From positions 1 to 32,000 of the forward strand of contig JACJQJ010000063.1 of assembly GCA_014696615.1 (NCBI GenBank): a DNA stretch of 32,000 bases, written 5' to 3'. Positions 1 to 32,000 of the stretch are shown piece by piece (within the stretch, counting starts at the first letter, position 1; every line of letters begins with the position of its first letter). The notes beneath the pieces are model-generated. The model searched no databases. It was not told where the DNA came from and was given only the letters and a program-made list of their open reading frames with translations. Made by a program: the position numbers and the translations under genes. This DNA comes from Nostoc linckia FACHB-104. GTDB taxonomy: Bacteria; Cyanobacteriota; Cyanobacteriia; Cyanobacteriales; Nostocaceae.

Positions 1-55
1 GGACGCAGGGTGGCCGCCCATGTGGGGGGACTGTGCGTATTGGGCTGCTACTGCC
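1..55. repeat. Partial GC-rich element related to the 16721-16847 palindromic element
   Basis: GGGTGGC...(A/G)TGTGGGGGG...CTG..GCGT..TGGGCT..ACT.CCA appears in the same order as in 16737-16788. It is GC-rich within AT-rich surroundings and is cut by the window edge. Confidence 0.35.
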
Positions 56-311
56 AATCAAACGGGTGTGAGAATTAGCCGTTGGTTGGCATGGTAAATT
101 TTACAGTGAGAATTTTGTGATAACTGTGTAATTTTTTTTGGTAACTCTTTGTGAGTTATCTTACAAGCTATTGGTAATAAAGGTTCAATTATTTACGTTA
201 ATATCTATTGCTTATTATTAATTAATTTTAGTCAGAGATTATACCTGCCTTTAGATAGATGCTCTTTAAGAAGATAAAGTTTTAAACCATTACATTAGTT
301 GGGTTTTACTC

Positions 312-851
312 GTGACTAAAGATAGTATTCCTAAATCTAAAATTCCTGAAGCTCTTTCTGCTTTACGCTCTTTGGGTGCTAAGGAATTGGATGAGATTCC
401 AGCACGCGCAGCTATTAAAAAGATGCGTCGTCAAATTGAACGGGTGCTTCGTCTTGGCTATTCTTATCAGGAAGTTTCTGAAACTTTGGCAGGCTTGGAT
501 ATCAATATCAGTGCTGAACGTATCCGTTATTTACTTAACGATATTAAGAAGTCTACTCGCAAAAAGTCTGTCACTTCTACAATTGGTGAGAATCCCAATA
601 CACAAGTTGTTGATGAATCTGACCGGGGTGAAAATTCTGTAACTGAGTCTAGTGATTCTCAGTCGGCTACAAAATCTCAAGTTAAATCACAACCACAATC
701 AAAATCTAAAACTGCATCTGCCAAGGCTAAATCAAATTTAACTACGACTCCTAAAAATACTAAACAAAGAGATGAGTTGAAAGTTAGTTCAAACCGAAAT
801 AATTCTGGGTTGGCTTTTCAACCTGAATTGATTAGAGATGAGGATTTGTAA
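312..851 (+). CDS. Hypothetical protein, possible DNA-binding partner of the downstream ParA-like ATPase
   Basis: 179-aa ORF with a GTG start and no clear SD, so the start is uncertain. Its TAA stop abuts the ATG of the next gene. The N-terminal part is basic and helical (IPARAAIKKMRRQIERVLRLGYSYQEVSETL), followed by an S/T/K/Q-rich tail. The function is inferred from position only. Confidence 0.5.
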   Translation: MTKDSIPKSKIPEALSALRSLGAKELDEIPARAAIKKMRRQIERVLRLGYSYQEVSETLAGLDINISAERIRYLLNDIKKSTRKKSVTSTIGENPNTQVVDESDRGENSVTESSDSQSATKSQVKSQPQSKSKTASAKAKSNLTTTPKNTKQRDELKVSSNRNNSGLAFQPELIRDEDL

Positions 852-1631
852 ATGGCAGTTAAATCAAAGCTTCCTGCTGATGGAGTTACTCAAGAAAAAC
901 CAAGTACTCCACTAAAATCTATTGGGCGTTTGGTGTTGGTGACTGGTGATAAAGGAGGGACTGGTAAAAGTGTGGTGGCAAGGATTCTCCTTGATATTTA
1001 CCGTCACAGAAATATCAACTGCATTGCTTATGAGTGTGACAAGTCGAATCCGCAGCTTTATCGTCACTACAATAAGTTAGAACCTGGGGTGCGAACACTC
1101 AAACTAAATCAGCGTGGTGGTGCTGATGCTTTGCAGGATGATTTGAAGTGTTTTTCTCCTCAAGTTTCACTTGTTGATTTGCCGGCTGGGGCTGCGGAAT
1201 ATTTTGAGTCGGTGGCTAAGGATATTTTTTTGTTTCAAAATGCCCAGCGTTTGGGTTATCGCATCACTATGGTGTCGGTTTTGGGTCGGGTGAAGGATAG
1301 TCTGTTGCAGTTAAAGCGGTTGATGGATTTCTGCGGCGACAAGGTTGATTATGTGGTGGTGAAAAATCTTTACTGGGGTGATGAGCATAAGTTTACTCGC
1401 TACAACAATTCTAAGGTGAAGCAGTCTGTTGAAGCTCTGGGGGCGGTGGAACTGTTATTGCCTGAGTTATATGACGATATTTTTGATTTGATTGACTCGA
1501 AGGATTTGACTTTTAGGGAAGCGCTGGAACATGAGGATTTCAGTTTGAGTAATCAATCTCGTATTTACGGCTGGATTGATGCGGTTGAAACTGAGTTCTC
1601 TAAGGCGGCTTTCGAGTTGGGGTTAGAGTAA
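852..1631 (+). CDS. ParA/MinD-superfamily P-loop ATPase (TraL/MobD-like)
   Basis: Deviant Walker A VTGDKGGTGKS near the N-terminus and a hydrophobic strand plus Asp (VSLVDLPAG). The 259-aa size is typical, and the gene is tightly packed with both neighbours. Confidence 0.8.
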   Translation: MAVKSKLPADGVTQEKPSTPLKSIGRLVLVTGDKGGTGKSVVARILLDIYRHRNINCIAYECDKSNPQLYRHYNKLEPGVRTLKLNQRGGADALQDDLKCFSPQVSLVDLPAGAAEYFESVAKDIFLFQNAQRLGYRITMVSVLGRVKDSLLQLKRLMDFCGDKVDYVVVKNLYWGDEHKFTRYNNSKVKQSVEALGAVELLLPELYDDIFDLIDSKDLTFREALEHEDFSLSNQSRIYGWIDAVETEFSKAAFELGLE

Positions 1632-2377
1632 TGGCGATCGCAAATGGTAAAGGTAATGGGGGAGTCTCCCATTTAGATAGGTTGCTGTCAGAAAAATCAC
1701 CGGAATTTCAAGCGAAAGTGCTGCGGTTTGCGTTGGATTCTGGGATGAAGCAGGATGACCCAGCATTTAGATTGGTGCAGTACATCGGGTATTTGGCACA
1801 GCTGACAGAAACTGCACCAAATGATTGGAAGTTATTGTTTGAAAATTTACAGGTGGAGTTAAATCAATGGAGTCAACTGACGGCGGAGCAATTGAAGACT
1901 CAAGCCGACCACACGGAGAATATCAAATCTTTAGCGACCAGTTGCAATCAGCTCGCGACAGCCTTGAGCGCTTTAAATGCAACGTCACAGCAACAACTAG
2001 AGCTATTGAAGAACTTAACCAATCTCTCCAATTATTGGAGCAATACCGGGAACATCCACACAGAGAAGTTGATTGCACCATTGAGAGAGGAATTGAAGCA
2101 GATGAAGAATATGATATCGAGCCATCAATTGAGCCACAGCGCCGCCGTGGATTTGGCCGCTAAAAATTGGGTGAGGGCTGCTTTTGTTTCGCTTTTCACT
2201 CCGATTACGTTTTTTATTCTGTTTACGATTTATTCACGCTTTTTTCCTCTGAGTCTGCCTTATGAGGCTCAAACTTCTTTGGAGAAGATTGAACAGCAGA
2301 CTGGTTGGACTAATACTAAGCTGAAACGGGTTGAGAGAAATTTGGGGACTGATCCTAATCAAGGGCGACGGCGGTAA
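1631..2377 (+). CDS. Hypothetical coiled-coil protein with C-terminal membrane segment
   Basis: TAATG stop/start overlap with the ParA-like gene. The centre is Q/L/E-rich and helical, with the hydrophobic stretch AAFVSLFTPITFFILFTIY near the C-terminus. Confidence 0.6.
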   Translation: MAIANGKGNGGVSHLDRLLSEKSPEFQAKVLRFALDSGMKQDDPAFRLVQYIGYLAQLTETAPNDWKLLFENLQVELNQWSQLTAEQLKTQADHTENIKSLATSCNQLATALSALNATSQQQLELLKNLTNLSNYWSNTGNIHTEKLIAPLREELKQMKNMISSHQLSHSAAVDLAAKNWVRAAFVSLFTPITFFILFTIYSRFFPLSLPYEAQTSLEKIEQQTGWTNTKLKRVERNLGTDPNQGRRR

Positions 2378-2380
2378 AAG

Positions 2381-2415
2381 CACAGTTGTTTACTAGCCAA
2401 TTTTTAACAACTGTG
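2381..2415 (+). terminator. Hairpin after the par-like operon (10-bp stem, 15-nt loop)
   Basis: cacagttgtt (2381-2390) pairs with aacaactgtg (2406-2415), starting 4 nt after the stop codon. No clear T-tract follows. Confidence 0.3.
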
Positions 2416-2569
2416 TCTGCATTACACGTTGTAGCCTAATCCTGTAATGTTGCATGAATTATGAGCCTAAACAATAAGCTAAAAAGAGATTTCTTCCATT
2501 AATTGCGTAATTGAGAACAGAAACAATATATTAATAGTAAAATCGGATGCCGCGCTTAAGAGGTAGTAG

Positions 2570-2992
2570 ATGGAGCCATTAACTGCTGGTGCGATCGCTT
2601 TCACAACTTGGGTAGTGGGTAAAATCATTGACTGGTCAACAGACAAAACCTTCGATATAGCTTCAGAAAGGCTGATGCAACTCCTGAAGCAGAGATTGCC
2701 AGATACAGCCAAAGCCTTAACGTTGGCTAAGGAAAACGCCGTCTTACCACCAGGCGAAAGAGAAGATATTGGTGAAGCTGTTTTGGTAGAAGAAGTGAAA
2801 AAGGCAGCAGCCACAGACCCAGAAATTAAAGCAGCAGTAGAAGCTTTAGGAAATGATATCAATCAAGCTGTAGCGGAGAATCCCGAAGTAGAAAAGCGGT
2901 TAACAACTGTGATTGAAAATTGGCAAGGAATAAATATTAAAGGCGGAAAGCCAACTATCAAGAACAACACCCTTATGTTTGGCAGCAAATGA
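2570..2992 (+). CDS. Small Bell/HeLo-like candidate effector with a C-terminal motif shared with the adjacent NLR
   Basis: GAGG Shine-Dalgarno upstream. N-terminal hydrophobic helix AGAIAFTTWVVGKII, then a helical region of about 90 aa. The C-terminal ENWQGINIKGGKPTIKNNTLMFG is repeated at the N-terminus of the next protein. ATGA stop/start overlap at 2989-2992. Confidence 0.65.
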   Translation: MEPLTAGAIAFTTWVVGKIIDWSTDKTFDIASERLMQLLKQRLPDTAKALTLAKENAVLPPGEREDIGEAVLVEEVKKAAATDPEIKAAVEALGNDINQAVAENPEVEKRLTTVIENWQGINIKGGKPTIKNNTLMFGSK

Positions 2993-5424
2993 CTAGCGAA
3001 AATTGGCAAGGGATAAATATCAAAGGCGGAAAGCCGATTATCAAGAACAATACATTCATCTTTGAGCCGCTTAAACAAAATCCCCCAAATAATATTCTAT
3101 ATTACGGTTCAGATAACTTTGTTGGTAGGGAGTCTGAACTCAGCCAACTAGATGAAAAGTTAAAAAAACCAGAGATAGTAGCAATTTCGGCTGTCTCTGG
3201 GATGGGTGGAGTTGGCAAAACCGAATTAGCAGTCAGATATGCACGTCAACATGAAGCCGATTATCCTGGTGGAATTTGTTGGTTAAATGCTAGAGACTCA
3301 AATTTAGCTGCGGAGATTGTGCATTTTGCCCAGTTCCGAATGGGATTAGAAGTGCCACACGAAGTAGGAGGAAGACCACTCAATCACATACAACAAGTAG
3401 AGTGGTGTTGGCAGAATTGGCAACCACTATCGGGATTGGTATTGGTCATCTTAGATGATGTTACTGACTTAAGGAGTTGTCGAGAATTACTACCAAAGGC
3501 TAATCGCTTTCGTATTTTGATAACAACAAGGTTACTACGACTAGACACTAATTTTACTGAAATATCATTGGGTACCTTGTCATCAGAAGAAGCTTTGAAA
3601 CTTTTGAGTGGTGTTTTGGGTGATGAAGACAGACGAGTACAACGAGAACCGCAAGCTGCTCAAGAGTTATGTCGATGGTTGGGTTTTCTGCCTTTAGGGT
3701 TGGAGTTGGTAAGTAAATATTTGGGTGAAGATCCTGATTTATCTTTAGAAAAGTTGTTACAACGGTTGAAAGCACAGAAATTAGAAGAAGAAGCTATCAA
3801 CCCTTCAGAGGAACAACTACAAGCAACTGAGATGACTGCTAAACGAGGAGTTTTAGCAGCGTTTGAATTAAGCTGGAAAGAACTGAACCCAATGACACAA
3901 CGTGTAGGTCAGTTGTTGAGCTTATTTGCACTGGATGTAATTCCTTGGAAACTTGTAGAGGTTGTTACTCAACATTTATATTGGGCAAACGTAGAAGTGG
4001 ACTCTGCAAAAAAGCATTTTTACAAGCGCCACTTTATTCAAAGACTGGTAGAAAAAGAAAACTGTTATAAAATTCATCCTTTGATTCGTGAGTTTTTGCA
4101 AACAAAGTTAACAGAATCGCAGGAGCAGAATGAGCTTAAAAAGTTCTTTACCAAAGCATTCGCAGAAATTACACAGGAAATTCCTGAGTCACTAAATCGT
4201 AATTTAATTGAGTCAATTAAAGATACTATTCCCCACTTAATAGAAATCGCCAGAAATTTAAACTCTGCATTAAGTAACGAAGACTTAAGTTGGATTTTTG
4301 TAGGGTTAACTAGATTCTATGAAAGCCAAGGATTTTATAAAGATGCTCAAAACTGGTGTGAGCAGCGCTTATCAATATCTAAACAACGCCTTGGAGAAGA
4401 ACATACAGATATAGCAGACTGCTATAATAGTTTAAGCTTAGTTTGTTATTTTCAAGGCTCTTTTAAAGAAGCTGAACAATATTCTAAAGAAGCATTGAGA
4501 ATTAGACAAAAATTATTAGATAAAAATCATCTTGACCTGTCTCAAAGTTTACACAACTTAGGTACAATCTGTTATCATAAAAATTCTTATTTTGAAGCTG
4601 AATCTTTATTTAAACAAGCTCTAAAAATTAGGATTAAACATTTTATACAAAAAGGTAATTTTTCTCTTATAAACTTAGATTATTTACAGTCTTTCTTAGA
4701 TGAAGGTATAAACAGTGCAAGTTTAAATGTACAATCGTCATTTATATTAGAAACTTTTAATTTTAAAGGTTTATTTCTTAATAGAAGATACTCTATTATT
4801 GATTATTTTCTAAGTAGCTTTGATTCTGACAGTAATAATCAAGATAATTTAATATTGTATCTAGCTGAAAGTTTAAACAACTTAGCTGCAATAAATCGTT
4901 TTCATCAACGCTTAATAGATTCAGAAATATTATTAATACAATCTTTAAAACTACGAGTTTACTTTTTTAAAAATTTTCATATATCAGTAGTTGAAGCTCT
5001 TAACAATTTAGCTGGTATTTATCAAATACAAGGCTACTATGTACAAGCAGAAAACTTACTAACACAAGTATTAAAAATGAGAAGAAAATTTTTTAGGAAG
5101 GGACACCCATTTGTCCTTGAAAGTATGAATAACTTAGCTGATATCTATCAGAAACAAGGAAGACATAGAGAAGCTGAATGTCTATTTAAAAAAGCATTAG
5201 ACTTAGGGTTAAGAGAAAATCCACAAAACCAAGCTAAATTAACTTTAGCTTATATTCAAAATAACTTAGCTGTAATTTATGCTAAAGAAGAAGAATATCA
5301 AAAAGCGTATGAGCTAATAACTCAAGCGTTAGAAGTTTTTAAAAAAATTTTAGGAGAAACTCATCCTACTACGCTATCTACTTACTCAAGCTTTAATACA
5401 ATACAGCGCTTTCGTGGTGCGTGA
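2989..5424 (+). CDS. NB-ARC (STAND) NTPase with C-terminal TPR array (bacterial NLR-like)
   Basis: P-loop GMGGVGKTELA, Walker B LVLVILDDV, ILITTR, and a GLPL-like LGFLPLGLELV. Kinesin-light-chain-type TPRs follow (NSLSLVCYFQGSFKEAEQYSKEALRIRQK, LNNLADIYQKQGRHREAECLFKKAL). The N-terminal ENWQGINIKGGKPIIKNNTFIF motif precedes the NTPase domain. Confidence 0.9.
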   Translation: MTSENWQGINIKGGKPIIKNNTFIFEPLKQNPPNNILYYGSDNFVGRESELSQLDEKLKKPEIVAISAVSGMGGVGKTELAVRYARQHEADYPGGICWLNARDSNLAAEIVHFAQFRMGLEVPHEVGGRPLNHIQQVEWCWQNWQPLSGLVLVILDDVTDLRSCRELLPKANRFRILITTRLLRLDTNFTEISLGTLSSEEALKLLSGVLGDEDRRVQREPQAAQELCRWLGFLPLGLELVSKYLGEDPDLSLEKLLQRLKAQKLEEEAINPSEEQLQATEMTAKRGVLAAFELSWKELNPMTQRVGQLLSLFALDVIPWKLVEVVTQHLYWANVEVDSAKKHFYKRHFIQRLVEKENCYKIHPLIREFLQTKLTESQEQNELKKFFTKAFAEITQEIPESLNRNLIESIKDTIPHLIEIARNLNSALSNEDLSWIFVGLTRFYESQGFYKDAQNWCEQRLSISKQRLGEEHTDIADCYNSLSLVCYFQGSFKEAEQYSKEALRIRQKLLDKNHLDLSQSLHNLGTICYHKNSYFEAESLFKQALKIRIKHFIQKGNFSLINLDYLQSFLDEGINSASLNVQSSFILETFNFKGLFLNRRYSIIDYFLSSFDSDSNNQDNLILYLAESLNNLAAINRFHQRLIDSEILLIQSLKLRVYFFKNFHISVVEALNNLAGIYQIQGYYVQAENLLTQVLKMRRKFFRKGHPFVLESMNNLADIYQKQGRHREAECLFKKALDLGLRENPQNQAKLTLAYIQNNLAVIYAKEEEYQKAYELITQALEVFKKILGETHPTTLSTYSSFNTIQRFRGA

Positions 5425-5477
5425 GGTACATTAGTAGGGGCGAACGCCGTTCGCCCTTGGACTATTGGTGTACCTCA
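5422..5477. repeat. Nested GC-rich hairpin (REP-like palindromic element) overlapping the NLR stop codon
   Basis: Outer arms tgaggtaca (5422-5430) and tgtacctca (5469-5477). Inner hairpin GGGCGAA-cgccg-TTCGCCC (5438-5456). Confidence 0.5.
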
Positions 5478-5523
5478 TGTGTCTCAAAACTGCTGTATTT
5501 TTAAAATTTAAATCTGGTCAATA

Positions 5524-5553
5524 AACCACTTGAAAGTCAATTTTCAAGTGGTT
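5524..5553. terminator. Bidirectional terminator-like hairpin between convergent genes
   Basis: aaccacttgaaa (5524-5535) pairs with tttcaagtggtt (5542-5553): a 12-bp stem, 6-nt loop and A/T-rich flanks. It lies between the + strand NLR gene and the - strand 573-aa gene. Confidence 0.5.
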
Positions 5554-5627
5554 CAATAAATACTAAATCAGCAGCTTAGTTATTAAAAGCGATTATGCTA
5601 ATCAACCTTAATAATATTATCTGCAAA

Positions 5628-7349
5628 TTATTGTGCCTTTAATCTTGCTTTTAAATCGCTCTCTAACTTGATTAACTCTTCCTTGTGAGATGGTGTTTTG
5701 GCTAATCTGACATAAGAGGAAAGCAAGCGCAGACGATCCGAGCGCCATTTAGGTTCTTTAAGCCCTACTAGATAAGCAAACCGTCCATATAACCACGCTG
5801 CATCTATAGATTTAGCAACATAATAATCATAAACCCCAAGTCTAGCTCTTGCTGTATTTGCTTCCCAATTTCGCAACTCTCTAGAAGGACAAGCAGATGG
5901 ATCTTTCACACATTTTGTCAAATAACTGTCAATTTGATCATAGGCTTCTGTTACAGCTACAGCTGTTAATACGGCCATACTATAACGTAGTGATTCTGCC
6001 CAAGATTTTTCTATTCCCTGACGGTTCAAGAGATCACTTAGAAACATTCCCATCTTTGCAACTTCAAGGCTGTCAACTGGGTATTCTTTTGAAAGTTTCA
6101 TAGCTTTAGCTAAACTCTGGTCAGCTTTTTTTAAGTTGTTAACTCCTCCTTCTTTGCCATAAATTACTGCTGCTGCTGCTTGTAAAAGAGCATCATCTGG
6201 AATGGATTGAGTTAAAAACTGCTTAGACGCTAATTGTATAGCTTGATTAGTTAATGAAGGTTTATACATCCCATTTTGTAAAGCATCATAAGCTGCTGCC
6301 CAAGCTTCAGGACTTTGACTTGGTTGAAAATCACGTAAATTAAGTTCTTGCCAACGTTTGTATAATTTTTGGGAGCCTTGAGGTTCTTTTTTTTGTGCCT
6401 GAGATACTCTTGACTCTAGTTTTATATACAGACTATTTAACTCAGGTTCTTCCTTAATGTCAGATTTAATTAAAAGATGTTGGCAACTATTTGGTTGCCG
6501 ACAAGCAGATCCTACAAGACCTAATACGGCTGTCACAGATGCTGCTCTATCTACAGCTGGCAAACTAGAGCGATATAAACTTGAGTTTTGCCTAACATCT
6601 TTTATCAAAGGTAAGTAAGGACGTTCTCCTATAGTTTGGTAACTAGAATTGACTTCTAAAGGATAACCACTCAAAGAACGAAATAAAACTTGAGAACCAA
6701 ACTCAAGTTTTACTAATCCTTCAGCTTGAGGATCAAAAGACATAAAGATTTGCGGCCAACTCAAGGGAGGTAATGCTTGCTGAGTTGGTAAAGCTTTGTA
6801 AGCTGTGTCAGTATTAAGTAAATTTAGAGCCTGTTCGTAAGGATGTATTGCACTGCCGGGTGGCATAGGCAAATAAGCTTGCACTAGCGCGGCAAATTCC
6901 AGATCGGCCGTTACTAACAGGTCTTGCAAGAAAGTAGTAGTTCGCAAAGCATTGCTTATGTATGTTTGCTGATCACCGTATGAAGTGGTTATAAAATTCC
7001 GATCAATAGACGTTTGGAAAACTAGGTCTTGATGTTTCTGTACTAATTCAACAGCTTCTTTGAGTTCAATAGAGCTAATTGGTACTTGCAAGCGCTTTCC
7101 TTGGAGATTTGCACTAAGATACCCATTGCTATAGGACAAATCTGAGGAGTTAAGTGGAAGCTTTGTCGTAATGTCTATTTGCAGTCCACCAATCGCTGTG
7201 CCTGGACTAGCTACTTCATCGCCTGCATACATAGAGTAAGCTATCCAGCGTACACTAAGATCACGAAGATTAGCGAGCGCTTTGTTGGAGAAAAATACTG
7301 CTACCAAGACGAAGACAGCTATCAAACGATAACTTGGAAAACGTCTCAT
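5628..7349 (-). CDS. Secreted hypothetical protein
   Basis: 573-aa ORF with an N-terminal signal-peptide-like MRRFPSYRLIAVFVLVAVFFSNKALA. I recognise no catalytic motif. Confidence 0.7.
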   Translation of the reverse strand: MRRFPSYRLIAVFVLVAVFFSNKALANLRDLSVRWIAYSMYAGDEVASPGTAIGGLQIDITTKLPLNSSDLSYSNGYLSANLQGKRLQVPISSIELKEAVELVQKHQDLVFQTSIDRNFITTSYGDQQTYISNALRTTTFLQDLLVTADLEFAALVQAYLPMPPGSAIHPYEQALNLLNTDTAYKALPTQQALPPLSWPQIFMSFDPQAEGLVKLEFGSQVLFRSLSGYPLEVNSSYQTIGERPYLPLIKDVRQNSSLYRSSLPAVDRAASVTAVLGLVGSACRQPNSCQHLLIKSDIKEEPELNSLYIKLESRVSQAQKKEPQGSQKLYKRWQELNLRDFQPSQSPEAWAAAYDALQNGMYKPSLTNQAIQLASKQFLTQSIPDDALLQAAAAVIYGKEGGVNNLKKADQSLAKAMKLSKEYPVDSLEVAKMGMFLSDLLNRQGIEKSWAESLRYSMAVLTAVAVTEAYDQIDSYLTKCVKDPSACPSRELRNWEANTARARLGVYDYYVAKSIDAAWLYGRFAYLVGLKEPKWRSDRLRLLSSYVRLAKTPSHKEELIKLESDLKARLKAQ

Positions 7350-7649
7350 TATTTAAGAATTTCCTTACTAGTGATTATACGTAAGTTTTGCACAAATTTA
7401 TCGCAGGTAAAAATGCAATGCGCCAAAGTACAAAGTGGCATATAAGTATTTTTATTTAGCCGTAGTTTTGAAGTTTTAATTTTTTGGTGGAGTTAAATTT
7501 TGTAAATCCTGTTTGATACTTAGATATATAGCTAAATCGAGAAAACTCTTTCTCTCTCTGGTGTGTGGGTTGCTTCGACAAACATAAGTTTCACGACATT
7601 TTACGGAACGGTGTTCTTCAGCTATTTTTGCGCTTCTTGTAAGGCACAT

Positions 7650-7860
7650 TTAGCAAATCAATCGCCCGTTTCTGGGACGCTTCCCCACGCCGATATACTT
7701 ACTTGTTGTACTTGGTGTCCTATGACCTGCAAGTTTCGCTACCGTGACGATATCTGCGCCAGCATCTAAATAGATTACCGATAAAAGTTCTTCTAAAATC
7801 ATAAGGTGTAAACGCATCCACATCAGCTTTCAGGTGACCGCCTTTAGGTACGACCGGGCA
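7650..7860 (-). pseudogene. Tyrosine recombinase C-terminal fragment, frameshifted
   Basis: The minus strand reads ..PVVPKGGHLKADVDAFTPYDFRRTFIGNL, then after a 1-nt frame change reads LDAGADIVTVAKLAGHRTPSTTSKY. These match the HxxR box and the catalytic Tyr box. Removing one T from the run (AAA on the + strand, 7768-7770) restores the frame. No N-terminal part is present. Confidence 0.55.
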
Positions 7861-7962
7861 ACAGCGATACGCAGTAATGGCTCTCAAAAACCTTTGAGAG
7901 TAAGGCTTTCATATCCAAAGTAAGTTAGGGCATTAAGACTGTTGCTTAATCCCGATTGTTCA

Positions 7963-10806
7963 TCAAATTCCCAACCAAGGCCGCAGATTAGCACGGCGAA
8001 CTTTCACCCCCGGCTGAGTCTTAGTCCCAATCCGAATATCATTCGATTGCCCACACTCCCAAACATAAACTAGTTCGCCATTATACTCAGCTAACGAATC
8101 TACACTCAGTCGCCACACACTATTAGCCGCATCCTTAATATGTTGCAGTTGATCATGATTAAACCCAGCAACAGCTTGACGTAATTCCTCAACCTTGAGC
8201 GATAGCACCAGCTGACCCAGTGACGACCTATCATCCCAGTTATTAATCATCTGCTGCGTCACAGATGGACTAGTGACGACCTTTTGCGCCTCATCGGTCG
8301 TCACGGTGACGACCTCTTGACGACCCAAAACACTTTCTGTTGTTGGATTTGCCTCCAGTGACGACCCATCCCCCTCATTCTGCTCCATAGGAGATAACAT
8401 CGAGATGCATTCGTTGCTCTCTTCTGTGATTTCATTAACCAAAAGGTCGTCACTTGTAAAAAATCCGTCACTACCAATACTTTCAGTCGTCACCCCTATT
8501 GTCATTTCAGTCTTCACTAGGTCGTCACTTTTTTGAATAAGGTCGTCACTAGTAGAAATCAGCAACGGGAAATTCTGCCCTGGCTTGCGGATACCAACAC
8601 AAGTAATAAACCTTCCCTTATTGGTTTTGCGCTTAATGGCATCAATCCCCAATTGCGCTTTTAGCAAATTCAGCAACGTACTAGAAAATCGTTGCTTATT
8701 CATCGTTCCTTGCCCGTTATTACTCGCCCATTGCGCGTAATTAGGATAAAGAAACTCTTCGGGATTTTGGCTAATATCACCAATACCCGTGATAGCCTTG
8801 GGGTCATAGTACAAACATTCATCAGCCCAATTCGCCAAAGGATTAGTCTCCATCAGGATTTCTTTGCTAAAAGCAGCCAGTGACGGCACTTTGCTATTTG
8901 TATCCACAAATAAATCCTGAACTTGGGCAAACGGCATTTCTAGCACCCAGGACAGCAAACCAGGCAGATAAGGCGTAAACTCCGCTATCAAGTCCCGGCG
9001 CTGATGGGGGGGAATTACATGATTAAACGGCATCGACAAGCGACGGCGAGCTGTAGCGTTAGTGTAATCCGTGCTTTGCATCGCTTCATTGGCAGCTACC
9101 ATCACCACACCATGAAATTTAAAACTGCCTGTTTGCTGTACTCCTTTCTTCTCATGTCGCAGGTCGTCATAGCCTGTAATAGCTTTAAACACACTGACAT
9201 CACCTGTGTAGCGTTCTGAATCAGTAATACAAATCAGCTTCTTGCCGTAAAAGGAAGCTGTCTCAAAGCGATTCTGTTCTAGTTGCTTGAGGGTGGTGAT
9301 AGCGTAGTTTTCTTTACCAACTAATTCCTGTACCAGTCTCAGAATTGTGCCTTTCCCAGTGCCGCCAGCGCCAATCAGCTCTAAATACCTTTGCATCTTG
9401 CCACCGCGTTCGGTAATGGTGGCGTTAATAGCAGCGCGAATTACCTCCACCCACAGATGTTGACCGTCACAAACTTCCAGTAGCCATTGCTGAATCGGGT
9501 CACAACCGACACTGCGGTCAGCCCATTTAAAGGGCAACTGTGTCAGCATTCGATAACCAGGGGCGTGGGGGTAGGTTTTCAGGGTATTGACATCCAGCAC
9601 ACAATCTTGTAAGCAGATAAAGCCGGGACAAACCTCCCAGTGGTTAATTCTTAAATCCCCCTTGAGAAGATTTAGGGTATTGGCGACAAAGCGATAGCTA
9701 AAATCTGGTCTGCGAGATCGCAATTCTGTGACGATAATATCTTGGGCTTCCTCATGGGGAATTTCACCCCAGACACCCAGCTTTTGTTCGGCTTCATACC
9801 AGTACCAAGCTTTATTGGCTACGTGCCAAGCTAGGCGATTGCGGTAATTTTCCGCGATAAATGCTGCAAAAGCTGATTCTGACAACATTTTGTTGTCAAT
9901 TTCGCTTTCGCGGAACTGACGTTCCCAAACTTCCAAGGAAACAGCCTTAGCTAACACTTTCTCGCGAAAAGCGTCGTCGCCGTTGGCTTGAATATAATCG
10001 TCCATTCCTTTCCCCTCAGCTGTACTCCAGTTGCCCGTGGCGATGTACACAGGCACTTTAAACTTAGCTAATTGGTGAGCTAGTTTTCTTTGGGCGGCAA
10101 TCACATTTTTGTTAGTAACAGCCCTATCGTCCGCGTCAAAGACAATAATCCATCCAAAATTAGCACGGGCTAGGAATTCTAGGGTATCGACTAGGTAACG
10201 TTTGCCTTGGGGGTCGTTTTTGGCTGGTGTTAAGCCCTGTTCCACACCAGGGAGGGCAACTGTGGGCAAGTTGTGAAAACAGCCGCAGATTGCCTTAAAC
10301 AGCCCTTCAGTGATCAGTAAGCAAGGATGACCGTTGATGTGATAGCAAAGGGCTTTAAGGGCTTCTAAATCCACCCAGTAGCGCGGATTGTGGGGATGAC
10401 GGGGTAGCATCGCGTCATATTCTTCTTTGGTGGCTGTGCGATACTTGGGGGCTTTTTTCTCGTCGGTGTTTTTCCAGGGCTTGTTAGGGCGGTACTGCCC
10501 AAAACCGTTGACCCCTTCTAGCCAGATGCCTGGTGATTGGGCTGTGTATCCTAAGCGCTGGGTCGCTTCTTTAATGTCCATTGAGCGACAGTTAGCAGCT
10601 ATCCATTCAGGGCATAAACCGCGTTTTGTTACACACTCTTTATAGTGTCTGTCTGAAAGTCTGTTAGCGGTCAGGGTTGCAGTTGTTGGTGTAGTATTCA
10701 CTTTTCTTACTCCAGATTTTTCAAAATCCGGGTAACTCCTTATTGCAACACGACCGCAGGACTGGTTATGATAGATATGCGATCGCGGTTCCGAAAAAGT
10801 CGCCAA
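7963..10806 (-). CDS. Replicative primase-helicase (Toprim/DUF3854-like N-terminus plus P4/D5-type SF3 NTPase)
   Basis: Toprim-like CLLITEG and IIVFDADD. Walker A LIGAGGTGKGT and Walker B LICITDSE. The C-terminal tail is acidic and low-complexity (SDDL / VVT repeats). Confidence 0.85.
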   Translation of the reverse strand: MATFSEPRSHIYHNQSCGRVAIRSYPDFEKSGVRKVNTTPTTATLTANRLSDRHYKECVTKRGLCPEWIAANCRSMDIKEATQRLGYTAQSPGIWLEGVNGFGQYRPNKPWKNTDEKKAPKYRTATKEEYDAMLPRHPHNPRYWVDLEALKALCYHINGHPCLLITEGLFKAICGCFHNLPTVALPGVEQGLTPAKNDPQGKRYLVDTLEFLARANFGWIIVFDADDRAVTNKNVIAAQRKLAHQLAKFKVPVYIATGNWSTAEGKGMDDYIQANGDDAFREKVLAKAVSLEVWERQFRESEIDNKMLSESAFAAFIAENYRNRLAWHVANKAWYWYEAEQKLGVWGEIPHEEAQDIIVTELRSRRPDFSYRFVANTLNLLKGDLRINHWEVCPGFICLQDCVLDVNTLKTYPHAPGYRMLTQLPFKWADRSVGCDPIQQWLLEVCDGQHLWVEVIRAAINATITERGGKMQRYLELIGAGGTGKGTILRLVQELVGKENYAITTLKQLEQNRFETASFYGKKLICITDSERYTGDVSVFKAITGYDDLRHEKKGVQQTGSFKFHGVVMVAANEAMQSTDYTNATARRRLSMPFNHVIPPHQRRDLIAEFTPYLPGLLSWVLEMPFAQVQDLFVDTNSKVPSLAAFSKEILMETNPLANWADECLYYDPKAITGIGDISQNPEEFLYPNYAQWASNNGQGTMNKQRFSSTLLNLLKAQLGIDAIKRKTNKGRFITCVGIRKPGQNFPLLISTSDDLIQKSDDLVKTEMTIGVTTESIGSDGFFTSDDLLVNEITEESNECISMLSPMEQNEGDGSSLEANPTTESVLGRQEVVTVTTDEAQKVVTSPSVTQQMINNWDDRSSLGQLVLSLKVEELRQAVAGFNHDQLQHIKDAANSVWRLSVDSLAEYNGELVYVWECGQSNDIRIGTKTQPGVKVRRANLRPWLGI
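8220..8549. repeat. Iteron-like array of the 9-mer GTGACGACC / GGTCGTCAC inside the 3' part of the primase-helicase gene
   Basis: Exact GTGACGACC at 8220, 8273, 8306 and 8358. Exact GGTCGTCAC at 8296, 8445, 8520 and 8541. One-mismatch copies at 8317 and 8485. A perfect 19-bp palindrome GGTCGTCACGGTGACGACC lies at 8296-8314. Confidence 0.8.
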
Positions 10807-10854
10807 ACTTTTATCGTTTCGGAGTTACCCGCGTTATGTTTAGTCAAATTACAG

Positions 10855-10892
10855 AACCCGCTTAACTTCCCGGTCGAGCGGGTTTTGTGTTT
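10855..10892 (+). terminator. Hairpin plus T-rich tract between the XRE gene and the primase gene
   Basis: aacccgct (10855-10862) pairs with agcgggtt (10877-10884), followed by ttgtgttt. Its orientation suits a + strand terminator, but both flanking genes are on the - strand, so its role is unclear. Confidence 0.25.
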
Positions 10893-11023
10893 GAGCTACA
10901 GACAAAAACATCAATTTAATTACTCGGTGGAGCGTTGCCTCCTTGCCTGAGAAAAAAGGTTAACTGCCATCCGTTCAAGTACCCGTTCAATCCGGTCTAG
11001 TCTACTGGGTTGGTCAGTGTTGA

Positions 11024-11260
11024 TCATTTGTCCTCCTTGTCTTCTTGAATTTCTTCAGGTGGAACCCAGTAAATTAGCTCACTAGGCTGAACACGGTAAT
11101 AATCACAGATTTTGTTTAGAGCTGTAACTTGTGGTATCCAATCTGGATTGTCATATAAGTTGTAAGCTGTACTAGGTGCTATACCTGTATCTTTTTGAAA
11201 GCGATAACGAGTAATGCCCAAACCATCTACAAATTGTTTGACTTTGTTCCTTATAGGCAT
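11024..11260 (-). CDS. XRE/Cro-type helix-turn-helix transcriptional regulator
   Basis: 78 aa. The sequence LGITRYRFQKDTGIAPSTAYNLYDNPDWIPQVTALNKICDYYRVQPSELI matches the HTH_XRE layout. It is divergent from the rightward operon. Confidence 0.85.
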   Translation of the reverse strand: MPIRNKVKQFVDGLGITRYRFQKDTGIAPSTAYNLYDNPDWIPQVTALNKICDYYRVQPSELIYWVPPEEIQEDKEDK

Positions 11261-11339
11261 TCATTAACAATAAACGGTTATTAATACAACAATTTATCAT
11301 TGCTAATTTCCAACCGTTAGTAAATACTAAACGATTTAT

Positions 11340-11390
11340 ATTAATGAGCGCTTGACATTAATGAACGGTTGTAGTTAATATCATAGTGTC
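11340..11390 (+). promoter_or_regulatory. Sigma70-like promoter with overlapping 17-bp periodic operator-like repeats
   Basis: TTGACA (11351-11356), a 17-nt spacer, then TTAATA (11374-11379). TTAATGAGCGCTTG (11340), TTAATGAACGGTTG (11357) and TTAAT (11374) recur with 17-bp spacing. Confidence 0.4.
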
Positions 11391-11577
11391 CGGGTTATCA
11401 ATACGTCAACAGCCCAGACACAGTGATCTAGTTATAAACACAGGTTATCTGCATTGCGTCCGCTCTATATCTGCGGTCGCGGTAATTGTACGTGTCTGCA
11501 TGACGTACTTAGGATTTATGCATCTCAATTTACGCAATTTATAAGCAATTAGCTCACTATCAAATAGAGGTGAAATA

Positions 11578-11916
11578 ATGCTGACATCCAATCAGATTAG
11601 GCGTTTACAAGCTACCGATCGATGGCTGAGAGAGATTAGAGACTCTAAAGAATTTAAAGTCTTGAATTACTGCCCAGATGTAACTTTAGGTGATGCAATT
11701 CAGGCTGTTGATGAACTATTACAGTCACATAATTACTGTAATGAAAAGCCCGCTTCTTTTACTGATAACCAGTTGCAAAAGTATTTAGAACAAAAGCCAG
11801 TAATGCAGATGAGCCGTGTCAAGACTTGGCCTGAAAAGATTAGCTCATTTATCCAATGCATCAATCGATATCTTCCAAGGTACAAGCAAGGCTATTTTAT
11901 GTGCAGATGGAGGTAA
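11578..11916 (+). CDS. Hypothetical protein
   Basis: 112-aa ORF with GAGGTG upstream of the ATG. It is the first gene of the rightward operon. Confidence 0.5.
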   Translation: MLTSNQIRRLQATDRWLREIRDSKEFKVLNYCPDVTLGDAIQAVDELLQSHNYCNEKPASFTDNQLQKYLEQKPVMQMSRVKTWPEKISSFIQCINRYLPRYKQGYFMCRWR

Positions 11917-11920
11917 GAAA

Positions 11921-12191
11921 GATGATTGATAAAAACCTTGTAGGATGCGTCACGCTTTTGACAATGAGCAAGACATACTGGATTGATGGAACGCTCTACA
12001 GATATTTAACAAGCAGTGACAGTATAAAACACACACAATACTATTTCCGTCCTTTACCGCGTCAGTCTAAAACTGCTGACTTAAAACTTAATCGTGACAA
12101 AGTACTAAGCCGTTGCTACGAAATTCCAAGCTTATATAACCAGCACACAGCAGAAATAACTAATAACTCAATACAGTTGAGTTTGTTCTAA
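11921..12191 (+). CDS. Hypothetical protein
   Basis: The ORF track gives 11856-12191. The internal ATG at 11921 is preceded by GGAGG and avoids overlap with the previous gene, so I prefer it. Confidence 0.4.
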
Positions 12192-12504
12192 ATAGTAGCG
12201 AAAAGTATTTCCTTCTTCAGCGCCATCACCAATTTTACTAGAGCAAAAAGGTGCGTATATGCGAGATAACGAAAAAGTGTCAGTATATCTTCAAAACTGA
12301 CAAGCCCTGTTATTACATGGTTATAGCCTCTACAAACGAGACTCTGACATTTGTCTAATGTTAAAAATCCAAGGTTATTGATAGTGCCTAGTTAATTTGG
12401 TGTATCAGGATAACTGTTTCTAGCTAAATTAGCCATGCAAATAACCTGAATGTCCGGATAGTCAGTCAATTCTATACACACTTAAGTAATAAACCGGAAT
12501 TAAT

Positions 12505-13017
12505 GTGGCAACCAAAAAATATGTAGCTAAGTATCGCTTCCTCAAAGAAACTTACGAGCGCATCACAGTCAAAAGTATTTCAGATATCACTTGGTATCGC
12601 ATAGTTGCATCTTTGAAACAATATTTTTCGCTATCAATTGAATCAGCAAATGCTCAAAGTATTGTTGAAAACTATGCTCAATTGAAGCGCAAGTGTCCAG
12701 CCTTTTCTTTTAGAACTTCTGATTTTAGTTCACGCTGGCAAGCCTTTAAACATTTCTATGATGCAAGAGAAGTTCAATACACAGGTCAGCAATTCCTAGT
12801 TGCGCTTGCAGACTATTTAAAAATCAATCTTGATGATGTACCCCGCAGTACTCGTTACTACTGGTTTAGCCAAGCAACTCTAAGTTATAAATCCGAGAAA
12901 TCTTATCACAGCAAAGATTTAGCGCTTGTCGCCTTTGTTGCCGCTAAATGGGCAATCAACAAGCGCTCGCAACCAATGAAATCCGCAACCATCGAAGTTT
13001 TAACACTAGTCAAATAA
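12505..13017 (+). CDS. Hypothetical protein
   Basis: 170-aa ORF with a GTG start and no recognised motif. Confidence 0.5.
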   Translation: MATKKYVAKYRFLKETYERITVKSISDITWYRIVASLKQYFSLSIESANAQSIVENYAQLKRKCPAFSFRTSDFSSRWQAFKHFYDAREVQYTGQQFLVALADYLKINLDDVPRSTRYYWFSQATLSYKSEKSYHSKDLALVAFVAAKWAINKRSQPMKSATIEVLTLVK

Positions 13018-13029
13018 GGATTAATCACC

Positions 13030-13692
13030 ATGTCAGACAAATTTACTAACAATGTCCGCGCTCGCTTGTACAAACAGGGTTATCAAGGATTCACCAAAGA
13101 AGATTACACAACATCTGCTCAAGCTGTAGAGTGCGAAGACCTAAACAATCCCACCAAAGACCAATTGAGCCAAGCCGTTGAATATCTCAAAACCAAAGCA
13201 ACCAGCCAATTATCTGTAGCCAGCCAAGCCGTTGAAGAAACATTACCAATACAAGCTCTAGCTGCACAGCCTGAGCCTGAATCTCATCAACTTGCAATTG
13301 CAGAACCAGAAATTAACGGTATCACTGTAACCAGTGAAGATAAGCATTCCTTTATCACAGCCCAATCATCAGCCTTGGGATTTGAATTAACCGAACAAGA
13401 AACATTAAGTATTGCACAAGATGTTGACGATACCTTTAGTGACTACAGCCAATTCCTCAGCAATGTAACATCTGCAATTAAAAGCTACGTGGATCATAAA
13501 TTTGATGTCATCGAGCAATCATTTGAAGCTAACGCCCAAGACTTGAGACAACACGTAAACAGTAGAGCGTCTAGATTGAACCAAAAAGTTAACAGCTTTT
13601 CAGGAGACATTAAAGCGGATATGGGAGGTATCCGCCAAAACATTAAAAGCACCCAATTCTCAATCCTTGCCAGACTCAACGCGGTTAAATAG
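13030..13692 (+). CDS. Hypothetical acidic protein
   Basis: 220-aa ORF with AAGGA upstream, lying 12 nt after the previous stop. Confidence 0.6.
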   Translation: MSDKFTNNVRARLYKQGYQGFTKEDYTTSAQAVECEDLNNPTKDQLSQAVEYLKTKATSQLSVASQAVEETLPIQALAAQPEPESHQLAIAEPEINGITVTSEDKHSFITAQSSALGFELTEQETLSIAQDVDDTFSDYSQFLSNVTSAIKSYVDHKFDVIEQSFEANAQDLRQHVNSRASRLNQKVNSFSGDIKADMGGIRQNIKSTQFSILARLNAVK

Positions 13693-13738
13693 CGATAAAT
13701 TGACCTTGCTTGAATGCTTGGTAGTTCGTTATTGCAGA

Positions 13739-14014
13739 ATGAACTATTTCTCAAGAATAGCTGGTATTTTGGGTACGCTTGCTGCTGTGATTTTCCCCTT
13801 ACATAACTGGCTATATCTGCCAATAAAAGAGCATCAGCAATATCAGCAATATCTCCAACGTAAATCAGCTATTGAGCAATATGTAAGAACAATGTCTTAC
13901 CACTGCAATCAAATCTTTACCCCCCTAAAAGAGTATCGCTGTGAAAAATTCAATGAAGCTCAAGAATCAGGTAACTTCCAAATCACGCCACTTAGAACGC
14001 CAATTAAAAACTAA
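13739..14014 (+). CDS. Small hypothetical membrane protein
   Basis: The ORF track gives 13667-14014. The ATG at 13739 avoids overlap with the previous gene. Hydrophobic IAGILGTLAAVIFPL segment. Confidence 0.35.
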   Translation: MNYFSRIAGILGTLAAVIFPLHNWLYLPIKEHQQYQQYLQRKSAIEQYVRTMSYHCNQIFTPLKEYRCEKFNEAQESGNFQITPLRTPIKN

Positions 14015-14594
14015 GTTCAACGCATCTACTAACTTAGTAGTGAGAGCGCTAACAGGTGATAAATCAGCACTGAAGCTGATAGGACAAATGGGCAACGATG
14101 GCGCGAAGATTAGTGAATTCGCCCCACAAGTAAGAGAACAAATGCTAGCTGCTATCAAAGGAACTGAGGATTTAAATGTAGTCCTCAGTGACATCTACAA
14201 ACAAGCAGGTGTTAGCGGTGAAAAGATTGAAAGAGCAGTGCAGTCAGCAATTTTAGCTGACACCCATTTAGCCAATATCCTAGAAGAGATGAAGCTTGAT
14301 TTCGCTTCATCCCAAGATAAAGAAGCGCTGCGTCATCAACAAGCAACAGACCACATCAGACTAAAGGCATGGGTGGATAAACACATGATGCAGGTTGATG
14401 GTGAATATAAGATGTTGCAGACCGAATTACAAACCGATATTAGACAACAAACAATTGACCTGCAACATGATAGAGAACTGGGTAAATATTACCTAGAAAT
14501 GGGCGATAACGCTCGTGATGATTTCAAACCGAAAAAGCAATATGCTGGGCGCTCGATTGTCCAGAAAATCAAAGAAGCCTTATTAGGCTTTTAA
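13941..14594 (+). CDS. Hypothetical protein (start uncertain)
   Basis: 217-aa ORF. Alternative in-frame starts are GTG at 14040 and ATG at 14088 (AGGA upstream), either of which would remove the overlap with 13739-14014. Confidence 0.5.
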   Translation: MKNSMKLKNQVTSKSRHLERQLKTKFNASTNLVVRALTGDKSALKLIGQMGNDGAKISEFAPQVREQMLAAIKGTEDLNVVLSDIYKQAGVSGEKIERAVQSAILADTHLANILEEMKLDFASSQDKEALRHQQATDHIRLKAWVDKHMMQVDGEYKMLQTELQTDIRQQTIDLQHDRELGKYYLEMGDNARDDFKPKKQYAGRSIVQKIKEALLGF

Positions 14595-14597
14595 TAA

Positions 14598-14638
14598 CTA
14601 ACCCCGTCAGTAACTTGAGATAAGTGCTGACGGGTTAG
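14598..14638 (+). terminator. Hairpin between operon genes
   Basis: ccccgtcag (14602-14610) pairs with ctgacggg (14627-14634), with additional A:T pairs outside. No T-tract, so it may be an attenuator or an RNA-processing site. Confidence 0.3.
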
Positions 14639-14658
14639 AGAAATAATCCGATACAAAC

Positions 14659-15228
14659 ATGACATACGATATTGATGATGAACAAGAAGAAGTAATCAGC
14701 GAAATTGCTCCAGACACCCCTTTACCCAAAGACTTAATAGAACACCTGGAATCCCGCAAGCAACACCGCCAAGCTATTATCAAGACAACTGAAAAATTAA
14801 CGAGATTTTTTGTTGGCTGGTCGCTCAATTCAACAGGCTTCTTTATCGCTAAATATCTTCTAATAACTGGCGGTGGCGTTAACTTCTTCTTAGCAATTTC
14901 GCTCTCGTTTTCTATATGTAGCGTTGGTTCTCTCACAGGATTAACAGGCTTGAGAGTTAACTACAACAGTGATGGGCTAGAGGTAGATAATATGCAAAAT
15001 ATTTTTAAAACTGCTGCTGGCTTAGTCTGTGCAGGTGTGACAACTTGGTTAGCAGTCAAAGACTATCAATATTTTGAGCATTTGACTAAAGAAACAGTCA
15101 GCCAGATTAACCAAGATATCCAAACCATTGAAAAACAGAATCCACAATCAGACCCTTGGGTAAGTATTGCAGTTGCCTTGGCTTTATTCATTGGTTCGAT
15201 TGCAATTATTTTTAAGGGGCGAGAATGA
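14659..15228 (+). CDS. Hypothetical integral membrane protein
   Basis: 189 aa with an acidic N-terminus and at least three hydrophobic segments (FFVGWSLNSTGFFIAKYLLI, NFFLAISLSFSICSVGSL, WVSIAVALALFIGSIAIIF). Confidence 0.6.
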   Translation: MTYDIDDEQEEVISEIAPDTPLPKDLIEHLESRKQHRQAIIKTTEKLTRFFVGWSLNSTGFFIAKYLLITGGGVNFFLAISLSFSICSVGSLTGLTGLRVNYNSDGLEVDNMQNIFKTAAGLVCAGVTTWLAVKDYQYFEHLTKETVSQINQDIQTIEKQNPQSDPWVSIAVALALFIGSIAIIFKGRE

Positions 15229-15231
15229 ACA

Positions 15232-16686
15232 ATGAAACAGGGGGTTTTGGAGTTAGCCCTGGCTAGTGTGTGTGGTGTGGCTGCAATCATCGGGCTTGCA
15301 ACATCACAAACACGCCAGCCCTACGATTTGACACAGATTCAGTTCTGCCCAAAGTCAATAAACGGCGTACAAAGTCAAATAAAGCTAGATAAGCGTTTTT
15401 GCAACCAGCCGCGCTTTGTCCTGGCTGAAGAATGGCGACGCTATGGGCTATATGGCAGCATGATTCCTTATAAGGGTGATGCCATTCAATGGGTGCGTGA
15501 TTTGCCCACAGACAACCCTAATCAGTTGTTGGGTGGTGCGCTTGGTGTTATGGGGCTATGGGGTATTGTCGGTTGCTTGCTTGTGCGTACACAACGCCTC
15601 AAGCGCAAGGATTATGAATTGGGAGAACTAGAAAAGACTGGCGGCTATGCAATTTGGCAGCAACACAAGCACAAACGTGAAGTTAAGCAGCATTCCACCC
15701 AGCTTTATACTGAGCGTTTAAAGGATGGGTTGTCAGGACTGGACACAGAGGAACGCAAAGCACTAGGACTGACTGATGAGGAGAACGAACGGGCTAAGGC
15801 TCGAATTCAGCTTGAGGATTTTCTAAAAGCTCGTGCTGTTAATCATTCTGTGATGGATAAGACGATTGCTGAGAATTTAAGGGACAGAGCGAAGGCGGAG
15901 CAGGAACGCAGCAAGATTGAGGGGAAGACCAAAGGCGCGATCGCAAATAGTGACAGCCATAATTTAACTGACCAGCGCCTCATCAGTGACTTAATCGAAG
16001 CGCTCAAGAATCATGAAGATGGCTGGCTGTGGAAGGTTATCGACAATCAAAAGCCCGTTTGGGTGTTAGGAGAAGCGGGAAGTGGTAAATCAACTCTAGC
16101 CGCGTCGATTGTCATGCTCAGAGAATATCTGTTTGATATGCCTTTGTATCAGCTCATAGATGCTCACGCCGGAGACAATTTAAGAAATGCATGGAAATAT
16201 TTAAGTCCTCAGTTGATAGCGCAAACAGAATCAGATATTGGACAAGCTTTTGATGATGCCCGCGAGCGTTGGTTAGACAGAATTAATAATCAACCTGATA
16301 AACAACCGCAACAGTTACTAGTTGATGAATTTACTAACTATTCTGAGTCAGATATCACCAAGGAGCCTGCGAAAAAGTTTGTTAAAGCGTCTCTTAGCGA
16401 CCCTAGAAAGGCAGAAGAAAGATTAGTTTGTATTGCCCATTTCTTCACTAATACTGCTGTTGGTGGCAGTGATGGAACTGCTAAAGGTAGAAGCAGAGGC
16501 ACTATTCAAATTGACCGCAAAACTGCTGATGGTAAAACACCTTTGAAAGTCGCAATAGTTAACGGTTTAAATAATTCAGAGGGGGACGCAGAAGTAGATA
16601 AAAAGGTGACAATTCCAAGTTGGTTGACTCCTGAAAATATTCACAAGCATTTTAACGGTCAGCCGATTGATTTTGATGATGTGTGA
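15232..16686 (+). CDS. Membrane-anchored P-loop NTPase of unknown function
   Basis: Two N-terminal hydrophobic segments, Walker A GEAGSGKST and Walker B-like QLLVDEF. The start is 3 nt after the previous stop. Confidence 0.7.
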   Translation: MKQGVLELALASVCGVAAIIGLATSQTRQPYDLTQIQFCPKSINGVQSQIKLDKRFCNQPRFVLAEEWRRYGLYGSMIPYKGDAIQWVRDLPTDNPNQLLGGALGVMGLWGIVGCLLVRTQRLKRKDYELGELEKTGGYAIWQQHKHKREVKQHSTQLYTERLKDGLSGLDTEERKALGLTDEENERAKARIQLEDFLKARAVNHSVMDKTIAENLRDRAKAEQERSKIEGKTKGAIANSDSHNLTDQRLISDLIEALKNHEDGWLWKVIDNQKPVWVLGEAGSGKSTLAASIVMLREYLFDMPLYQLIDAHAGDNLRNAWKYLSPQLIAQTESDIGQAFDDARERWLDRINNQPDKQPQQLLVDEFTNYSESDITKEPAKKFVKASLSDPRKAEERLVCIAHFFTNTAVGGSDGTAKGRSRGTIQIDRKTADGKTPLKVAIVNGLNNSEGDAEVDKKVTIPSWLTPENIHKHFNGQPIDFDDV

Positions 16687-16720
16687 TTAATTGTTAGAGA
16701 ACCAATTCCAAAGCTTTCCA

Positions 16721-16847
16721 GAACTGGGAGTAGAGCGGGTGGCGCAGCGGAGTGTGGGGGGCGGGCTGCCCAGGCGTGGGCTACTCCATGAGTAAATTAT
16801 TGCCCGTCCCCCACACCACCCGCTCTAAGCGCAGCGTCTCCCAGTTC
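16721..16847. repeat. 127-nt GC-rich imperfect palindrome (three-helix long hairpin)
   Basis: Helices are 16721-16730/16838-16847 (10 bp), 16731-16742/16816-16827 (12 bp) and 16752-16766/16802-16816 (15 bp with one G:T). The two opposed internal loops each contain GCGCAGCG (16742-16749 and 16829-16836). Confidence 0.7.
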
Positions 16848-17011
16848 GTCGGGGCAACACGAGGATTCAACACCAAATAGCTGCACTAATGTTTAGCCTG
16901 CTTGCTGTGTGATTTTCTTGATTAAATTTGACCATAGCAATGTAAAAAAGGTTTTAAAGGTTAAAAATCCGGAATTTTTGTGGTATATCTGTATCCAAAA
17001 AACAGATTTGG

Positions 17012-19408
17012 ATGTTGCACCCAACCATGCCCCAGGACTTCTCCGGACAAAATCTTCGTGGGCGCTCCTTCAGGGGACAAAACCTTGAGGGAGCAAATTT
17101 TAGTTATGCAGATATCCGGGGTGCAGATTTTACCGGGGCGAATCTGAGAGGCGTAAGCTTCCGACACGCTAGAGCAGGACAAGAAATTCGGTGGTCTATA
17201 TGTATATTAATATCTTCATTAATTCTGGCATTACTATCGGGTATTGTTGCAGTAATTGCTGGTAGCAGTCTTTATCATATATTTGTGCTGCCTTTTACAT
17301 TTGTTGTCAATAAAAATTTCTGGTATTTTATTCGAGACTACATATTCATTATTAATTTAATAATATTAGGATTATTTAGTTTTCTATTTTTTCTGTTTAT
17401 CCGGAAAGGACTTGATATAGCTTTAAAAATTGTCACGTTTGTAGGAGCTATCGCTGGTGCAGGTATTGTAGTTATATTTGGCAATACGGCTACGGCTTTA
17501 AAGGGATTATTTAATTACTCGAATCTTTTTAAAAAAGAAGTTGAAAAAGCAGGAGTGCAAATTCCAATTCAAGATAGCATTGTCATAACTGAAGAAACTC
17601 AAAAAGCTCTACAAGTTATTCAAGAGCGTATTCAGGGGGAATTTATCGAGGCTACTAAACCATTAGCTGTAGCTTGGTTTGGATTTATAGCTTTGCTAGT
17701 GTTTGTATCTGTTGCTGGAGTTATAGTTGGAACATTTTCTTTAACCGCAGCTATAGCTGTGGCTGTCAATATAACTGAGGCTTTCACTATTGTCGCAGTT
17801 GGGATTTCCATTCCGTTTGTGATTATTGCAGTAGAAACTGAGAAAATCAACAGGATTTTACTTGACATAACAATGGGGCCTATACTGCAAGAATCTGTTA
17901 GTTACTTGGTAACTTTGAGTTCCAATGCTTGGATATTACTTGGTATTTATCTTAGTTGGCGCTCTTTATCTGGATACAAAAATTTTATTTTGATTCAGAA
18001 ATTTTCTATCGCTATTGCAACAATAGGTGGTACAAACTTTCACAGAGCTAACTTAGTAGATGCTGATTTTACTTATGCAGTGCTTAAAAACACAAATTTT
18101 ACAGCAGCTAATGTAACTCGTACATGCTGGTTAAATACTAAAAAACTAGACCTGGCTCGTGTTGATCAAACTTATCTTGACAATTCACAAGTACGGAAGT
18201 TACTGATTACAGGTGAAGGACAAGGCAAAAGTTTTGACTATCTATTTCTGCGAGGTATTTATTTGCGTGGAGTAAATTTAGCGGAAGCTAGTTTCATAGG
18301 TGCTGATTTAAGTGAAGCTAGCTTGCAGGATGCGAATTTATCCAGAGTTAAACTAAAACAGACGCAATTAGATGGAACTGACTTTACAGGTGCTTGTCTT
18401 ACCGGAGCCTACATAGAAGATTGGGGCATTACCAGTGATACCAATTTTGATGGCGTAAGGTGTGAGTACGTTTATATGCACCTACCCACCAAAGAGAATC
18501 CTGACCCTCTCCGCAAACCAGATAACAATAAAGAAGTTTTTTCAGATGGGGAGTTTGGTGATTTTATCAAGCCAATTGTTGACACACTTGACCTCTACCA
18601 TAACCAAGGTGTTGACCCGCGTGCTATTGCAATTTCCTTTAAGGAGTTAGCAGAGAATCACCCTGATGCAGAGCTTGAAATTGTAGCAATGGAGAAACGA
18701 GGTGAAGATAAGTTTTTACTTCGTGCTAAAACCGCAGCTACGGCTAATAAGTCCCAACTGAGTGCAGAATATTTTGAAATTTATAATCAACTCAAGTCAT
18801 TAGCCGAACAAGAATTAAAAGCATTGATAGCAGAAAAAGATAGCAGAATTCGTAGTTTAGAAACTATGGTCATGACGGCGCTAGAGCGTCCCAGCTTTTA
18901 TTCAAATATTCAAGTAGAAGAGGTAGGTACTATGACAAATAACCCCGGTGGTTTTTCAATTGGTGGTTCAGTTGGCGGCAACGTCAACAACGTTCAAGGT
19001 GACAACAACCGCGCAGTGCAAGGGGACAATAATCAGGCTGTGCTTGGAGACAATAATCAAGTTACACAACAAAATCAAGTGGGTGCAGATAGTTCTGAAT
19101 CGCTCACAAAAGAAGATGTAGTTAAATTACTAGCTCAACTAGAAACTTTGATTAAAGGGGCAGAAATACCAGCCGATACCAAAGAAGAAATAGTAGAAGA
19201 TTTGAGTGCTGCCAAAAAAGCCACAGACAAAGAAGAACCAAATAAGCAACGAGCATTAGACCGTTTGGGAACTGTGGCAGAAACACTTGAAAAAACTAGT
19301 AAGACTGTAGAATCCGGTCATAAAATCTGGGCAACAGCCAAGCCGATTATTATGAAAGTTGCAGCTTGGTTGGGTGCGGCAGCAGGTTCTCACCTTTTGG
19401 GATTGTAA
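17012..19408 (+). CDS. Multipass membrane protein with N-terminal and central pentapeptide repeats and a C-terminal Asn/Gly/Gln octad-repeat motif
   Basis: Pentapeptide repeats (NLRGRSFRGQNLEGANFSYADIRGADFTGANLRGVSF, then NLAEASFIGADLSEASLQDANLSRVKLKQTQLDGTDFTGACL). A hydrophobic region of about 280 aa sits between them. A coiled-coil segment follows, then NVQGDNNRAVQGDNNQAVLGDNNQV. Confidence 0.85.
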   Translation: MLHPTMPQDFSGQNLRGRSFRGQNLEGANFSYADIRGADFTGANLRGVSFRHARAGQEIRWSICILISSLILALLSGIVAVIAGSSLYHIFVLPFTFVVNKNFWYFIRDYIFIINLIILGLFSFLFFLFIRKGLDIALKIVTFVGAIAGAGIVVIFGNTATALKGLFNYSNLFKKEVEKAGVQIPIQDSIVITEETQKALQVIQERIQGEFIEATKPLAVAWFGFIALLVFVSVAGVIVGTFSLTAAIAVAVNITEAFTIVAVGISIPFVIIAVETEKINRILLDITMGPILQESVSYLVTLSSNAWILLGIYLSWRSLSGYKNFILIQKFSIAIATIGGTNFHRANLVDADFTYAVLKNTNFTAANVTRTCWLNTKKLDLARVDQTYLDNSQVRKLLITGEGQGKSFDYLFLRGIYLRGVNLAEASFIGADLSEASLQDANLSRVKLKQTQLDGTDFTGACLTGAYIEDWGITSDTNFDGVRCEYVYMHLPTKENPDPLRKPDNNKEVFSDGEFGDFIKPIVDTLDLYHNQGVDPRAIAISFKELAENHPDAELEIVAMEKRGEDKFLLRAKTAATANKSQLSAEYFEIYNQLKSLAEQELKALIAEKDSRIRSLETMVMTALERPSFYSNIQVEEVGTMTNNPGGFSIGGSVGGNVNNVQGDNNRAVQGDNNQAVLGDNNQVTQQNQVGADSSESLTKEDVVKLLAQLETLIKGAEIPADTKEEIVEDLSAAKKATDKEEPNKQRALDRLGTVAETLEKTSKTVESGHKIWATAKPIIMKVAAWLGAAAGSHLLGL

Positions 19409-19417
19409 AACTGAATT

Positions 19418-20551
19418 ATGAGTCAGTCGCCTGAGAACTTGGAACCACAACAGCCTGATGCAAATTCAACGCAGCAGGCTGATAGTTCCACATCTCAAAA
19501 TGTGGTGCAGGGGAATCAAAATCGAGTTATTCAAGGGAACGACAATAAGGCAGTTTTGGGTAATAGTAACACCGTAGTTTATGGAAACAACAACCAGATA
19601 CAGTTTGTTATTCCCAGCACTGAAAAGTTACAGCAACAGCAACATGAACGGGAAATACCTTCTTTATTACCCTATTTAGCCAACCGTAGCGAGCAGGAGT
19701 TTGAACTAGACAAGTCCATCAAAAAGCTAATAGAAAAAAATCCTCCTTATCCTCTAATCTGTATCATTCATGGTGATGAGTATCAAAGCCATGACAAGTT
19801 TTTAGAACGCTTGCATAAAGTTTCGTTACCTAAGTTTTTAGGACTAGATCCTAACCAAGACTTAATTAAAAAATATCATCTTCCCTGTTCTGCACAATTA
19901 AAGAATACGTATGACTTCTCAGATTACTTACGCAAAAATTTATCAGATAGCGTTACGGGAGATAGTTTAGCTTCTCTAGAAGAAATTAATGATTTTTTCT
20001 ATAAATGTTCTATTCCAGTCCTTGTTCATACTCATTTATTTACTGAACAATGGACAAGGCAAAGATTTGATATTTTGCAGAAGATACTGGATTTTTGGCA
20101 GGAATGGCCTGTTCTTCGGAGTAGCCAAAAAATAATAGTTTGTATATTTATTAAATACAAAACTAGGCGTAAAAAGTATACGAATAATTCGTTTAAAACA
20201 TGGTTATTCAGTTTTATAATTTACTTGTTAAAACAATATCGCCACCAGAGAGTTAATCACAAAATTTGTCGGTATATAGAAACCTTATCACTATCCAACT
20301 TTGAAAAATTTAATCGGTTGTCAGGAGTCGCTTTACCAAAGCTTATTGGAGTGAAACGAGAAGATGTTGAGAATTGGGTTCGTATGGAATATACTCAAAC
20401 CGTCATTGGAGAAGCAATGGCTGATAAACTCTTCAAAGAAATTAGAGAGTTATTTGACAAATGGGAAGAACAAAACTCATCCAATATAATTCCGATGGAT
20501 GATTTAGCTGATAACTTAATCAAACTTCTGAAATCTAATTTATCAGGTTAG
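19418..20551 (+). CDS. Adaptor-like protein: N-terminal octad-repeat motif plus a P-loop-less NTPase-like (possible inactive STAND) domain
   Basis: N-terminal VVQGNQNRVIQGNDNKAVLGNSNTVVYGNNNQIQF matches the C-terminal motif of the upstream protein. It is followed by LLPYLANRSEQEFEL and PLICIIHGDEYQSHDKFLERL with no GxxxxGK[ST]. The inactive-STAND assignment is from memory and tentative. Confidence 0.65.
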   Translation: MSQSPENLEPQQPDANSTQQADSSTSQNVVQGNQNRVIQGNDNKAVLGNSNTVVYGNNNQIQFVIPSTEKLQQQQHEREIPSLLPYLANRSEQEFELDKSIKKLIEKNPPYPLICIIHGDEYQSHDKFLERLHKVSLPKFLGLDPNQDLIKKYHLPCSAQLKNTYDFSDYLRKNLSDSVTGDSLASLEEINDFFYKCSIPVLVHTHLFTEQWTRQRFDILQKILDFWQEWPVLRSSQKIIVCIFIKYKTRRKKYTNNSFKTWLFSFIIYLLKQYRHQRVNHKICRYIETLSLSNFEKFNRLSGVALPKLIGVKREDVENWVRMEYTQTVIGEAMADKLFKEIRELFDKWEEQNSSNIIPMDDLADNLIKLLKSNLSG

Positions 20552-20562
20552 GGAGAAATTAT

Positions 20563-21576
20563 ATGAAGTTTCCGTTTTATGTAGGTGGTAGAACCCGTCA
20601 TGAAAATGAATTACCTGCAAAACTGCCAACTTCTCAGCGTTCTCAATTACTTAAACCAGAAAACTACATTCCAGATCCAGGTTTGAGGGATGCTTGCAAT
20701 GTGGCATTGTTGCTAGGACAACCTTTACTGCTGACTGGCGAACCAGGGACTGGAAAAACTCAATTTGCTTACAGTCTGGCTTGGGAACTAGGCTTTGGTA
20801 CTCCGCTAAAATTTGAAACCAAGTCCACTAGCACTGCCCGTGATTTATTCTACACTTATGATGCTCTAAAGCGGTTTCAGGATATTCAGAATCACTCTAC
20901 CTCAACCAAGCACTTGGATTACATCAATTATCAAGCTCTAGGACTAGCTATTTTACGCACTCGTGAGCCATCTGAGGTAAGTCAATATTTACCACCTGAA
21001 CTTTTACATAAGCAAAAAGTACGTTCTGTTGTACTAATTGATGAAATTGATAAAGCCCCTCGTGACTTCTGCAATGATGTCTTGAATGAGTTAGAACATA
21101 TCTATTTTCGAGTTCTAGAGTTTGGCAATGCAAAAATTGAAGCAGATCCAGAATTACAACCAATTGTGATTATTACTAGTAACTCTGAAAAAAATTTACC
21201 AGATGCCTTTTTACGTCGGTGTATTTATTATAATCTACCGTTTCCAGATGTAGAAACATTGCAGGATATTATTACTAATTATCTTGGCACTTATGTTGGT
21301 CACAGTAGCTCTTTTTTACAAATGGCTTTGGATTTATTCTATAGGTTACGCGCACCGCAAAGTGGATTAAGAAAAAAACCTGCAACTGCTGAGTTATTAA
21401 GTTGGCTAATAACTTTGCAAAAATTCACTTGCGATACAGATAATCCTTTAACTCAACCAGACAATGTCCTTTGTACTCTTAGTACCCTAATTAAAACTGC
21501 TGAAGACCAACAAAAAGCCACTAAAATTGTAGAACAATGGATAAAGGAACAGACAAAGGCATCCCGGATTGGTTAA
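20563..21576 (+). CDS. MoxR-type AAA+ ATPase
   Basis: Walker A LLLTGEPGTGKTQFA, Walker B VVLIDEIDKAPRDFCNDVLNELE and sensor region IVIITSNSEKNLPDAFLRRC. GGGAGA Shine-Dalgarno upstream. Confidence 0.9.
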   Translation: MKFPFYVGGRTRHENELPAKLPTSQRSQLLKPENYIPDPGLRDACNVALLLGQPLLLTGEPGTGKTQFAYSLAWELGFGTPLKFETKSTSTARDLFYTYDALKRFQDIQNHSTSTKHLDYINYQALGLAILRTREPSEVSQYLPPELLHKQKVRSVVLIDEIDKAPRDFCNDVLNELEHIYFRVLEFGNAKIEADPELQPIVIITSNSEKNLPDAFLRRCIYYNLPFPDVETLQDIITNYLGTYVGHSSSFLQMALDLFYRLRAPQSGLRKKPATAELLSWLITLQKFTCDTDNPLTQPDNVLCTLSTLIKTAEDQQKATKIVEQWIKEQTKASRIG

Positions 21577-24335
21577 ATCCTGACAGATTGATAGAGTTGA
21601 TTGAGCTACTAAGGGAAGCAGGGTATAAAATTGGTATTTCCCAGTATATAGCGGCTCAGGATCTAATTCTGTTCCTAATTGCTCAAGAGCCAACTTTAGA
21701 TAATCCACAACGATTGAGAACTTTACTTAGACCAATTTTTTGTAAATCTTTAATTGAGCAGGAAAATTTCCAATACCACTTTGATCATTGGCTAGAGTTA
21801 CTTAAACAAATTAGTCGTACTATTCATACAACAGAAAAAGCAAATTTAGAAACTCAAGAAGCATCGTACCCATCAAAAAAATTCAGCCCACGCTGGCGGC
21901 GATTACAGTGGATTTTGATATTTCTAGCACTTATAACAGGAACTTCTTTACTTCTGATTTATAGAAATAACACACAGACCCAACCAGGGACTAACCAACC
22001 AGGGACTAACCAACCAGGGACTAACCAACCAGGGACTAACCAACCAGGGACTAACCAACCAGGGACTAACCAACCAGGAACTAACCAACCAGGAACTAAC
22101 CAACCAGGAACTAACCAACCAGGGACTAACCAACCAGGAACTAACCAACCAGGAACTAACAATAATCCGAACTCTAAAGTAATCCCAATTAACTGGCAAA
22201 TCACACTTTATTTCTTACTTAGTCTCTGTTTTATTTATATAAGCTTGCGGCTGTTCTGGTTATGGCGAGCTAATTTATTTCTGCAACGCTCCAGTACAAG
22301 AACAATACCAGAGCTACAGACAATTTCAATTCCTGACTTGGAGCAAAATTTATTTTCAAGGAATTTGTTTATAAGAATCGCTAAGGATTTCAGACAGCGC
22401 ATTTTAGTTCCTACTAAAACACTGGATGTAGAGAAAACTATTGACGCATTTTTTCGGCATGGGGGTTGGGTAGAGCCAGTATACTGTAATTATACGGTGA
22501 TTCCAGAATATTTGTTTCTTGTTGAACGCACTAGCTATCGAGATCATCAATCTAAGTTTGTTGCCGAGATGATTGAGAGTCTCAAAAATGATGGAGTTTA
22601 CCTAGAAACTTATTTTTACGATGAAGATCCACGCATTTGCTTTTCAAGTGATGAACATAATTCCCCGCTAAAACTTCATGAAATCGCCACTAAATATCGT
22701 CAGCATTACCTCATTTTGGTTTCGGATACGGAAAAGTTGTTTAGTTCTATTAGTGGTGAATTAGAACCTTGGGTAAATCAACTGTTAGATTGGGAAAACC
22801 GGGCGATTCTCACACCAAAGCCAGTAAAAAATTATGGTTATGAAGAATTTGTACTGGCACAGGATTTTTTTATTTTACCTGCAACACCTAAAGGTTTGCA
22901 GGCATTGAGCCAAAAATTAAAACAGAGAACAGCAACTAATTATTATCCCATTGAAGAGATTCAATTACCTTTGCCTGAGTCTTTACGTACAAGACCTCTG
23001 CGTTGGATTGAGCGCAATTCTCCACCACCTGAAGATATTGATAAAATGCTTGTTTCCTTAGAGGAATATCTTGGTAAGGATAACTTTTACTGGCTTGGGG
23101 CTTGTGCAATCTTTCCACAGTTACATTGGAACATCACTGTTTATTTAGGTAATACTTTCAAAACAGAGGACGGGCATTCTTTGTTAGAATTAGCTTCGCT
23201 AACTAAATTGGCTCGCTTACCTTGGTTTCGTTTTGGATATATACCTGACTGGTTGCGTATTCGCCTGATTTCTAGCCTAACTCATGAACAAGAACATCAA
23301 ATCCGTACTGCGCTCCGAGATTTACTAATAAAAGCTGTTCATGATTCTGTAGGTGGATTGCAATTGGAAGTAGCAACACAATCTTATAGTTTTAGTTCCA
23401 AACTTGTTAATCCAATCCTTCGTATCTTATCTAAACAAGCTTCTGAAGATAGCTTATTAAAAGATTATATTTTTCTAGGCTTTATGACAAGATCGCCTGT
23501 ACTTGCTATAAGTGTACCAAAAGAGTTTAGTCGCTTACTACAAAGACAGAAAAGATATAATTCCTCTAAAAAAACACCACTGCCAAACTACCGTAGGCAC
23601 TTTTTGAAATGGGTTGCAATTAGAGGAGTAGTCTTGGCGACGGTAGTGGTAGTTCTTGAGACTTTACCACTTTATGATTTAAATAATTCTCTTCGGAGGC
23701 TAATAGAAAATATAACAGGTTTTGTAGTTACTGCACTTCTACCTCAAGAACTGAAAACCTTATTAGGGCATGATAACTCTGTCTTGAGTGTGAGTTTTAG
23801 CCCCGACGGTAAGACCTTGGCTTCTGGCAGTGCTGACAACACAATCAAACTCTGGAATTTAGATACAGGAAAGGGAATCCGCACCCTCAACGGGCATAGT
23901 GATTATGTCTATAGCGTAAGTTTTAGCCCCGACGGTAAAACCTTGGCTTCTGGCAGTCGTGACAAGACCATCAAACTCTGGAATCTAGAGACAGGCAAGG
24001 AAATCCGCACCCTCAACGGGCATAGTGATTATGTCTTGAGTGTGAGTTTTAGCCCCGACGGTAAAACCTTAGCTTCTGGCAGTGATGACAACACAATCAA
24101 ACTCTGGAATCTAAATACAGGACAAGAAATCCGCACCCTGAAGGGGCATGATGGCTCTGTCTTGAGTGTGAGTTTTAGCCCCAACGGCAAGACATTGGCT
24201 TCTGGCAGTAGTGACAAGACAATCAAACTCTGGAATCTAGAGACAGGCAAGGAAATCCGCTTTTCATATACTCCCCGACAATTTTCATTTTATCTGCGAA
24301 CCGACAACAACATTGATATCAATCGCCAGGGCTGA
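21537..24335 (+). CDS. CoxE-like vWA protein with TM segments, a PGTNQ repeat linker and a C-terminal WD40 array (apparently truncated)
   Basis: CoxE-like N-terminus (LIELLREAGYKIGISQYIAAQDL ... LRTLLRPIFCKSLIEQENFQYHFDHWL). A LDVEKTIDAFFRHGGWVEPVY segment leads into YLFLVERTSY, where the MIDAS motif would sit, and a later strand reads HYLILVSDTE. Hydrophobic segments WILIFLALITGTSLLLI, ITLYFLLSLCFIYISLRLFWLW and GVVLATVVVVLETL. Four WD40 units (SPDGKTLASGS..TIKLWNL). The first 40 nt overlap the MoxR gene, so the start is uncertain. Confidence 0.85.
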   Translation: MDKGTDKGIPDWLNPDRLIELIELLREAGYKIGISQYIAAQDLILFLIAQEPTLDNPQRLRTLLRPIFCKSLIEQENFQYHFDHWLELLKQISRTIHTTEKANLETQEASYPSKKFSPRWRRLQWILIFLALITGTSLLLIYRNNTQTQPGTNQPGTNQPGTNQPGTNQPGTNQPGTNQPGTNQPGTNQPGTNQPGTNQPGTNQPGTNNNPNSKVIPINWQITLYFLLSLCFIYISLRLFWLWRANLFLQRSSTRTIPELQTISIPDLEQNLFSRNLFIRIAKDFRQRILVPTKTLDVEKTIDAFFRHGGWVEPVYCNYTVIPEYLFLVERTSYRDHQSKFVAEMIESLKNDGVYLETYFYDEDPRICFSSDEHNSPLKLHEIATKYRQHYLILVSDTEKLFSSISGELEPWVNQLLDWENRAILTPKPVKNYGYEEFVLAQDFFILPATPKGLQALSQKLKQRTATNYYPIEEIQLPLPESLRTRPLRWIERNSPPPEDIDKMLVSLEEYLGKDNFYWLGACAIFPQLHWNITVYLGNTFKTEDGHSLLELASLTKLARLPWFRFGYIPDWLRIRLISSLTHEQEHQIRTALRDLLIKAVHDSVGGLQLEVATQSYSFSSKLVNPILRILSKQASEDSLLKDYIFLGFMTRSPVLAISVPKEFSRLLQRQKRYNSSKKTPLPNYRRHFLKWVAIRGVVLATVVVVLETLPLYDLNNSLRRLIENITGFVVTALLPQELKTLLGHDNSVLSVSFSPDGKTLASGSADNTIKLWNLDTGKGIRTLNGHSDYVYSVSFSPDGKTLASGSRDKTIKLWNLETGKEIRTLNGHSDYVLSVSFSPDGKTLASGSDDNTIKLWNLNTGQEIRTLKGHDGSVLSVSFSPNGKTLASGSSDKTIKLWNLETGKEIRFSYTPRQFSFYLRTDNNIDINRQG
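21981..22160 (+). repeat. 15-bp tandem repeat x12 (caaccaggRactaac), in frame, encoding (PGTNQ)n
   Basis: Twelve contiguous units differ only at one synonymous G/A position: units 1-6 and 10 have GGG, units 7-9 and 11-12 have GGA. Confidence 0.95.
23764..24260 (+). repeat. 126-bp periodic, near-identical WD40-coding repeats (4 units)
   Basis: gt(g/a)agttttagcccc recurs at 23790, 23916, 24042 and 24168 with long identical runs between units. Confidence 0.85.
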
Positions 24336-24586
24336 CTTGATTTCAATCCAACCCCTTATCTACACGGCGTATAGACAGATGAGGATTATACCCCTAAGTG
24401 GTCATCACGCTGCAAAGATAAGCTATTTTTATCACTCAACGAAAGAATAGGGATTGTAGCGTTTGCGATTGATAAGTTGAATTTGATAGCTCGTGATCGC
24501 GGTGGGGACGCTAACGTTGGTACAATACTTTGGGGGATTGATTACACGTTTTGTGAATTTGGTGTAATGCCCTGTAAGGTGCAAAA

Positions 24587-25138
24587 ATGAAGGTAGACGG
24601 CAACGGACAAGGCAAGATATTAAGCCAAGACGAATTACGGCGATTGTTCATCGAGGGTTTGCTTACCCCACGCGATCGCGCTCTGTTTGGCATCTGCCTG
24701 TTTACTGGTTGTCGCGTATCAGAAGCGTTGGCTCTCAACATGACTGATATCAAGTCTGGAACCATCACTTTTCGCAAGTCTACCACCAAAGGCAAGTACA
24801 AAACACGGATTGTAGACATTCCGCCAACGTTGGCGGCAATACTTGCAGAGTACCAGCTTAAAGGGGTAGTGATGTTCCCTGGCAAGCGCGGTGTCACAGA
24901 GCGTCTGACCCGATTCATGGCAGACAAGATATTGAGAGAAGCCTGCAAGCGCATTGGGGTAGAAGGAGTTAGCACCCACTCGTTTAGGCGAACTGCCCTG
25001 ACGCAGATGTCCAGTGCGGGGATACCTTTGCGAACTATTCAAGAAATTTCTGGGCATAGCGATTTAGGGACGTTGCAGCGTTATCTGGAGGTCACGCCGG
25101 AGCAGAAGCGGAAGGCGGTTTCGGTGATTGGGTTTTAG
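24587..25138 (+). CDS. Short tyrosine recombinase/integrase (catalytic domain only)
   Basis: GCRVSEALAL (Arg I), HSFRRTALT (HxxR) and GHSDLGTLQRYLEV (His/Tyr). It is 183 aa, and an in-frame stop 9 nt upstream of the ATG rules out a longer N-terminus. Confidence 0.85.
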   Translation: MKVDGNGQGKILSQDELRRLFIEGLLTPRDRALFGICLFTGCRVSEALALNMTDIKSGTITFRKSTTKGKYKTRIVDIPPTLAAILAEYQLKGVVMFPGKRGVTERLTRFMADKILREACKRIGVEGVSTHSFRRTALTQMSSAGIPLRTIQEISGHSDLGTLQRYLEVTPEQKRKAVSVIGF

Positions 25139-25174
25139 ATGGGCTAGATTTGCTTATCCTAAAAATAAACTCCC

Positions 25175-25738
25175 ATGCCCCGTCAACCTCGTCAAATAAA
25201 ACCCGATTACTGCTATCACATAACTACCCGTTGCAATAACCGCGAATTTAAATTGAGTCGTCGGGAATGCCGGGAGGTGTTTCTCTACGCTATTAAAAAA
25301 GCTTTCGATAAATTCAATTTTAAACTTTATGCTCTGTGCATAATGTCGAATCATGTTCACTATTTAATTGAACCATTAGAACCAGAAGACCTGCCCAAAA
25401 TTATGCATTGGCTCAACTGGTATACTGCCATGTGTTTTAATCGAATGCTCAACAGAACTGGTCACTTTTGGGAAAAAAGATATCACAGTTCAGGCTTCCC
25501 TATGACGAATAAAGATAGAGCATTAAATACCTTACGTTATATTCATGCTAACCCCTCTTCAGCAGGTTATTCTTTTGGCTTCTTTTACGAATTTAGCAAC
25601 TATGGTACTTATGACCGTTTAACAGACGATGGGATTACTCAATGGCATCCTGCTTTTCTTGAATTAGGTCAAACTCTAGATGAATGTGCAACAAAGTATC
25701 GCGGTTTTTGTAAACGCTATCGACCACCAAAGAAGTAA
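25175..25738 (+). CDS. REP-associated tyrosine transposase (RAYT) / IS200-like Y1 HUH transposase
   Basis: HUH motif MSNHVHYLIEP and catalytic Tyr region LRYIHANP. 187 aa. Confidence 0.85.
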   Translation: MPRQPRQIKPDYCYHITTRCNNREFKLSRRECREVFLYAIKKAFDKFNFKLYALCIMSNHVHYLIEPLEPEDLPKIMHWLNWYTAMCFNRMLNRTGHFWEKRYHSSGFPMTNKDRALNTLRYIHANPSSAGYSFGFFYEFSNYGTYDRLTDDGITQWHPAFLELGQTLDECATKYRGFCKRYRPPKK

Positions 25739-25928
25739 CAGCAAAGTTCACGTTGGGGTAGTAAATTTTTGGGCAATATACCAAAGACCGGAAAAGCTGA
25801 ACGACTTTCACCAGGGCAGTTGCCAATGCCTGGATATCAGTGCCAGGTATCGAAAATTAACAACGAACAAGTCTCAAAAGTAGCAGAGCTATTTATTCTA
25901 GCCAATCGGGGTTTCAGGAGTTGAAAAA

Positions 25929-28900
25929 CTATTTTTTGGGTGGATTTGCTAGTTTTTTATTAATTATTACCTTTCCTTCCCATCCGTTCTTCGTTATCAA
26001 TTTCTCTCGACCTTCTTCGACTACTTCGACTATCCTCTTCTCTATCATCCCCTTCAAATATTTCTGTATCTTCAATCGATCTTCAGATTCATCCCTATTA
26101 ATCGATTCCACCACACAAACGCTTTTCATTCGGTTTATGAATTCGGTTTCCAAACGAACAACATCTACTCGCCCAATACTCCTAAAATATAAATTTATAA
26201 TTATTTTCGATATTTCTATTAAATATTTCGATAAATTCCAAGAAAAATCTAATAATTTATCATATAATTCAACACCAATTAAAAATATAAAAAATGAATC
26301 AAATAATGAATCTATTTGCTCATTTATTTTTTGGAAAAAATCTTTTTGGAAAAAATCTTTTGAATTTGAATTCTTCTCCTTTTTTCTAAATTTATAATTC
26401 ATATAAAATTCATATAAATCGTTTACTGTATACTTGTCTTTTAAACTCCTTACTCTTAAATATTCAAGGCTTTGCTGCTCGACGATATAAATTATATAAA
26501 GAGGAGAAATATTAGAAATTAGAAAACCTAGAACATTCTGCCCACAAAGGGTCTGAATATAACTCTCCCACTCCTTATGTCTAACACCTAGGGATTTTTT
26601 GAAATCTCGATTTTCTAAGGCTTGAATAAAACAGATAGGTATAATGAGTTTCAGATCAAAATCTCTCAGATATAGCTGGTCTATTACCTCAACTGGGTCA
26701 ATAAGTTTTTTGCTTATTATATTAGATATTTGTAATAAAATTGTATTAAGAACTGGCTCGGCTCTATAGGGTTTAACTATCCAATCAAAACTGCCAATCA
26801 GTCGAGAATAATCTTTGGGAAGTTGACAAGCATTTAGCATTGCCCTATATTTTTTCTGTTTAATTAAAGAAGCTAAAAGCAATGCAGCACGCAAAGCTCT
26901 ATTTTCGTCTTTATCCCACAGCCAATTAACTAAAGCTTGTAACGCACTGGGAGTAGGAATACCCACCAGAGCATCCATAACCTGATGAATAGAATCGGCG
27001 GTTACAACTTCCTCAATTTTAGGCACAGCTATATCGCCCATACGTATCAAAGCCTGATCTAAATTCAGGCGAAATTCTATATTATCCAAATTGGCATACT
27101 GCTGAGTTAATAATTCCGCCGCACTTGATAAGTTAGTCAACGACAAAGCATTTACGGCAGCCTTACGACGAGCATCTGTTTCACTTGTGTTCTCAAGGGT
27201 TTCTTTTAAAAAAGAGAACACCGAAGTACGTCTTCTGTCGTCCGCAGCGACTGCTGCAAAGGCATGATTTACTATATCCTCATTTCCATCTTCTCCCAGC
27301 CGGGATTTAAAACTATTAATAATTTCCAAAGCTAATGTCGAATCACATGCTTGAACATCAGCCAAACACTCAAATGCGACAACTGAATCTACGGTGCGTA
27401 CTTCTGTAATTAAATTTGTACTATCAGAAGCTATTCCACACCAAAGTTTTAGTGTTTCACGCCAAGTATCAGGGTCAGCTTTAAAACGACTAGTTAGACC
27501 ATCAGCATTGTCTCGTAATTGACTGGCTGCGAAAAATTCCTGTAAGGTCAAGTGTGCAAACTGGTAACGTTCACCGCCATCAATCTTCAGTAGCAAACCA
27601 TTACGCTCCACAATTTCAGACAAAATGGATCTGGTACAGTCAGGTTGAAGATTGAGACTAGGGAGTATGCCTGTTACTTGTGATTCAACAGTTATGCTAT
27701 CTACACTCCGACGGTCTTGCCCTTGTTGGTTAGCATTGTCTTGAAAGAAAAGTGCTAAATGCTGAAGTATAAGTTTTTTATCACGCGCTTGAAACAGGTT
27801 GCGTTCTTGATGCCATTGTTCTAGCAAAATGTCTGTTGCTTTCCGATAAAACTCTGCCCTTGAATGGGGTAGCACAGCAGGAGTATCAGCATAAAGATAG
27901 GCAATAATAGTAAGCATTAGCGGATTACGTGCCAGTTCCATAATTCGCGGTCGGTCATGCAATGTTTGTATAAGTTGCTCAACAGATTTCTCTGCTGGCA
28001 TATCTGGCTTCCACGGAACTAAAAATTCACGAATCTGTTGGTCGTTGAACTCAACAACTTCTAGCGTCTGATCTATGAAATCATTAAATTCCCCCCTATA
28101 AACAGCAGTACGGCAAGTAATAATAACAGGACAATCTTTATGTGTATCTAAAAAATCATTAATTAGGTCAACTACCTTTTGACGCTCATTACTGCTTACC
28201 TCGTCAAAACCGTCTAATAGCAGCAACAGCTTGTTTTTATCTAAACTTTGGGATACGAAGGATTGAGCATTAGGAAAACCATCCCGCGCAAAGGCTTCAA
28301 CCAATTGCTGCTCTACTGTCAATTCTTTATTACTGAATCGATGTAGCTCTACTAAAACTGGTACACATTTAAATTTTTTAAACAAATCTGCCCAACGGCC
28401 TTCAGCGTAGCAAAGAGCGATATATTTCAACAGCATTGTTTTACCCGACCCTGGAGACCCCTTTACCATAAGGCGGCGATACTTAGCTACAGCTTGAAAG
28501 GCATCAATTAAATCAGTGTCTTTAGTGCCTGTAACTTTGAGTGGAACGTATATGTCTTTTAGCTTTAAAGGTCTATTAGGTCGAAATGATATTTTTAAAT
28601 TCTCATGCTTTTCTTTCAATTCTTCTTTATAGTGTTTTAAGGCACTATGTCTCATGAATTGGAAACCTGAGAACCTGCCATATATTTGATTTCCTACTGT
28701 ATTAAAAATGCTACTAAACAAATTTATTAAAGTATTACCAAAAGCAGTACCAAAAGCAGTACCTATCAAAAGGATTAATAAGCCAATCCATCCATTTTCT
28801 GGCTTGAACAGTTCTCGCAAGTCCTTTTTCTTGGCTTCTCGTTGTTCCTGAAACGCTTTATCATATATTTTCCCAATCTCGAAAGGTTTCAGATTCTGGC

Positions 28901-29162
28901 ATTCTGGTTTGTATAAATTAATGGCCTCTTTAGTTCGCGGATCTTTAATCTCGTCATTCTCTGCGTCTTGCTTGGCTTGTTCTTTAATTAGAGATTCACA
29001 AGATTGCTGAGTAGTTAATTTAGGAGTCTGAGGATAACTCGGAACTGCTGAGGCGAAAAGCACTAACCACAGAGTTAGCGTAAACAGAAGTGCGTATAAT
29101 CGTTGCTGGTTTAAACTATTTTTTGCAGACTTTAATTTTTTAATATATTGAACTAGTTTCAT
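25929..29162 (-). CDS. Membrane-anchored NACHT NTPase with HEAT/ARM-like repeats and an AT-rich low-complexity tail
   Basis: Walker A VKGSPGSGKTMLLKYIA and Walker B LLLLDGFDEV. Two N-terminal hydrophobic segments (LYALLFTLTLWLVLFASAV, GWIGLLILLIGTAFGTAFG) flank about 100 aa. I prefer the ATG at 29162. The ORF track start at 29180 is a TTG. Confidence 0.9.
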   Translation of the reverse strand: MKLVQYIKKLKSAKNSLNQQRLYALLFTLTLWLVLFASAVPSYPQTPKLTTQQSCESLIKEQAKQDAENDEIKDPRTKEAINLYKPECQNLKPFEIGKIYDKAFQEQREAKKKDLRELFKPENGWIGLLILLIGTAFGTAFGNTLINLFSSIFNTVGNQIYGRFSGFQFMRHSALKHYKEELKEKHENLKISFRPNRPLKLKDIYVPLKVTGTKDTDLIDAFQAVAKYRRLMVKGSPGSGKTMLLKYIALCYAEGRWADLFKKFKCVPVLVELHRFSNKELTVEQQLVEAFARDGFPNAQSFVSQSLDKNKLLLLLDGFDEVSSNERQKVVDLINDFLDTHKDCPVIITCRTAVYRGEFNDFIDQTLEVVEFNDQQIREFLVPWKPDMPAEKSVEQLIQTLHDRPRIMELARNPLMLTIIAYLYADTPAVLPHSRAEFYRKATDILLEQWHQERNLFQARDKKLILQHLALFFQDNANQQGQDRRSVDSITVESQVTGILPSLNLQPDCTRSILSEIVERNGLLLKIDGGERYQFAHLTLQEFFAASQLRDNADGLTSRFKADPDTWRETLKLWCGIASDSTNLITEVRTVDSVVAFECLADVQACDSTLALEIINSFKSRLGEDGNEDIVNHAFAAVAADDRRRTSVFSFLKETLENTSETDARRKAAVNALSLTNLSSAAELLTQQYANLDNIEFRLNLDQALIRMGDIAVPKIEEVVTADSIHQVMDALVGIPTPSALQALVNWLWDKDENRALRAALLLASLIKQKKYRAMLNACQLPKDYSRLIGSFDWIVKPYRAEPVLNTILLQISNIISKKLIDPVEVIDQLYLRDFDLKLIIPICFIQALENRDFKKSLGVRHKEWESYIQTLCGQNVLGFLISNISPLYIIYIVEQQSLEYLRVRSLKDKYTVNDLYEFYMNYKFRKKEKNSNSKDFFQKDFFQKINEQIDSLFDSFFIFLIGVELYDKLLDFSWNLSKYLIEISKIIINLYFRSIGRVDVVRLETEFINRMKSVCVVESINRDESEDRLKIQKYLKGMIEKRIVEVVEEGREKLITKNGWEGKVIINKKLANPPKK

Positions 29163-29479
29163 AAATTTGATGAATAGCAACTACATTACCCGATTATTTC
29201 TGCCACAACTTGGCTCATCTTCAGCCCCCGCCAAGCGCAAGCTGTATGGAATCGTCCGTGATACTAATGTGCATAGCTAGGGCGGCTTTTGTATCTTTTT
29301 AAAGATTTTATAGTTAATTACGCTTAAACAAAATTACAAATGTCTAAAATTTATTTAAACAATTTTGAGCGACAAAGTTCTGGAGTGATTACCTTGGACG
29401 ATATCGGGAATCGTTAATCGCTATATCCATTAAGAGCGCCAGGAGTTGCGATCGCGCTTTTGATGGGATTTTAATTCAC

Positions 29480-29685
29480 TGATATCATTGGCTGGCAGAA
29501 ATTGACTCTGCCTGTTACAGCACTGTCACCGTCGCCTTCTCCTGCTTATCTGGTGGATAGCCATATTTCCGCAGCAGGCGTTTAACTAACCTTCGCAGAT
29601 TCGCTTTGACACTTTCTTTTACAGTCTAGTCAATCGTGACATTGTTGCGGATGGTTTGCACTAAGTCACGGGTGATCGCCATATT
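29480..29685 (-). pseudogene. hsdR: Type I restriction enzyme R-subunit C-terminal fragment with in-frame stops
   Basis: The minus strand reads [54 protein letters not shown]. This resembles the conserved HsdR C-terminal tail (..[26 protein letters not shown]). TAG sits where W is expected and TAA where E is expected. No upstream helicase part is present. Confidence 0.55.
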
Positions 29686-32000
29686 TTGATATTTCCGCTA
29701 TCATCTCCAGCAGCCAGCCAACCTCCATTGGAGATAAAGGCGACTGAATTAACGGAATCAAAATGAGTGAGGGTGCAAATTTCTGTGCCTGTTGGCACTT
29801 TCCACACTTTGATAGTTTTGTCATGACTACCACTAGCTAGCATTCGCCCATCACTGCTGAAGACAAGGCAATTAATCGGTGCGGAATGCCCAGAGAGTGT
29901 GCAAATTTCTGTGCCTGTTAGCACATCCCACAGTTTGATAGTATTATCCCCGCTACTGCTAGCTAGAATTTGCCCATTACTGCTGAAGCGAAAAGAACCA
30001 AGTGAGTCGGAATGACCTGTGAGTGTGTGAATTTCTCGTCCAGTTGCCACCGACCACAGTTTGATAATGTTATCCGAACCACTACTAGCTAGAATTTGCC
30101 CATCACTACTTAAGGTTACAGAATCAACTAGTCTGGTGGAATGACTCAGTGTGTAAATTTCTCGACCGGTTGCCACTGACCACAATTTGATAGTTTTGTC
30201 ATGACTACTACTAGCTAGAATTTCTCCATCACTACTTAAGGCTACATATTTAACTCGTCTGGAATGACCTGTGAGTGTGTGAATTTCTCGTCCAGTTGTC
30301 ACTGACCATAGTTTGATAGTTTTGTCCTCACTAACACTAGCTAGAATTTCCCCATCACTACTAAAGGTTACAGATCTAACTGGTTTGGAATGACCTGTGA
30401 GTGTGTGAATTTCTTGACCACTTGCCACTGACCACAGTTTGATAGTGTGGTCATTACTACCAATAGCCAGCATTTGCCCATCACTGCTGAAAGCTATGGA
30501 TTTAACGCCGCCCGAATCACTCAGTGTGTAAATTTCTCGACCGGTTGCCACTGACCATAGTTTGATAGTGTGGTCATTAGTAGTAACAGCCAGGATTTCT
30601 CCATTGCTACTGAAGACTACGGAATGAATAAGGTTGCAATGCCCAGTCAAGGTGAAAATTTCTGTGCCTATTGGCATTGACCACAGTTTGATAGTAGAGT
30701 CAAAAGTACCACTACCAATAGCCAGCTTTTGCCAATCACTACTGAAAGCAAAGGAATCAACCCAACCTGAATAACTCAGTGTGCGAATTGCTGTGCCTGT
30801 TGCTACCTCCCACAGTGTGATTCCGTCACCACAACTAGCTAGCATTCGTCCATCATTACTGAAGGCAAAGGAATTAGCTGAGTAAGAATGACTCAGTGTG
30901 CGAATTTCTGTGCCTGTTGCCACCTCCCACAGTTTGATAGTCTTATCCGAACCACCACTAGCCAGCTTTTGCCCATCACTACTGAAAGCAACGCAATTAA
31001 CTGATTCGGAGTGACCAGAGAGAGTGCGAAGTTTTTGCCCTGTTGCCACTGACCAGAGTTTGACAGTGTTGTCATGACTACCACTAGCCAGCAGTTGCCC
31101 ATCGCTACTGAAGGTGACGCAATTAATTCTACCGGAATGACCCGTTAGAGTGCGAAGTTTTTGCCCTGTTGCCACTGACCACAATTTGATAGTCTCGTCA
31201 TAACCACCACTAGCCAGCATCTGCCCATCGCTACTGAAGGTGACGCAATTAACCCCCCCAGAATAGACGGTGCGAATTTCTGCGCCTGTTGCTACCTCCC
31301 AAAGTTTAATAGTGTTGTCGTTACTACCACTAGCTAGAATTTGCCCATTACTATTAAAGGCTACAGAATTAACCGATTCGGAATGACCAGCAAGAGTGCG
31401 GATAAGTTGACCTGTAGTTGCCAAGAATAAGTGAATAGCAATACCTGCTACACTTGCGAGCATATCGCCCTGGGAGCTAAGAGCTATGATTCCAGAAATA
31501 CCTGGGATGATGTGGGCACATTCCCAAGATGAAGGTGTATTAGATGGAGATGTTACTAGTGATGTTGGTGCTACTATCCCCACATCGAATAAATCTAACC
31601 ACTCTTGTACCGACTGGGGACGGGACTTATAATTTAGCTCCATTCCCTTGATAATTGCCTCATTCACCCTGTCGCTAATGCTGCTATTCAAAACATTGGG
31701 TGGTTGCAGGGTAAAATTTTGCAGTCTAGCTGGTGCTGGCATAGGCAATTCTCCAGTCAGCACAGCATACAAAGTGGCAGCTAAGGCGTAAACATCAATA
31801 TATTCTCCCCGTTCTTCTATGGGAAGATACTGTTCTGGTGGTGCATAACCCGGAGTAAGCGCCTGTGTATGTTGTTGGACTACACCAGGAATAAATTGTC
31901 TAGCTATACCAAAATCAATTAATACAGCTTCTTGTTTACCCGCACGCATCATAATGTTACTCGGCTTCAAATCACGATGTAGTAAGCCGCGTTCGTGAAC
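29661..32000 (-). CDS. Ser/Thr protein kinase fused to about 14-15 WD40 repeats (5' end outside the window)
   Basis: At the window edge the minus strand reads HERGLLHRDLKPSNIMM, then DFGIAR and GYAPPEQ. Repeated GH..V.SVAFSSDGQ.LASGS.D.TIKLW units follow to the stop at 29661. Confidence 0.9.
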   Translation of the reverse strand, partial: VHERGLLHRDLKPSNIMMRAGKQEAVLIDFGIARQFIPGVVQQHTQALTPGYAPPEQYLPIEERGEYIDVYALAATLYAVLTGELPMPAPARLQNFTLQPPNVLNSSISDRVNEAIIKGMELNYKSRPQSVQEWLDLFDVGIVAPTSLVTSPSNTPSSWECAHIIPGISGIIALSSQGDMLASVAGIAIHLFLATTGQLIRTLAGHSESVNSVAFNSNGQILASGSNDNTIKLWEVATGAEIRTVYSGGVNCVTFSSDGQMLASGGYDETIKLWSVATGQKLRTLTGHSGRINCVTFSSDGQLLASGSHDNTVKLWSVATGQKLRTLSGHSESVNCVAFSSDGQKLASGGSDKTIKLWEVATGTEIRTLSHSYSANSFAFSNDGRMLASCGDGITLWEVATGTAIRTLSYSGWVDSFAFSSDWQKLAIGSGTFDSTIKLWSMPIGTEIFTLTGHCNLIHSVVFSSNGEILAVTTNDHTIKLWSVATGREIYTLSDSGGVKSIAFSSDGQMLAIGSNDHTIKLWSVASGQEIHTLTGHSKPVRSVTFSSDGEILASVSEDKTIKLWSVTTGREIHTLTGHSRRVKYVALSSDGEILASSSHDKTIKLWSVATGREIYTLSHSTRLVDSVTLSSDGQILASSGSDNIIKLWSVATGREIHTLTGHSDSLGSFRFSSNGQILASSSGDNTIKLWDVLTGTEICTLSGHSAPINCLVFSSDGRMLASGSHDKTIKVWKVPTGTEICTLTHFDSVNSVAFISNGGWLAAGDDSGNIKIWRSPVT

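What the first reader, a model, noticed from the sequence alone, without database searches (positions are those of the whole stretch)
2570..5424. Small Bell-like protein plus NB-ARC-TPR NLR sharing a terminal motif: candidate amyloid-signalling (BASS-type) pair
The 140-aa protein ends in ENWQGINIKGGKPTIKNNTLMFG. The adjacent NB-ARC-TPR protein begins with ENWQGINIKGGKPIIKNNTFIFE, giving 19 of 23 identical residues. The genes are translationally coupled by an ATGA overlap. This is the architecture described for bacterial amyloid signalling sequences: an NLR N-terminal motif templates the same motif on a membrane-targeting Bell/HeLo-like effector encoded next door. The small protein has an N-terminal hydrophobic helix (AGAIAFTTWVVGKII), consistent with a membrane-attacking executioner. 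Whether this motif belongs to a known BASS family cannot be decided by eye, and few such pairs have experimental data.
Basis: partly seen in the sequence, partly recalled or inferred. Interest (0 to 1): 0.75.

Follow-up and report, generated by a model that had tools for sequence, protein, structure and literature searches.

The report
Plasmid-borne BASS7 Bell/NLR gene pair
Two overlapping genes on a Nostoc-type plasmid encode a small helical protein and an NB-ARC/TPR receptor sharing a 23-residue motif that matches the published BASS7 amyloid-signalling family, so this is a new example of a known, though experimentally untested, cell-death signalling system.

Summary
ORFs 2570-2992 (140 aa) and 2989-5424 (811 aa) overlap by ATGA. 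They share a 23-residue motif, 19/23 aa and 58/69 nt identical, far beyond chance (z=18).

The motif is not new. It is BASS7 of Dyrka et al. 2020: their Table S2 lists a near-identical Nostoc pair (OYE01691.1/OYE01692.1). Two homologues of the small protein (AKG20974.1, OUL32057.1) are published Bell/BASS7 proteins.

The large protein is an intact NB-ARC + TPR NLR. The small one is predicted all-helical, with an MEP-hydrophobic N-terminal helix and a disordered motif tail. The paired motif recurs in 18 of 34 related loci, and the two copies co-vary within pairs.

HeLo/Bell fold similarity could not be shown: Foldseek and hhalign were negative. Amyloid behaviour of BASS7 is untested. The pair sits in a variable cargo slot of a ~35-39 kb mobilizable Nostocales plasmid family.

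Verdict: a new member of a known kind, of modest interest.

A side finding may be new. In 11 related loci the Bell gene ends in TGA followed in frame by the NLR. There is no second motif and usually no start codon. A covarying hairpin lies 8 nt downstream, suggesting programmed readthrough.

The parts
2570..2992 (+). Gene for the 140-aa Bell-type effector carrying a C-terminal BASS7 motif
   Evidence: ORF. 146 cyanobacterial homologues, including the published Bell/BASS7 proteins AKG20974.1 and OUL32057.1. AF2 model with pLDDT 75.6 and pTM 0.71, six helices over residues 3-117.
2576..2629 (+). N-terminal MEP... hydrophobic helix (residues 3-20), the candidate membrane-inserting helix
   Evidence: Most hydrophobic window of the protein. 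Predicted helix 3-15. M1, P3, T5, G7, A8 and A10 are conserved in >=90% of 66 homologues. This matches the acidic-residue-at-position-2/3 plus hydrophobic-helix signature described for Bell/HeLo/Bab.
2915..2983 (+). BASS7 motif copy 1 (Bell C-terminus, ENWQGINIKGGKPTIKNNTLMFG)
   Evidence: Matches bass_07 entries of Dyrka 2020 Table S2. pLDDT <50 in the monomer model. N+Q+G make up 39% of the motif against 11% of the helical domain.
2989..2992 (+). ATGA stop/start overlap (translational coupling)
2989..5424 (+). Gene for the 811-aa NB-ARC/TPR NLR-type receptor
2998..3066 (+). BASS7 motif copy 2 (NLR N-terminus, ENWQGINIKGGKPIIKNNTFIFE)
   Evidence: The same position is occupied by the motif in 17 other related intact NLRs, with the P-loop 67-82 aa downstream.
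3130..3804 (+). NB-ARC NTPase domain (residues 48-272), with P-loop GMGGVGKT at residue 71, Walker B LVILDDV at 152 and ILITTR at 176
   Evidence: Pfam PF00931, E 5.9e-11. Motif scan.
4276..5367 (+). TPR sensor region (residues ~430-793), including an AT-rich divergent stretch
   Evidence: TPR_12 E 5.9e-53 and TPR_10 E 3.3e-44. Identity to the NLRs of the closest pairs falls to 15-41% here. GC is 24-25% at 4489-5089.
5400..5499 (.). Imperfect 38-nt inverted repeat spanning the NLR stop codon; a possible terminator shared with the convergent gene 5628-7349(-)
   Evidence: I1, 71% complementary. Weak evidence only; the terminator scan found no canonical site here.

Best explanation
This is a two-gene, NLR-controlled cell-death module of the published BASS7 class, carried as cargo on a mobilizable Nostocales plasmid.

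Shown here: the genes are co-oriented and overlap by ATGA. The receptor has an intact NB-ARC NTPase and TPR repeats. Both proteins carry the same 23-residue N/Q/G-rich motif, at the effector's C-terminus and the receptor's N-terminus. The arrangement is conserved and the two copies co-vary across related loci.

Inferred by analogy with HET-S/NWD2 in fungi and Bab/Agp (BASS11) in E. coli: the TPR domain binds an unknown cue, such as a phage or foreign-element product. The NB-ARC domain then oligomerises, which brings the N-terminal BASS7 motifs together so that they adopt a cross-beta fold. That nucleus templates the otherwise disordered BASS7 tail of the Bell protein. Refolding releases the N-terminal MEP-hydrophobic helix from the helical bundle, and the helix inserts into the membrane and kills the cell. 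In a filamentous cyanobacterium this would be altruistic, defensive death.
For: Motif and overlap are verified and far beyond chance. The motif equals published bass_07 instances. Homologues P0066 and P0028 are the published Bell/BASS7 proteins AKG20974.1 and OUL32057.1.

NB-ARC and TPR domains are present with intact P-loop and Walker B. The AF2 model gives a confident helical bundle with a disordered motif tail. The MEP + hydrophobic helix 1 is conserved and matches the signature described for Bell, Hell and Bab.

18 of 34 related loci, counting the window, have an intact NB-ARC ORF that begins with its own motif copy, and 3 more have the copy but a disrupted NLR. Cognate motif copies are more alike than non-cognate ones: 14.3 against 12.8 of 20 positions, and none of 20,000 permutations reached the observed value. 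Synonymous differences between the two copies argue for selection on the peptide rather than a very recent duplication.

Sequence identity falls along the NLR: motif 92%, NB-ARC 63%, TPR 15-41%. The Bell protein meanwhile stays 92-94% identical. This fits a conserved effector paired with a diversifying sensor. Amyloid templating leading to membrane-targeted death has been demonstrated for an analogous bacterial pair, Bab/Agp.
Against: No experiment on BASS7 appears in the papers read; only BASS1, BASS3 and BASS11 were tested.

The helical domain has no Pfam, NCBIfam or PADLOC hit. It has no significant sequence match in the PDB and no Foldseek match with E<1.9 in PDB or BFVD. Profile-profile comparison with actinobacterial BASS1 Bell proteins is not significant, probability <3%. 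The 'executioner fold' therefore rests only on the short N-terminal signature and on the published family assignment.

The trigger sensed by the TPR domain is unknown. No phage-related context was seen next to the pair.
Confidence: 0.75

Rival explanations
1. The shared motif is a non-amyloid homotypic adaptor. It lets the Bell protein dock stoichiometrically on the NLR, for example by beta-strand augmentation, much as death-fold or effector-associated domains do. No prion-like templating or amplification is involved.
For: Nothing computed here tests the cross-beta state. The motif is simply disordered in the monomer model. Co-variation within pairs is expected of any direct interaction. Another adjacent gene pair in the same window shares a different repeat motif next to an iSTAND protein, which shows that short shared adaptors are common on this plasmid.
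Against: Composition (39% N/Q/G with alternating hydrophobics), length (~23-25 aa) and position match the BASS/fungal amyloid motif class. All tested members of that class formed fibrils and prions.
Confidence: 0.12
2. The small protein is not a membrane executioner. Instead it is a regulator or inhibitor of the NLR, or an unrelated membrane-associated factor, and the NLR signals through something else.
For: There is no detectable fold or profile similarity to HeLo, MLKL, Rx-CC or actinobacterial Bell domains. The N-terminal segment is only moderately hydrophobic, KD 1.54.
Against: The NLR has no effector domain of its own; only the motif lies N-terminal to NB-ARC. The MEP-hydrophobic N-terminus is the most conserved part of the family and corresponds to the region whose mutation abolishes killing by Bab and Avast2. 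The same helical domain is found with several different C-terminal motifs, as expected of an effector module.
Confidence: 0.08
3. The repeat is a neutral by-product of a recent local duplication or gene conversion and has no signalling role.
For: The two copies are only 83 nt apart and 84-87% identical at DNA level.
Against: The same paired arrangement occurs in 17 further related loci whose Bell proteins are only 43-94% identical and whose intergenic distances range from overlap to about 240 nt. The published BASS7 pairs add further cases. Five of the nine codon differences between the copies are synonymous. The two sides keep side-specific residues across genera: NLR side ...KDNTFIF, Bell side ...NNT[LF]NFG[SK]K.
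Confidence: 0.02

Closest known systems
BASS7 Bell/NLR pairs of Dyrka et al. 2020, e.g. [quoted passage not shown] 336/3 AKG20974.1/AKG24489.1
   Same: Same motif family, with near-identical sequence. Same ~140-aa helical protein: 94% identity to the copy in locus L018, which is that Nostoc genome. Same NB-ARC/TPR partner, same order, same 4-nt overlap, and a filamentous cyanobacterial host.
   Different: The window's exact proteins are not on record. The NLR is only 47-48% identical overall to those of the closest pairs, with a divergent AT-rich TPR region. Here the pair is cargo on a small mobilizable plasmid backbone.
Bab/Agp (BASS11) abortive-infection system of E. coli ECOR25 (Ibarlosa et al. 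2024, bioRxiv 10.1101/2024.11.07.622273)
   Same: A small helical protein with a conserved hydrophobic N-terminal helix and a C-terminal amyloid motif. It is encoded next to a large TPR-containing sensor that carries the same motif at its N-terminus. This is the only bacterial case read here with demonstrated amyloid signalling, membrane relocalisation and antiphage function.
   Different: The motif differs (BASS11, not BASS7). The effector domain is shorter (~80 aa 'Babybell'). The sensor is TPR-GreA/B-C-PIN, not an NB-ARC NLR. No sequence or fold match was found here.
HET-S/NWD2 and HELLP/PNT1 amyloid signalling of filamentous fungi
   Same: The logic is the same. An NLR N-terminal motif templates the C-terminal motif of a membrane-targeting helical effector encoded by the adjacent gene.
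   Different: These are eukaryotic, with unrelated motif sequences (HRAM/PP). The effector is HeLo/Hell, to which no similarity could be detected here.
Actinobacterial BASS1 Bell/NLR pairs (e.g. Streptomyces coelicolor CAB66307.1/CAB66306.1)
   Same: Same architecture, and a similar N-terminus: MDPI.LAAGTAL against MEPLTAGAIAF.
   Different: The motif differs. hhalign of the two helical-domain profiles is not significant, probability 0.3-2.8%.

Membership tests
BASS7 motif family (Dyrka et al. 2020) | Motif sequence matches the family (ENWQGINIKGG-x-x-I-x-x-NT-[FL]-x-F) | tested here: met
   Direct comparison with the bass_07 rows of Table S2. The Bell-side 26-mer differs at 2 of 26 positions from that of OYE01691.1.
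BASS7 motif family (Dyrka et al. 2020) | The motif occurs both at the C-terminus of a Bell-domain protein and at the N-terminus of an NB-ARC/NACHT protein encoded within 5 kb, usually co-linear | tested here: met
   Copies at 2915-2983 and 2998-3066, same strand, ATGA overlap.
BASS7 motif family (Dyrka et al. 2020) | Restricted to (mostly filamentous) cyanobacteria | tested here: met
   All named homologues are Nostocales or other cyanobacteria. The plasmid backbone matches Tolypothrix, Calothrix and Nostoc plasmids.
BASS7 motif family (Dyrka et al. 2020) | Forms amyloid fibrils or prions, and the NLR-side motif converts the Bell-side motif | not testable with these tools
   Needs peptide fibrillation and seeding assays. 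The papers read report these only for BASS1, BASS3 and BASS11.
Bell domain | Roughly 100-aa all-alpha domain in a 120-140-aa protein, predicted as a helical bundle | tested here: met
   The AF2 model has helices at 3-15, 26-42, 44-57, 69-82, 84-103 and 105-117, with pTM 0.71. That is six helices against the 'five-helix bundle' of the paper, which itself notes variable topology.
Bell domain | N-terminal hydrophobic helix with an acidic residue at position 2 or 3 | tested here: met
   The N-terminus is MEPLTAGAIAFTTWVVGKII. E2 is present, the KD maximum falls at residues 6-20, and the residues are conserved in the family.
Bell domain | Sequence homology to proteins classified as Bell | tested here: met
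   phmmer E 8e-23 to AKG20974.1 and 1.3e-32 to OUL32057.1, both in the published Bell set.
Bell domain | Detectable homology to the founding actinobacterial Bell proteins | tested here: inconclusive
   hhalign of the trimmed cyanobacterial profile against the BASS1-Bell profile gave probability 0.3% (global) and 2.8% (local). Both profiles have low diversity, Neff about 2.3-2.7.
Bell domain | Fold relationship to HeLo / Babybell / MLKL / CC executioner domains | tested here: not met
   Foldseek against the PDB found no match with E<2; the Rx-CC domain 4m70_A scored E 7.0 and TM 0.18. The profile search against PDB sequences hit only designed coiled coils. The source paper itself says topologies vary widely, so this weakens the claim of fold membership but not the claim that it works like such a domain.
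Bell domain | Membrane-targeting, cell-killing activity | not testable with these tools
   Requires expression and localisation assays.
NLR-type STAND NTPase (NB-ARC + TPR) | NB-ARC domain above the Pfam gathering threshold, with P-loop and Walker B | tested here: met
   PF00931 scores 42.5 bits against a cutoff of 23.5. GMGGVGKT at residue 71, LVILDDV at 152, ILITTR at 176.
NLR-type STAND NTPase (NB-ARC + TPR) | C-terminal superstructure-forming repeats | tested here: met
   TPR_12 E 5.9e-53 and TPR_10 E 3.3e-44 over residues ~430-790.

The most novel reading that the evidence does not exclude
The window's two-gene, duplicated-motif pair may be one of two genetic ways to build the same signalling machine.

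In 11 of 34 related loci the Bell-BASS gene ends in TGA, always TGA and almost always TGA-C. One of these loci is L020 on the CENA369 contig, which shares this window's plasmid backbone and whose Bell is 80% identical. The NB-ARC ORF follows directly in the same frame. It has no second motif copy, and in 8 of 10 cases it has no in-frame ATG/GTG/TTG before the conserved FxGR segment. A 5-bp hairpin with compensatory changes lies 8 nt downstream of the TGA.

The reading not excluded by the evidence is programmed UGA readthrough. Termination would produce abundant free Bell-BASS effector. Rare readthrough would produce a Bell-BASS-NLR fusion that supplies the receptor-tethered motif. Under this reading the window's ATGA-overlap form, with its 67-nt repeat, is the 'split' derivative or ancestor of that single-ORF form.
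Probability: 0.4. Interest if true: 0.7.

Novelty: new member of a known kind. Interest (0 to 1): 0.35.

Why it matters
As it stands, the finding adds one plasmid-borne example to a small published class: BASS7 had 7 listed pairs. It shows that the module travels as cargo in a variable slot of mobilizable Nostocales plasmids, next to several other STAND/NLR-like genes.

BASS7 has no experimental data in the papers read. This pair is compact and well conserved, with 18 of the first 20 motif positions matching between partners (19/23 overall). That makes it a reasonable candidate for the first fibrillation, cross-seeding and toxicity tests of a cyanobacterial BASS.

The wider value lies in the relatives. 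If the in-frame TGA + hairpin form is a real recoding device, it would be a new way to set effector:receptor stoichiometry in a bacterial immune system. It would also explain why many Bell genes lie next to NLRs whose annotated N-termini lack any motif.

Tried and rejected
(1) Pfam, NCBIfam and PADLOC scans of the 140-aa protein found no family.

(2) A profile search of 66 homologues against PDB sequences hit only designed coiled coils, E 0.007-2.

(3) Foldseek of the AF2 model against PDB and BFVD found nothing below E 1.9.

(4) To test homology with the founding Bell family, I recovered actinobacterial BASS1 Bell genes by tblastn of the published 27-mer against plasmids. I then built a family from them and ran hhalign on motif-trimmed profiles. 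The result was not significant.

(6) An exact look-up of the window's protein found nothing on record.

(7) Megablast of the pair against plasmids found only a 176-nt promoter/5' remnant on pCC7120gamma.

(8) On the in-frame TGA relatives:
- Rfam, including its SECIS models, gave nothing at the junction.
- Single-sequence folding energies were no better than shuffles, z about 0. The hairpin therefore rests on covariation only.
- A search with an artificial Bell-W-NLR fusion, aimed at natural sense-codon fusions, returned NLRs with BASS9-type N-termini instead.
- I considered a -1-frame TTGA start followed by a frameshift. I rejected it because that frame is not consistently open, whereas frame 0 is.

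(9) Neutral duplication was rejected as an explanation of the window repeat (see rival explanations).
Full report
**1. The observation.** The window holds two co-oriented ORFs, 2570..2992 (140 aa) and 2989..5424 (811 aa). They overlap by ATGA. An AAGAGG ribosome-binding sequence precedes the first gene and none precedes the second, which fits translational coupling.

The small protein ends ...TTVIENWQGINIKGGKPTIKNNTLMFGSK. The large one begins MTSENWQGINIKGGKPIIKNNTFIFE. The 23-residue cores are 19/23 identical, and their coding DNA (2915-2983 and 2998-3066) is 58/69 identical. Of the 9 codons that differ, 5 differ synonymously. The repeat finder reports the same 67-nt direct repeat independently. 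The alignment score is 108, against 22 +/- 4.8 for 5000 shuffles.

**2. The two proteins.** The large protein has an NB-ARC domain at residues 48-272, above the Pfam threshold, and strong TPR_12/TPR_10 matches over residues ~430-790. Its P-loop GMGGVGKT, Walker B LVILDDV and ILITTR motifs are intact.

The small protein matches no Pfam, NCBIfam or PADLOC model. It does have 146 homologues, all cyanobacterial where named. In an alignment of 66 of them, the N-terminus (M1, P3, T5, G7, A8, A10) and a central GEAVL block are the most conserved parts.

AlphaFold2 on that alignment gives a confident helical bundle: pLDDT 75.6, pTM 0.71, six helices over residues 3-117. The last 20 residues, which are the motif, are disordered with pLDDT <50. 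The only hydrophobic stretch is residues 3-20.

**3. The motif is a known family.** Supplementary Table 2 of Dyrka et al. 2020 (bioRxiv 10.1101/2020.01.06.895854) lists this motif as bass_07, with seven pairs from Calothrix, Nostoc and Leptolyngbya. [quoted passage not shown] That genome's locus was recovered here as L018, and its Bell protein is 94% identical to the window's.

Two further homologues, P0066 and P0028, carry the accessions AKG20974.1 and OUL32057.1. Both are listed as Bell-side BASS7 proteins in that table. The paper describes BASS7 as cyanobacteria-specific. It reports experiments for BASS1 and BASS3 only.

**4. Conservation in related pairs.** Loci were fetched through exact-protein look-ups and a genome scan. 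Of 34 loci, counting the window, 18 have an intact downstream co-oriented ORF that starts with its own copy of the motif. The P-loop GMGG[VI]GKT follows 67-82 residues later. Three more loci have the second copy but a disrupted NLR frame.

Cognate copies share 14.3 of 20 positions, against 12.8 for non-cognate combinations; none of 20,000 permutations reached the observed value. This test ignores shared ancestry, so it is indicative only. The two sides also keep side-specific residues. The refutation criterion 'motif absent from orthologous pairs' is therefore not met.

Against the closest relatives the Bell protein is 92-94% identical. NLR identity falls from 92% in the motif to 63% in NB-ARC and 15-41% in the TPR region. 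That is the pattern expected of a conserved effector paired with a diversifying sensor.

**5. Is the helical domain Bell/HeLo-like?** Membership in the published Bell set follows from clear homology to listed members. It also follows from the N-terminal signature: an acidic residue at position 2 and a hydrophobic helix. This is the 'MEPIS' region that Ibarlosa et al. 2024 found conserved in Bell, Hell, Bab and some antiphage NLRs, and required for killing.

Independent tests failed, however. The PDB sequence-profile search found nothing relevant. Foldseek against PDB and BFVD found no hit below E 1.9. hhalign against a profile of actinobacterial BASS1 Bell proteins, recovered for this purpose, gave a probability below 3%. 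The 2024 paper itself states that Bell-type folds vary widely in topology. These negatives therefore lower the claim of fold homology, not the claim that the protein works like such a domain.

**6. Context.** The first ~11 kb of the window match a family of 35-39 kb MOBP-type mobilizable plasmids of Tolypothrix, Calothrix, Nostoc and Microchaete at 82-93% identity. The shared backbone includes ORF 312-851, a TraL/ParA-like gene (852-1631), a DUF6753 gene (1631-2377) and a DUF3854/P4-primase gene (7963-10806, minus strand).

The slot between the DUF6753 gene and the primase gene varies from plasmid to plasmid:
- CHAT + GUN4 + OmpA-like genes in Tolypothrix PCC 7910.
- A 2OG-Fe(II) oxygenase in Calothrix brevissima NIES-22.
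- The Bell/NLR pair plus an unassigned secreted 573-aa protein in this window.

The rest of the window is rich in STAND-type genes.

**7. Mechanism.** The architecture, the motif sharing, the intact NTPase and the conservation are shown. The rest is inferred from HET-S/NWD2 and from Bab/Agp: ligand binding by the TPR region, NB-ARC oligomerisation, amyloid nucleation by the clustered N-terminal motifs, templating of the Bell tail, release of helix 1, and membrane damage.

I give this 0.75. The main rival is a non-amyloid adaptor role for the motif (0.12). Then comes a non-executioner role for the small protein (0.08). Neutral duplication is essentially excluded.

**8. Side finding in relatives, not in the window.** Eleven of the 34 loci show a different junction: L020, L024, L027, L031, L039, L040, L043, L044, L045, L046 and L048. 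Their features are as follows.
- The Bell gene ends in TGA in all eleven. The well-separated class-A genes mostly use TAA.
- The NB-ARC ORF continues in the same frame: *LQ(S/P)PERERVK(L/S)NPP...F(V/I)GR...GMGGVGKT.
- There is no second motif copy.
- In 8 of 10 evaluable cases there is no in-frame ATG/GTG/TTG before the conserved FxGR segment.
- The DNA after the stop is nearly invariant, even at third codon positions: TGA CTA CAG YCG CCC GAA CGG GAA CGG GTA AAG.

A metagenome scan was run with the hairpin positions left free. It added 17 distinct junctions, with many different upstream C-terminal motifs.

On 27 distinct sequences, a 5-bp helix that begins 8 nt after the UGA is paired in 135 of 135 cells. 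Slid controls reach at most 42%. One pair is CG in 18 sequences, UA in 8 and UG in 1; another is GC in 26 and UA in 1. RNAalifold predicted the same helix on the genome-only set.

Three sequences carry a 1-nt insertion in the loop (L027, L061, L078). The frame is restored about 20 nt later. The peptide changes across that stretch while the nucleotides and the overall frame are kept.

Several caveats apply:
- Single-sequence energies are unremarkable.
- The compensatory changes may represent only about three independent events.
- L072 has a TAG as the second codon after the TGA.
- No natural sense-codon fusion was found.
- Rfam, including its SECIS models, gave no match.
- The BASS papers held in the library do not mention readthrough.

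The most economical reading is programmed UGA readthrough. It would produce abundant Bell-BASS and a rare Bell-BASS-NLR fusion. I rate it about 0.4 and have not proven it. L020 lies on a contig with the same plasmid backbone as the window, 78% DNA identity over window 133-2975, and the homology ends exactly at the end of the Bell motif. The two junction types have therefore interconverted recently.

**9. Verdict.** The system belongs to an already published class. It is a new member of a known kind, with interest of about 0.35. The in-frame TGA variant in its relatives is the part worth following up.

Noticed in passing
Related loci, e.g. L020:4406-4462, L039:4391-4447, L040:4490-4546, L027:4391-4447, L043:4463-4519; metagenome loci L049-L078: In 11 of 34 Bell loci the Bell-BASS gene ends in TGA (usually TGA-CTA) and the NB-ARC ORF follows in the same frame. 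There is no second motif, usually no start codon, and near-invariant DNA after the stop. A 5-bp hairpin lies 8 nt downstream of the TGA; it is paired in 135/135 cells and shows CG/UA/UG and GC/UA covariation. Loop indels are compensated so that the frame is kept. This is a candidate for programmed UGA readthrough yielding a Bell-BASS-NLR fusion. L072 has an extra TAG two codons after the TGA.
   Followed up: partly
window 18986-19114 and 19499-19639 (genes 17012-19408 and 19418-20551, + strand): A second adjacent gene pair shares a short motif. One partner is a 798-aa pentapeptide-repeat/transmembrane protein carrying NNVQGDNNRAVQGDNNQAVLGDNNQV. The other is the next gene, a 377-aa iSTAND protein (PF19995) that begins ...NVVQGNQNRVIQGNDNKAVLGNSNTV. 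The local score is 86 against shuffles of 35 +/- 6. Downstream come an AAA ATPase (20563-21576) and a 932-aa WD40 protein (21537-24335).
   Followed up: partly
window ~2380-7960: The Bell/NLR pair and a 573-aa signal-peptide protein with no family match (5628-7349, minus strand) occupy a variable cargo slot. The slot lies between the DUF6753 gene and the DUF3854/P4-primase gene of a 35-39 kb MOBP plasmid family. Sister plasmids carry CHAT+GUN4+OmpA-like genes or a 2OG-Fe(II) oxygenase in the same place.
   Followed up: partly
window 4489-5089 (NLR residues ~500-700): GC falls to 24-25% inside the TPR region, against about 40% elsewhere. Residues ~561-670 have only 15-24% identity to the NLRs of the closest pairs and look like degenerate or inserted repeats.
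   Followed up: no
A1 alignment; loci L024, L027, L031, L040, L043-L046, L048; proteins P0014, P0020, P0049, P0095: The same conserved Bell helical domain is joined to several unrelated C-terminal motifs, for example ...IEKVVNLAQGVKPSINIQNQTVNL and ...NNTGNVAVGGSVSIQAETFHQTF. The motif therefore appears to be a swappable module. L008/L020 carries two different Bell genes on one plasmid contig.
   Followed up: partly
L010:6001-6263 (Nostoc sp. PCC 7120 plasmid pCC7120gamma, NC_003267.1 21469-21731): The promoter region and first 9 codons of the window's Bell gene (window 2421-2596) match an unannotated stretch of pCC7120gamma at 88% identity. That stretch now encodes only a 37-aa ORF, MEPLTAGAIS..., and appears to be a truncated remnant.
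   Followed up: partly
window 21537-24335, 25929-29180 (-), 29661-31970 (-), 15232-16686: The window holds further NLR/STAND-like or conflict-type genes. One is a 932-aa WD40 protein with a (PGTNQ)x12 tandem peptide repeat. Another is a 1083-aa NACHT protein. A third is a 769-aa protein with PD-T4-6-like kinase and HEAT-repeat hits in PADLOC. The fourth is a 484-aa protein with a weak NACHT P-loop match.
   Followed up: no

Follow-up and report, generated by a model that had tools for sequence, protein, structure and literature searches.

The window, that is, the whole 32,000-nucleotide stretch of Nostoc linckia FACHB-104 DNA analyzed here, carries a gene for a primase-helicase initiator (Rep) on its minus strand. 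The rep gene, its parts discussed below, and a small gene upstream are arranged as follows.

7963–10806, minus strand: rep gene, 947-aa primase-helicase initiator (longest ORF, from TTG)
8563–8874, minus strand: winged-helix coding region, aa 645–748, the proposed iteron reader
8272–8535, minus strand: disordered-linker coding region, aa 758–845, which carries the word array
7966–8271, minus strand: C-terminal domain coding region, aa 846–947, four helices and a small β-barrel
11024–11260, minus strand: small Cro/C1-type HTH gene upstream of rep (Pfam HTH_26, E 8e-10)

Annotated rep homologues start ~35 codons further in than the TTG ORF. The HTH gene is probably a regulator of the rep operon; it adjoins an AT-rich divergent region with inverted repeats (11226–11400), which is considered below as a rival origin site.

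Rep is matched in Pfam by DUF3854 (aa 163–278), D5_N (aa 314–446), and the DUF5906 SF3 helicase (aa 477–588), and weakly by Pox_D5 (aa 655–732). The initial annotation had placed it among the P4-family primase-helicases. This label is correct, with membership in TIGR01613 ("P4 primase C-term") being borderline at 105.4 bits, just under the cut-off of 108.7. The protein is 97% identical to the Rep of a plasmid of Tolypothrix sp. PCC 7910. The AlphaFold2 (AF2) model has a mean pLDDT of 82.8, and its best fold match in Foldseek is the PriRep of SaPI5 (7OLA; E 1e-18, target-normalised TM-score 0.73, identity ~17%), which is the nearest solved relative by sequence too. Pfam, the AF2 model, and the 7OLA match all give an SF3 helicase followed by a winged helix, encoded in cis with the array. 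In the model, the winged helix comprises helices at 686–696 and 704–718 and a β-hairpin at 725–739, and the region aa 645–748 aligns with the C-terminal domain of SaPI PriRep5. The linker that follows is modeled at a pLDDT of 26–32, and its identity to relatives is 0.24–0.32, compared with 0.6–0.9 for the flanking domains. The C-terminal domain is modeled at a pLDDT of 95.5; a fold search of it against the PDB gave no significant match, with a best E of 0.02 and only SH3/Tudor/PWWP-like hints.

Like Rep, CyRepA1 (Slr7037, encoded on pSYSA of Synechocystis 6803) is a cyanobacterial plasmid initiator with an N-terminal DUF3854. A relationship of Rep to it as a homologue was considered and rejected: the homology ends with the N-terminal domain of ~250 aa (BLASTP alignment limited to aa 49–292, 23% identity), there is no NCBIfam match, and the 3′ part of slr7037 contains no array.

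The array itself consists of a 9-bp word, GTGACGACC, and its complement. Eight exact copies occur in the 32 kb window, all within 8220–8549, as the initial annotation had reported. Shuffles give an expectation of 0.05 copies for the whole window, and none of 100 shuffles reached eight. The picture is the same in the closest relative, Tolypothrix sp. PCC 7910: its complete plasmid (38.9 kb) has eight exact copies, each of them in the array, so that the proposed count of the 9-mer finds no exact copy outside the array in either the window or the complete related plasmid. The elements of the array are these.

8220, 8273, 8306, 8358, plus strand: exact copies of GTGACGACC
8296, 8445, 8520, 8541, minus strand: exact copies of GTGACGACC
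8445–8549, minus strand: proximal iteron set, words in gene sense (8541, 8520, and 8445 exact; 8485 one mismatch; 8509 two mismatches)
8367–8444, no strand: central spacer between the opposed sets, 78–80 bp
8220–8366, plus strand: distal iteron set, words antisense to the gene (8358, 8306, 8273, and 8220 exact; 8317 one mismatch)

The minimum of two one-mismatch copies noted at the outset is accounted for by those at 8317 (TTGACGACC) and 8485; two-mismatch copies lie at 8467 and 8509, and the proximal set also contains a conserved degenerate copy at ~8462–8470. The orientations stand as first described: the right cluster is on a single strand throughout, and the left cluster is on the opposite strand, save for the copy at 8296. 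Together with its neighbor at 8306, this inverted copy forms the perfect 19-bp palindrome GGTCGTCAC-G-GTGACGACC (8296–8314) of the initial annotation. The first proximal copy begins 37 nt past the codon of R740, where the wing of the winged helix ends, and the array spans residues 753–863, nearly coincident with the disorder predicted by AlphaFold2 (758–845). The copies fall in six frame/strand classes and are translated, as had been claimed, in several ways: SDDL at 8541, 8520, and 8445; G/RSSL at 8358 and 8220; VVT at 8306 and 8273; and VTT at 8296.

The spacer contains a degenerate copy (~8399–8418) of a box, ACCAATRCTACTTG, that is conserved in relatives. The spacer has an AT content of 0.577, below the window mean of 0.598; in absolute terms it is thus not AT-rich, and the window has no obvious DNA-unwinding element here. 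No DnaA boxes are found near the array, Rfam gives no match in 7300–12000, and the cumulative GC skew of the window and of the complete related plasmid shows no usable minimum.

The initial annotation had argued for selection on the DNA rather than on the protein, and this is borne out by eight close relatives, in which the word is kept at all three codon positions while the surrounding linker drifts. Herein, the word columns have a pairwise identity of 0.962, with 0.975, 0.949, and 0.963 at codon positions 1, 2, and 3. The remaining linker columns have an identity of 0.739 (0.72/0.75/0.74), show no periodicity, and drift at the synonymous rate, whereas the flanking domains follow the usual codon pattern (0.94/0.97/0.74). 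Random placements of the blocks matched the observed word conservation in 0 of 10,000 cases. In the distal set, the word columns are invariant among the eight relatives and the flanking columns diverge. Clades other than this one use different words (GTGCTGAC, TGTGATGG, TGACGGGT, GTGTAGG, CTGACAAC, and others), and there all copies of the array have changed together, on either strand and across several frames. Homologues keeping the same peptides through other codons, the outcome that had been named as the mark of protein-level selection, are not what is seen: the words switch by clade, and the peptides that they encode are unrelated (SDDL, DADL, CDGCDG, ECREC). At one conserved protein position, WDDRSSLG in clade A corresponds to WENKSALG in clade B, and the codons follow the clade word, being AGGTCGTCACTG in the former and AAGTCAGCACTG in the latter. 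The words are very probably protein-binding sites under DNA-level selection.

A reading of the DNA repeats as a side effect of a protein-level repeat, namely a short acidic motif of the SDDL type recurring in a disordered tail, would be suggested by the sense copies, whose peptides in two clades (SDDL and DADL) are alike and acidic. It is refuted by the occurrence of the same word in six frame/strand classes and by third codon positions that are as conserved as the first and second; in addition, complementary copies give unrelated peptides, and other clades have CDGCDG or ECREC. This explanation can practically be dismissed.

The arrangement is not confined to the window. The homologue family comprises at least 474 protein clusters at E ≤ 1e-20, and in about two-thirds of 65 related loci (~10 kb each) the strongest clustered 8-mer falls within the 3′ part of rep. 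About 60 related cyanobacterial loci carry an array at the same position; in these, sense copies are followed by a spacer of 80–130 bp and then by antisense copies, with the word varying by clade. The 37 loci analyzed in detail show the layout ">>>>> spacer <<<<<" in three to six frame/strand classes. The array starts at a median of 43 nt past the wing of the winged helix, while the stop codon ranges from +543 to +897. Spacer length over the 37 loci has a median of 90 bp; the AT content of the spacer is 0.62, versus 0.53 for rep, and relatives retain its central box in two different frames. Spacings between neighboring words peak at 11, 21–22, 33, 40–42, and 53 bp, which are roughly helical repeats.

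Word and winged helix of Rep co-vary. At matched helicase identity, winged-helix identity is 0.71 for same-word pairs and 0.54 for different-word pairs (p 7e-7), in a statistical test whose pairs are not phylogenetically independent. In the same comparison of pairs, no word-linked effect on identity was found for the N-terminus, D5_N, or the C-terminal domain. Eight of the 15 word-diagnostic residues lie in the winged helix (645, 662, 692, 698, 701, 726, 729, and 736). This co-variation points to Rep as the likely binder of the words. Two co-resident Allocoleopsis plasmids have very similar words, which makes it awkward to regard the words alone as defining replicon identity. Mini-plasmids consisting of rep alone were sought among short contigs; terminal overlap was present in 0 of 10, so circularity could not be demonstrated. 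Two short proteins, P0032 and P0038, look like the products of genes cut by contig ends.

Several known replicons resemble the locus in part. At the SaPI origin, which adjoins rep, the winged helix of SaPI5 PriRep binds 6–12 iterons; these are split into two sets of opposite orientation, with an AT-rich central region between them (PMC9371898). Common to both systems are a self-loading SF3 helicase, a D5_N-like domain, a C-terminal winged helix that holds (in the Rep of the window, probably holds) the word specificity, and two opposed iteron sets directly after the part coding for helicase and winged helix. However, SaPI iterons are 5–6 bp long and lie downstream of the stop codon, whereas those described here are 8–9 bp long and translated; the Rep of the window has, in addition, a disordered linker, an extra 100-aa domain, and a DUF3854 (Toprim-like) primase module, and the central region of the window type is only weakly AT-enriched.

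Translated iterons are found in lambdoid phages, in which iteron sequence and DNA-binding domain differ together. In lambda O, the origin iterons lie mid-gene and are translated, such that added iterons are added residues (PMC7466680). The position within the initiator's own gene is thus shared. Lambda differs in that O is no helicase and recruits the host DnaB via P, and in that its 19-bp units form a direct array followed by an AT-rich tract, without two opposed sets. The N15 origin lies in the 3′ part of repA. Bidirectional replication starts inside this gene (PMC2847241), and an origin within the initiator gene, an established arrangement, is also reported for repC (PMC3155836). The RepA proteins of N15, PY54, and phiKO2 are, like the Rep of the window, multidomain P4 alpha-like primase-helicases with an internal ori, but they belong to enterobacterial linear phage-plasmids and have another type of N-terminal primase.

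In P4, the iterons are octamers (TGTTCACC) that the alpha protein recognizes in either orientation via its C-terminal winged helix; they make up two distinct regions, ori and crr, neither of which lies in the alpha reading frame. The likeness to alpha is expressed in the score of Rep just short of the TIGR01613 cut-off; the position of the iteron regions and the primase domain differ. Classical iteron plasmids (pSC101, R6K, RK2, and F) have direct repeats of 17–22 bp, a dimeric winged-helix Rep without helicase, DnaA boxes, and an AT-rich unwinding element. The locus described here departs from this type by its 9-bp words, its opposed sets, a Rep that is itself the helicase, and an array with no DnaA box nearby. 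The literature searched contained no mention of iterons for DUF3854/P4-type cyanobacterial Reps; the intragenic iteron layout is known from phages and is not yet described for this cyanobacterial plasmid family.

With a probability of roughly 0.7, the array is an oriV of the SaPI/P4/N15 kind whose DNA, like that in lambda O, is translated, here into a linker. It would be the plasmid origin, sited within the reading frame of its own initiator and built like the origins of other self-loading SF3 primase-helicases. The winged helix of Rep (aa ~645–748) would read the 9-bp word (A)GTGACGACC(T), of which four to six per side point inward across the ~80 bp spacer. Rep bound to both sets would form two oppositely oriented hexamers; the spacer would melt, and one SF3 ring could be loaded per strand. 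The N-terminal DUF3854 (Toprim-like) domain would then prime, leading to bidirectional theta replication. The array DNA also codes for a tether, predicted to be disordered, between the winged helix and the C-terminal domain; the peptide would be a by-product of the words.

Binding of Rep to the array could also serve control: the words may titrate Rep or handcuff plasmids in copy control, or rep may be autoregulated by a transcription block. Initiation would then take place at another site, for which the divergent AT-rich stretch that precedes rep is a candidate. Precedents for iteron arrays that are not part of an origin are crr of P4 and the inc arrays of P1 and F, and the spacer of the window lacks a clear unwinding element. 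The upstream region offers a divergent promoter and inverted repeats (11226–11400), and a precedent exists in the distantly related replicon pSYSA of Synechocystis 6803, the minimal replicon of which is the rep gene plus its upstream region, and for which the published model has RNA-primed initiation upstream of rep (PMC9978351). However, the pSYSA Rep shares only the N-terminal domain with the Rep of the window, and the upstream region has no array. The word is absent from the rest of the window and of the complete relative; hence, a site-specific initiator would have no site at an alternative origin. Titration would also fit less well than an origin with the opposed, two-sided layout, the spacer of fixed size, and the conserved central box. 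A control element with initiation elsewhere is rather unlikely, although it is the strongest of the alternatives.

Much less probable is that the words serve as a centromere for partition, or as an operator, and that their ligand is not Rep but a different protein of the plasmid, for instance the small HTH protein or a ParB/ParG-like adaptor. The centromere of N15 lies inside repA (PMC2847241), which shows that a binding site in rep is not necessarily an origin. Centromeres are also arrays of short repeats, a weak ParA-like ORF is present at 852–1631, and ParA is annotated on a related plasmid. Against a role in partition, the word changes together with Rep's own winged helix, and the array is anchored to rep across loci with differing neighbor genes; in Allocoleopsis, a pair of 23-bp palindromes beside a ParG-like gene is the likelier partition or operator site. 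A touch less probable again is selection for a long hairpin, in which the arms would pair in the rep mRNA or in single-stranded DNA as a regulatory RNA or a single-strand initiation signal. The sense RNA of 8205–8565 does fold at −132.5 kcal/mol (z = −6.5) with nested arms. Such stability, however, follows automatically from opposed arrays; pairing needs only pairwise complementarity, whereas the copies within an arm are identical and change jointly between clades, and no Rfam family matches.

Origins of cyanobacterial plasmids are almost unmapped, and few vectors exist for filamentous cyanobacteria. If the array is the origin, a fragment of ~350 bp together with Rep would be a portable replicon, and word and winged helix would be a readable code that predicts cognate replicons; this would open the way to sets of mutually compatible vectors for Nostoc, Anabaena, and Calothrix. 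The array would also be a clean natural dual-use sequence: coding DNA that is free as protein, with islands held fixed as binding sites, a pattern prone to be misinterpreted by gene annotators and in dN/dS analyses. A wider proposal is put forward tentatively, as one that may well not hold: a large family of cyanobacterial plasmids would replicate from an origin in the disordered linker of its own primase-helicase, with word and winged helix co-evolving as lock and key. In this reading, the initiation complex would be traversed by the transcription and translation of rep, so that Rep synthesis could be coupled to origin firing; one possible route is a Rep roadblock that gives rise to C-terminally truncated Rep. 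If the proposal is true, many compatible replicon types would exist, which would help to explain how ten or more plasmids are found in Nostocales.

The word array lies within the reading frame of rep:

7963-10806, minus strand: rep ORF, 947 aa, with the array inside

The word GTGACGACC or its complement occurs as eight exact copies in the 32 kb window, all of them inside 8220-8549. Dinucleotide-preserving shuffles yielded a mean of 0.05 copies, and none of 100 reached eight. Allowing one mismatch adds two copies in the array (8317 and 8485) and just two elsewhere in the window; with two mismatches, 12 copies fall in 8150-8620 compared with approximately 1.5 per kb in the rest of the window. 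The initial annotation had described eight exact and at least two one-mismatch copies, a perfect 19-bp palindrome at 8296-8314, and the translations SDDL, G/RSSL, VVT, and VTT, all of which are present as claimed; when translated, the copies fall into six frame/strand classes. Its rarity was likewise borne out, with no exact copy beyond the array in the window and in a complete related plasmid.

Rep contains the Pfam domains DUF3854, D5_N, and DUF5906 (an SF3 helicase) as well as a weak Pox_D5, and its sole NCBIfam match is the P4-family primase C-terminal model, slightly below the cut-off. The closest records are Rep genes on Nostocales plasmids of 35-39 kb. Protein identity amounts to 97% for Tolypothrix PCC 7910, 96% for Calothrix brevissima NIES-22, and 83% for Nostoc ATCC 53789, and further relatives form a graded series down to 34%. 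Any single plasmid aligns to only about one-third of the window, the backbone being mosaic. A relationship to CyRepA1 (Slr7037) was considered and rejected: the alignment is confined to the N-terminal DUF3854 part at 23% identity, the NCBIfam CyRepA1 model was not found to match Rep, and slr7037 contains no array comparable to that of the window.

The longest rep ORF begins with TTG at 10806, with a HIP1 site (GCGATCGC) just inside. Annotated homologues begin about 35 codons further in (MNTT...), and the structural model has low confidence over residues 1-43; the gene probably starts close to 10701. Upstream lies a Cro/C1-type HTH gene (11024-11260, minus strand), adjoined by an AT-rich (0.73-0.74) divergent region with promoter-like sites and inverted repeats (11260-11289/11336-11365 and 11311-11325/11357-11371). 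The stretch 11024-11400 is probably the control region of the rep operon. The plasmid is furthermore rich in STAND-type NTPase/repeat-protein genes, comprising NB-ARC+TPR, NACHT, iSTAND, AAA, and two WD40 proteins:

2989-5424, 15232-16686, 19418-24335, 25929-29180, and 29661-31970: STAND-type NTPase/repeat-protein genes
17012-19408: pentapeptide-repeat protein gene

A 126-bp periodicity at 29808-31185 corresponds to the WD40 repeat. At 21980-22153, a 15-bp unit containing CTAACCAACCAGG is present in 12 tandem copies within ORF 21537-24335, whose product ends in WD40 repeats.

The AlphaFold2 model of Rep, built on 69 homologues, is confident at residues 45-757 and 846-947, with a pLDDT of 26-32 at 758-845. 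Since the array copies correspond to residues 753-863, the array is predicted to code essentially for a disordered tether. Preceding this tether is a winged helix, modelled as helices 686-696 and 704-718 followed by a β-hairpin at 725-739. Beyond it lies a compact C-terminal domain of about 100 residues (pLDDT 95.5; window 7966-8271) consisting of four helices and a small β-barrel, for which a fold search of the PDB returned no significant match. Some clades lack this domain or have another in its place (Allocoleopsis, L037, and L046, the latter two being related rep loci). In a Foldseek search with the whole model, the best match is SaPI5 PriRep (E 1e-18; TM-score, normalised to the target, 0.73 for ~440 residues), ahead of the D5-type primase-helicases of African swine fever virus (ASFV) and poxviruses; in sequence, too, the closest protein of solved structure is the primase-helicase of SaPI5 (7OLA).

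For eight members of the clade, with a protein identity of 83-97%, the final 1.5 kb of rep was aligned. Word columns have a mean pairwise identity of 0.962 (0.975/0.949/0.963 at codon positions 1/2/3; 82 of 90 invariant), as opposed to 0.739 in the other linker columns (0.72/0.75/0.74; 124 of 240 invariant). In the flanking domains, identity by codon position is 0.94/0.97/0.74; lacking codon periodicity, the linker thus evolves at approximately their third-position rate. When 9-nt blocks were placed at random 10,000 times, the conservation seen in the words was never reached. Hence, the words are kept while the surrounding linker diverges, which favours selection on DNA, as the initial annotation had proposed. 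From clade to clade, the words yield unrelated peptides (SDDL, DADL, CDGCDG, and ECREC), and one conserved position of the protein changes its codons along with the word of the clade—WDDRSSLG uses AGGTCGTCACTG and WENKSALG uses AAGTCAGCACTG.

The family comprises at least 474 protein clusters. Scanning a 12-Rep alignment against one genome per species gave 54 additional loci. When each locus of ~10 kb was searched without bias for its most clustered 8-mer, the strongest cluster fell within the 3' part of rep for 43 of 65 rows, about two-thirds, and tied there in several others. The words vary by clade and include GTGACGAC, GTGCTGAC, TGTGATGG, TGACGGGT, GGTGACGG, GGTGAAGG, GTGTAGG/GTGTAGAC, and CTGACAAC. 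Their order is nearly always sense copies, spacer, antisense copies, with perfect partition in ten loci. In the 37 loci analysed in detail, spacers are 90 bp long at the median and have an AT content of 0.62 (rep, 0.53; arrays, 0.49-0.53), and the spacings of adjacent copies show peaks at 9-12, 21-22, 33, 40-42, and 53 bp. The first copy lies a median of 43 nt past the codon corresponding to R740, where the wing ends, whereas the stop codon varies from +543 to +897; the array is thus anchored to the winged helix and not to the gene end. Different clades conserve a mid-spacer box, ACCAATRCTACTTG, which they read in two frames (NQxYLM or TNTTC) and which is therefore a DNA-level element as well; it could serve for melting or priming, or be the site of a host factor:

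Window 8399-8418: ACCAATRCTACTTG box, degenerate
Related loci, numbered within each: ACCAATRCTACTTG box at L002 6282, L005 6258, L024 6311, L032 6626, and L066 6563

The Calothrix PCC 6303 clade (L009 6318-6590, L010, L054) carries 45-bp tandem repeats in the linker, between the word sets, that encode 15-aa units such as REENSREGNxxSPxS; here the linker grows by tandem duplication. A chromosomal copy in a Rivularia sp. MAG (L055, OZ245322.1) has a broken rep frame (longest ORF 374 aa), which a recent integration, decay, or indels in the assembly could explain, yet nine copies of AGTCCTCA are found at the usual place, about 6158-6417.

Word and winged helix co-vary. Between Reps using GTGACGAC, including distant ones (52-57% identity), and those using GTGCTGAC (68-72% identity), 15 residues are diagnostic; the winged helix, 11% of the protein, holds eight of them, and the words themselves encode another two. 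Among pairs whose helicase identity was matched (0.65-0.75), winged-helix identity is 0.71 with the same word and 0.54 with different words (Mann-Whitney p 7e-7, overstating the evidence because Rep pairs are non-independent). The corresponding values are 0.68 and 0.70 for the N terminus (p 0.38), 0.50 and 0.57 for D5_N (p 0.99), and 0.40 and 0.46 for the C-terminal domain (p 0.82). Of the four domains, the winged helix alone shows a word effect, with clear direction and domain specificity.

The array is real and under DNA-level selection. Its layout is conserved across the family, and the word it repeats is coupled to the Rep winged helix. That its copies are protein-binding sites selected as DNA is very probable; that they constitute oriV is likely, at a probability of roughly 70%. 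Origins inside initiator genes are a well-established precedent, and the oriV of repABC plasmids lies within repC. In lambdoid phages, ori is located centrally in gene O, and the O protein gains residues when iterons are added (PMC7466680); N15 initiates bidirectional replication inside repA (PMC2847241). The SaPI Rep, which self-loads without a loader, recognises iterons of 5-6 bp through its winged helix; 6-12 of them lie directly downstream of rep, flanking an AT-rich centre in opposite directions (PMC9371898). The layout in the window is the same, except that here the reading frame continues through the array. Rep is best read as an initiator of the SaPI/P4/N15 type, with the array as its probable cognate origin of iterons, which is translated in the manner of lambda O; no new principle is involved. 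By analogy and from the comparative evidence, a mechanism is proposed in all its steps: Rep winged helices would bind both inward-pointing word sets, two Rep hexamers would assemble head to head, the spacer would then open, and the DUF3854 domain would prime.

Several observations speak against an origin. The window spacer has an AT content of 0.577, below the 0.598 of the window; GC skew gives no signal in the window or the complete related plasmid; upstream of rep there is a divergent, AT-rich region that has inverted repeats, together with a Cro-like HTH gene; and N15 repA also contains a centromere site (PMC2847241). The strongest argument for an origin rather than a control site is that the words are exclusive to the array on the plasmid, which would leave a site-specific initiator without any other loading place. 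Pairing of the two array arms with each other is predicted in silico (z = -6.5), but it follows automatically from opposed arrays and fails to account for the identical word in all copies of one arm.

Near-identical words (TGTGATGG/TGTGACGG, or AGTGTAGA) are shared by co-resident Reps of Allocoleopsis franciscana PCC 7113 (pMIC7113.07/.06; L007/L008) and by co-resident plasmids of the Rep family in Dulcicalothrix desertica PCC 7102 (L040/L042), which is unexpected if words alone set incompatibility. L007 also carries a ~23-bp palindrome (GGGAGAACTATTTCC...) on either side of rep (3694-3716 and 7013-7036), by a ParG-annotated gene; these are probably partition or operator sites separate from the iteron array.

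A literature search did not link iterons to DUF3854/P4-type cyanobacterial Reps, and the CyRepA papers nowhere mention them. The array as a likely origin fills a practical gap in cyanobacterial plasmid biology.

What the first reader, a model, noticed from the sequence alone, without database searches (positions are those of the whole stretch)
17012..24335. Four-gene cluster: pentapeptide membrane protein, adaptor, MoxR AAA+ and CoxE-like vWA-TM-WD40, a candidate MoxR-vWA conflict or signalling system
The four genes are co-oriented with gaps of 9 and 11 nt and one 40-nt overlap. MoxR ATPases normally work with a vWA partner, and the 932-aa protein has a CoxE-like N-terminus and a vWA-like core. 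Unusually, that core is interrupted by TM helices and fused to WD40 repeats. The 377-aa protein has an NTPase-like domain without a P-loop, and the 798-aa polytopic pentapeptide protein looks like a membrane effector. The architecture resembles the computationally predicted vWA-MoxR ternary NTP-dependent conflict systems of multicellular bacteria, which as far as I know lack experimental characterisation. Here the effector appears to be supplied in trans through a shared peptide motif (see the next finding). The proposed logic is that the WD40/vWA sensor and MoxR remodeller act through the adaptor to activate a membrane-disrupting pentapeptide protein.
Basis: partly seen in the sequence, partly recalled or inferred. 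Interest (0 to 1): 0.85.

Follow-up and report, generated by a model that had tools for sequence, protein, structure and literature searches.

The report
iSTAND MoxR-vWA defence operon, tag-coupled effector
This Nostoc four-gene cluster belongs to a predicted but untested immune-like system of multicellular bacteria (the iSTAND MoxR-vWA "ternary" system), and here a short asparagine-rich repeat appears to wire it to a membrane protein, much as prion-like motifs wire fungal and bacterial immune receptors to their cell-killing partners.

Summary
There are four co-oriented ORFs at exactly the stated coordinates, with gaps of 9 and 11 nt and a 40-nt overlap. The 377-aa protein is a Pfam iSTAND (inactive STAND). 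The 337-aa protein is an intact AAA+ ATPase. The 932-aa protein has a conserved ~700-aa module, three TM helices and four WD40 repeats.

The triad iSTAND, AAA+, 932-aa-type protein is strictly syntenic in 25 of 25 related loci. It matches the "iSTAND ternary system" predicted by Kaur et al. (eLife 2020), so the kind is known, though only computationally.

The vWA fold is only weakly supported. No sequence method detects it. An AlphaFold model has NorD vWA domains as its best Foldseek hits, at E = 3.5e-4 and with low TM-scores.

Three things go beyond the published description:
- The iSTAND N-terminus and the upstream membrane protein share an octad repeat (xAVQGDNN) that is disordered in a monomer model.
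- The same tag heads NACHT, nSTAND1 and FGE-sulfatase proteins. It co-varies between effector and receptor in other loci.
- Sister iSTAND loci pair a different Q/N/G-rich tag with a small upstream protein that I could only judge Bell-like by eye.

The variable tail of the 932-aa protein is probably periplasmic, and it looks truncated here. Verdict: a new variant of a known kind, of moderate interest.

The parts
17012..19408 (+). P1: 798-aa polytopic membrane protein with pentapeptide repeats. It ends in the tag plus a four-helix module and is the putative effector.
   Evidence: ORF. Pentapeptide Pfam hits at E = 7e-29. Hydrophobic segments between aa 63 and 278. The family has more than 1,100 representative clusters at E <= 1e-30.
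18980..19084 (+). Octad asparagine-rich repeat of P1 (aa 657-691: NVNNVQGDNNRAVQGDNNQAVLGDNNQVTQQNQVG), preceded by a Gly-rich stretch (aa 641-656). This is the coupling tag on the effector side.
   Evidence: Matches the P2 N-terminus at E = 2e-9. 24-nt tandem periodicity. 81-88% conserved in orthologous loci. pLDDT below 50 in the monomer model. Weak beta-roll hits to LbR_Ice_bind.
19109..19405 (+). C-terminal four-helix domain of P1 with a hydrophobic last helix (…KPIIMKVAAWLGAAAGSHLLGL). It often occurs with the tag as a stand-alone ~158-aa protein.
   Evidence: AlphaFold model with pLDDT about 90 and four helices. 124 homologous clusters, mostly ~158 aa and with no Pfam family. PADLOC candidate PDC-M14B at E = 1e-7. 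No significant PDB fold match.
19418..20551 (+). P2: iSTAND (inactive STAND NTPase) protein, the third component of the ternary system.
   Evidence: Pfam PF19995 at E = 1.7e-21. 103 homologous clusters, nearly all annotated iSTAND. The P-loop is replaced by HGDExQSH.
19418..19603 (+). N-terminal tag of P2 (aa 1-62; four octad repeats at aa 28-61). This is the coupling tag on the receptor side.
   Evidence: The same ~60-aa leader, at 72-81% identity, heads NACHT, nSTAND1 and FGE-sulfatase proteins.
20563..21576 (+). P3: AAA+ ATPase of AAA_5/MoxR type with intact Walker A (aa 59-66) and Walker B (aa 158-164).
   Evidence: Pfam AAA and AAA_5. 17-sequence alignment with invariant G59, P61, G62, G64, K65, T66, D160, E161. 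PGAP names an orthologue 'MoxR family ATPase'. Always follows iSTAND.
21537..24335 (+). P4: 932-aa three-TM protein. In order: N-terminal helical domain, TM1, (PGTNQ)12 loop, TM2, vWA-like alpha/beta core plus helical domain, TM3, four WD40 repeats.
21537..21821 (+). Conserved N-terminal helical domain of P4 (aa 1-95). Kaur et al. unify this domain with the CoxE N-terminal four-helix domain.
   Evidence: Highly conserved in 23 orthologues. The CoxE relationship was not tested here.
21980..22160 (+). Tandem repeat of a 15-nt unit (12.1 copies, 98% matches) encoding (PGTNQ)n, between TM1 and TM2. This is the probable periplasmic loop.
   Evidence: The loop is P/T/Q-rich and variable in length in all orthologues.
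22314..22925 (+). Putative vWA-like alpha/beta core of P4 (aa 260-463). The MIDAS position is non-canonical ((D/N/E)-R-x-S-Y…D) and an SDTE motif follows strand 4.
   Evidence: AlphaFold model with pLDDT 85-95 in this region. Foldseek top hits are NorD vWA domains 9qh6_G, 9qhe_G and 9qhf_G (E = 3.5e-4 to 2.3e-3; TM-scores normalised to the target 0.33-0.41), followed by phosphoribosyltransferases. Conserved motifs.
23601..23657 (+). TM3 of P4, preceded by an RR-containing, TAT-signal-like stretch (NYRRHFLKW). It separates the cytoplasmic core from the variable tail.
   Evidence: Three orthologues hit Pfam TAT_signal at this position. Alignment.
23745..24266 (+). Four WD40 repeats (3.8 copies of a 126-nt unit). 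This is the variable tail, probably periplasmic and probably truncated.
   Evidence: The array ends abruptly (…KEIR|FSYTPRQ…stop) just upstream of an integrase fragment and an IS200 transposase. Orthologous tails are periplasm-type domains.

Best explanation
The cluster is an iSTAND-type MoxR-vWA 'ternary' conflict (immunity or regulated cell death) system of a filamentous cyanobacterium. The source is Nostoc linckia FACHB-104, on a plasmid-like element. A fourth gene, encoding the effector, is wired to the system by a short shared peptide tag.

Shown:
- The iSTAND protein, the AAA+ ATPase and the three-TM P4 protein form an invariant, translationally coupled triad.
- P4 has a constant ~700-aa module and a tail that is swapped between close relatives. 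Many of those tails are domains that normally work outside the cytoplasm, such as penicillin-binding transglycosylase/transpeptidase, lysozyme, amidase, substrate-binding protein and multihaem cytochrome c.
- The iSTAND N-terminus carries an octad Asn/Gly/Gln/Val-rich repeat that recurs in the upstream protein P1, just before its four-helix, hydrophobic-tailed C-domain.
- The same tag heads NACHT, nSTAND1 and FGE-sulfatase proteins.
- The tag type co-varies between effector and receptor in other loci.

Inferred mechanism:
1. The periplasmic tail of P4 (here WD40) binds an envelope-associated cue.
2. The change is passed across the membrane to the cytoplasmic vWA-like core.
3. The core engages the MoxR-type AAA+ hexamer.
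4. Because iSTAND cannot bind or hydrolyse NTP itself, the AAA+ supplies the energy-dependent switch that lets iSTAND oligomerise.
5. Clustered iSTAND tags fold into a stacked beta-roll (amyloid-like) nucleus, which templates the same tag in P1.
6. This converts P1's four-helix, tail-anchored domain (and/or its polytopic body) into a membrane-damaging form that kills or silences the affected cell of the filament.
For: Identity of the system:
- iSTAND Pfam hit and intact AAA+ motifs.
- Triad present in 25 of 25 loci, with the P3/P4 overlap conserved.
- The published description of iSTAND systems matches: helical N-domain, TM segments, variable tail, and adaptors at the iSTAND N-terminus that are repeated on neighbouring effector genes.
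- vWA: the best structural matches are NorD vWA domains from NorQ-NorD complexes.

Tail and topology:
- The tail is variable and often of periplasmic type.
- Positive-inside charge distribution and a TAT-like RR motif before TM3.

Tag:
- P1/P2 match.
- The same leader occurs on NACHT, nSTAND1 and FGE-sulfatase proteins.
- Operons with the order small tag protein, tagged FGE-sulfatase, iSTAND, AAA+, lysozyme-tailed P4.
- The P1 C-module is present upstream in 5 of 6 loci whose iSTAND has the octad tag, against 0 of 22 without it (Fisher p = 6e-5).
- In Nostoc minutum the P1-like protein and the local iSTAND and NACHT share a different tag.
- On plasmid pNPM5 a P1 orthologue is followed 9 nt later by a NACHT protein with the octad tag. 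Homology to the window ends just after the tag.
- Six sister iSTAND loci pair another Q/N/G-rich tag with the C-terminus of a 147-aa upstream protein that looks Bell-like by eye.
- The tag is disordered in the monomer model, while the adjacent domain is confidently folded.

Context and precedent:
- The window also holds NB-ARC/TPR and NACHT proteins, an integrase fragment, IS200 and a primase-helicase.
- The P1 C-domain hits a PADLOC defence candidate.
- Amyloid-motif signalling between adjacent effector and receptor genes is established in bacteria: BASS motifs and Bab/Agp antiphage defence.
- A surface beta-propeller, MoxR and vWA pathway senses epibionts in Actinobacteria.
Against: - No experiment exists for any iSTAND system.
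- The vWA fold rests on weak structural matches (target-normalised TM-scores 0.33-0.41; phosphoribosyltransferases are only about 10-fold worse in E-value) and on no sequence hit. The MIDAS motif is non-canonical.
- MoxR-clade membership of P3 is not shown by PDB profile search. Only the midasin P-loop region matched.
- Amyloid or beta-roll stacking of the tag is inferred from composition, periodicity, disorder and genomic analogy. The tag is low-complexity. It sits N-terminal of the effector domain, the reverse of Bell/BASS. The four-helix domain has no detectable similarity to HeLo, Bell or Bab.
- Kaur et al. propose the opposite direction: iSTAND as sensor and the vWA tail as effector. Tails such as lysozyme or amidase fit that reading.
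- In this strain the WD40 tail has only four repeats and abuts mobile-element remnants, so the locus may be impaired.
- The topology of P1 could not be resolved, so it is not shown that its tag faces the cytoplasm.
- One tagged iSTAND locus (L005) lacks the partner, and one small tag protein in Moorena (L036) has no iSTAND nearby.
Confidence: 0.6

Rival explanations
1. The MoxR-vWA pair sets a threshold. The outputs are the C-terminal tail of the vWA protein and the tag-recruited proteins. P1 is then one of several recruited effectors, and the WD40 tail is an effector or scaffold rather than a sensor.
For: This is the published proposal for the class. Some orthologous tails are lytic enzymes that would make plausible effectors: lysozyme, amidase_3, beta-lactamase-like domains and class A PBP domains.
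Against: Most tails are non-catalytic binding modules: FGE-sulfatase/lectin fold, WD40, TPR, pentapeptide, CVNH, GUN4 and substrate-binding protein. In related ternary systems the lectin-fold tails are diversified by retroelements, as expected of sensors. In the Esr pathway the surface beta-propeller is the sensor. The domains found at the iSTAND N-terminus (TIR, trypsin, CHAT, effector tags) look like outputs.
Confidence: 0.22
2. This is a housekeeping MoxR-vWA chaperone module, like CoxD/CoxE, NorQ/NorD or RavA/ViaA. It would mature or remodel an envelope or membrane complex, for example cell-wall or septal structures of the filament. It would not be an immune system.
For: All experimentally understood MoxR-vWA pairs are maturation chaperones (titles and abstracts). 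The best structural match of P4 is NorD. Several tails are peptidoglycan enzymes.
Against: Tails are swapped between close relatives. iSTAND N-termini carry TIR, trypsin, CHAT or effector tags. The loci sit on plasmids and next to integrases, transposases, NACHT and NB-ARC genes. The P1 orthologue pairs with NACHT receptors elsewhere. The MIDAS motif needed for metal-dependent client binding is degenerate.
Confidence: 0.07
3. The locus is a decaying remnant in this strain. The WD40 tail was truncated by the neighbouring integrase/IS200 insertion, so the system is non-functional here whatever its ancestral role. This is compatible with either wiring model.
For: There are only four WD40 repeats. 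The last is cut after …KEIR and followed by 25 unrelated residues and a stop. A 183-aa integrase fragment and an IS200 transposase lie immediately downstream. One WD40-tailed relative has 15 WD40 stretches by Pfam (L017).
Against: All four ORFs are intact, with conserved starts and conserved translational coupling. Tail replacement by recombination is the normal mode of evolution in this family. Four blades could complete a propeller by dimerisation.
Confidence: 0.2
4. P1 is merely a neighbour, and the shared repeat is low-complexity coincidence.
For: The motif is short and compositionally biased. P1 belongs to a very large pentapeptide family, many of whose members have other tails.
Against: The association of tag and partner is non-random (p = 6e-5). 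The tag type co-varies in Nostoc minutum. The same pairing recurs with NACHT receptors on at least five Nostoc plasmids, with 9-nt spacing on pNPM5. Three-gene tag sets occur in L031-L035.
Confidence: 0.03

Closest known systems
iSTAND ternary system (vWA-MoxR subsystem 2) of Kaur, Burroughs, Iyer and Aravind, eLife 2020 (PMC7159879); iSTAND2 and TERNS3 relatives in eLife 2021 (PMC8195603)
   Same: An iSTAND protein followed by a MoxR-type AAA+ and a large partner protein with a helical N-domain, TM segments and a hypervariable C-terminal tail. The iSTAND N-terminus carries an adaptor that is repeated on a neighbouring effector gene (the 'EAD principle'). The system is found in filamentous cyanobacteria.
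   Different: The adaptor here is none of the 12 described effector-associated domains, which are alpha-helical or alpha+beta. It is a ~35-aa octad Asn-rich repeat with no Pfam EAD hit, predicted disordered as a monomer. The coupled effector is a polytopic pentapeptide membrane protein ending in a four-helix, tail-anchor-like domain. I did not find that described in the two Kaur et al. papers I searched. The vWA domain is too divergent for Pfam.
Bacterial amyloid signalling: Bell-domain effector plus NLR pairs sharing BASS motifs (Dyrka et al. 2020, bioRxiv 10.1101/2020.01.06.895854), and the Bab/Agp antiphage system (bioRxiv 10.1101/2024.11.07.622273)
   Same: Adjacent collinear genes, 9 nt apart, share a short N/Q/G/V-rich motif. 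One copy is at the N-terminus of the receptor and the other is on a small helical, membrane-directed effector. The motifs occur in multicellular cyanobacteria. The same tag is used by bona fide NACHT receptors. A textbook pair of this kind lies in the same window at 2570-5424.
   Different: The receptor is an NTPase-dead iSTAND that depends on a separate AAA+, not a NACHT or NB-ARC NLR. The motif lies N-terminal of the effector domain rather than at the extreme C-terminus. It is an 8-residue repeat rather than a single ~25-aa unit. The effector domain shows no detectable similarity to solved structures. Amyloid formation is untested, and the BASS profile models were not available.
MoxR-vWA-beta-propeller systems (Kaur subsystem 4) and the Esr threat-sensing pathway of Actinomycetota (bioRxiv 10.64898/2026.09.08.750141)
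   Same: A MoxR AAA+ and a vWA protein are coupled to an extracytoplasmic beta-propeller that is proposed, and for Esr shown, to take part in sensing.
   Different: In Esr the propeller sits on separate filamentous surface proteins, and the output is a kinase/FHA phosphorelay to the Esx secretion system. There is no iSTAND and no tag-coupled membrane effector.
Classical MoxR-vWA chaperone pairs (NorQ/NorD, CoxD/CoxE, RavA/ViaA)
   Same: An AAA+ of AAA_5/MoxR type is encoded next to its partner. The best structural match of the P4 core is the NorD vWA domain in NorQ-NorD complexes.
   Different: There is no cofactor-insertion client. The MIDAS motif is degenerate. The partner is a three-TM protein with swappable tails. 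The system has a third (iSTAND) and a fourth (effector) component, and it sits in a mobile-element and defence context.

Membership tests
iSTAND ternary system (Kaur et al. 2020) | Third component contains an inactive STAND NTPase module (no functional P-loop) | tested here: met
   Pfam iSTAND PF19995 at E = 1.7e-21, 77.7 bits against a cut-off of 24. In 25 family members the P-loop position is the invariant or nearly invariant motif HGDExQ(S/C)H.
iSTAND ternary system (Kaur et al. 2020) | A MoxR-type AAA+ ATPase gene is adjacent | tested here: inconclusive
   Adjacency and an active AAA+ are met: Pfam AAA and AAA_5 above cut-off, Walker A and B invariant, and present after iSTAND in 25 of 25 loci. 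PGAP names an orthologue 'MoxR family ATPase'. Placement in the MoxR clade was not shown by my searches. The PDB profile search hit only the midasin P-loop region, with no hit to any solved structure named as a MoxR-family protein such as NorQ or RavA. Pfam AAA_3 did not hit.
iSTAND ternary system (Kaur et al. 2020) | The partner protein contains a vWA domain | tested here: inconclusive
   There is no Pfam, NCBIfam or PDB sequence hit, and 1 of 23 members gave VWA_CoxE at E = 0.08. The AlphaFold model (pLDDT 85-95 in the core) has NorD vWA as its top three relevant Foldseek hits, at E = 3.5e-4 to 2.3e-3 and probability 0.99-1.0. However, target-normalised TM-scores are only 0.33-0.41 and phosphoribosyltransferases follow closely. 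The strand-helix order, including a beta2-beta3 hairpin and an SDTE motif after strand 4, fits a vWA fold. The MIDAS motif is non-canonical.
iSTAND ternary system (Kaur et al. 2020) | Four-helix N-terminal domain of CoxE type on the vWA protein | not tested
   A strongly conserved N-terminal domain exists. No CoxE sequences could be fetched for a profile comparison, and this region was not modelled.
iSTAND ternary system (Kaur et al. 2020) | Hypervariable C-terminal effector/sensor region on the vWA protein, with TM segments in a subset | tested here: met
   Orthologues carry FGE-sulfatase, GUN4, WD40, pentapeptide, TPR, lysozyme, amidase_3, CVNH, PhnD-like, PBP and cytochrome c tails on the same ~700-aa module. 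There are three TM segments.
iSTAND ternary system (Kaur et al. 2020) | An adaptor at the iSTAND N-terminus is duplicated on a neighbouring effector gene (EAD principle) | tested here: met
   The P2 N-terminus matches P1 aa 657-691. In 16 of 25 related loci that have an N-terminal extension, a second copy lies in the same locus. The adaptor itself hits no Pfam EAD family.
Bacterial amyloid signalling (BASS) effector/receptor pairs | A short motif is shared between an effector and the N-terminus of a receptor encoded by an adjacent collinear gene | tested here: met
   The gap is 9 nt and the motif match has E = 2e-9. The same arrangement occurs with a NACHT receptor on pNPM5.
Bacterial amyloid signalling (BASS) effector/receptor pairs | The receptor is an NLR-type STAND (NACHT or NB-ARC) | tested here: not met
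   The receptor here is iSTAND. The identical tag is, however, used by NACHT and nSTAND1 proteins elsewhere.
Bacterial amyloid signalling (BASS) effector/receptor pairs | The effector is a Bell/HeLo-like domain with the motif at its C-terminus | tested here: not met
   The motif precedes a four-helix domain. There is no significant sequence or fold match to any solved structure. Bell is not in Pfam, so Bell membership of the sister-locus 147-aa proteins could not be tested either.
Bacterial amyloid signalling (BASS) effector/receptor pairs | The motif forms cross-beta fibrils and templates its partner | not testable with these tools
   Only indirect signs are available: N/G/Q/V-rich composition, 8-residue periodicity, weak similarity to a beta-roll ice-binding repeat and disorder in the monomer model.

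The most novel reading that the evidence does not exclude
The octad Asn-rich repeat is a genuine prion-like (stacked beta-roll) signalling motif. If so, iSTAND systems are amyloid-signalling machines in which an NTPase-dead STAND scaffold is switched by a separate MoxR AAA+ and a transmembrane vWA-like sensor. A periplasmic cue would then be converted, across the membrane, into templated activation of a membrane-executioner protein. The same interchangeable tag would let one effector cassette serve both NACHT receptors and iSTAND-MoxR-vWA receptors. This would join two bodies of prediction that I did not find connected in the searched literature: the Aravind-group ternary systems and the Saupe/Dyrka BASS motifs.
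Probability: 0.25. Interest if true: 0.8.

Novelty: new variant of a known kind. Interest (0 to 1): 0.55.

Why it matters
iSTAND, VMAP and related MoxR-vWA ternary systems are among the most elaborate predicted immune or cell-death systems of multicellular bacteria, and none of the iSTAND class has been tested. This locus and its relatives offer a compact, testable layout:
- a probably periplasmic, swappable tail on a three-TM vWA-like protein;
- an intact AAA+ ATPase;
- an NTPase-dead STAND protein;
- an effector joined only by a ~35-residue tag.

If the tag works by templated beta-stacking, amyloid signalling would extend beyond NLR receptors. That would also explain why an inactive STAND needs a MoxR partner, and it would show how effector cassettes are shared between receptor types on cyanobacterial plasmids. 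If the tag is only a conventional adaptor, the locus is one more member of a catalogued class.

Tried and rejected
- Sequence detection of vWA in P4 failed. Tried: Pfam on the whole protein and on sub-fragments, NCBIfam, PADLOC, phmmer and a 23-sequence profile against PDB sequences, and a per-member Pfam scan. Only the structure route gave a lead.
- A profile comparison with CoxE could not be run. Two guessed accession numbers for the Oligotropha pHCG3 plasmid were not in the collection.
- MoxR-clade placement of P3 through a PDB profile search returned only the midasin P-loop and generic AAA+ hits.
- The best NCBIfam hit of P3 ('MadB family AAA-type ATPase', far below its cut-off) could not be traced in the literature.
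- Bell-domain identity of the 147-aa proteins of sister loci, and any known fold for the P1 C-domain, could not be established. There were no Pfam or PDB hits.
- BASS family assignment of the tags was not possible. The motif consensus sequences are only in figures of the preprint.
- Promoter and terminator scans of the cluster gave no more sites than shuffled sequence. Rfam found nothing in the window.
- I first concluded that fusion of the tag module to a pentapeptide/TM protein is rare. I withdrew that after the exhaustive search showed many 650-750-aa relatives matching through to the C-terminus.
- P1 topology could not be resolved from hydropathy alone.

Full report

Yes. The window has four co-oriented ORFs at 17012-19408 (P1, 798 aa), 19418-20551 (P2, 377 aa), 20563-21576 (P3, 337 aa) and 21537-24335 (P4, 932 aa). 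The gaps are 9 and 11 nt and the overlap is 40 nt.

- P1 has pentapeptide repeats at aa 10-54 and about 335-485 (Pfam E = 7e-29). Hydrophobic segments lie between aa 63 and 278.
- P2 hits Pfam iSTAND (PF19995, E = 1.7e-21, aa 85-245). In an alignment of 25 relatives the place of the P-loop is taken by HGDExQ(S/C)H.
- P3 hits AAA and AAA_5 above threshold. Its Walker A (G59-T66) and Walker B (D160, E161) are invariant in 17 orthologues.
- P4 has four WD40 repeats at aa 737-910 and three hydrophobic helices at aa 123-141, about 215-243 and 689-707.

P2 is 100% identical to a protein of Nostoc linckia FACHB-104.

**2. What the core is**

An alignment of iSTAND relatives was used to scan one genome per species and returned 30 loci. 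Most are filamentous cyanobacteria. There are also two Thermoanaerobaculia, one Planctomycetaceae and one Desulfococcaceae.

In every one of the 25 loci with at least 3.5 kb downstream of iSTAND, a P3 orthologue (52-91% identity) and then a P4-type gene follow on the same strand. The iSTAND-P3 junction is usually a 4-nt overlap, and the P3-P4 overlap is 16-40 nt.

This is the "iSTAND ternary system", vWA-MoxR subsystem 2, predicted by Kaur, Burroughs, Iyer and Aravind. They describe:
- an inactive STAND protein, a MoxR ATPase lacking the VMAP-type extensions, and a vWA protein with a four-helix CoxE-type N-domain;
- TM segments in about 28% of cases;
- a highly variable C-terminal region, often preceded by a TM segment when it carries cell-wall-associated domains;
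- adaptor or enzymatic domains at the iSTAND N-terminus (PMC7159879; follow-up).

**3. The vWA question**

No sequence method detects a vWA domain in P4 or in its family. I tried Pfam on the whole protein and on fragments, NCBIfam, phmmer, and a 23-member profile against PDB sequences. The precomputed Pfam annotations of 76 homologous clusters also show none. A per-member Pfam scan gave VWA_CoxE at E = 0.08 in one of 23 members.

An AlphaFold2 model of aa 214-735, built on a 40-sequence alignment, has a mean pLDDT of 76.7. The alpha/beta core, about aa 260-463, scores 85-95.

Foldseek against the PDB puts the NorD vWA domain from three NorQ-NorD complexes at ranks 1, 2 and 4 (E = 3.5e-4 to 2.3e-3, probability 0.99-1.0). 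NorD is the vWA partner of a MoxR ATPase. However, target-normalised TM-scores are only 0.33-0.41, and phosphoribosyltransferases follow within about tenfold in E-value.

The order of secondary-structure elements (beta1-alpha-beta2/beta3 hairpin-alpha-beta4-alpha-beta5-alpha-beta6-alpha) and the conserved SDTE after strand 4 fit a vWA fold. That is my reading. The MIDAS DxSxS is replaced by (D/N/E)-R-x-S-Y…D. I rate the vWA fold as weakly supported, not established. The CoxE relationship of the N-domain was not tested.

**4. Anatomy and likely topology of P4**

The family shares a constant module of about 700 aa, in this order: N-terminal helical domain, TM1, a P/T/Q-rich loop of variable length, TM2, the alpha/beta core plus a helical domain, an RR-containing TAT-like stretch and TM3. 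In the window the loop is a (PGTNQ) array encoded by 12.1 copies of a 15-nt repeat.

After TM3 the tail differs even between close relatives. Tails seen include FGE-sulfatase (the most common), GUN4, WD40, pentapeptide, TPR, MORN, CVNH, phage lysozyme, amidase_3, beta-lactamase-like domains, a PhnD-type substrate-binding protein, class A PBP transglycosylase plus transpeptidase, and multihaem cytochrome c.

Several of these normally function only outside the cytoplasm. Lys/Arg residues cluster before TM1, after TM2 and before TM3. I therefore infer that the N-terminus is inside, the loop outside, the core inside and the tail in the periplasm. The TM helices thus flank the core rather than interrupt it.

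In this window the WD40 array has only four repeats. It breaks off after …KEIR, continues for 25 unrelated residues, and is followed by a 183-aa integrase fragment and an IS200 transposase. The tail is probably truncated.

**5. The fourth gene and the shared tag**

P1 aa 657-691 (NVNNVQGDNNRAVQGDNNQAVLGDNNQVTQQNQVG) and P2 aa 28-61 (NVVQGNQNRVIQGNDNKAVLGNSNTVVYGNNNQI) are octad repeats of the form x-A/V-V-x-G-D/N-x-N. They match at 53% identity, E = 2e-9, and these are the only two copies in the window. Five lines of evidence show this is a functional coupling element rather than low-complexity noise.

(a) Shared leader. The whole ~60-aa P2 leader recurs at 72-81% identity at the N-termini of NACHT, nSTAND1 and FGE-sulfatase proteins of Nostoc.

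(b) Association. Among the 28 scan loci with enough upstream sequence, the P1 C-terminal module lies directly upstream in 5 of the 6 whose iSTAND carries the octad tag, and in 0 of the other 22 (Fisher p = 6e-5; some loci are closely related, so they are not fully independent).

(c) Gene sets. In metagenomic loci L031-L035 the order is small tag protein, tagged FGE-sulfatase, tagged iSTAND, AAA+, lysozyme-tailed P4. The Anabaena azotica plasmid locus has P1-like, tagged FGE-sulfatase, iSTAND, AAA+, TPR-tailed P4.

(d) Co-variation. In Nostoc minutum NIES-26 the P1-like protein keeps the pentapeptide, TM and middle parts. It then switches to a different motif (NLQNAQFGGGLVNADTVTANQIGGNIIN). That motif matches the N-termini of the local iSTAND and the local NACHT protein.

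(e) Receptor swapping. On at least five Nostoc plasmids a P1 orthologue is followed by a NACHT or FGE-sulfatase gene. On pNPM5 the NACHT gene starts 9 nt after the P1 orthologue and opens with the octad tag. Protein-level homology between the window and pNPM5 stops at about nt 19600, just after the tag. Effector plus tag therefore travel together, and the receptor body is what changes.

**6. What the effector module is**

The last ~160 aa of P1 have 124 homologous clusters, all in cyanobacteria and nearly all filamentous. This stretch comprises a Gly-rich segment, the octad repeats, and a helical domain ending in …WLGAAAGSHLLGL. Most hits are stand-alone proteins of ~158 aa starting at MTNNPGG, and none has a Pfam family.

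The AlphaFold model gives a confident four-helix bundle (pLDDT about 90) with a hydrophobic last helix. The tag region stays below pLDDT 50. No solved structure matches significantly by fold or sequence. The module does hit the PADLOC defence candidate PDC-M14B at E = 1e-7.

The pentapeptide/TM body belongs to a very large family, with 1,173 representative clusters at E <= 1e-30 and typical lengths of 650-750 aa. It carries several alternative C-terminal tails. The element matched to the receptor is therefore the tail, meaning tag plus helical domain. The membrane body is a common but not obligatory carrier.

**7. Sister loci point to amyloid-type signalling**

In six other iSTAND loci the N-terminus carries a different Q/N/G-rich motif (…QQ-IG-N-GQ-IGQM-GG-A-N…). 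This motif recurs at the extreme C-terminus of an upstream 147-aa protein whose N-terminal helix is hydrophobic (MDVxxLTxFLAPCLPFLL…).

That is the architecture of the Bell-domain/BASS effector plus NLR pairs described by Dyrka et al. Their motifs are ~25 aa, enriched in Q, N, G, V and I, shared between the C-terminus of the effector and the N-terminus of the receptor, and encoded by collinear genes often 10 bp or less apart or overlapping. BASS1 and BASS3 were shown to form fibrils and prions.

Amyloid signalling between adjacent genes has since been shown to drive abortive infection in E. coli (Bab/Agp). The same window also contains a textbook pair of this sort. ORF 2570-2992 (140 aa) ends in ENWQGINIKGGKPTIKNNT. 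The overlapping NB-ARC/TPR gene (2989-5424) begins MTSENWQGINIKGGKPIIKNNT.

I could not test Bell or BASS membership. Bell is not in Pfam, the BASS consensus sequences are only in figures, and no PDB hits were found. A full-text search found no paper linking iSTAND with amyloid motifs.

The octad repeat shows weak similarity to the 7-residue beta-roll repeat of a grass ice-binding protein. Two octads would make one ~16-residue rung, so each protein would contribute only about two rungs, as HET-s does. That comparison is inference from general knowledge.

**8. Most likely mechanism**

Shown: the composition, synteny, tail variability and tag sharing described above.

Inferred: the periplasmic tail of P4 senses an envelope cue. 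The cytoplasmic vWA-like core and N-domain engage the P3 hexamer. P3 supplies the ATP-dependent switch that the NTPase-dead iSTAND lacks. iSTAND oligomerises and its tags nucleate a stacked beta structure. That structure templates the tag of P1 and triggers its four-helix/tail-anchor domain, or its membrane body, to damage the membrane.

I prefer sensor = P4 tail and output = iSTAND N-terminus for three reasons:
- Most tails are binding modules.
- Lectin-fold tails of related ternary systems are retroelement-diversified, as expected of sensors.
- In the experimentally studied Esr pathway a surface beta-propeller is the sensor upstream of MoxR and vWA.

In addition, iSTAND N-termini carry TIR, trypsin, CHAT or effector tags. 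Kaur et al. proposed the reverse wiring. Lytic tails such as lysozyme and amidase fit their view, so I keep it as the main rival.

**9. Comparison, novelty and score**

The locus passes the testable defining features of the iSTAND ternary system. Two remain open: the vWA fold and MoxR-clade membership are inconclusive, and the CoxE-type N-domain is untested.

It works like a BASS effector/receptor pair but fails two membership features. The receptor is not an NLR, and the effector is not a detectable Bell domain with a C-terminal motif.

Relative to the published description, three things are new:
- the nature of the adaptor, a repeat tag predicted disordered as a monomer rather than a globular effector-associated domain;
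- its sharing between iSTAND and NACHT receptors on plasmids;
- the tail-anchored four-helix/pentapeptide membrane effector.

I class the finding as a new variant of a known kind, with interest 0.55.

The most novel reading still open is AAA+-switched amyloid signalling from a transmembrane sensor. I give it a probability of about 0.25. It would merit about 0.8 if true.

Noticed in passing
window 2570-2992 (+) and 2989-5424 (+): A 140-aa protein with a hydrophobic N-terminal helix ends in ENWQGINIKGGKPTIKNNT. The overlapping NB-ARC/TPR gene starts MTSENWQGINIKGGKPIIKNNT (86% identity over 22 aa). This is a textbook effector/NLR pair sharing a short motif, of the Bell/BASS amyloid-signalling type.
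   Followed up: partly
L008, L010, L011, L012, L015, L017 (upstream of iSTAND; for example L008 9506-9949): Six iSTAND loci have an upstream 147-aa protein that looks Bell-like by eye. Its C-terminal Q/N/G-rich motif (…GQxIGQMxGGEAKNIGxIGxVQGDV) is repeated at the iSTAND N-terminus. iSTAND receptors therefore appear to use BASS-like motifs more widely. I found no paper linking iSTAND and amyloid motifs.
   Followed up: partly
L014 (Nostoc minutum NIES-26) 3569-5779, 7398-9419, 9503-10927, 11898-15725: The P1-like protein, a NACHT protein and the iSTAND protein all share a third tag type (NAQFGGGLINA..VNAG.IGGDI.N). The P4-type protein of this locus ends in a complete class A penicillin-binding protein, with transglycosylase and transpeptidase domains.
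   Followed up: partly
window 21980-22160: A 15-nt tandem repeat (12.1 copies, 98% matches) encodes (PGTNQ)n in the loop between TM1 and TM2 of P4. The Anabaena azotica orthologue has a different repeat there (NQTGT…). The loop looks prone to rapid length change.
   Followed up: no
window 24260-25738: The WD40 array of P4 ends abruptly. It is followed by a 183-aa phage-integrase fragment (24587-25138) and an IS200/Y1 transposase (25175-25738). On plasmid pNPM5 a full tyrosine recombinase sits at the equivalent place after the NACHT gene. This suggests a recombination hot spot downstream of the receptor slot.
   Followed up: partly
window 16721-16847: A GC-rich imperfect palindrome lies in the 325-nt intergenic region upstream of P1. 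The outer arms are 10 nt with 100% complementarity, and the inner arms are 28 nt (75%) and 15 nt (93%). There is no Rfam match. It may be a terminator of the upstream gene or a small mobile repeat.
   Followed up: no
window 312-2377, 7963-10806 (-), 12505-16686: The backbone is plasmid-like. It has a ParA/MinD-like P-loop protein (852-1631, my reading of the GDKGGTGKS motif; not scanned against Pfam), a DUF3854/D5_N/DUF5906 primase-helicase (7963-10806) and a run of small hypothetical genes. One of these (13941-14594) has distant similarity to a gene of Nostoc plasmid pNPM5. The source contig is 47.8 kb.
   Followed up: partly
window 25929-29180 (-) and 29661-31970 (-): Two further conflict-type genes follow. 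One is a 1083-aa NACHT/HEAT protein with a hydrophobic N-terminal region. The other is a protein-kinase-like protein, by my reading of its N-terminal sequence, with a long WD40 array related to the P4 repeats at 52-58% identity.
   Followed up: no
window 21537-24335: The public annotation of this gene in N. linckia FACHB-104 is a 588-aa 'WD40 repeat domain-containing protein'. The conserved start MDxGTxxN…WLNPD and the N-terminal domain shared by 23 orthologues support the 932-aa ORF.
   Followed up: yes
L036 (Moorena producens PAL-8-15-08-1) 7001-7564: A stand-alone tag plus four-helix protein (187 aa) lies with no iSTAND, NACHT or AAA+ gene within 7 kb. The small protein can therefore be encoded away from any receptor, and perhaps serves receptors in trans.
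   Followed up: no

Follow-up and report, generated by a model that had tools for sequence, protein, structure and literature searches.

Two adjacent genes in the window, a 32,000-nt stretch of Nostoc linckia FACHB-104 DNA, encode proteins with matching arrays of an 8-residue repeat, one in the C-terminal part of the upstream product and one at the N-terminus of the downstream product. Why should such a motif be shared across a gene boundary? Comparison of the locus with its relatives shows that the matching octads belong to a conserved cassette spanning this boundary, which probably docks immune-type sensors onto a small helical effector.

The two genes and their octad arrays

The genes and elements are listed below, the ORF A half of the junction being called the effector side and the ORF B half the sensor side.

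17012-19408, + strand: ORF A, 798 aa, characterised by pentapeptide Pfam/NCBIfam matches, hydropathy and homologues; pentapeptide repeats at aa 8-54 (N-terminal) and aa 333-485 (second block), about six TM helices at aa 64-274 (hydropathy), conserved post-pentapeptide region at aa 486-640, module b at aa 641-798
18929-19405, + strand: module b, 159 aa, effector-side; G-rich segment, octads and four-helix C-terminal domain
18932-18934, + strand: ATG (M641 of ORF A) that opens module b
18941-18979, + strand: G-rich segment NPGGFSIGGSVGG of ORF A
18971-19063, + strand: effector-side octads VGGNVNNV (degenerate), VQGDNNRA, VQGDNNQA and VLGDNNQV of ORF A
19097-19405, + strand: four-helix domain (module-b residues 57-151) and G/A-rich amphipathic tail KIWATAKPIIMKVAAWLGAAAGSHLLGL
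19409-19417, + strand: conserved 9-nt spacer aactgaatt between ORF A and ORF B
19418-20551, + strand: ORF B, 377 aa, made up of a leader, the octads and an inactive-STAND domain
19418-19501, + strand: sensor-side leader MSQSPENLEPQQPDANSTQQADSSTSQN, start of ORF B
19505-19600, + strand: sensor-side octads VQGNQNRV, IQGNDNKA, VLGNSNTV and VYGNNNQI of ORF B
19670-20152, + strand: iSTAND (inactive STAND NTPase) domain, PF19995, aa 85-245 of ORF B
20563-21576, + strand: ORF C, 337 aa, AAA+ ATPase of MoxR/AAA_5 type (AAA, AAA_5; MadB-like)
21537-24335, + strand: ORF D, 932 aa

Translation of 17012-19408 and 19418-20551 gives exactly the octad peptides quoted in a preliminary description of this DNA. 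The regular expression [VIL]-x-G-[ND]-x-N-x-x, run on all six frames of the window, returned ten matches: four consecutive ones in ORF A (18971, 18992, 19016, 19040), four consecutive ones at 8-residue spacing in ORF B (19505, 19529, 19553, 19577) and two isolated chance matches on the minus strand. Both arrays lie in one reading frame, parted by TAA-AAC-TGA-ATT; the spacer contains a second in-frame stop (TGA). In register they share 14/24 residues and are colinear rather than merely alike in composition, with R at the end of octad 1 and ‘VLG’ at the start of octad 3 on both sides. The two sides are systematically distinct subtypes, GDNN on the effector side versus GN-x-N on the sensor side, and the effector-side octads are nearly invariant across 43 loci.

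Array length is 24-32 aa. N, G, V and Q account for 31/40 residues on the effector side and 27/44 on the sensor side, and P and K are absent from the effector-side octads. Composition and length agree with the bias reported for amyloid signalling motifs, which measure about 25 aa, are enriched in N/Q/G/V and depleted in P/K/L (Dyrka et al. 2020, bioRxiv 10.1101/2020.01.06.895854). The beta-solenoid or amyloid-like structure proposed earlier was not borne out by AlphaFold2, which in a monomer model left the effector-side octads unstructured (pLDDT <40) and predicted no beta structure. The sole structural hint is a match to an antifreeze beta-roll family (PF21300, LbR_Ice_bind), which falls below the Pfam gathering threshold of 30 bits in ORF B (26.9) and module b (19.9) and covers the octads in 9/42 partners plus module b at 16-27 bits. 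Like the left-handed ice-binding beta-roll of Lolium perenne, the octads have periodic N-x-(x)-V-x-G half-turns of 7-8 residues; unlike that roll, with its ~16 half-turn units, the octad proteins have 3-4, and the resemblance lends no support to homology or ice binding.

Pairing, boundaries and constraint of the cassette

The preliminary description proposed a motif search for adjacent pairs and named random occurrence in unpaired proteins as the outcome that would refute an interface. Run in both directions, the search found matches paired almost without exception. Among 57 module-b genes from cyanobacterial genomes whose next gene was checked for an N-terminal octad module, 43 are followed by such a gene, with a gap of exactly 9 nt in 38 of the 43 and a near-invariant spacer wherever the gap is 9 nt; 7 further loci of the 57 retain a truncated remnant of the downstream partner. 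Starting from the sensor side, module b lies upstream in 15/15 metagenome loci. This pairing is far beyond chance.

The downstream partners are diverse: among 42, we found NACHT (16), nSTAND1 (7) and iSTAND (6) domains, besides FGE-sulfatase, WD40 and TPR proteins. Proteins of the NACHT, nSTAND1 and FGE-sulfatase kinds share the first ~60 aa of ORF B at 65-81% identity, and leader and octads are conserved together on unrelated partners (leader invariants M1, Q11, D14, N16 and D22). The sensor-side module is a mobile N-terminal cassette carried by six unrelated architectures, and on STAND-type partners it occupies the extreme N-terminus, as the receptor-side motif of amyloid-motif pairs does. 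Three loci occur in Nostoc sp. PA-18-2419 (L010, L011, L024), Nostoc sp. C057 carries the cassette on 3-4 plasmids, and at L013, L022 and L077 one module b precedes two sensor-side genes. With a nearly invariant effector motif and several pairs per genome, pair-to-pair specificity is not evident. The cassette is found on many Nostocales plasmids, and in the window integrase, IS200 and primase-like genes lie near it.

Homology at the DNA level is sharply bounded. Upstream, in loci whose N-terminal domains are different, it begins at about 18896-18931, and downstream it ends at 19536-19594 in comparison with 60+ loci, where the octads end, irrespective of the next domain. These breakpoints coincide with module edges and enclose a conserved junction of ~680 nt; a second class at 19010 leads to pentapeptide proteins with another tail. 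Within the junction, pN/pS, calculated throughout against the window sequence over phylogenetically non-independent loci, was 0.10 over the 16 codons of SVGGNVNNVQGDNNRA, which come after the G-rich segment and include the first full octad, 0.19 (pS 0.55) for the effector-side octads, 0.18 for the sensor-side octads, 0.21 for the folded helical domain and 0.47, at a low pS of 0.27, for the sensor-side leader. With pN/pS of 0.10-0.19 at pS of 0.46-0.78 the repeats are constrained at the protein level, and purifying selection acts on the octads, their pN/pS being about 0.1-0.2.

The helical module and the sensor-side operon

What is conserved as the partner is not the whole of the large pentapeptide/TM protein ORF A but module b, the final ~159 residues, found also as a standalone protein of ~175 aa or joined to varied N-terminal domains. 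The orthologous iSTAND operons L023, L027 and L030 have such a standalone module b as their upstream gene. The module is ~67-89% identical among sequences of several Nostocales genera, and its opening M (M641 in ORF A) and the distance of 121 aa from the last octad to the C-terminus are invariant in alignment A1. An AGGT(A) 8-10 nt 5' of the M641 ATG is conserved despite differing amino-acid contexts; standalone genes keep the AGGT too, with a stop codon ahead of it. This ATG could serve as an internal start codon or be a gene-fusion relic.

The ~110 helical residues noted after the motif were recovered by AlphaFold2 as four helices (module-b residues 61-76, 82-99, 106-124 and 128-148; pLDDT >90), and the domain is C-terminal throughout 348 clusters (E<=1e-3). 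It matches the PADLOC phage-defence-candidate model PDC-M14B (E 1e-7), and the same domain occurs in hundreds of ~140-aa proteins bearing other N-terminal Q/N/G-rich motifs. A structure search gave only generic helical-bundle matches (E>0.1) and no informative neighbour; searches of Pfam, NCBIfam and the literature returned no description, and full-text searches with the motif strings no relevant paper. The terminal segment, noted earlier as hydrophobic, is only moderately so: its best 19-residue Kyte-Doolittle mean of 1.34 lies below the 1.6 used for TM calls, and it packs into the bundle in the predicted structure. In being small and helical with a G/A-rich hydrophobic C-terminus, module b resembles the C-tail-anchored ElaB/YqjD/DUF883 proteins, a name given by JGI to one module-b protein (P0138); it differs from them in giving no Pfam DUF883 match at E<=0.1 and in a tail that falls short of the TM threshold. 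Nor is the effector-side domain a Bell domain, hhalign having found no similarity to Bell-like proteins.

ORF B matches hypothetical protein H6G27_27800 of Nostoc linckia FACHB-104 at 100% identity, and its iSTAND domain (PF19995) scores 77.7 bits (E 1.7e-21) where the cut-off is 24. An ORF C-type gene adjoins the iSTAND gene in 9 related loci (L012, L013, L023, L027, L030, L092-L095); Pfam gives AAA/AAA_5, and placement in the MoxR clade rests on context. ORF D runs from a helical N-domain through a TM, (QPGTN)x11 and a second TM to a vWA-like core at aa 240-730, after which come a third TM and WD40 repeats at aa 737-917, and its relatives have a conserved core and highly variable C-terminal domains. 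A Pfam search of ORF D returned no vWA match. The top three PDB matches of its AlphaFold2 model (pLDDT 79) were NorD vWA domains in NorQ-NorD complexes, weak fold matches with E 2.8e-4 to 8.5e-4 and TM-scores of only 0.35-0.39; in these complexes NorQ is the MoxR-type partner bound to the NorD vWA. From the model, ORF D is probably the vWA component, with a variable C-terminal domain, of a ternary conflict system. Such systems combine an inactive STAND, an adjacent MoxR AAA+ ATPase and a vWA protein whose C-terminal effector domain varies (Kaur et al. 2020, PMC7159879), and the iSTAND (PF19995) and adjacent AAA+ ATPase (AAA/AAA_5) are matched here. Two sister iSTAND proteins pair instead with a Bell-like protein of 147 aa through another shared motif: its C-terminal ‘NQGQVIGQM’ matches the N-terminus of the sister iSTAND, which is the classic gene-pair layout of amyloid signalling (Dyrka et al. 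2020, bioRxiv 10.1101/2020.01.06.895854).

A proposed sensor-effector adaptor and its alternatives

The reading we favour, with a probability of roughly 0.55, is that the arrays are the two cognate parts of a homotypic, repeat-type adaptor, or of an amyloid-like motif, that couples intracellular sensors to one common effector module. Adjacency, the mobile cassette, purifying selection and the sister iSTAND motif argue for the recruitment or templating interface suggested previously; physical interaction, a beta-stack or amyloid nature, the direction of signalling, membrane action and a role in defence are inferred. The sensor, here an iSTAND protein with MoxR ATPase and vWA-like/WD40 protein and at other loci an NTPase of the NACHT or nSTAND1 kind or a protein of the FGE-sulfatase, WD40 or TPR type, would detect a cue and oligomerise. 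Its N-terminal octad modules would then gather and fold into a stacked beta structure with N/V/G ladders, four octads giving about two turns of a ~16-residue beta-roll. This putative nucleus would recruit the colinear octads of module b, from ORF A or standalone copies, probably templating them in register, possibly as a fibril. Folding directly N-terminal of the four-helix domain would cluster or unlatch that presumed effector and so release its amphipathic W-L-G tail helix, which is conserved and whose site of action would most likely be the membrane, in a possible defence or cell-death response.

The low AlphaFold2 confidence of the motif beside the high confidence of the helical domain, the PADLOC match and the weak beta-roll match (an NxVxG half-repeat) count in favour of this adaptor reading. 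The effector-side motif being N-terminal to its domain and internal in ORF A counts against it, as do octads for which AlphaFold2 predicts no beta structure, a beta-roll score below threshold, pair-to-pair specificity that is not evident, the tail short of the TM threshold, the lack of an informative structural neighbour, the weak fold matches behind the vWA assignment of ORF D and the phylogenetic non-independence of the pN/pS comparisons. More tentatively, at somewhat worse than even odds, the octads might be a new prion-like motif family in which 8-residue half-turns of the sensor and effector arrays stack in register and hetero-beta-solenoid templating activates an undescribed four-helix executioner domain. 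This would mirror HET-S/Bell, the motif lying ahead of the domain and the amphipathic helix C-terminal.

The adaptor would be an undescribed version of the principle behind amyloid signalling motifs and effector-associated domains (EADs). BASS1-11, compared here by description, link Bell-domain effectors to NLR-like proteins, the effector-side motif lying C-terminal to the Bell or other domain (Dyrka et al. 2020, bioRxiv 10.1101/2020.01.06.895854); Bab/Agp is a further BASS example (Ibarlosa et al. 2024, bioRxiv 10.1101/2024.11.07.622273). As in BASS and fungal HET-S/NWD2, a short N/Q/G/V-rich motif is common to adjacent collinear gene products with a gap of a few nt, the receptor, a STAND NTPase, has its motif at the extreme N-terminus and the effector is small and helical. 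The arrays are pseudo-repeats like HET-s r1/r2, and as with BASS the motif is predicted disordered and the systems are confined to multicellular (filamentous) bacteria. In contrast to BASS/HET-S, the Nostoc motif is a tandem 8-residue repeat with 3-4 copies per side, and unlike all described, C-terminal BASS and fungal motifs it lies N-terminal to the effector domain, even internally in common 700-800-aa fusions. The amphipathic helix is C-terminal in module b, whereas that of Bell is N-terminal, and octad partners, unlike those of BASS, include iSTAND-MoxR-vWA ternary systems and non-NTPase proteins.

EAD1-11 and bDLD1-3 are adaptors of NTP-dependent conflict systems (Kaur et al. 2020 eLife, PMC7159879; Kaur et al. 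2021, PMC8195603), and EADs sit at the iSTAND position where ORF B has octads (Kaur et al. 2020, PMC7159879). They inspire the strongest competitor, which we consider unlikely though serious: sensor and effector octads might dock as a closed, stoichiometric hetero-oligomeric beta-roll, an EAD-like or Death-domain-like finite adaptor without fibril or prion-like spread. The layout fits the EAD principle exactly, with a copy N-terminal on the iSTAND protein, another in the neighbouring effector gene, predicted homotypic coupling and the same adaptor on many core and effector proteins in several copies per genome. NTPase-free FGE-sulfatase, WD40 and TPR partners suit a general docking tag, and the GDNN and GN-x-N subtypes, which make the two sides not each other's closest relatives as EADs would be, suggest heterotypic complementarity. 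Known EADs, however, are small globular alpha or alpha+beta domains rather than a repeat predicted unstructured alone, and EAD Pfam families gave no match in ORF B or any of the 42 partners; in their composition, shortness, tandem pseudo-repeats and disorder in AlphaFold2 the octads resemble signalling amyloid motifs instead, and two sister iSTANDs have a Bell-like partner with a BASS-like motif.

It is improbable that the octads are passive low-complexity linkers without binding, the junction being a translationally coupled cassette that spread recently on plasmids. The plasmid distribution and neighbouring mobility genes, the disorder in AlphaFold2 and the 9-nt spacer and low leader pS (0.27), which point to nucleotide-level constraints, would fit this; yet octad pS is 0.55-0.78 with pN/pS of 0.18-0.19, as tight as in the helical domain (0.21), and neither position-specific colinearity nor retention of the module on six unrelated architectures would be expected. 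Least probable is that the junction is mainly a homology patch through which homologous recombination swaps the sensor genes on its downstream side and the membrane or N-terminal domains on its upstream side, any role of the protein repeats being secondary. The sharp breakpoints at dozens of loci with different flanks, the extra class at 19010 and the frequent truncated downstream-gene remnants would fit this, but it leaves colinear repeats under purifying selection on both sides unexplained. It can also hold together with the adaptor reading, since shuffling at adaptor boundaries is what adaptors would be expected to show.

If the adaptor reading is true, bacterial NLR-type signalling would gain a further motif family and a further effector domain, both new, and amyloid signalling motifs (Dyrka/Saupe) would be joined with EAD and ternary conflict systems (Aravind), hitherto separate. 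iSTAND-MoxR-vWA systems could then employ amyloid-type motifs, and two ~30-residue peptides with a 100-residue helical domain would offer a clean experimental handle. The sharply bounded two-gene cassette is a natural example of adaptor boundaries as shuffling points in immune gene evolution. Many different sensors would be served by one almost invariant effector side. On the more tentative prion-like reading, the helical domain, with its hundreds of ~140-aa proteins bearing other motifs, would define a second broad class of effectors under amyloid control in filamentous bacteria, serving NACHT and nSTAND1 sensors in addition to iSTAND-MoxR-vWA systems.

Octad arrays at a conserved gene junction

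The two genes concerned lie consecutively on one strand, followed by ORF C (AAA+ ATPase) and ORF D (vWA-like/WD40 protein):

17012-19408, plus strand, ORF A, 798 aa
19418-20551, plus strand, ORF B (iSTAND protein), 377 aa, same frame as ORF A

The octad repeats that the preliminary description had read in both neighbouring proteins were borne out by translation, motif search and colinearity in register. Residues 644-691 of ORF A read NPGGFSIGGSVGG-NVNN-VQGDNNRA-VQGDNNQA-VLGDNNQV-TQQNQVG, and residues 29-61 of ORF B read V-VQGNQNRV-IQGNDNKA-VLGNSNTV-VYGNNNQI. The regular expression [VIL]xG[ND]xNxx, run over all six frames of the window, matched four consecutive octads in each protein; outside these arrays it hit just two isolated positions. 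The arrays are colinear: 14 of 24 residues agree in register, and two register marks are shared, an R closing octad 1 and VLG opening octad 3. The genes are separated by TAA-AAC-TGA-ATT, and read-through into a fusion protein is unlikely given two in-frame stops and a conserved arrangement, even though the frame is shared. At 19406-19420 two in-frame stops, TAA and TGA, divide the ORFs within a 9-nt spacer that is near-invariant (38/43 loci), a junction that points to translational coupling or to the ancient splitting of one gene.

When an alignment of module b (the last 159 aa of ORF A) was searched against one genome per species, 76 loci were found, all cyanobacterial, mostly in Nostoc but also in Anabaena, Nodularia, Calothrix, Rivularia, Mastigocoleus, Gloeocapsa, Crinalium, Symploca, Moorena and Coleofasciculus. 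The full sensor-side module (N-terminal leader and octads of ORF B) starts the next same-strand gene in 43 of 57 complete module-b genes, with a spacer of exactly 9 nt (TAG-aactgaatt-ATG) in 38 of the 43, and in half of the exceptions (7/14) the junction persists, followed by the truncated beginning of a downstream gene. In the reverse scan of metagenomes with the sensor-side module, a few of whose loci overlap the genome loci, module b was directly upstream in 15/15 cases. The proposed search for adjacent pairs was thus positive in both directions. Partner domains (n=42) comprise NACHT (16), nSTAND1 (7) and iSTAND (6) as well as FGE-sulfatase, WD40-only and TPR proteins. The upstream gene in the orthologous iSTAND operons L023, L027 and L030 is a standalone module b, and the cassette occurs on at least 10 Nostocales plasmids, where its annotation goes no further than 'pentapeptide repeat-containing protein | NACHT / FGE / hypothetical'. 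At three loci (L013, L022, L077) one module b precedes two sensor-side genes.

Two modules and the proteins that carry them

The C-terminal 313 residues of ORF A retrieved 370 proteins at E<=0.001, and among the 120 listed a recurrent block always ends 121 residues past the last octad, consisting of MTNNPGGFSVGGSVGG, three octads, ~95 helical residues and the tail KIWTTAKPIIVKIATWLGAAAGSHLLGL. Module b exists as standalone proteins of 175-200 aa and fused C-terminally to pentapeptide/TM regions, an HTH domain, a GT39-like fragment and unknown domains. The "much larger partner" described initially is therefore not ORF A as a whole, the conserved partner being its last 159 residues, which recur alone or in fusions. 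AlphaFold2 modelled residues 1-56 of module b (G-rich segment and octads) at pLDDT <40 and residues 57-151 as four helices at pLDDT >90, while the tail is amphipathic, G/A-rich and under the TM threshold, so that the helical region proposed after the motif stands, its end being only moderately hydrophobic.

An exhaustive profile search found the helical domain in 348 clusters (192 at E<=1e-10), C-terminal without exception. Many of these are ~140-aa proteins whose first 30-45 residues bear other Q/N/G/S-rich motifs. Many of the proteins P0351-P0478 are of this type, with an EPDK/EPNK motif and a ...WLG tail in the helical domain and N-terminal motifs such as MTNNPGGISQSNTGSMGGGMQAAxGNNNQQ or SQSxSISGGQLSxxQIGQAGRDLxQ. 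ORF A residues 679-780 (19046-19351) match the last 106 positions of the PADLOC model PDC-M14B, a phage defence candidate (E 1e-7). Full-text literature searches for PDC-M14 returned nothing relevant, and module b was not found in viral contigs, where no phage link was seen. The module-b profile matched no PDB sequence, the helical domain gave nothing at E<=0.1 against Pfam, NCBIfam and DUF883/ElaB, and Foldseek returned only generic helical bundles at E>0.1, neither HeLo-like nor Bab-like. No homology to proteins like Bell, the effector domain of bacterial amyloid signalling sequence (BASS) systems, was found by hhalign, which gave only a 5%-probability match inside G/N-rich segments.

The ATG of M641 (18932) opens module b, is invariant in the module-b alignment and recurs at the same position in about 50 loci, with AGGT(A) kept 8-10 nt 5' of it despite differing encoded residues; in standalone module-b genes the same upstream sequence comes after a stop codon. 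Internal initiation at this ATG could therefore let the large fusion gene also yield module b as a free protein.

The sensor-side module is a mobile cassette. Leader and 3-4 octads are kept in all iSTAND orthologues with 51-76% identity (P0002-P0019 without P0015), the N-termini of more distant iSTANDs differ (another Q/N/G-rich motif, coiled coil, CHAT, trypsin, TIR), and eleven proteins with a NACHT, nSTAND1 or FGE-sulfatase remainder align only to the first ~60 residues of ORF B, at 65-81% identity. The leader (19418-19501) is acidic, Q/P-rich and conserved across all partner types. At two loci (L028 5940-9518, L055 8619-10157), large proteins 3' of module-b genes start with MTNNPDDFTVGGSVGGNINNIQGDNNQQ, the G-rich part of module b plus one octad placed as an N-terminal tag, which may be a second, related adaptor variant.

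An iSTAND operon and Bell/BASS-type relatives

A Pfam iSTAND domain (E 1.7e-21) is present in ORF B, whose sequence is identical with that of a Nostoc linckia FACHB-104 hypothetical protein, and ORF C is an AAA/AAA_5 ATPase. ORF D consists of a helical N-domain, TM, (QPGTN)x11, TM, a conserved core, TM and WD40 repeats; the eleven QPGTN repeats (residues ~150-210, 21948-22199) are perfect and lie between two predicted TM helices. Its core is found with diverse C-termini, namely WD40, GUN4, lysozyme, CVNH, MORN, FGE-sulfatase, TPR and beta-lactamase. No vWA domain was found in its sequence with Pfam; the three best PDB matches of its AlphaFold2 model (pLDDT 79) are NorD vWA bound to MoxR-type NorQ, a weak signal at E 2.8e-4 to 8.5e-4 with low TM-scores. 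Together, these assignments fit the iSTAND-MoxR-vWA ternary conflict systems of Kaur et al. 2020 (PMC7159879), the vWA feature being weakly verified. In those systems the iSTAND N-terminus is the site of effector-associated domains (EADs), and a neighbouring gene carries another copy (Kaur et al. 2020, PMC7159879). The locus is consistent with a mobile defence island, given a DUF3854/D5-primase-like gene, a phage-type integrase and an IS200 transposase (7963-10806, 24587-25738), nearby STAND genes (25929-29180, NACHT; 15232-16686, weak P-loop) and a closest orthologous operon (L013, DNA identity 89%) on a 38.5-kb plasmid of Anabaena azotica.

Two distant iSTAND homologues (P0026, P0065) were examined in their contigs. 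Upstream of each lies a gene for a 144-147-aa protein that has a hydrophobic helix at its N-terminus and bears at its C-terminus the motif QQT..NQGQVIGQM..AKNI, which matches QQEVGRN.GQ.IGQM at the N-terminus of the iSTAND protein. This layout is the classic Bell/BASS type described for NLRs. By analogy with the positions in these operons, the octad module thus sits where two iSTAND relatives hold a different shared motif, and module b would take the effector position, a comparison that speaks for an adaptor role. The contigs belong to sister iSTAND-MoxR operons (L092-L095) with a Bell-like gene directly upstream of iSTAND; in L092 a transposase gene is inserted between the two. The BASS survey screened NB-ARC and NACHT proteins only, which placed iSTAND proteins outside its search space. 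The same classic layout occurs within the window, where a 140-aa protein (2570-2992) has a hydrophobic helix near its N-terminus and ENWQGINIKGGKPTIKNNTLMFGSK at its end, and the NB-ARC/TPR protein of the overlapping gene (2989-5424) starts with MTSENWQGINIKGGKPIIKNNTFIFEP; the two form an effector-NLR motif pair of the classic Bell/BASS type.

Putative signalling mechanism and its alternatives

In the favoured reading, oligomerisation of the sensor would gather its N-terminal octads, which would then fold into a stacked beta structure and recruit or template the octads of module b, with which they are colinear. This would cluster or unlatch the four-helix domain together with its conserved W-L-G tail, probably at the membrane, where ORF A would already be anchored by six TM helices of its own. 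Indirect evidence for a beta-stack comes from composition, tandem pseudo-repeats, disorder in isolation and matches, all below threshold, to PF21300, a beta-roll model with the pattern NxVxG. Against the mechanism, AlphaFold2 predicted no beta structure for the octads (pLDDT <40 for those of module b), and the effector-side topology is inverted compared with known signalling motifs. Alternatively, the octads might form a finite, EAD-like adaptor acting without templating; no EAD model matches. Neither the motif module nor the helical domain falls within a Pfam or NCBIfam family.

DNA homology between window and loci (blastn) stops at 19536-19594, the end of the ORF B octads, whatever comes next, and starts at 18896-18931 in loci with a differing upstream part. 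The repeats might accordingly mark a recombination patch, a reading compatible with octad-mediated recruitment. A second breakpoint class, at 19010, belongs to pentapeptide/TM paralogues that have a different tail and lack a matching partner. These (L059-L075) are ORF A-like up to the first octad and then continue as ...NLQGAQFAGGLVNADTVNA...GWQEAE. Matching-tail pairing as a rule for all pentapeptide/TM proteins was rejected, since the GWQEAE-tailed paralogues precede pentapeptide proteins without a common motif; the pairing principle is therefore specific to module b.

Table. Pooled Nei-Gojobori pN/pS, window versus loci (phylogenetically non-independent comparisons)
Effector SVGG and first full octad, 16 codons: 0.10
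Effector octads 2-3 and flank, 27 codons: 0.19
Helical domain: 0.21
Sensor octads: 0.18
Sensor leader: 0.47

With pS of 0.46-0.78 in both effector octad segments, the helical domain and the sensor octads, these low ratios indicate that the repeats are constrained as protein, beyond young DNA or a slack linker, the comparisons being phylogenetically non-independent; this speaks against passive linkers on a hitch-hiking cassette. The leader pS is unusually low (0.27 versus 0.78 in the adjoining sensor octads), which hints at nucleotide-level constraint near the start codon.

That neighbouring genes for a sensor and an effector can share a motif is a known principle. Full-text literature searches for the octad motif strings gave nothing relevant, and the repeat appears undescribed, though it may belong to one of the described BASS families. 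The inverted arrangement, the helical effector family and the link to iSTAND ternary systems likewise appear to be undescribed. The effector octad motif is near-invariant and confers no evident pair specificity, a point against templated recruitment; it would fit an organization of 'many sensors, one executioner'.
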